A stretch of 20,351 bases of DNA from a plasmid. The translations under genes were made by a program, and so were the position numbers. Position 1 is the stretch's first letter. Each line of letters begins with the position of its first letter. The notes under the pieces were generated by a model that made no database searches, had not been told where the DNA came from, and saw nothing but the letters and a program-made list of their open reading frames with translations. The stretch lies in the sequence record NZ_CP090314.1. One strand, 5' to 3'. Below, piece by piece: positions 1-20,351 of this stretch.

Positions 1-117
1 GCAACTTCTAAGCGATCTGAAAGTATTAAGATTCTGACCTGAAAACGTGGAGAGTGTAACATCTGTTAATGTTAGTGCGGTAACTAAAGTAGGCATATTT
101 CTCTGCGTTAATTTCAA
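1..117 (-). CDS. Partial hypothetical CDS (N-terminal part only). It probably starts at TTG 117 or ATG 96 and runs off the window start.
   Basis: An open frame on the minus strand runs from ~132 to position 1. GGAGGAG sits 6 nt upstream of a TTG. No recognisable domain. Confidence 0.2.
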   Translation of the reverse strand, partial: MKLTQRNMPTLVTALTLTDVTLSTFSGQNLNTFRSLRSC

Positions 118-199
118 CTTTGTCTCCTCCATTTTTTTGAAATACACTTTATTAAAATAGTCATATGTGTCGTAAATATGGAGAAGCCAGCATATATAA

Positions 200-229
200 A
201 AAAGAGTGCCATGTGACACTCTTTTTGAG
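200..229. terminator. Rho-independent terminator hairpin (agagtg...cactct followed by a T-run) after the cupin gene
   Basis: GC-containing inverted repeat flanked by an A-run and a T-run, immediately 3' of the minus-strand CDS ending at 230. Confidence 0.5.
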
Positions 230-526
230 CTATTTAATATCAACAACACCGACAAATTCAACATCATCAATTGCAGTTAAGTAAAAACTATCAGTTGGTC
301 CAAGTATTGCAAGTTGACCATTTTTGATTGTACATTCTTGATCTGGTGTGGTCAGTTTCACCGTCCCTTTTAAGGGAATGAGAACTATATTTCCAGGTAC
401 AGGGTGAAATTCTCCGTTGTTTGTCACTGTATTTTTCTTTAGTATACGATGACCAACCCGTCTTTGACCATTTTCGTAAAGGTGTTCATGGACCTCATCA
501 CCGCGACTACCAGTTAATATTTTCAT
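230..526 (-). CDS. Cupin-domain protein (98 aa)
   Basis: Small beta-barrel-like sequence (HP..G..VLIPLKG..K). Typical cupin size. Lies downstream of the copper ATPase. Confidence 0.55.
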   Translation of the reverse strand: MKILTGSRGDEVHEHLYENGQRRVGHRILKKNTVTNNGEFHPVPGNIVLIPLKGTVKLTTPDQECTIKNGQLAILGPTDSFYLTAIDDVEFVGVVDIK

Positions 527-544
527 ATAATATATACTCCCAAG

Positions 545-709
545 TTAATTGACTTTTTTACGTGGCTTTTCAGTATTATTGGAATTTTGTTGAGTGTTGT
601 TTCCACAGCAGCCCATACTACCAGAGCCACCGTGCATACCCTTGTGCATAAATAGCATCATGAGTGGGTGTGCTAGAAGAAAAAGGGCTATCAGAATCCA
701 TTGTGACAT
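545..709 (-). CDS. Small Met/His/Cys-rich membrane peptide, copy A. It has a 6-aa insert that includes CC.
   Basis: AAAGGAAGTGA RBS then ATG (MSQWILIALFLLAHPLMMLFMHKGMHGGSGSMGCCGNN...). One TM helix followed by an MH/GG-rich tail. Paralogue of 886-1032. Confidence 0.5.
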   Translation of the reverse strand: MSQWILIALFLLAHPLMMLFMHKGMHGGSGSMGCCGNNTQQNSNNTEKPRKKVN

Positions 710-758
710 AGTTTCACTTCCTTTTGCTTTGTTTCTATAATAAGTTTTTGTCATCACT

Positions 759-867
759 TGTTTGTCACTGTATTTTTCTTTAGTATACGATGACCAACCC
801 GTCTTTGACCATTTTTGTAAAGGTGTTCATGGACCTCATCACCGCGACTACCAGTTAATATTTTCAT
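759..867 (-). pseudogene. Duplicated 5' fragment (~36 codons) of the cupin gene, truncated at the repeat junction
   Basis: Identical to the first 36 codons of the 230-526 gene, including the ATG at 867 and the upstream RBS. Ends at the duplication boundary. Confidence 0.7.
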
Positions 868-885
868 ATAATATATACTCCCAAG

Positions 886-1032
886 TTAATTGACTTTTTT
901 ACGTGGCTTTTCAGTATTATTGGAATTTTGTTGAGTGTTGTTTCCAGAGCCACCGTGCATACCCTTGTGCATAAATAGCATCATGAGTGGGTGTGCTAGA
1001 AGACAAAGGGCTACCAGAATCCATTGTGACAT
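886..1032 (-). CDS. Small Met/His-rich membrane peptide, copy B (48 aa)
   Basis: AAAGGAGGTGA RBS then ATG. MSQWILVALCLLAHPLMMLFMHKGMHGGSGNN... Same architecture as copy A without the SMGCCG insert. Confidence 0.5.
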   Translation of the reverse strand: MSQWILVALCLLAHPLMMLFMHKGMHGGSGNNTQQNSNNTEKPRKKVN

Positions 1033-1084
1033 AGTTTCACCTCCTTTTGCTTTGTTTCTATAATAAGTTTTTGTCATCACTTAA

Positions 1085-3238
1085 TTACACGTTTTTAATC
1101 TTTTCACCAGTCAATCCCATCGCATTAATTGCCACGATAATTGTCGACATCGCCATGACCGCAGCACCAACGGCTGGGTCTAGAATGATTCCAATAAATG
1201 ACAACACACCGGCAGCGAGTGGAATTGCGACAACATTGTAGCCTGCTCCCCACCAGAGATTTTGAACCATTTTCCGATTTGTGATTTTAGCCAAATCAAG
1301 AAAATGTAAAATATCGCTGGGTTCTGATTTAACCAACACAACATCAGCGGAATCAATGGCAACATCGGTTCCGGCGCCAATTGCAATTCCAATATCGGCC
1401 GCGGCAAGACTTGGTGCGTCATTTACGCCGTCACCAACCATGATGACGTGATTGCCCTTTGCTTGATAATCAGCAATAATCTTTTGCTTATCATCTGGTA
1501 ATAGGCCTGCATGGAATTCAGTCAATCCTAGTAAGTTAGCAACGTGTTCCGCGGCTTTTGGATTATCGCCAGTGAGCATTACGGGGGTAATTCCTCGCCT
1601 CTGAAGACCACTAATTAATTCCTTAGCTCCCGCTTTGATGGTGTCGCCTTCGGCAACCATTCCTTGAACTTGGGTGCCCTGCAATAGGAAGCTAACGGAA
1701 TTACCCTTAGCAGCCCATTTATCAGCAGCGGCCTCGTCAAACCTGATCCCTTGCTTCGTTAAATAGTTACCATTAACAATCATATAGTCAGTGCCATCAA
1801 CATTACCGGAAATACCAACGCCCGGAATATTTTGAGACTTTTCAGCCGCAACGACCTCAATGTTCTTCGCTTGGGCTTCAGTAATGATTGCTTGGGCCAG
1901 CGGATGAGTCGAATTAATTTCAAGGGCGGCCAGTCGGCTTAATAACGTTGTTTCGTCAATCCCATCATTTGGAATCAATGCATTCACTGTAAATTTACCT
2001 TCTGTTAACGTGCCAGTTTTATCCAAGAGAACGTGGCTAACATGTTGACTTGCTTCAATGGCTTGGCGATTTCGAACTAATAGCCCATTTTGAGCGCCGA
2101 TAGTAGTAGAACGAGAAACCACTAATGGAATCGCTAATCCTAATGCATGCGGGCAAGCAATCACGAAGACGGTCACCATGATCGTCATTGCAGTCGCCAA
2201 TCCCTGGGGTAACCAGGCAAAGAAAGCAATAATCCCAACACCAAGTGCCGCGTAAAATAGATACTTTGCAACTAAATCAGCTTTATCTTCTGCTTTAGAT
2301 TTAGCTTGCTGGGCATTTTGAACCATTTTCATTACTTGAGAAAGATAGCTGGAGTCACCAGTACCACTAATTTTAACCGTTAGCGTCCCGTTATTGTTGG
2401 TTGTACCACCAATGACCTTATCGCCAACGTTCTTGGTAACGGCAGCAGATTCACCGGTTACCAGTGCTTCATTCACGGTCGACTCCCCAGCCGTAATAAC
2501 ACCATCGGCTGGAATACTCTCACCTGAACGCACTTGGAAAGCTTGACCAACTTTTAAATCAGATACTGGCACTTCTTTTGTTTCACCATTATCTGTAACT
2601 AGATGGGCCGTCTTAGGCAACAGGGCCGCCATCTTTTGTAAGGCATTCCCAGCCCCCATCAATGCATTCATTTCAATCCAGTGTCCTAGAAGCATAATTA
2701 AAATCAGGGTTGCAAGTTCGAACGAAAAATCCATTATATGATTTGTCGGGTTCAAGAAGTTGTTGGCAATAAATGCGTACAAACTGTAGAAATACGAAAC
2801 GGAAATTCCAAGGGTTACTAGCGTCATCATTTCAGGAGATTTATTCTGAATTTCCGCTTTAGCCCCCTTTAAAAATGGCATTCCGCCATAAAAGTAAAGT
2901 GCTGTATCAAACAAAACGATGATAATGCCAACAATTAGCGGTGAACTGAAACTAAGGATGGAAACGTTTAAACCCATGATTGGTGCTAACAGTAAAACTG
3001 GAATCGCTAAGACAACGGAGACCCAAAATTTAACTTTCAAATTCCCCATATGCATCATTGAGCCACCGTGCATCATCATGTCGGCCCCAGCCATATCCAT
3101 ATCACCGTGATTCATGTTCATTTGGCTGTGATCCGTTTCGGTCATATCGTGATCCATATGACTCATATTTGATTCATTATTTTCCATATTCTTAGCACTC
3201 ATGTTTTTCATGTTCATATGGCCCTCTTTATTTGCCAT
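1085..3238 (-). CDS. copB: Copper-translocating P1B-3-type ATPase (CopB-like), 717 aa
   Basis: DKTGTLT phosphorylation site, GDGVNDAP hinge and a CPH transmembrane metal motif. His/Met-rich N-terminus (MSHMDHDM...MMMHGGSMMHMG). GGGGG RBS before the ATG at 3238. The longer track ORF starting at 3382 has no RBS. Confidence 0.9.
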   Translation of the reverse strand: MANKEGHMNMKNMSAKNMENNESNMSHMDHDMTETDHSQMNMNHGDMDMAGADMMMHGGSMMHMGNLKVKFWVSVVLAIPVLLLAPIMGLNVSILSFSSPLIVGIIIVLFDTALYFYGGMPFLKGAKAEIQNKSPEMMTLVTLGISVSYFYSLYAFIANNFLNPTNHIMDFSFELATLILIMLLGHWIEMNALMGAGNALQKMAALLPKTAHLVTDNGETKEVPVSDLKVGQAFQVRSGESIPADGVITAGESTVNEALVTGESAAVTKNVGDKVIGGTTNNNGTLTVKISGTGDSSYLSQVMKMVQNAQQAKSKAEDKADLVAKYLFYAALGVGIIAFFAWLPQGLATAMTIMVTVFVIACPHALGLAIPLVVSRSTTIGAQNGLLVRNRQAIEASQHVSHVLLDKTGTLTEGKFTVNALIPNDGIDETTLLSRLAALEINSTHPLAQAIITEAQAKNIEVVAAEKSQNIPGVGISGNVDGTDYMIVNGNYLTKQGIRFDEAAADKWAAKGNSVSFLLQGTQVQGMVAEGDTIKAGAKELISGLQRRGITPVMLTGDNPKAAEHVANLLGLTEFHAGLLPDDKQKIIADYQAKGNHVIMVGDGVNDAPSLAAADIGIAIGAGTDVAIDSADVVLVKSEPSDILHFLDLAKITNRKMVQNLWWGAGYNVVAIPLAAGVLSFIGIILDPAVGAAVMAMSTIIVAINAMGLTGEKIKNV

Positions 3239-3488
3239 GATTATCGACCCCCTAAAAATAAGTGTGCGTAGCAAAGCGGTTAGAAGCCGGAATATAAGTT
3301 CCTTGTGTGGAAATTCCCGGGCTCGGGATTTTCCCACCAGATTCTTATATTTAGGCTTCTGCTTTGCGGAGCACCATGCCACTATATGAATGAGAATTAC
3401 GACAAAAGTTCATAAGTTTCCGCCATCAGGAATCCCAGATTCTGGATTTTTGTGCAGCAATCCTAAAAGTAAACAGAACACCACAGTC

Positions 3489-3920
3489 TTAACACGTTTG
3501 ATCACCTGGCAAGCAGTTACACTGAACTTCTTCGGGCGCTGTTTTGGCCTTTTCAGCTAGAATCGCCTGTAAGTTCGCAATATCCGCCCGTGAGAGTTCC
3601 CTTGACTGAATAACGCCGGCAATTGTTGAACCAGCCCGCATCGCACACATATGGTCAAACAAATCATCTGCCGCTGCCGCCATTGATTCCTTCTCGCCAA
3701 CAACCGGCTTATACGTGAATGGTCGACTGCCGCCATGCTGCGCAACCGCCTGTTTTTGAATCAACCTGTGAAGTAGCGTTTTGGTTGTTGAAGCTGACCA
3801 GCCTTCTAATTCGTTCATAGCATCGATTAGTTCACGACTAGTCGCATGTCCCATTGTCCAAATTGCTCTCATAACCATCCATTCAGAATCGGTGATGGTT
3901 ACATTCTTTGGATCCTTCAA
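3489..3920 (-). CDS. copY: CopY/CopR-type copper-responsive repressor (BlaI/MecI-like winged helix), TTG start
   Basis: N-terminus ITDSEWMVMRAIW matches the CopY helix. C-terminal CNCLPGDQTC metal-binding Cys cluster. GGAGGA RBS 5 nt before the TTG. Cop boxes lie upstream. Confidence 0.8.
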   Translation of the reverse strand: MKDPKNVTITDSEWMVMRAIWTMGHATSRELIDAMNELEGWSASTTKTLLHRLIQKQAVAQHGGSRPFTYKPVVGEKESMAAAADDLFDHMCAMRAGSTIAGVIQSRELSRADIANLQAILAEKAKTAPEEVQCNCLPGDQTC

Positions 3921-3939
3921 TTGGCTTCCTCCATTAATT

Positions 3940-3995
3940 GAATTATAAGTTTACATTTGTAGTCTCTTAATGCTTATTAGTTTACAACTGTAGTC
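3940..3995 (-). promoter_or_regulatory. copY promoter/operator with two cop boxes, TACATTTGTA (3952-3961) and TACAACTGTA (3983-3992)
   Basis: Two TACAnnTGTA palindromes 31 bp apart, with a TATAAT (rc of 3942-3947) between box 1 and the gene. This is the canonical CopY operator motif. Confidence 0.75.
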
Positions 3996-4180
3996 ACAAT
4001 AATGCAACCTTTCTGCCAGAAAATACCATGACACTAAAAAAACGCCTAGATAATATTCCAGACGTGGTTTGATACGATATATTAAATTACGTTAGTTGCT
4101 AGTTTGTAACATTCCCATGACTTCTAAATTATGGGTCAGCATAATTACTTTCTCTTCTTAAGGGAAGCACTTAAGTCAAT

Positions 4181-4531
4181 TCACCTGTCAAGTTGAGCAA
4201 GTATTTTTTTCAGATCATCATCTTTTATAAAGTAGTACACCATTTTCCCCTTTTTTTGACGGTCTAAAATGTCAGCATCATACAGCATTCTTAAGTGATG
4301 AGAAGCGGTTGCAATACTACAGCCTAAAATATATGCAATATCACAAACACATAACGATTCCTGAGCGATTAAAGAGAAAATGATTTTTAACTTTTTCTCA
4401 TCTGAGATTTTAGACAATACATAAAAGTATTTCTTAATACGTGATTTACCCAAGAATTCCGAGACCTTCATTACTTTATCTGTCTCAACCAATGTCTGAT
4501 CACAAGTAATGTCAGCACTTTTGCTTTTCAT
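4181..4531 (-). CDS. cadX: ArsR/SmtB-family metalloregulator, CadX-like
   Basis: ELCVCD metal site and SHHLR recognition helix. Size and order (downstream of cadD) match cadDX operons. Confidence 0.8.
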   Translation of the reverse strand: MKSKSADITCDQTLVETDKVMKVSEFLGKSRIKKYFYVLSKISDEKKLKIIFSLIAQESLCVCDIAYILGCSIATASHHLRMLYDADILDRQKKGKMVYYFIKDDDLKKILAQLDR

Positions 4532-4547
4532 AGAATCACTCTGCCTA

Positions 4548-5164
4548 TTATTTAATTAAATTAATGAAAAGTTGAATTGATCCATTTTCGATCAAAACGG
4601 AACCACCAATAAAGATATAAACGATTCCTATAAACCAACGACTATATTTTTCAAGAACTGTACCTACAGTTGGAATACTAACCGACTTCTGGGCAATAAA
4701 AACTAATAAGAAAATCATTATCAAAAACACGATTAAAGTTATTAATAACTTTGGTAGTGCCAAACTAATAAAGTAAGGTACAAATAATCCAACATTATCA
4801 GCACCACAGCTCACAATAGTAATGAAAATCAAGGTTTTAATCAAATTATTTTGATTTGTATCTTTCAATTTTTCATTAGCCATTTTTTCACCGTCTGAAT
4901 CTCCCAAAATTAAAGCCTTTATTCCCAAAAAGACAGGAATTATTCCTAGAAAACCTAATAATCGTTTATCAGGAACGTAATGTAAAATGACAGCAAAGAA
5001 CAAACTAACTAATATCAAAAGCCCAGACCCAAGAAATTGGCCTATATAAATATCTCTAACACCCTTTTTATCTTTAACTTTCGCAAAAAAAGCATCAGAA
5101 TTATTAATAAGTCAATAGCAGTACTCCAGTAAGTCACCACACCAGCAATAATTGTTCCTAACAT
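4548..5164 (-). pseudogene. cadD: CadD-family cadmium resistance transporter, interrupted by a -1 frameshift in the A7/T7 homopolymer at 5085-5091
   Basis: The ORF-track 156-aa piece (4548-5018) is the CadD C-terminal part. An upstream frame from ATG 5164 (GGAGG RBS) encodes MLGTIIAGVVTYWSTAIDLLIILMLFF. Adding one T restores ...LFFAKVKDKKGVRDIYIGQFLGSGLLILVSLFFAVILHY in one frame. Confidence 0.75.
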
Positions 5165-5176
5165 TTCTTATTTCCT

Positions 5177-5216
5177 CCAAAATAATATTCAAATATATAT
5201 TTGAATATTATTTTGG
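5177..5216. promoter_or_regulatory. Perfect 40-bp palindrome (ccaaaataatattcaaatatat|atttgaatattattttgg) overlapping the cadD RBS and promoter. Putative CadX operator.
   Basis: Exact reverse-complement symmetry over 40 bp, extendable to ~50 bp with one mismatch. Lies immediately 5' of the cadD start. Confidence 0.55.
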
Positions 5217-5563
5217 AGTACTCAGATTGAAACATCAAGACACCTTGAGAATTTTCTTTAATAAATAGTCAAAAGCCAAATTTTATTTGTAGGTGTCCAG
5301 TAATACCACCACAAGCTAAAAGTATTCACTGGCCATTACCTGATCCGGCACAAGCAAAAGGCACACATGAACAAAAAATGTTTGTGTTTCGACAAACGCG
5401 CGATGAAACTAAAAAAACGTATTGTCCAATTAGTTTAGGGGCTATTTTTAATAAATAACCCCTTAAAAACACTATTATATCAAGCCCTTGTATTCTATAA
5501 TTAGAATATAGGGGCTATTTTTTATATTTTAACTATTATTACCCCTAAAAGGAGACGCTTATA

Positions 5564-5923
5564 ATGTTCGATTACACCACCGCAACCCGTGATCAGAAAG
5601 AAGAATTTTTGCAAGACAAAATCCTAATATGCTTACAAGCTACTAAACAACCAATGACGAATGCTCAGATTCGAGAATATCTGCTTAAGCATGTTGATGA
5701 GTTGCCAGCAAACGTAACTAAGCTAACCACTTCCAAAAAAGGCTCTGTATACTCTGATTTCCAGATCCGTGTAAATATGTCCATTACATCCTTGTACAAG
5801 GGCGGTCTGGTTGATCATCCAAAGCGAGGAGTAACCGAATTGACTCAACTCGGAAAAAGCATCAATCTTAATACTGGTCGTAAACATATGCATAAACTAA
5901 TTGTTGAGGGGTGGCAAAAATGA
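5564..5923 (+). CDS. Mrr_N-like winged-helix DNA-binding protein (119 aa)
   Basis: C-terminal segment TSKKGSVYSDFQIRVNMSITSLYKGGLVDHPKRGVTELTQLG resembles the Mrr N-terminal wH domain (..SGQLVYKNRAGWA...KRAGL..S..RGKW.LT..G). AAAGGAG RBS. Confidence 0.5.
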   Translation: MFDYTTATRDQKEEFLQDKILICLQATKQPMTNAQIREYLLKHVDELPANVTKLTTSKKGSVYSDFQIRVNMSITSLYKGGLVDHPKRGVTELTQLGKSINLNTGRKHMHKLIVEGWQK

Positions 5924-6507
5924 AACAACTCGTCCTACCCATCAAAGACAGCAACATTCTCCATGAAGTTCAAGACACGCTACTCAATAATTTCCGATAC
6001 GGTCGCCGTAACTATACTATCTTCCAAGTTGGCAAGGCAACCTTGCTCCGAGTGAGCGATGTGTTAGCTCTCAGACGAAATGAAATCTTTAATGATGATG
6101 GAACTATAAAGAAGAATGCTTATATTCGCGATAAAAAGACTGATAAACCCAACACACTGTACTTAAAGCCAGTAAATCAGGACTTAATTGATTACCTTCA
6201 GTGGTTAAATGAAAATAAGATTCAATCTGATTGGCTTTTCCCTTCCATTAAGCACCCTGACCGACACATTACCGAGAAGCAATTTTACAAGATCATGGCC
6301 AAAACAGGTGACCTACTTGGCATCAATTATCTAGGTACTCACACCATGAGAAAAACTGGCGCCTACCGTGTCTACACACAGACCAATTACAATATTGGCT
6401 TAGTGATGAGTTTGCTGAATCATTCCAGCGAAGCAATGACACTGAAATATTTGGGGCTTGATCAAGTTAGTCGAGAACAAATGCTAGATAAAGTGAGTTT
6501 CGACTAG
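5920..6507 (+). CDS. Minimal tyrosine site-specific recombinase (~195 aa), catalytic domain only
   Basis: Candidate R..K..HxxR..H..Y set: LRVSDV, DKKTDK, GTHTMRKTGAYRVY, LLNHSS, LKYLGLD. The ATG overlaps the upstream TGA (ATGA) with a GAGGGGTGG RBS. The GTG at 5911 is the alternative start. Confidence 0.75.
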   Translation: MKQLVLPIKDSNILHEVQDTLLNNFRYGRRNYTIFQVGKATLLRVSDVLALRRNEIFNDDGTIKKNAYIRDKKTDKPNTLYLKPVNQDLIDYLQWLNENKIQSDWLFPSIKHPDRHITEKQFYKIMAKTGDLLGINYLGTHTMRKTGAYRVYTQTNYNIGLVMSLLNHSSEAMTLKYLGLDQVSREQMLDKVSFD

Positions 6508-6533
6508 TGATATCCTTAAATTCTCACAATAGC

Positions 6534-6580
6534 AAAAAAGGCAACATTATCTAGCAATTAGAGATAATGTTGCCTTTTTA
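6534..6580. terminator. Bidirectional rho-independent terminator (ggcaacattatc ... gataatgttgcc + T5)
   Basis: 12-bp perfect stem flanked by an A-run and a T-run. Confidence 0.7.
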
Positions 6581-6630
6581 ACACAAACAATTCTAAAAAA
6601 GAGAAAGGAGTAATGACCAACCTGATTAGT

Positions 6631-6673
6631 TTCTAAGGAAAAAATTATTCTTAGAAAAATTTTTTCCTTAGAA
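6631..6673. promoter_or_regulatory. Inverted repeat with three TTCTAAG/CTTAGAA half-sites, upstream of the 6725 gene
   Basis: 16-bp perfect arms (ttctaaggaaaaaatt / aattttttccttagaa) with a third half-site in the centre. A mini-ORF MTNLISF* (6613-6636) with a strong RBS runs into it. Confidence 0.4.
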
Positions 6674-6724
6674 ACTAAATAGGCAATACTGCCAAAAATA
6701 CTAATATAGAAAGGAGTCCAACCA

Positions 6725-6988
6725 ATGGACTTTAATGACAACAATTTTTTAAACGAGATTAACCCCCTTGATCTTAACTCATCAATTCCTGCAACAAGAG
6801 ACCTTAAGGACTCAATTCATGCCTTGGCAATGTTAAATGGATGCACGATGCAAGAATATTTAGAACAACTCACCTCAACAGAAATTCATCACTATGATAT
6901 CCAGAAATTGTCCGATTACCGTAAACTCAAGTTTTATTTCGATGCGCGCTATCTTAAAAAGTATAATCTAAAATCGAGTAGGAGATAA
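6725..6988 (+). CDS. Hypothetical 87-aa protein (possible small DNA-binding/relaxosome accessory protein)
   Basis: AAAGGAG RBS. No confident domain. The C-terminal codons overlap the predicted 3' end of the antisense group II intron. Confidence 0.4.
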   Translation: MDFNDNNFLNEINPLDLNSSIPATRDLKDSIHALAMLNGCTMQEYLEQLTSTEIHHYDIQKLSDYRKLKFYFDARYLKKYNLKSSRR

Positions 6989-8882
6989 TTGATTAGTTCA
7001 ATTATCGACCTCTCACACCACCGTACGTACGGTTCCGTATACGGCGGTTCGACAACTTAATCACATTGAATTGACTGGAGCGTCTTGGACATATTCATAA
7101 GTCCGAGTTGTTCCAGTTTTCTATTAGTTAGAGAATAGCTCAAGGTCTTACTGTGTGCAGTTCGCCAGTAGCCCTTGCGGGTACTAGCGAAGACATATGC
7201 ATCACGCTGGGACAGCCCCAGCTTCTGTAAGTTAGTTACCTTAGTTTTAAGCTTCTTCCATTGCTTCCAGATATACTGTCTTATTCGGGCCCTCAACCAC
7301 TTGTCAAGGCGTTGAATAAAGTCAGTTAGTTTCCCAATTGAGTAGTACTGAAGCCATCCACGCATTTTTCGATGAATTTCTTCAAACATTCTTGTCAGGG
7401 ATATTCCACGATTACGTTTAGTTAATAACCTCAATGCTTTCTTTACTCGTTGTTGCGATTGTTTTGCTGGACGGGCGTAGGCTCCATTGTGGTCTACACC
7501 CAACGAAAAGCCAAGAAACTTTAACCGTAGCGGGCTACCGACTTTGGTTTTATCTGGGTTCACTTTAACTTTCAATCGCTTTTCAAGAAACTGGGTAATG
7601 CTTCGCATTACTCGTTCTCCGGCTCGTTGACTTTTAACATAAATGTTACAATCATCCGCATAGCGCACAAAGTGGTGACCACGTCTAGTCAACTCTTTAT
7701 CCAACTCATTTAGATAGATATTCGCCAGTATTGGTGACAATGGCCCTCCTTGTGGGGTTCCTTTTTCACTCTTAGCGAAAAGCCCATGGTCTAAGACTCC
7801 GCTAGTTAGAAACTTACGAATGAGCCTTAGTGTCCATGGGTCATCAATATATTGTTGAAGATACTTAATCATCAAGTCATGATTAACATTATCAAAATAG
7901 GCTTTTAGGTCTAAGTCGACAACTCTTCGATAACCTTGATTATAAAGATCTACTACTTTTGCAATAGCGTCGTGAGCCCCACGGTGAGGGCGGAAGCCAA
8001 AACTATTATCAGAGAAAACACGCTCAAAGATAGGTGTAAGAATTTGGGCCACAGCTTGTTGAACCATTCGGTCCACCACTGTTGGTATTCCGAGTTTTCT
8101 TACTCCACCATTAGGCTTCGGAATTTCTACCCGTTTGACTGGTGCTGGTTTATACTTGCCCTCACGCAAACTAGCGATCAATTCCGTCTTATTTTCTCTG
8201 AGATATGGCAGAAGGTCATTGACTGTCATATCGTCAATGCCTGCTGCCCCTTTATTTCTCTTAACTCGCAAATAAGCCTGATTAAGGTTATTGCGGTCCA
8301 AGACTAAGTCTTGGATAGTGACACTCATACCTTTACCTTCACCATAATCGGTACTACGCGCCCTTGTGTACTTTCGGTTTTCCAAACCTATCCTCGACAA
8401 GCGGTCAGCTTGTTGTTCTGTTTTCTGCGATTGTCGCACCTGATTACACCTCCGATATAAGTTACAAGTTATTGTCGTTCAGTCCTTCATCTGATTACTC
8501 AGACTACTATGACCTCGGCTGACTTCTGGCTTACTCAACGCTACATCACTGCACCGCTTGTTTCTGTGGAAATTAAACTTATTCCTCTTGTCGGAAACGT
8601 GTAGGCCAGATCTCCCCGGGTAAGGATATTAACTTTCGTACCATGTCACCGGTAGCTTTACTGAAAGTAACTTCGAGTAGTGTTGGACTTTAACTTGTCA
8701 TGCAGTCTTATCCAGTTAGTTCCAGCCTTATAGCTACTTCTTGTTCATCGGTGCAGTACTTTGCCTTAGACTTCCTTCAGATTCCACCTCGCAGTGGACA
8801 CCCTTGTCCTCAGCTCATGGTTCCGACTACTACGGCCCATAGCGGACTCTCACCGCCTAGCTAATACCCATGCCGGGCGCAC
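6980..8882 (-). mobile_element. Group II intron, bacterial class C-like (~1.9 kb). The 3' boundary is approximate, within ±20 nt.
   Basis: 5' end GUGCGCCCGGCAUGGG at 8882, immediately after a terminator hairpin. Only ~554 nt lie between the 5' end and the IEP start (short domains I-III). A domain V-like 32-nt hairpin at 7017-7048 (ACCGCCGUAU ACGG AA CCGU AC GUACGGUGGU) carries a CGC triad and an AC bulge. A DVI-like stem lies at ~6980-7010. Confidence 0.7.
7057..8328 (-). CDS. Group II intron-encoded reverse transcriptase/maturase, ~423 aa, no endonuclease domain
   Basis: RT motifs including YADD (RYADDCNIYV), a maturase/X domain (RGWLQYY) and a short C-terminus. Start at MSVTIQD with a GAAGGTAAAGG RBS. 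The 5' extension in the track lacks an RBS. Confidence 0.85.
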   Translation of the reverse strand: MSVTIQDLVLDRNNLNQAYLRVKRNKGAAGIDDMTVNDLLPYLRENKTELIASLREGKYKPAPVKRVEIPKPNGGVRKLGIPTVVDRMVQQAVAQILTPIFERVFSDNSFGFRPHRGAHDAIAKVVDLYNQGYRRVVDLDLKAYFDNVNHDLMIKYLQQYIDDPWTLRLIRKFLTSGVLDHGLFAKSEKGTPQGGPLSPILANIYLNELDKELTRRGHHFVRYADDCNIYVKSQRAGERVMRSITQFLEKRLKVKVNPDKTKVGSPLRLKFLGFSLGVDHNGAYARPAKQSQQRVKKALRLLTKRNRGISLTRMFEEIHRKMRGWLQYYSIGKLTDFIQRLDKWLRARIRQYIWKQWKKLKTKVTNLQKLGLSQRDAYVFASTRKGYWRTAHSKTLSYSLTNRKLEQLGLMNMSKTLQSIQCD

Positions 8883-8885
8883 ATA

Positions 8886-8926
8886 AAAAGAAAAAGGTTA
8901 GCTATTATTGCTAACCCTTTTCTTTT
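8886..8926. terminator. Rho-independent terminator (ggttagc tattatt gctaacc, with A-run and T-run) of the MobC-like gene. It forms the 5' exon side of the intron insertion site.
   Basis: 7-bp GC-containing stem with flanking A-run and T-run. The intron 5' end begins 4 nt after the T-run (minus-strand sense). Confidence 0.65.
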
Positions 8927-8997
8927 ACCCCGGTTTTAAGAGTTATTAGAATAATATATCCTTTAATTTTTTCTTTGCATATTATTTCCAGTTGCGT

Positions 8998-9393
8998 TTA
9001 ATCATTTTTATGTTCAGAATCGTATTTTTCCCCCGAAACTTTCATCCTTTGAATGATCCATTGGATGGATTGAGCATATAATTCTTTTTCTTTAGTATTT
9101 TCAAATAAACAAGAATCTATATTACTTAGTGCATCATTCAAATCATCTATCAACAAGCCAAACGATGCAGATGAATAGTTACCAAAATCTGTACTATCTT
9201 CGATATTAATTGGCATTTTTTTTAGCGCATAGTGTCTAGATTGGGCACCATTTAAAAGAAAGGCAGAAACATCTTCTCCAGCGCCTTTAGCCCACTTTTG
9301 AATTTCTGTTTTTTCAGCTTTAGTCACGCGAGCACGAATAGCGTCTTTTTTTACTTTATCCCGATTTTCATATTTTTTGGCTGGCAAAATCAT
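8998..9393 (-). CDS. MobC-like / ribbon-helix-helix DNA-binding protein (131 aa)
   Basis: N-terminal segment AIRARVTKAEKTEIQKWAKGAGEDVSAFLLNGAQ resembles MobC/RHH relaxosome accessory proteins. GGAGG RBS. Confidence 0.45.
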   Translation of the reverse strand: MILPAKKYENRDKVKKDAIRARVTKAEKTEIQKWAKGAGEDVSAFLLNGAQSRHYALKKMPINIEDSTDFGNYSSASFGLLIDDLNDALSNIDSCLFENTKEKELYAQSIQWIIQRMKVSGEKYDSEHKND

Positions 9394-9399
9394 TCCTCC

Positions 9400-9730
9400 A
9401 ATTAGCGTAGCTACGCTTTAAACTAAGTTATGTTTTTTTACGCAGCTACATAATTCATAGTTAAAAGCGTAACTACCTACATCTTCAAACTAAATTACTT
9501 TTTTCATCATGTAGCTACACTATCAATGATTAATAATGTAGCTACGCCTTAATGTCACTTCAACTAAAAAACACAACTACATTATTATTTTATGATGTCG
9601 TAGCTACACTTTCAACTTCTAAAAGTGTAGCTACATCTTCAAACTAAACTACTTTTTTTCATCATGTAACCACACTATTAATGATAGCGTAGCTACATTA
9701 TCATTTTTTGATTCCGTAACTACGTTTTCA
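9400..9730. repeat. Array of ~11 copies of the palindromic octamer GTAGCTAC (with variants GTAACTAC, GCAGCTAC and GTAACCAC), plus a ~54-bp direct repeat (9477-9530 and 9631-9685)
   Basis: Copies occur at irregular 20-43 bp spacing. The octamer is self-complementary. TAGCGT occurs at 9404 and 9685. Confidence 0.8.
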
Positions 9731-9975
9731 ATGCTGCAAAAAAAGTAAAATTAGTTAATTTGCTTTAATTCAGACTATTGTTTGCTACTTTAATATTTAG
9801 ATGTATACATTATGCCGTTTAAAGACTAAAATAAAAATAAGAAAGCTACAATAGAGGAGTTTAAAATTAAAAGTAACCAAAATAGTAACCAATCGCACCA
9901 CAACAACCTTTATCTTGTAACTAGATTTAAACAATATGCCTTACAACAAGGGTTAAAAAAACACTATTAAAGGAA

Positions 9976-10140
9976 ATGGTATTAATGACAGTAAACAAAG
10001 TAGTTATAAAAAATAAAGCTGATATCCATCCTGAAGATACTGTTAAATACATGGTTACAAATAACTATGTACATGAAAGAAAAAGCCTATACACTAATCA
10101 CAAAGCAAATATTATAAAAAAAGGGAAAGGTGGATTATAG
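9976..10140 (+). pseudogene. rep: N-terminal fragment (54 codons) of a rolling-circle rep gene, cut off by the IS30-family insertion
   Basis: AAGGAAATGG start. The frame ends ...IIKKGKGGL* exactly at the IS left end. The same KKGKG/aaaaaaagggaaagg is repeated in frame at the other IS junction. Confidence 0.45.
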
Positions 10141-11396
10141 AATGAAGTTAGCCACCTAATTGGTGGTAAATGCAAAAACGCCATTCGGCGTGACATCAGG
10201 TATCATATTAAGTGAATCAAAACAATATGAAAGGATGTCCGTCAAATGACGCACTTAAATGATACCATGCCCACTAACCTTTTGGCCACTCATCGCAAAT
10301 ATGCACACCTTACTAAAGAAGAGCGAGTGATGATTGCGACTTTAAAGTCGCAAGGACTTTCCAATCGCGCAATCGGTCGTCAATTAGGAGTGAACCACCA
10401 AACCATTAATAATGAGCTTAAACGTGGTACAGTTCGCCAAATTCGTCGTCAAAAATTCAATGGTAAGACTTACGATTACCCTTATCACATCTACAGTTAT
10501 GAAGCTGGTCAGAATATTTATCTTAAATGCCACCAACGGTCCGGTCGTCCTCGTTTATATTACCGCTCAAAGCGTTTTTTACAATTGGCCGACCAATTAA
10601 TGCTTGGTGAATTTGATGAGCATCGTTACTCTCCTCAAGCGGCTATTTATAAGGCACGTGATTTGATGAGTGATGATTCACTGATCCCTAAGTCTGTTGT
10701 GACTTTGTATCAGTGGATTAATGATGGTGTATTCCGTACGTCTAACTTGGACCTTTTTGAGAAAACTAAACGTAAACACCATCAATCTCATCCACAAGCC
10801 AAAAAGTGCTTAGGACCTAACATTGCTCAACGTCCACAGGTTGCGGACCAACGGTCCGAAATTGGTCATTGGGAACTAGACACTATTCAAGGTCATAAAG
10901 ATGGCAAGGATAGCGTTGTTCTAGTAATGACTGATCGTTTTTCACGGGTTAATATTACGAGAAAAATTGCTGGTAAAACTGCGCATGCAGTAAATCAGTT
11001 CTTTATAAATTTACGCCAGAAAATGGGCACAGATGCTTACTATCGCATCTTTAAGACAATAACCTCTGACAACGGTTCAGAATTTAGTGAGTTAACACAA
11101 GTTCACGATCATGTTTTCTATGCTGATCCGTATTCCCCTTGGGAACGTGGATCCAATGAAATCAATAATCGTTTTCTCCGGAAGGAGATTACTAAGGGCC
11201 AAGCTGTTAATGATTATAGTAGTGCCCAGATTATAGCGACCAATAACTGGATGAATCACTATCCACGAGCCATATTTAATGGACGTTCTGCAATGGATGT
11301 TTACTGTAAAGCATTCTATCAAGAGACGTCACGTTCTCATCAACCAATAACTAATTGGTCAGTGCTATTTATTTCAGCTTAGTGGCTAACTTATTC
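10140..11396 (+). mobile_element. IS30-family insertion sequence (~1.26 kb)
   Basis: Terminal inverted repeats gaatgaAGTTAGCCACc (10140-) and gGTGGCTAACTtattc (-11396). A single transposase ORF fills the element. Confidence 0.75.
10246..11382 (+). CDS. IS30-family DDE transposase (378 aa)
   Basis: N-terminal HTH (LSNRAIGRQLGVNHQTI) and a DDE core (HWELDTI...VLVMTDRFSR...ITSDNGSEF) typical of IS30. Confidence 0.85.
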   Translation: MTHLNDTMPTNLLATHRKYAHLTKEERVMIATLKSQGLSNRAIGRQLGVNHQTINNELKRGTVRQIRRQKFNGKTYDYPYHIYSYEAGQNIYLKCHQRSGRPRLYYRSKRFLQLADQLMLGEFDEHRYSPQAAIYKARDLMSDDSLIPKSVVTLYQWINDGVFRTSNLDLFEKTKRKHHQSHPQAKKCLGPNIAQRPQVADQRSEIGHWELDTIQGHKDGKDSVVLVMTDRFSRVNITRKIAGKTAHAVNQFFINLRQKMGTDAYYRIFKTITSDNGSEFSELTQVHDHVFYADPYSPWERGSNEINNRFLRKEITKGQAVNDYSSAQIIATNNWMNHYPRAIFNGRSAMDVYCKAFYQETSRSHQPITNWSVLFISA

Positions 11397-11400
11397 TTGA

Positions 11401-12138
11401 AATTTAGAAAAAAAAGGGAAAGGAAATTACTTCAACAAAAATACAGGTGAAAAAATAACAAAAGTTAAAAACTCAAATTTAAAAATTCAAAATCGTCAAT
11501 CACTAATTAGATCCTACGTCAACTTACGATACACAATAGAGAAATATGTTACAGGTTCTATCTATGACGAAATGTACACTCTTACTTATGAAAAAGCTCA
11601 AACATCATTTAAAGACCTGAGCCACGATTTTGTTACCTTCATGAAACGTTTCAAACGCTATGTTAAAAAGAACTATCCTAAAGTTAACTTATCATGGATA
11701 CGAATAAACGAACCTCATAAAGACACAATAAACGGCAAGCCAAAATGGCATATTCATCTAATCGTCATAGGACTTCCTTTTATGAAGCATCACATTCTTG
11801 AAAAATTATGGGGGCATGGAATAGTCACAATCACTTCATACTACAAATGCAATATTCACAAAGTAGCTAATTATTTTACTGGCTTCATCAACAAAAACGA
11901 TTCTGATCCAGAAAGCAAAAAAGGACGACTAAAATACTATACATCTGGCACTGACCTATTTAGCTTGTCTCGAGGATTACACGTCCCAAAATGGATACAA
12001 GGTACAGACCAAGAAATTAGAAAAAAACATCCTGGCAAAATTATAAATGAAACTACTATTGAAATTAGAGATACAAACGATAACAGTCTATTTAATCGAT
12101 TTGCTTACCGCGACATCGAATCAAACAAAACAAAATAA
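11401..12138 (+). pseudogene. rep: C-terminal ~245-codon part of a Rep_1 (pC194/pUB110-type) rolling-circle replication initiator. It is open from the IS30 right end. The ORF track gives 11572-12138.
   Basis: Motif I-like MYTLTY (FLTLT), HUH motif HIHLIVIG, and a Tyr motif VANYFTGFINKNDSD (cf. AKYxxKDSD). The frame is open upstream to 11401 with no start codon. Confidence 0.55.
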
Positions 12139-12176
12139 CAAAACAATTTAAAATTGTATATTATTACCAGCAACCC

Positions 12177-12222
12177 AAAAGTGAGTATTAAGTCTCTTAG
12201 ATGTACTTAATACTCACTTTTG
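12177..12222 (+). terminator. Rho-independent terminator after rep (aaaagtgagtattaagt ... acttaatactcactttt)
   Basis: 17-bp perfect inverted repeat including a T-run, 40 nt after the rep stop. Confidence 0.7.
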
Positions 12223-12959
12223 CTATACCCATCAACTGCGCTAACCACTTATAAAAAGCCTACTCTACCTTAACTCCCCATAAAGTAACTGCGTAGCATC
12301 ATCATTACACTTCGCCTTAATGTGGCAAAAATGTAATGACACAACATCGTAACACTAGTCGCTTATCATCAATCAATCTACTAATAATCATTACTAGACT
12401 CATTGATAATAGCAACTCAGACAGATTAAGCGCATCCAGCCCTTGCCCCTACCATTATTAGAGTTTGATTTGTTCAACTGTTTTACTTAATTTCAAACAG
12501 AGCATCGCGAAAACTCGAGAAAATCGCTTAATAGTAGGGTTGTCCGTCGCATTTTCTGGACTTCCAGCCACTTCTTTAAGGATTGTAAGTCCTAGGGTTT
12601 AGCATACCATTTGTTTACCACAGGATTGTACGTCTCAGTCCCACGTGTGTTTCGAGGTGCTACCAACACAGTACAGCTGTTTTCGAGTCAAACGGGTGCG
12701 GCCCAAAAAGAAAAGCACACAGCCTTTTAGCCATGTGCCTAGTTTTTTGGTTTATGTTAAATTCAATCACTTGAAATTAGCTACATTTCTCCTATAATTA
12801 ATTCATAGATAGAAATGACAAACCACTAGCTACGCCCATTAGCTAATTGGTTGCCTGTTGTGTACTTCCAATACATGGCAGGCTTTTTCTTTTTGCTCTA
12901 AAATATTCAATTTTGAAATAAATATTTTGTTTCGACTCTTAAATTACACTATTTATTGC

Positions 12960-13300
12960 ACAAAGTAAATACTTTAAAATAAGCTGTAGTACGGTATTTA
13001 TAAACCACAATTATTTATTGTAGTAAAATATTTATTGTAGTTTATAAATAATAGTAGTAAGCAAATAACTTACTACTATTTCAAAGGTGATTATATCAAC
13101 GTTTAAAAAAATAAGCTTGTAATTTGTTTACTACAGTAAATAATTGTAGTAGATAAATATTTTACTATAATTATTTATCTAGTTTTCCCATTATTGTATT
13201 TATTTACTACACTTAATCGATATCTATAATTAACTGTTATAGTTCCTTTACCAATTAAGATTAATCCGAGTTGTAGTAAAGTAATTATAGTAACTAGAAT
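12960..13300. repeat. AT-rich array of ~10 TGTAGTA/TACTACA heptamers in both orientations upstream of parA. Putative partition centromere/operator.
   Basis: Core repeats at ~12985, 13018, 13036, 13053, 13069, 13128, 13145, 13165, 13202 and 13271, plus longer inverted segments (tagtaaaatattt / aaatattttacta). Confidence 0.55.
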
Positions 13301-13360
13301 TTTTTTGTTGTAAACTTAGTTTAAAGTAACTAAACCTATTATTATGGGAGGTGACTACCA

Positions 13361-14245
13361 ATGCCAACTGTACTATACGGAAACATGAAGGGTGGCGTAG
13401 GCAAAACTACTAATAGTGTTATGACCGCATACCAATTAGCAAGAAAGGGCTATAAAACATTAGTTTGCGATTTAGATCCACAAGCAAATGCTACCCAGTT
13501 ACTACGAAGAACTTATGGATTGCAGCATGGCACTGATTTAAAAATTGAAAAAACAATGATGGTAGCTTTAACCGAAGAAAATATTGAACCTGCTATTGTT
13601 AATATTATGGATAATCTGTATCTTCTTCCTTCGTCAGAAGACTTTAAAAATTATCCTGATTTCTTAGAAATGAAATTTATGCCTGATAAAGAAAAAATTC
13701 TAGCCGGTAATAGCACAACCTTGCAAAGCGAAATGGCTAAAGTAAAAGAAAAACGAATTGCTTATTTTTCGAAACAACTGGCTAAAGTACATGACCAATA
13801 TGATTTCATCATTATCGATGTACCACCAACGCTTTCAATTTTTACAGATTCAGCAATATATGCTACTAATTTTGTGATCATTGTTTTACAAACCCAACAG
13901 CGTTCTCTAGATGGAGCTGAAACATTTTTTGAATACCTGCAGGAAATGTACAATAATTATGCCAATATTGACTTTGATATTATTGGAGTTTTAGCAGTCC
14001 TACTTAAAAATAATGCTGGTTTAGATAGTCAAATTTTAAAAGATGCTCGCGTTGATTTTGGCGACGATATGCTATTTAATCAAATTATTAGACACATGGA
14101 AAGATTGAAACGATACGATAGAACAGGGATTGCTGAAAAAGGATTAACCAAGTATGACATGCATGACACACGTCTACACTATATTTACACAAAGTTAACA
14201 GATGAAATTATTGCTCGATTAAAGGATAAAGGAGCACTTAACTGA
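13361..14245 (+). CDS. parA: ParA/Soj-family partition ATPase (294 aa)
   Basis: Deviant Walker A motif KGGVGKTT. DLDPQ and IIIDVPP motifs. GGGAGG RBS. Confidence 0.9.
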   Translation: MPTVLYGNMKGGVGKTTNSVMTAYQLARKGYKTLVCDLDPQANATQLLRRTYGLQHGTDLKIEKTMMVALTEENIEPAIVNIMDNLYLLPSSEDFKNYPDFLEMKFMPDKEKILAGNSTTLQSEMAKVKEKRIAYFSKQLAKVHDQYDFIIIDVPPTLSIFTDSAIYATNFVIIVLQTQQRSLDGAETFFEYLQEMYNNYANIDFDIIGVLAVLLKNNAGLDSQILKDARVDFGDDMLFNQIIRHMERLKRYDRTGIAEKGLTKYDMHDTRLHYIYTKLTDEIIARLKDKGALN

Positions 14246-14619
14246 TGGCTAAATATCAATTTGATAAGGGCACGAAAAGAAGGTCAAAACCAAGGCCCAA
14301 GCCAATAGACAAGACCGATATTTCAAAGCCAAAAATAACTTATAATCCTCTTACTGTAACCGACAGAGTTGAAAATGATCTGCAGCATAAAAAAAGATCA
14401 GTAGGAAGGCCAAAAACAGGTCGAAAATCATACAAAACAGTTCGTTTATTAACAAGTACTGTGTTGAAGATTAATGCGTTGGAAAATGCTCTTGGAATTA
14501 AGACACAAGATGCTACTGTAGATCAAGCCGTTGACCGAGTAATTAATTCATTAACTAATGATGAAATGCGAGCTTATAAGCTGTGGCTTGAAATGTTTGA
14601 AAAAAAAGAAAAAGAATAG
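14245..14619 (+). CDS. Small basic ParB-like centromere-binding partner protein (124 aa)
   Basis: ATGA overlap with parA. Lys/Arg/Pro-rich N-terminus (KRRSKPRPKP...GRPKTGRK). Position is typical of a type Ib partition adaptor. Confidence 0.55.
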   Translation: MAKYQFDKGTKRRSKPRPKPIDKTDISKPKITYNPLTVTDRVENDLQHKKRSVGRPKTGRKSYKTVRLLTSTVLKINALENALGIKTQDATVDQAVDRVINSLTNDEMRAYKLWLEMFEKKEKE

Positions 14620-14642
14620 GTAAGATCATAAAATTTTGAAAA

Positions 14643-14682
14643 AATAGGTACTACTAAATTTAAAATTTAGTAGTACCTATTT
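14643..14682. terminator. Bidirectional terminator, a 19-bp perfect palindrome (aataggtactactaaattt|aaatttagtagtacctatt) between convergent genes
   Basis: Perfect inverted repeat flanked by an A-run and a T-run. Confidence 0.7.
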
Positions 14683-14687
14683 TTTGA

Positions 14688-15281
14688 TTACCGTTTCTGA
14701 ATTCGTTTTTTCAATCGATAAAGCGTTGACCTAGATAGGCCTGTTGCCTGTTGAGTAGTTCTATAGTCGCTCTTCATAAGCAGATTGTAAATCTGGTAAT
14801 CTTGTTGTGTAATCTCTCGTTTATTGCTTTTATCCCTATGCAAATCAATCTGATGTGTCATTTGACACATCTTTTTTCTATTAGAGGAACGTTGCATCAT
14901 AGTAACCATATCTGCTCGACAGAGCATCTTAGCTACATAATACGGTTCACGACTGTTACTCATACCCATTTCTAGCTCGTCGCTAAAAATTGTTATCTGA
15001 AGGTCTTCAATCTCGTCGAGTAAGCAACATAATTCACGCACGTTAGACGTCATATTTGATACGTCCATTACATCTATCATATCGCCAGGTTTCACAACCA
15101 TAAGTAATTTTTGCAGTTGAAATCGTGCCTGACACACCCCAGTGAATGTGTCAATAAAGTAAGCATCATAATCCACATTGGTTTGTTTAAGAAAATCAAT
15201 TTGACACGCGATTGAACCTTTATCATTAATGTCATTATTAGTGGTTCCAGCCACATAAGCATACATTGACATATGTTTCAT
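14688..15281 (-). CDS. Serine-recombinase (resolvase/invertase) homologue with all catalytic residues substituted, plus a C-terminal HTH_7 domain. Putative non-catalytic DNA-binding regulator.
   Basis: Fold-level match to Hin/Tn3 resolvase: YAYVAGTTNN for YxRVSTxxQ, VKPGDMIDVMDVSNMTSNVRELCCLLDEI for GDTLVVxKLDRLGRSxxxLxxLxxEL, and HTH GLSRSTLYRLKKR. The positions corresponding to Hin R8, S10, D65, R66 and R69 are Y, A, S, N and T. Confidence 0.6.
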   Translation of the reverse strand: MKHMSMYAYVAGTTNNDINDKGSIACQIDFLKQTNVDYDAYFIDTFTGVCQARFQLQKLLMVVKPGDMIDVMDVSNMTSNVRELCCLLDEIEDLQITIFSDELEMGMSNSREPYYVAKMLCRADMVTMMQRSSNRKKMCQMTHQIDLHRDKSNKREITQQDYQIYNLLMKSDYRTTQQATGLSRSTLYRLKKRIQKR

Positions 15282-15369
15282 ATCCTTTCTATTTTATTTT
15301 TTGTATTAACAGTCTAAATAAAAAAATTTGAAACATGGTATGAAACAAAATAACTACATCAGTTCGCAT

Positions 15370-15392
15370 AACATAAATTGGTATAATAAGAA
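15370..15392 (+). promoter_or_regulatory. Candidate mod promoter: extended -10 TGgTATAAT (15379-15387) with a TTCGCA -35-like hexamer upstream
   Basis: Sequence pattern ~35 nt upstream of the mod ATG. Confidence 0.3.
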
Positions 15393-15420
15393 GAAATAAT
15401 AATTACTAGAAAAGGTAGAT

Positions 15421-17430
15421 ATGATGCAAATAGATACTAGATTAATGGAGCAGGTTAAAGATGTTCTTCAGCAATTCGGTACTAAGTATATAACCAAAGA
15501 TGGTTCTCTAAAACGTAATGCCGTTATTAGCGACCTTGATAAATATGATAAAGACTTAATGGTAGCATTGTTGGCCAACAATCTTATTAAAGATGAATAT
15601 ACTGAACAAATAGCTGATACAACAGTATTCAAATTAAATCACTTTATTGAAATGTTTGAATATCAAGAGTTTTGGGGTAATAGTTTTACCAAATACGCCA
15701 ACCGAATTGGCCTTACCAGTGATGATAAATTCATTAGTGACTCAGACGATGTTGTATTAGATTTCCCCTATAAAGATACTGTTCTAAAAGCAGGTATGAC
15801 TAAAGATGATGTTGATAAAGAAGTCGGGGCTGATGAACCTTTTTTGAACGAAACATTAGCTCATTCTGAAATTAGTGAGTTATTTGAACCAAAAGTATTA
15901 GTTAATGCAAAACTATACGATACAGAAGGCGAACACAAAGCTACCAATTTTGATGATAATGATAATTTAGTAATTAAGGGCAATAATTTAATCGCTCTAC
16001 ATAGTATTGCCAAAAAGTACGCCGGAAAAATTAAACTCATTTATTTGGATCCACCCTATAACACAGGATCTGATTCCTTTAAATATAATGATCGATTTAG
16101 TCATGCTACTTGGCTCACGTTTATGAAGAGTCGATTGGAAATAGCAAAAACGCTAATGTCTGATAACGGGGTCATTGCTATCCAACTGGATGATTCTGAG
16201 GGACCATATCTAAAGGTACTGACAGACTCAATATTTGGTCGTGACAATGAATTATTCACGCAATATGTGTTAGTCCGATATGCTAATAAGACATTGAAAT
16301 CAGATATGGATTATCATAAACAAATAGAACAAATCCATTACTATAAAAAAAATTCTAATGCTGAGGTAAAACCCAACAAGGACAAAGTTCCATATGATTA
16401 TTCAAAATTCTGTTACGAAGTTAAAACGACTGGGAAACCTTCTTCATCAATTATGCTTGGCGATAAACAAGTTGATATTTTCACTAAAGACCAGGTTGAG
16501 TTTAAGAAAACCTCCGGTAATCCGGAAGGTCTTAAAGAAATATGGGCTTCTGGAACAATCTTAAATGGTAATTCCTCTGGAAGATTTTTTAGAGATTATT
16601 TAAGTGGCCGTTATAAAAAAGATGGTTATGGTGTGGTCTATAAAGTTTATGATATAGGCGATGATGGTAATGACTATAGATTCTTTACAGGTCCAAAGAA
16701 AGCAGGAGCTACTAAAGGAAAGTATTATCAAGGAGTTCCCCTAGATGTTAAAAACGGTAAAACTAGTCAAAAGTTATTGCCTATACCAGGCTTCATTGAT
16801 ATGGCAGGTTCATTTGGAAACGATCGTCTTGAAGGAGGCGTCGAATTAAGAAATGGAAAAAAGCCTGAGAAATTATTGAAAAATATTATTAAATATTTTA
16901 GTAATAAAAATGATTATGTTATGGACTTTTTCGCTGGTAGTGGCTCAACGTTAGCTACAGCAATGAAAATGAGTCGAAAATTTATAGCAATCGAACAAAT
17001 TAATGAACAAATCATAAAAATCAATAAACGATTAAATAATGTTATTCATGGTGATCAAACTGGTATTTCCAAGGAAGTTAATTGGCAAGGTGGCGGTTCA
17101 TTTGTCTACACCGAACTTATGAAAAAGAACCAGGGATTTCTTTATGACCTTCAGAAGGCAACTACCATTGACGAGCTTAATGCAGTTTATGACCGAATGA
17201 AACAGGGTGCTGATCTAGATTTTCGTGTCGACTTAAATAAATTTGAAAATGATTCTGAACGTGCTTCTCTACCATTTGAAGATCAGAAAAAGCTGTTAAT
17301 CAAGCTACTTGATAAGAACCAACTTTACTATAACGAAGCCAATATTGATGATGCAGACGTCCGTGACCTGATCTCGGATAGTGATTATCGATTCAATAAG
17401 AGCTTCTACAACGGGAAGGAGTCAAAGTAA
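15421..17430 (+). CDS. mod: Type III restriction-modification DNA methyltransferase (Mod, beta-class N6A/N4C MTase)
   Basis: Motif IV LIYLDPPYNTGSD precedes motif I VMDFFAGSGST (beta-class order). Central variable region. ATGG overlap with the downstream res. Confidence 0.85.
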   Translation: MMQIDTRLMEQVKDVLQQFGTKYITKDGSLKRNAVISDLDKYDKDLMVALLANNLIKDEYTEQIADTTVFKLNHFIEMFEYQEFWGNSFTKYANRIGLTSDDKFISDSDDVVLDFPYKDTVLKAGMTKDDVDKEVGADEPFLNETLAHSEISELFEPKVLVNAKLYDTEGEHKATNFDDNDNLVIKGNNLIALHSIAKKYAGKIKLIYLDPPYNTGSDSFKYNDRFSHATWLTFMKSRLEIAKTLMSDNGVIAIQLDDSEGPYLKVLTDSIFGRDNELFTQYVLVRYANKTLKSDMDYHKQIEQIHYYKKNSNAEVKPNKDKVPYDYSKFCYEVKTTGKPSSSIMLGDKQVDIFTKDQVEFKKTSGNPEGLKEIWASGTILNGNSSGRFFRDYLSGRYKKDGYGVVYKVYDIGDDGNDYRFFTGPKKAGATKGKYYQGVPLDVKNGKTSQKLLPIPGFIDMAGSFGNDRLEGGVELRNGKKPEKLLKNIIKYFSNKNDYVMDFFAGSGSTLATAMKMSRKFIAIEQINEQIIKINKRLNNVIHGDQTGISKEVNWQGGGSFVYTELMKKNQGFLYDLQKATTIDELNAVYDRMKQGADLDFRVDLNKFENDSERASLPFEDQKKLLIKLLDKNQLYYNEANIDDADVRDLISDSDYRFNKSFYNGKESK

Positions 17431-20063
17431 TGGCTCGTAAAAAAACAATACCCGAAGAAAAAATTGATCTCCAATTACTAAATGCTCTTAACAGCACCAG
17501 CCTTTTTTCACTCAAATCATCCTTAGAGGATAATCCCCTTTACATTACTAATAATCTAAAACACAAACTCCGTAATTACCAAATGGATGCTGTCCATCAC
17601 CTCGATGCAGTACTCAACATGAAGGATGCTGACCAACGTAATCAGTTGATGTTTTACATGGCCACAGGATCTGGAAAGACCGATATTATGGCCGCAATTA
17701 TCCTGTATATGTTTCGTGCCTGGGGTTATCAATGCTTCTTGTTTACCACTAATACAACTGCTGTTGTCGACAAGACTATTGATAACTTAGTAAATAGTGC
17801 TTCTGCTAAGTACCTTTACAACAATCCATTAGTTATTGATGGCGATCATGTTACGATTAAAAAAGTCGACCGATATCCAGTAAATCTTGAAAAGGATACA
17901 ATATATATCAAACTTGCTGGCATTCAACAATTATCAAATGACTATTACGCCCCCAGAGAAAATGGAATTACCAAGGATTCACTGGCAAGACATAAATTAG
18001 TCCTGCTTGCCGACGAAGCACACCACTTTAATGTTTCTACTCGCAGTAAGAAAGCTAATCGGGAGGGACTTAGTTGGGAGCATTTGCTTGATGAGATCAG
18101 GCAATTAAATCATGAAAATAAACAACTTGAATTTACTGCGACTATCGATCTTCATAATCCTGACATTTACCACAAGTATCAAAATAAGATCATTGCACAA
18201 TATGATCTTAGCCACTTCATTAATGATGGGTTTTCCAAAAAGGTCTACCGGCTTCAAGCAAATAATAGTGATGAAAATAAGATGCTCAATGCTGTACTCT
18301 TATCACAATATCGGAAGCGTATTGCTCAAAACATGAGTATTCCCGACTTTAAGCCTGTAATCTTGTTCAAATCGAATACAATCGCTGAATCAAGGGCTAT
18401 CAACGAAACCTTTTTGACAATGATTGACAACCTATCAGCAGAATCGTTGCAACAATTTATACAGAATCAAAACCGTTCAACGCAAAGTGAAGCACTCAGT
18501 CTTGCTTACAAGTATTGGCTAAATCAAGATTTTGGTTCTACAGTAACCGAGTTAAAACGCGATTTTAGCAAGTTTACAACGATTAACGCGAATGACTCTG
18601 GAAGTAAGAACATTCTTGATGACGAATCAGTTTCAAGAAGGCTCAATTCTTTGGAAAGTCCTGACAACCCGATTCGCTCTGTCTTCGCCGTTGCTAAGTT
18701 GAGTGAAGGTTGGGACGTTTTGAACCTCTTTGACATCGTCCGGATTGGCGAAAAAAATATCAAGCCTAAAGATACAAATGCTGAAGCCCAGCTTATTGGA
18801 CGTGGTGCCAGATACTATCCATTCGTTTATCACGGAAAGAAGTCATATACGAGAAGATTTGATGACCGTAAACCAGAAATTCAGCTTTTGGAGCGTTTGT
18901 ACTACCACACTATTAACGATCCACAATATCTGGAAAATCTTAGAAAATCACTAGATGCAATTGATCTACCTGTTAATGAAGATACTCAATACAAGGTGTA
19001 CACCGCTAAAGTAAAGAATTCGTTTAAGAAGACCAAAGCATATAAGCATGGGAATATTTACTATAATAAGGTCATTGACGTTCCTGAATCGCATTACGAT
19101 TCTATTCAGAAGTACGGCTTCGATCCTGAAACAACTGGACCAATTGATATGGTTGATGCTGTTTCTGAGCGAAGATACGATACTGGTGCGGATAAGAACG
19201 ATACCACCTCTACAACACTTGAAGTTGCTGCTAGATTTAGCAATCCTCAAGATAAGGCACTTATACGTACAGCCGTGTCCTTCAATAACTTCTACCGTTT
19301 TGACTCCCTTAAAAAATACTGTCCTACTTTAACAAGCATGCGAGAATTCTTAACTAGCAATGAATGGTTAGGGAACGCCACCATAAGAGTTAAGGTAGCA
19401 ACCGGTTCTCCTGCTCTAACTAACGAACAACGATTAACAGCAGTTAAAAAGTATTTAGTCCGTGTGCAAACAGCAATCTCTAATAACTTCAAACGCTCTA
19501 TTGGTACTAACGAGTTTATGCCTATCGCCGTTAATGAAGTTATTCAAGATTATCAAAAGCGTGTTGGTGATCAATTCGGCAAGAGTGCCTTAATAGGCCC
19601 TGATTCGATGCAGGGCAAAGACTGGTATGTCTATGATTATGCGATTGTAGATACCCTTGAAAAGCACTTTATTGACCATATCAATAGTATTATGCCTGAA
19701 CTAACACATCAGTACGGGCAAGCTTATCTACTACGTATTGATGAACGTACAACTGATTTCAAGTTACATGATTTTGGTGAGAATATTTTCCATTACGAAG
19801 GATATATGCCTGACTTTATTCTTTACCTTGAGAATGAGAACTTTATCTATCAGATATTCCTTGAACCTAAAGGGACACCTTATATAGAAAGGGATAAATG
19901 GAAGGAAAAACTTCTGGAACGAATTAATCCTGACAATATTAAAGTCCTAGGTGAAGACGAAAAAGTTAAGATCTATGGCCTGAAATTCTATGTTGAAGAT
20001 GATGGCAAAGAAGATACCCACGGTTTATTCCAAGAGATGCGCGACAAGAATATCTTGCAGTAA
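17430..20063 (+). CDS. res: Type III restriction enzyme Res subunit (SF2 helicase-like ATPase plus endonuclease), 877 aa
   Basis: Helicase motif I MATGSGKTD, motif II LLADEAHHF (DEAH) and later motifs (QLIGRGAR). Size and coupling to mod fit this call. Confidence 0.85.
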   Translation: MARKKTIPEEKIDLQLLNALNSTSLFSLKSSLEDNPLYITNNLKHKLRNYQMDAVHHLDAVLNMKDADQRNQLMFYMATGSGKTDIMAAIILYMFRAWGYQCFLFTTNTTAVVDKTIDNLVNSASAKYLYNNPLVIDGDHVTIKKVDRYPVNLEKDTIYIKLAGIQQLSNDYYAPRENGITKDSLARHKLVLLADEAHHFNVSTRSKKANREGLSWEHLLDEIRQLNHENKQLEFTATIDLHNPDIYHKYQNKIIAQYDLSHFINDGFSKKVYRLQANNSDENKMLNAVLLSQYRKRIAQNMSIPDFKPVILFKSNTIAESRAINETFLTMIDNLSAESLQQFIQNQNRSTQSEALSLAYKYWLNQDFGSTVTELKRDFSKFTTINANDSGSKNILDDESVSRRLNSLESPDNPIRSVFAVAKLSEGWDVLNLFDIVRIGEKNIKPKDTNAEAQLIGRGARYYPFVYHGKKSYTRRFDDRKPEIQLLERLYYHTINDPQYLENLRKSLDAIDLPVNEDTQYKVYTAKVKNSFKKTKAYKHGNIYYNKVIDVPESHYDSIQKYGFDPETTGPIDMVDAVSERRYDTGADKNDTTSTTLEVAARFSNPQDKALIRTAVSFNNFYRFDSLKKYCPTLTSMREFLTSNEWLGNATIRVKVATGSPALTNEQRLTAVKKYLVRVQTAISNNFKRSIGTNEFMPIAVNEVIQDYQKRVGDQFGKSALIGPDSMQGKDWYVYDYAIVDTLEKHFIDHINSIMPELTHQYGQAYLLRIDERTTDFKLHDFGENIFHYEGYMPDFILYLENENFIYQIFLEPKGTPYIERDKWKEKLLERINPDNIKVLGEDEKVKIYGLKFYVEDDGKEDTHGLFQEMRDKNILQ

Positions 20064-20143
20064 CCTCATGAGTGGTAAACTATTCGATTCATGATATAAT
20101 GTTTATAGAGATTAAGTCGTTATGAGGTTCATAGCGCAACACA

Positions 20144-20185
20144 AAAGCCCCCAGCAAGGTCCGAAGATGCTGAGGGCTTTTATTG
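20144..20185 (+). terminator. Rho-independent terminator after res (agcccccagc ... gctgagggct + T-run)
   Basis: GC-rich imperfect hairpin followed by ttttatt, 80 nt after the res stop. Confidence 0.55.
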
Positions 20186-20351
20186 TGGGCTTGTGCCGTT
20201 CGATTACTCGTTAATGGTGTCGGTTGTTAAGCCACCAGCTGAACCATACTACGATGAGCGAACTAACGAGCGAGATTAAGTCGTTTAAAAGGTCCATAGC
20301 CACCACCCCCTCTCTATCACGACAAGGGGACGAACGACAATATTAAGTATA

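Follow-up and report, generated by a model that had tools for sequence, protein, structure and literature searches.

What can a small serine recombinase homologue still do for a plasmid once the residues with which its relatives cut and rejoin DNA have been replaced? The question is raised by a gene that lies between the partition genes and the RM operon of pLR584 of L. reuteri SD2112, the complete plasmid that forms the window analysed here (NZ_CP090314.1, 20,351 nt). The public annotation of the gene is "recombinase family protein", with the GO term DNA recombination, but the evidence presented here says that its product cannot recombine. The features of the locus are collected in Table 1.

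Table 1. Features of the resolvase-like gene and its neighbourhood, in window coordinates
Feature	Position	Strand	Remarks
parA	13361-14245	+	convergent with the resolvase-like gene
parB with DUF5388	14245-14619	+	convergent with the resolvase-like gene
Terminator hairpin, bidirectional	14639-14685		perfect 22-bp stem; -25 kcal/mol, z = -7.4; between convergent parB and the resolvase-like gene
Catalytically disabled small serine recombinase homologue	14688-15281	-	intact ORF, 197 aa from first ATG
Palindrome within coding region, GATGTGTCA-AA-TGACACATC	14852-14871		two inverted operator-like half-site copies
Probable true start of the gene, M4	15272	-	product of 194 aa, as in the PGAP annotation
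Inverted half-site copy, ATGTTTCA	15273-15280	+	between Shine-Dalgarno and M4 start codon; conserved at nucleotide level
Shine-Dalgarno GAAAGGA	15283-15289	-	belongs to the resolvase-like gene
Candidate -10, TAGACT	15311-15316	-	invariant save TAGAAT in one relative; read from sequence
Half-site 2, TGTTTCAA	15328-15335	-	head-to-tail with half-site 1, 12-bp period (13 bp in two variants)
Half-site 1, TGTTTCAT	15340-15347	-	gene-distal; invariant in 12 distinct upstream sequences and further loci
Likely mod promoter, extended -10 TGgTATAAT	15379-15387	+	read from sequence
Type III RM operon	15421-20063	+	mod 15421-17430, res 17430-20063; slot variable across relatives
Protein layout (residues)			N-terminal resolvase-like domain ~6-100; E helix ~112-150; C-terminal HTH ~159-196

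A resolvase homologue that has lost its catalytic residues

The homology of the protein to small serine recombinases is secure. It scores 27.8 bits against Pfam Resolvase (PF00239; gathering cutoff 23.3), its best PDB sequence matches are gamma-delta resolvase chains, and hhalign against a profile of 25 active resolvases aligned residues 4-197 with a probability of 99.7% (E 8.7e-26), which bears out the first-pass annotation of the locus as coding for a whole-length homologue with a C-terminal HTH. All of the top 40 Foldseek PDB matches of an AlphaFold model (pLDDT 80) were serine recombinases, with a TM of 0.7-0.8 over the catalytic domain, although the model is biased towards the resolvase fold because its input alignment included active resolvases; a first run on close homologues alone reached a pLDDT of 52.8 and was left out of the fold search. 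The HTH follows the E helix, as the hhalign alignment with the resolvase HTH reaches residue 197 and the model has three helices at 159-196 (pLDDT about 90). Pfam HTH models match the protein below threshold only, and its sole NCBIfam match is the Mpi invertase, far below threshold. The frame is unbroken and preceded by a ribosome binding site, as had been described at first pass, and since the Shine-Dalgarno sequence directly adjoins the first ATG but lies 10 nt from the ATG of M4, the product probably has 194 aa.

The catalytic residues are lost. In a register that is the same in the MAFFT and hhalign alignments (gamma-delta numbering), four of the six residues that are crucial in Tn3 resolvase are replaced (R8 by A11, S10 by T13, R68 by N76 and R71 by S79), D67 of the catalytic set has become S75, and five residues are inserted directly after T13. 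The equivalents of Y6, D36 and R45 (Y9, D44 and R53) are retained and invariant. The first-pass annotation had every catalytic residue replaced, which is correct for R8, S10, D67, R68 and R71 but not for these three; its substitutions are real, but its N-terminal register was off by two, S10 corresponds to T13 and not to an alanine, and R71 corresponds to S79 and not to T78. The checks that it had proposed, a profile search and an alignment, thus support the reading, with the Pfam score above its cutoff and the substitutions present in both alignments. A local sequencing artefact is excluded, since the substitutions occur in all 120 homologue clusters listed (70-100% identity), every one of which has YAY[IV][AD]GTTN and DVSN..SN, with Thr13 at the nucleophile position. 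In a tabulated alignment of representatives from the best-scoring 50%-identity clusters, three distant relatives also lack R8, S10, R68, R71 and D67 and have T, Y or F at the nucleophile position, whereas nearly all other full-length representatives keep R8, S10, R68 and R71. In Tn3 resolvase, the mutations R8A, S10A and R68A reduce cleavage activity by at least 99.8% but leave DNA binding in place (PMC2794168).

The gene is under purifying selection. Its dN/dS is 0.08-0.19 at a dS of 0.8-2.2 over the whole gene and 0.06-0.20 for the N-domain alone, the reading frame is unbroken in all 120 clusters listed, and 119 of them share exactly the same HTH sequence, TGLSRSTLYRLKKRIQ. At least two synonymous codons are used in 74 of the 89 codon columns of invariant residues, including those of T13 and the HTH residues as well as those of S75, N76 and S79; these three and A11 are invariant, with two or more synonymous codons in use for each. 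Replacements common to all listed clusters, together with the low dN/dS, therefore mark a maintained pseudo-enzyme, in agreement with the earlier view of a catalytically disabled resolvase homologue that is kept as a protein and is not a decayed gene.

Conserved upstream repeats and a variable RM slot

An operator upstream of the gene is conserved. The pair of head-to-tail half-sites is the sole conserved non-coding element of the locus and lies within the gene's own upstream block of about 75 bp, with half-site 1 forming the first base pairs of the sequence common to all contexts. The half-sites TGTTTCA(T) are constant and the spacer between them varies, so that the operator pattern of the family reads TGTTTCAT-N4-TGTTTCA(A/T). 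The window contains seven copies of the motif ATGTKTCA where 2.4 would be expected, five of them at the resolvase-like gene. Judged by its sequence, TAGACT as a -10 element would put both half-sites at about -42 to -23. The consensus promoter scan found no promoter conserved across the family, and a candidate in the window, TTTAGA-16-TAAAAT, was rejected because it needs an 8-bp insertion that most relatives lack. The likely mod promoter is situated in the context-specific part of the 139 bp that separate the divergent gene from mod (about 140 bp at first pass), about 32 bp past half-site 1.

Inside the gene, a ATGTGTCA copy at 15146 was ruled out as a DNA-level element, as its synonymous positions vary and the copy is therefore explained by coding, and the palindrome of Table 1 is too short for the dimensions of a site I. 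No crossover-type inverted-repeat site I was found near the gene, and beyond the half-sites the sequence differs by context. The distant catalytically dead relatives P0124 and P0128 showed no comparable repeat arrangement upstream, and for this reason the operator model is not generalised beyond the family.

Scans of species-representative genomes and JGI metagenomes yielded only two and six loci, so contexts were sampled through exact-protein look-ups. In every sampled context the gene is convergent with parAB, of which three types occur among relatives, and an RM system or its remnant lies directly upstream. Three unrelated systems occupy this slot, namely Type III, Type ISP and Type II (C5 methylase, C protein, NgoFVII/Z1/Vsr), and RM and par types occur in all combinations, about ten. 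The survey of synteny proposed with the first-pass annotation therefore found the RM neighbour conserved but not its type, and the pairing specifically with Type III mod-res that had been claimed there does not hold, since the same slot also carries Type ISP or Type II genes and parAB is equally invariant. According to this context survey, operator, gene and terminator (about 0.8 kb) together form a backbone module that is fixed within a family of Limosilactobacillus plasmids and located between the partition locus and the RM slot. Because it is conserved across plasmids, the module acts as a homologous-recombination hinge on which RM and par are reshuffled. The gene itself is a recombination mosaic, and its breakpoints are scattered over the whole gene with no clustering at the operator or the internal palindrome; they thus bear no trace of site-specific exchange.

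A probable DNA-binding role and its alternatives

Most plausibly, the resolvase-like protein is a DNA-binding protein. We consider it reasonably likely that it is a resolvase derivative that only binds DNA, without cutting or rejoining it, and that serves as an autoregulatory or architectural part of the plasmid backbone. The invariant C-terminal HTH would recognise the TGTTTCA half-sites, and a dimer, joined through the N-domain and E helix that the protein has kept, would occupy both of them, 12 bp apart, much as Sin resolvase does at its non-catalytic regulatory site II. The gene's own promoter seems to share its -35 region with the half-sites, so that binding there would autoregulate the gene, to which the inverted half-site copy at the start codon may contribute. 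The ancestor was most likely the multimer-resolution resolvase of the plasmid; what survived would be the regulatory or architectural half of that system, an accessory-type site and the protein that would bind it, after loss of the crossover site and of the chemistry. A backbone autoregulator alone does not account for the RM neighbour in every sampled context, nor for the upkeep of the protein.

Regulation of the adjoining RM genes is the first alternative. The protein could act mainly on these genes from the shared intergenic region, for example by timing or limiting RM expression on entry of the plasmid into a new cell. C proteins, at about 80-100 aa, are small HTH proteins of the Xre type that have palindromic C-boxes and are encoded in the RM operon. 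Like them, the resolvase-like protein is a putative DNA-binding protein encoded beside RM genes, or a remnant of them, in all examined contexts; unlike them, it has a resolvase fold and 194-197 aa, and its gene either diverges from the RM genes or follows them and has a direct-repeat operator of its own. The protein also has three unrelated RM partners, one of which comes with its own C gene. Where the partner is Type ISP, which is also arranged divergently, half-site 1 directly adjoins the predicted -35 of the RM promoter; with Type III as the partner, it is situated about 12 bp upstream of the predicted mod -35. However, the distance from half-site to RM promoter varies between contexts, and the operator is part of the gene's own conserved block and of no RM module. 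In the Type II arrangement the methylase gene is co-directional with the resolvase-like gene, with a terminator-like hairpin between them, the R promoter lies at a distance of about 1.5 kb, and the system already brings an Xre-type C protein. In addition, no PADLOC model matches the resolvase-like protein. Control of the RM genes as the main function is therefore doubtful; given an operator in its own block and a varying distance to the RM promoter, a C-protein-like role is possible in the divergent arrangements and is not general. Equally tentative is the reading of a pseudo-recombinase that governs a dedicated RM slot, either controlling whichever NTP-dependent RM system is docked there or marking a site for capture and exchange of RM cassettes; if true, this would be an RM-associated regulator or organiser of a new kind, derived from the fold of a recombinase.

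Somewhat less probable still is a non-catalytic partner in pairing or resolution, which would bind the site-II-like repeats and synapse two copies of them, either aiding an active recombinase in trans (a Sin-like resolvase or the small tyrosine integrase) or pairing plasmids for copy control or partition. There is precedent for such a function, as the head-to-tail site II of Sin forms a catalytically inactive regulatory complex in which Sin dimers synapse DNA without catalysis (PMC2428073). On several sister plasmids, a Sin orthologue with a full, canonical res lies next to the Type ISP gene, on its far side. In this res, an inverted-repeat site I and head-to-tail TGTAACA repeats of 13-bp period (TGTAACAAT-N4-TGTAACAA) precede the ATG of the orthologue. 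The distant dead relatives are found just downstream of a Sin-like gene. The strong constraint on the N-domain and the constant position beside par would also suit a pairing partner. Against it, no active serine recombinase is encoded nearby on the plasmid of the window or in the majority of the Type III and Type II relatives, no site I accompanies the repeats, and the mosaic breakpoints are spread over the whole gene.

A recombinase that is still active, with Thr13 as nucleophile in a remodelled active site, is very improbable: Thr13 and the equivalents of Y6, D36 and R45 are indeed kept throughout the family, but Ala, Asn and Ser stand at three essential arginine positions, distant clade members have Tyr or Phe in place of the nucleophile, a single R8A or R68A change already abolishes cleavage by Tn3 resolvase, and no crossover-type inverted repeat lies nearby. 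Least likely of all is a functionless decaying relic, for which the missing catalytic residues and the cargo at the expected position of the crossover site could speak, a situation reminiscent of res-disrupted systems such as SGI1; the selection analysis contradicts it with an intact frame in all listed clusters, a dN/dS of about 0.1 at saturated dS and substituted positions conserved through synonymous change.

Relation to known resolvases and significance

The DNA-binding role that we favour has counterparts in active resolvases. Like Sin (PDB 2R0Q, staphylococcal plasmids), the protein has the architecture of a small serine recombinase, and like Sin site II, its repeats are two head-to-tail half-sites that start with TGT, have a period of about 12-13 bp and lie a short way upstream of the gene. 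It differs from Sin, to which it is only distantly related (16% identity in Foldseek), in lacking the catalytic Ser and Arg residues as well as the insertions of Sin, and its upstream region differs from the res of Sin in that site I is missing and nothing points to an HU/IHF spacer; beyond the repeats nothing is conserved. The recombination role held by Sin has probably been lost altogether.

Tn3 and gamma-delta resolvase (TnpR) provide the best PDB sequence and structure matches, and their gene also lies in a divergent intergenic region, where their binding sites, like the putative ones here, overlap promoters. TnpR represses both tnpA and tnpR. It is an active enzyme that uses three inverted-repeat subsites, unlike the direct repeats seen here, and relative to it the binding and regulatory aspect alone would remain. 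The closest active relative in the plasmid collection is the enterococcal plasmid resolvase WP_000170424 (fic-resolvase operon, >500 plasmids), with 28% identity over the full length and a nearly identical HTH (SRSTLF/YRIKK). In two species its operon carries TGTTTCATAAACTTATGTCA directly after a TTGACA-17-TATAAT promoter, and the TGTTTCAT motif occurs there too as a head-to-tail pair at a promoter; in contrast to the protein studied here, WP_000170424 has the full catalytic set (YARVST, LDRFAR) and neither RM nor par neighbours. In SGI1, res was disrupted by cargo inserted upstream of the resolvase gene (PMC12217951). The present locus likewise has cargo directly upstream of a resolvase gene and a lost resolution function, but the SGI1 protein stays active and its site is merely split, whereas here the chemistry is lost and selection is strong.

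Literature searches on inactive or domesticated serine recombinases found no account of a family of small serine recombinases that are catalytically dead yet maintained, and neither these nor searches on the pLR plasmids turned up a description of this protein. It would offer a clear case in nature of a recombinase of which the regulatory DNA-binding half is left, a state for which Sin site II and TnpR repression are the mechanistic forerunners. The gene belongs to a compact backbone module beside which three RM systems are swapped on Limosilactobacillus plasmids, including plasmids of the probiotic strain SD2112/ATCC 55730. Such a module matters for the stability of plasmids, for transformability and for gene flow in gut lactobacilli. 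If the link to RM is functional, the protein would define a new class of RM regulator.

Fold and active site of the gene product

The dead-resolvase gene, which codes for a catalytically disabled homologue of the small serine recombinases, is an intact open reading frame of 197 aa from its first ATG, labeled by PGAP as a "recombinase family protein" with the start placed at the fourth codon. Its Shine-Dalgarno sequence, GAAAGGA, touches the first ATG but is separated by 10 nt from that of M4, a spacing which indicates that the product is probably 194 aa long; residue numbering here follows the 197-residue form. The first-pass annotation had described an unbroken frame with a ribosome-binding site and homology to serine recombinases along the whole length, and our results confirm both. 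The Pfam Resolvase model scored 27.8 bits (gathering score 23.3) over residues 21-104, and a PDB sequence search returned gamma-delta and Tn3 resolvases as the sole meaningful matches. When a profile of 22 family members was compared with 25 active resolvases by hhalign (probability 99.7%, E 8.7e-26), the match covered residues 4-197, including the C-terminal HTH. An AlphaFold model from close homologues alone was poor (pLDDT 52.8); a second, from an alignment including distant relatives, reached a pLDDT of 80, and its predicted elements (beta1, alphaA, beta2, alphaB, beta3, alphaD, beta4, long E helix, three-helix HTH) follow the resolvase order. The best 40 Foldseek matches of this predicted structure in the PDB were all serine recombinases.

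Residue equivalences, given in gamma-delta numbering, were concordant between MAFFT and hhalign. The earlier claim that every catalytic residue is replaced holds for R8 (A11), S10 (T13, followed by a five-residue insertion), D67 (S75), R68 (N76) and R71 (S79); V9 (G12) is likewise replaced, but Y6 (Y9), D36 (D44) and R45 (R53) are kept. The substitutions previously read as R8→Y, S10→A and R69→T were slightly out of register, since the alignment gives A11, T13 and S79. Four of the six residues described as crucial in Tn3 resolvase (Y6, R8, S10, D36, R68 and R71; Olorunniji and Stark, PMC2794168) are replaced. In that enzyme, cleavage relative to normal falls below 0.0001 in R8A and S10A and to 0.0014 in R68A, with DNA binding retained (PMC2794168). 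Loss of catalysis in the dead resolvase is close to certain. Each of the 120 listed clusters of homologues, at 70-100% identity, carries the replacement motifs YAY[IV][AD]GTTN and DVSN..SN, which therefore do not reflect a local artefact. When 1.84 billion cluster representatives were searched exhaustively with HMMER, a single full-length representative of the family was found; the search also recovered three full-length relatives at greater distance (P0124, P0127 and P0128), which again lack R8, S10, R68 and R71 and have Tyr or Phe in place of the nucleophile. The canonical set is kept by nearly all the remaining full-length representatives tabulated in the alignment; there are sporadic exceptions (e.g. 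P0155, P0186, P0192), and some individual homologues lack the serine.

The proposal that this is a maintained protein rather than a decayed gene is supported by pairwise dN/dS values of 0.08-0.19 within the family, at dS of 0.8-2.2. By part, dN/dS was 0.06-0.20 in the former catalytic domain, 0.05-0.20 in the HTH and 0.15-0.32 in the E-helix/linker. The amino acid was invariant and degenerate in 89 codon columns, of which 74 had at least two synonymous codons, among them T13, S75, N76, S79 and HTH residues; this indicates that the substituted residues are themselves under selection.

Head-to-tail repeats as a putative operator

When upstream regions from different contexts are aligned, similarity sets in sharply with a head-to-tail pair of TGTTTCA(T/A) copies. 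These half-sites are invariant and repeat at 12 bp, or at 13 bp in two variants, while the spacer of four or five bases is free to vary. They are followed by ATTTAGA(C/A)T, which is invariant, then by variable sequence that includes an 8-bp indel, and then by AAAAT and the Shine-Dalgarno sequence; an inverted half-site copy (ATGAAACA) lies between the latter and the M4 start codon. In the window, ATGTKTCA is present seven times against 2.4 expected, a number reached in none of 100 shuffles, and five of the seven copies are in or just upstream of the gene.

We infer that the TGTTTCA repeats are the putative binding site of the dead resolvase, since they accompany this gene and nothing else, their invariance is paralleled by an HTH sequence identical in 119 of the 120 clusters, they share the arrangement of Sin resolvase site II, and the closest active relative in the plasmid collection has TGTTTCATAAACTTATGTCA at its operon promoter. 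This relative is an enterococcal resolvase, found on >500 plasmids, with 28% identity over the full length and a nearly identical HTH; in both E. faecium and E. mundtii, the motif of its fic-resolvase operon stands directly behind a TTGACA-17-TATAAT promoter. If the candidate -10 element TAGACT is used, the half-sites would span roughly positions -42 to -23 in the promoter of the gene itself.

There is also a perfect palindrome within the coding sequence, at residues about 137-143: GATGTGTCA-AA-TGACACATC, equal to two inverted operator-like half-site copies. Relatives keep ATGTGTCAYTTGAAACAT, with a perfect ATGTTTCATTTGAAACAT in L. caccae, and the palindrome coincides with an island of conserved residues in the most variable part of the protein; it may be a DNA site or may arise by coincidence from the coding sequence.

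Neighbourhood of the gene and the plasmid

The survey of context covered about 50 loci, drawn from plasmids, genomes and assembled metagenomes, and neighbours were typed by tblastn with reference proteins. A convergent parA-parB pair, separated from the gene by a strong hairpin, lies downstream in all sampled loci except those interrupted by an IS or a contig end, and is of three types (ParA-294 with ParB-DUF5388; ParA of ~271 aa with a DUF5388 ParB; ParA-259 with a 78-aa ParB). An RM gene or RM remnant was upstream in every context sampled. The pairing with Type III mod-res described by the first-pass annotation stands as to an RM neighbour, but the partner may also be Type ISP or Type II. 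Type III mod-res is divergent from the gene (window, L003, L019-L025, L040-L042, L046-L050; truncated mod in L. caccae, L007), as is the single-polypeptide Type ISP (L006, L026-L037, L051), which has left remnants in L044 and also in an 8-kb L. oris plasmid, there within intergenic sequence and followed by an IS1216. In the Type II context (L008-L016), a C protein and C5 methylase read co-directionally towards the gene, an NgoFVII-like nuclease, Z1 protein and Vsr are divergent from these two, and a terminator-form hairpin lies between the methylase gene and the half-sites. The general order is RM slot, dead resolvase, par, RHH and Rep, with Type III mod-res as one instance.

The proposed C-protein-like control of the RM genes is a less likely reading that could apply to the divergent arrangements. 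The likely mod promoter, TGgTATAAT, has an analogue in the TGaTATAAT of the Type ISP gene; both lie within context-specific DNA and at different distances from the half-sites. Such control is not general, because geometry varies between contexts and the Type II partner has its own C protein and an intervening terminator.

The three RM systems all have an SF2-helicase-like motor and are NTP-dependent, the motors being the Type III Res, the Type ISP protein and, beside the NgoFVII-like PLD nuclease with C5 methylase and Vsr, the Z1 protein, which we take to be the NTP-dependent SF2-helicase-like partner of an NgoFVII/CglI-like nuclease. No Type I or simple Type II system was seen in the RM slot among the sampled loci. 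The presence of three unrelated RM systems at one junction might be explained by a capture mechanism, by a functional link, or by selection to keep partition and post-segregational killing together as a stability cluster.

Almost all combinations of RM and par types were found. Sliding-window identity gave blocks of 98-100% that change partner along the gene and flanks, making the conserved 0.8-kb module a hinge at which RM and par modules reassort. Block ends were not found to cluster at the operator or internal palindrome and were dispersed over the whole gene, which suggests that exchange proceeds by general homologous recombination and not by a site-specific process. Some strains have two copies of the RM/dead-resolvase/par module (NZ_CP128359.1, L003; GCA_046883135.1, L047 and L048), as two matches on one 45-kb plasmid in one case and an identical protein on two contigs in the other, which hints at cointegrates or coexisting sister plasmids.

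The window is 100% identical, across the region queried, to Limosilactobacillus reuteri SD2112 plasmid pLR584 (NC_015701.1), a 19,059-bp circular record, and we infer that it is a whole circle in which position 20351 joins position 1. Its additional 1,292 bases are consistent with the IS30-family transposase ORF, absent among the annotated features of NC_015701.1. The HUH-type Rep ORF, just downstream of the IS30 gene, has 188 aa against 286 aa annotated in NC_015701, and the window looks like pLR584 plus an IS insertion in or adjoining rep. A complete group II intron overlaps with its 3' end the terminus of an 87-aa ORF, and the metal-resistance cluster is ordinary plasmid cargo. The non-coding ~250 bp right after res, 98% identical to an unannotated stretch of L. 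fermentum plasmid NC_004566.1 and 87% to another L. reuteri plasmid without RM genes, could mark the edge of a module or be a small element of mobile or origin-like type.

Coordinates of features in the window and in sampled loci
Feature	Sequence	Position	Remark
Dead-resolvase gene	window	14688-15281	minus strand
Internal palindrome	window	14852-14871	
M4 ATG	window	15272	
Shine-Dalgarno	window	15283-15289	
Candidate -10	window	15311-15316	
Half-sites	window	15340-15347, 15328-15335	minus strand; upstream alignment
Likely mod promoter	window	15379-15387	
Motor-dependent RM	window	15421-20063	Type III
Motor-dependent RM	L026	1180-5901	Type ISP
Motor-dependent RM	L008	1987-6878	Type II
Metal-resistance cluster	window	1085-5018	copper P-type ATPase (His/Met-rich N-terminus), CopY repressor, ArsR/SmtB regulator, CadD transporter
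Mrr_N/tyrosine recombinase pair	window	5564-6507	
87-aa ORF	window	6725-6988	
Group II intron	window	6973-8798	minus strand; D1-D4 and D5/6 RNA models match 8625-8798, 8482-8560, 6973-7049
RT/maturase ORF	window	7057-8439	
IS30-family transposase ORF	window	10246-11382	
Rep ORF	window	11572-12138	
Non-coding stretch	window	20087-20338	
Sin-orthologue res	L026	340-485	
Sin-orthologue res	L038	4770-4870	
Sin-orthologue res	L017	1440-1545	
Sin-orthologue res	L045	130-225	
P0124 gene	L017	3472-4071	L. rudii
P0128 gene	L045	1706-2266	metagenome

Origin and function of the dead resolvase

The best-supported reading, which we consider fairly probable, is that the dead resolvase derives from a plasmid resolvase and has been reduced to DNA binding: it would bind its own head-to-tail operator, most likely autoregulating, and would be retained as a component of the plasmid backbone. 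Sin site II is likewise head-to-tail and bound by a catalytically inactive dimer capable of synapsing two DNAs (Mouw et al., PMC2428073). The res of a Sin orthologue from sister plasmids (E 1e-46 to PDB 2R0Q) has a site I that is an inverted repeat with a GTAC centre and a site II of head-to-tail TGTAACA with a 13-bp period, ending right before the ATG. The dead resolvase, in contrast, has a "site II" but no "site I"; it is a small serine recombinase by fold and descent, but not by nucleophile, arginine or crossover site, and is functionally closest to the regulatory half of the Sin/TnpR system.

It seems unlikely that the protein acts as a non-catalytic partner during synapsis or resolution; although Sin genes adjoin Type ISP cassettes and the distant dead relatives, the window plasmid lacks any active serine recombinase. 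On Type ISP plasmids the active Sin orthologue is on the far side of the RM gene, which therefore lies between active and dead resolvase genes. The distant relatives P0124 and P0128 have AG[YF] at the active-site loop, and their genes follow, at 0.9-1.3 kb downstream, a Sin-like resolvase gene that L. rudii (L017) has intact and L045 has split; neither of these two loci has par or RM neighbours. The adjacent Sin-like gene suggests that the dead lineage arose as a paralogue next to an active resolvase.

An overlapping gene pair, coding for a winged-helix protein (Mrr_N, 119 aa) and a tyrosine recombinase of 195-198 aa, recurs in the window, L003, L008, L019, L046 and L051, frequently at the far end of the RM region, and may be what actually resolves multimers or exchanges cassettes. 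If this small recombinase and its partner resolve multimers, serine chemistry could, speculatively, have become dispensable.

Literature searches turned up no account of such dead small serine recombinases kept as a maintained family. The family is so far restricted to Limosilactobacillus plasmids, and if its link with the RM systems is functional, the finding would be of greater interest.
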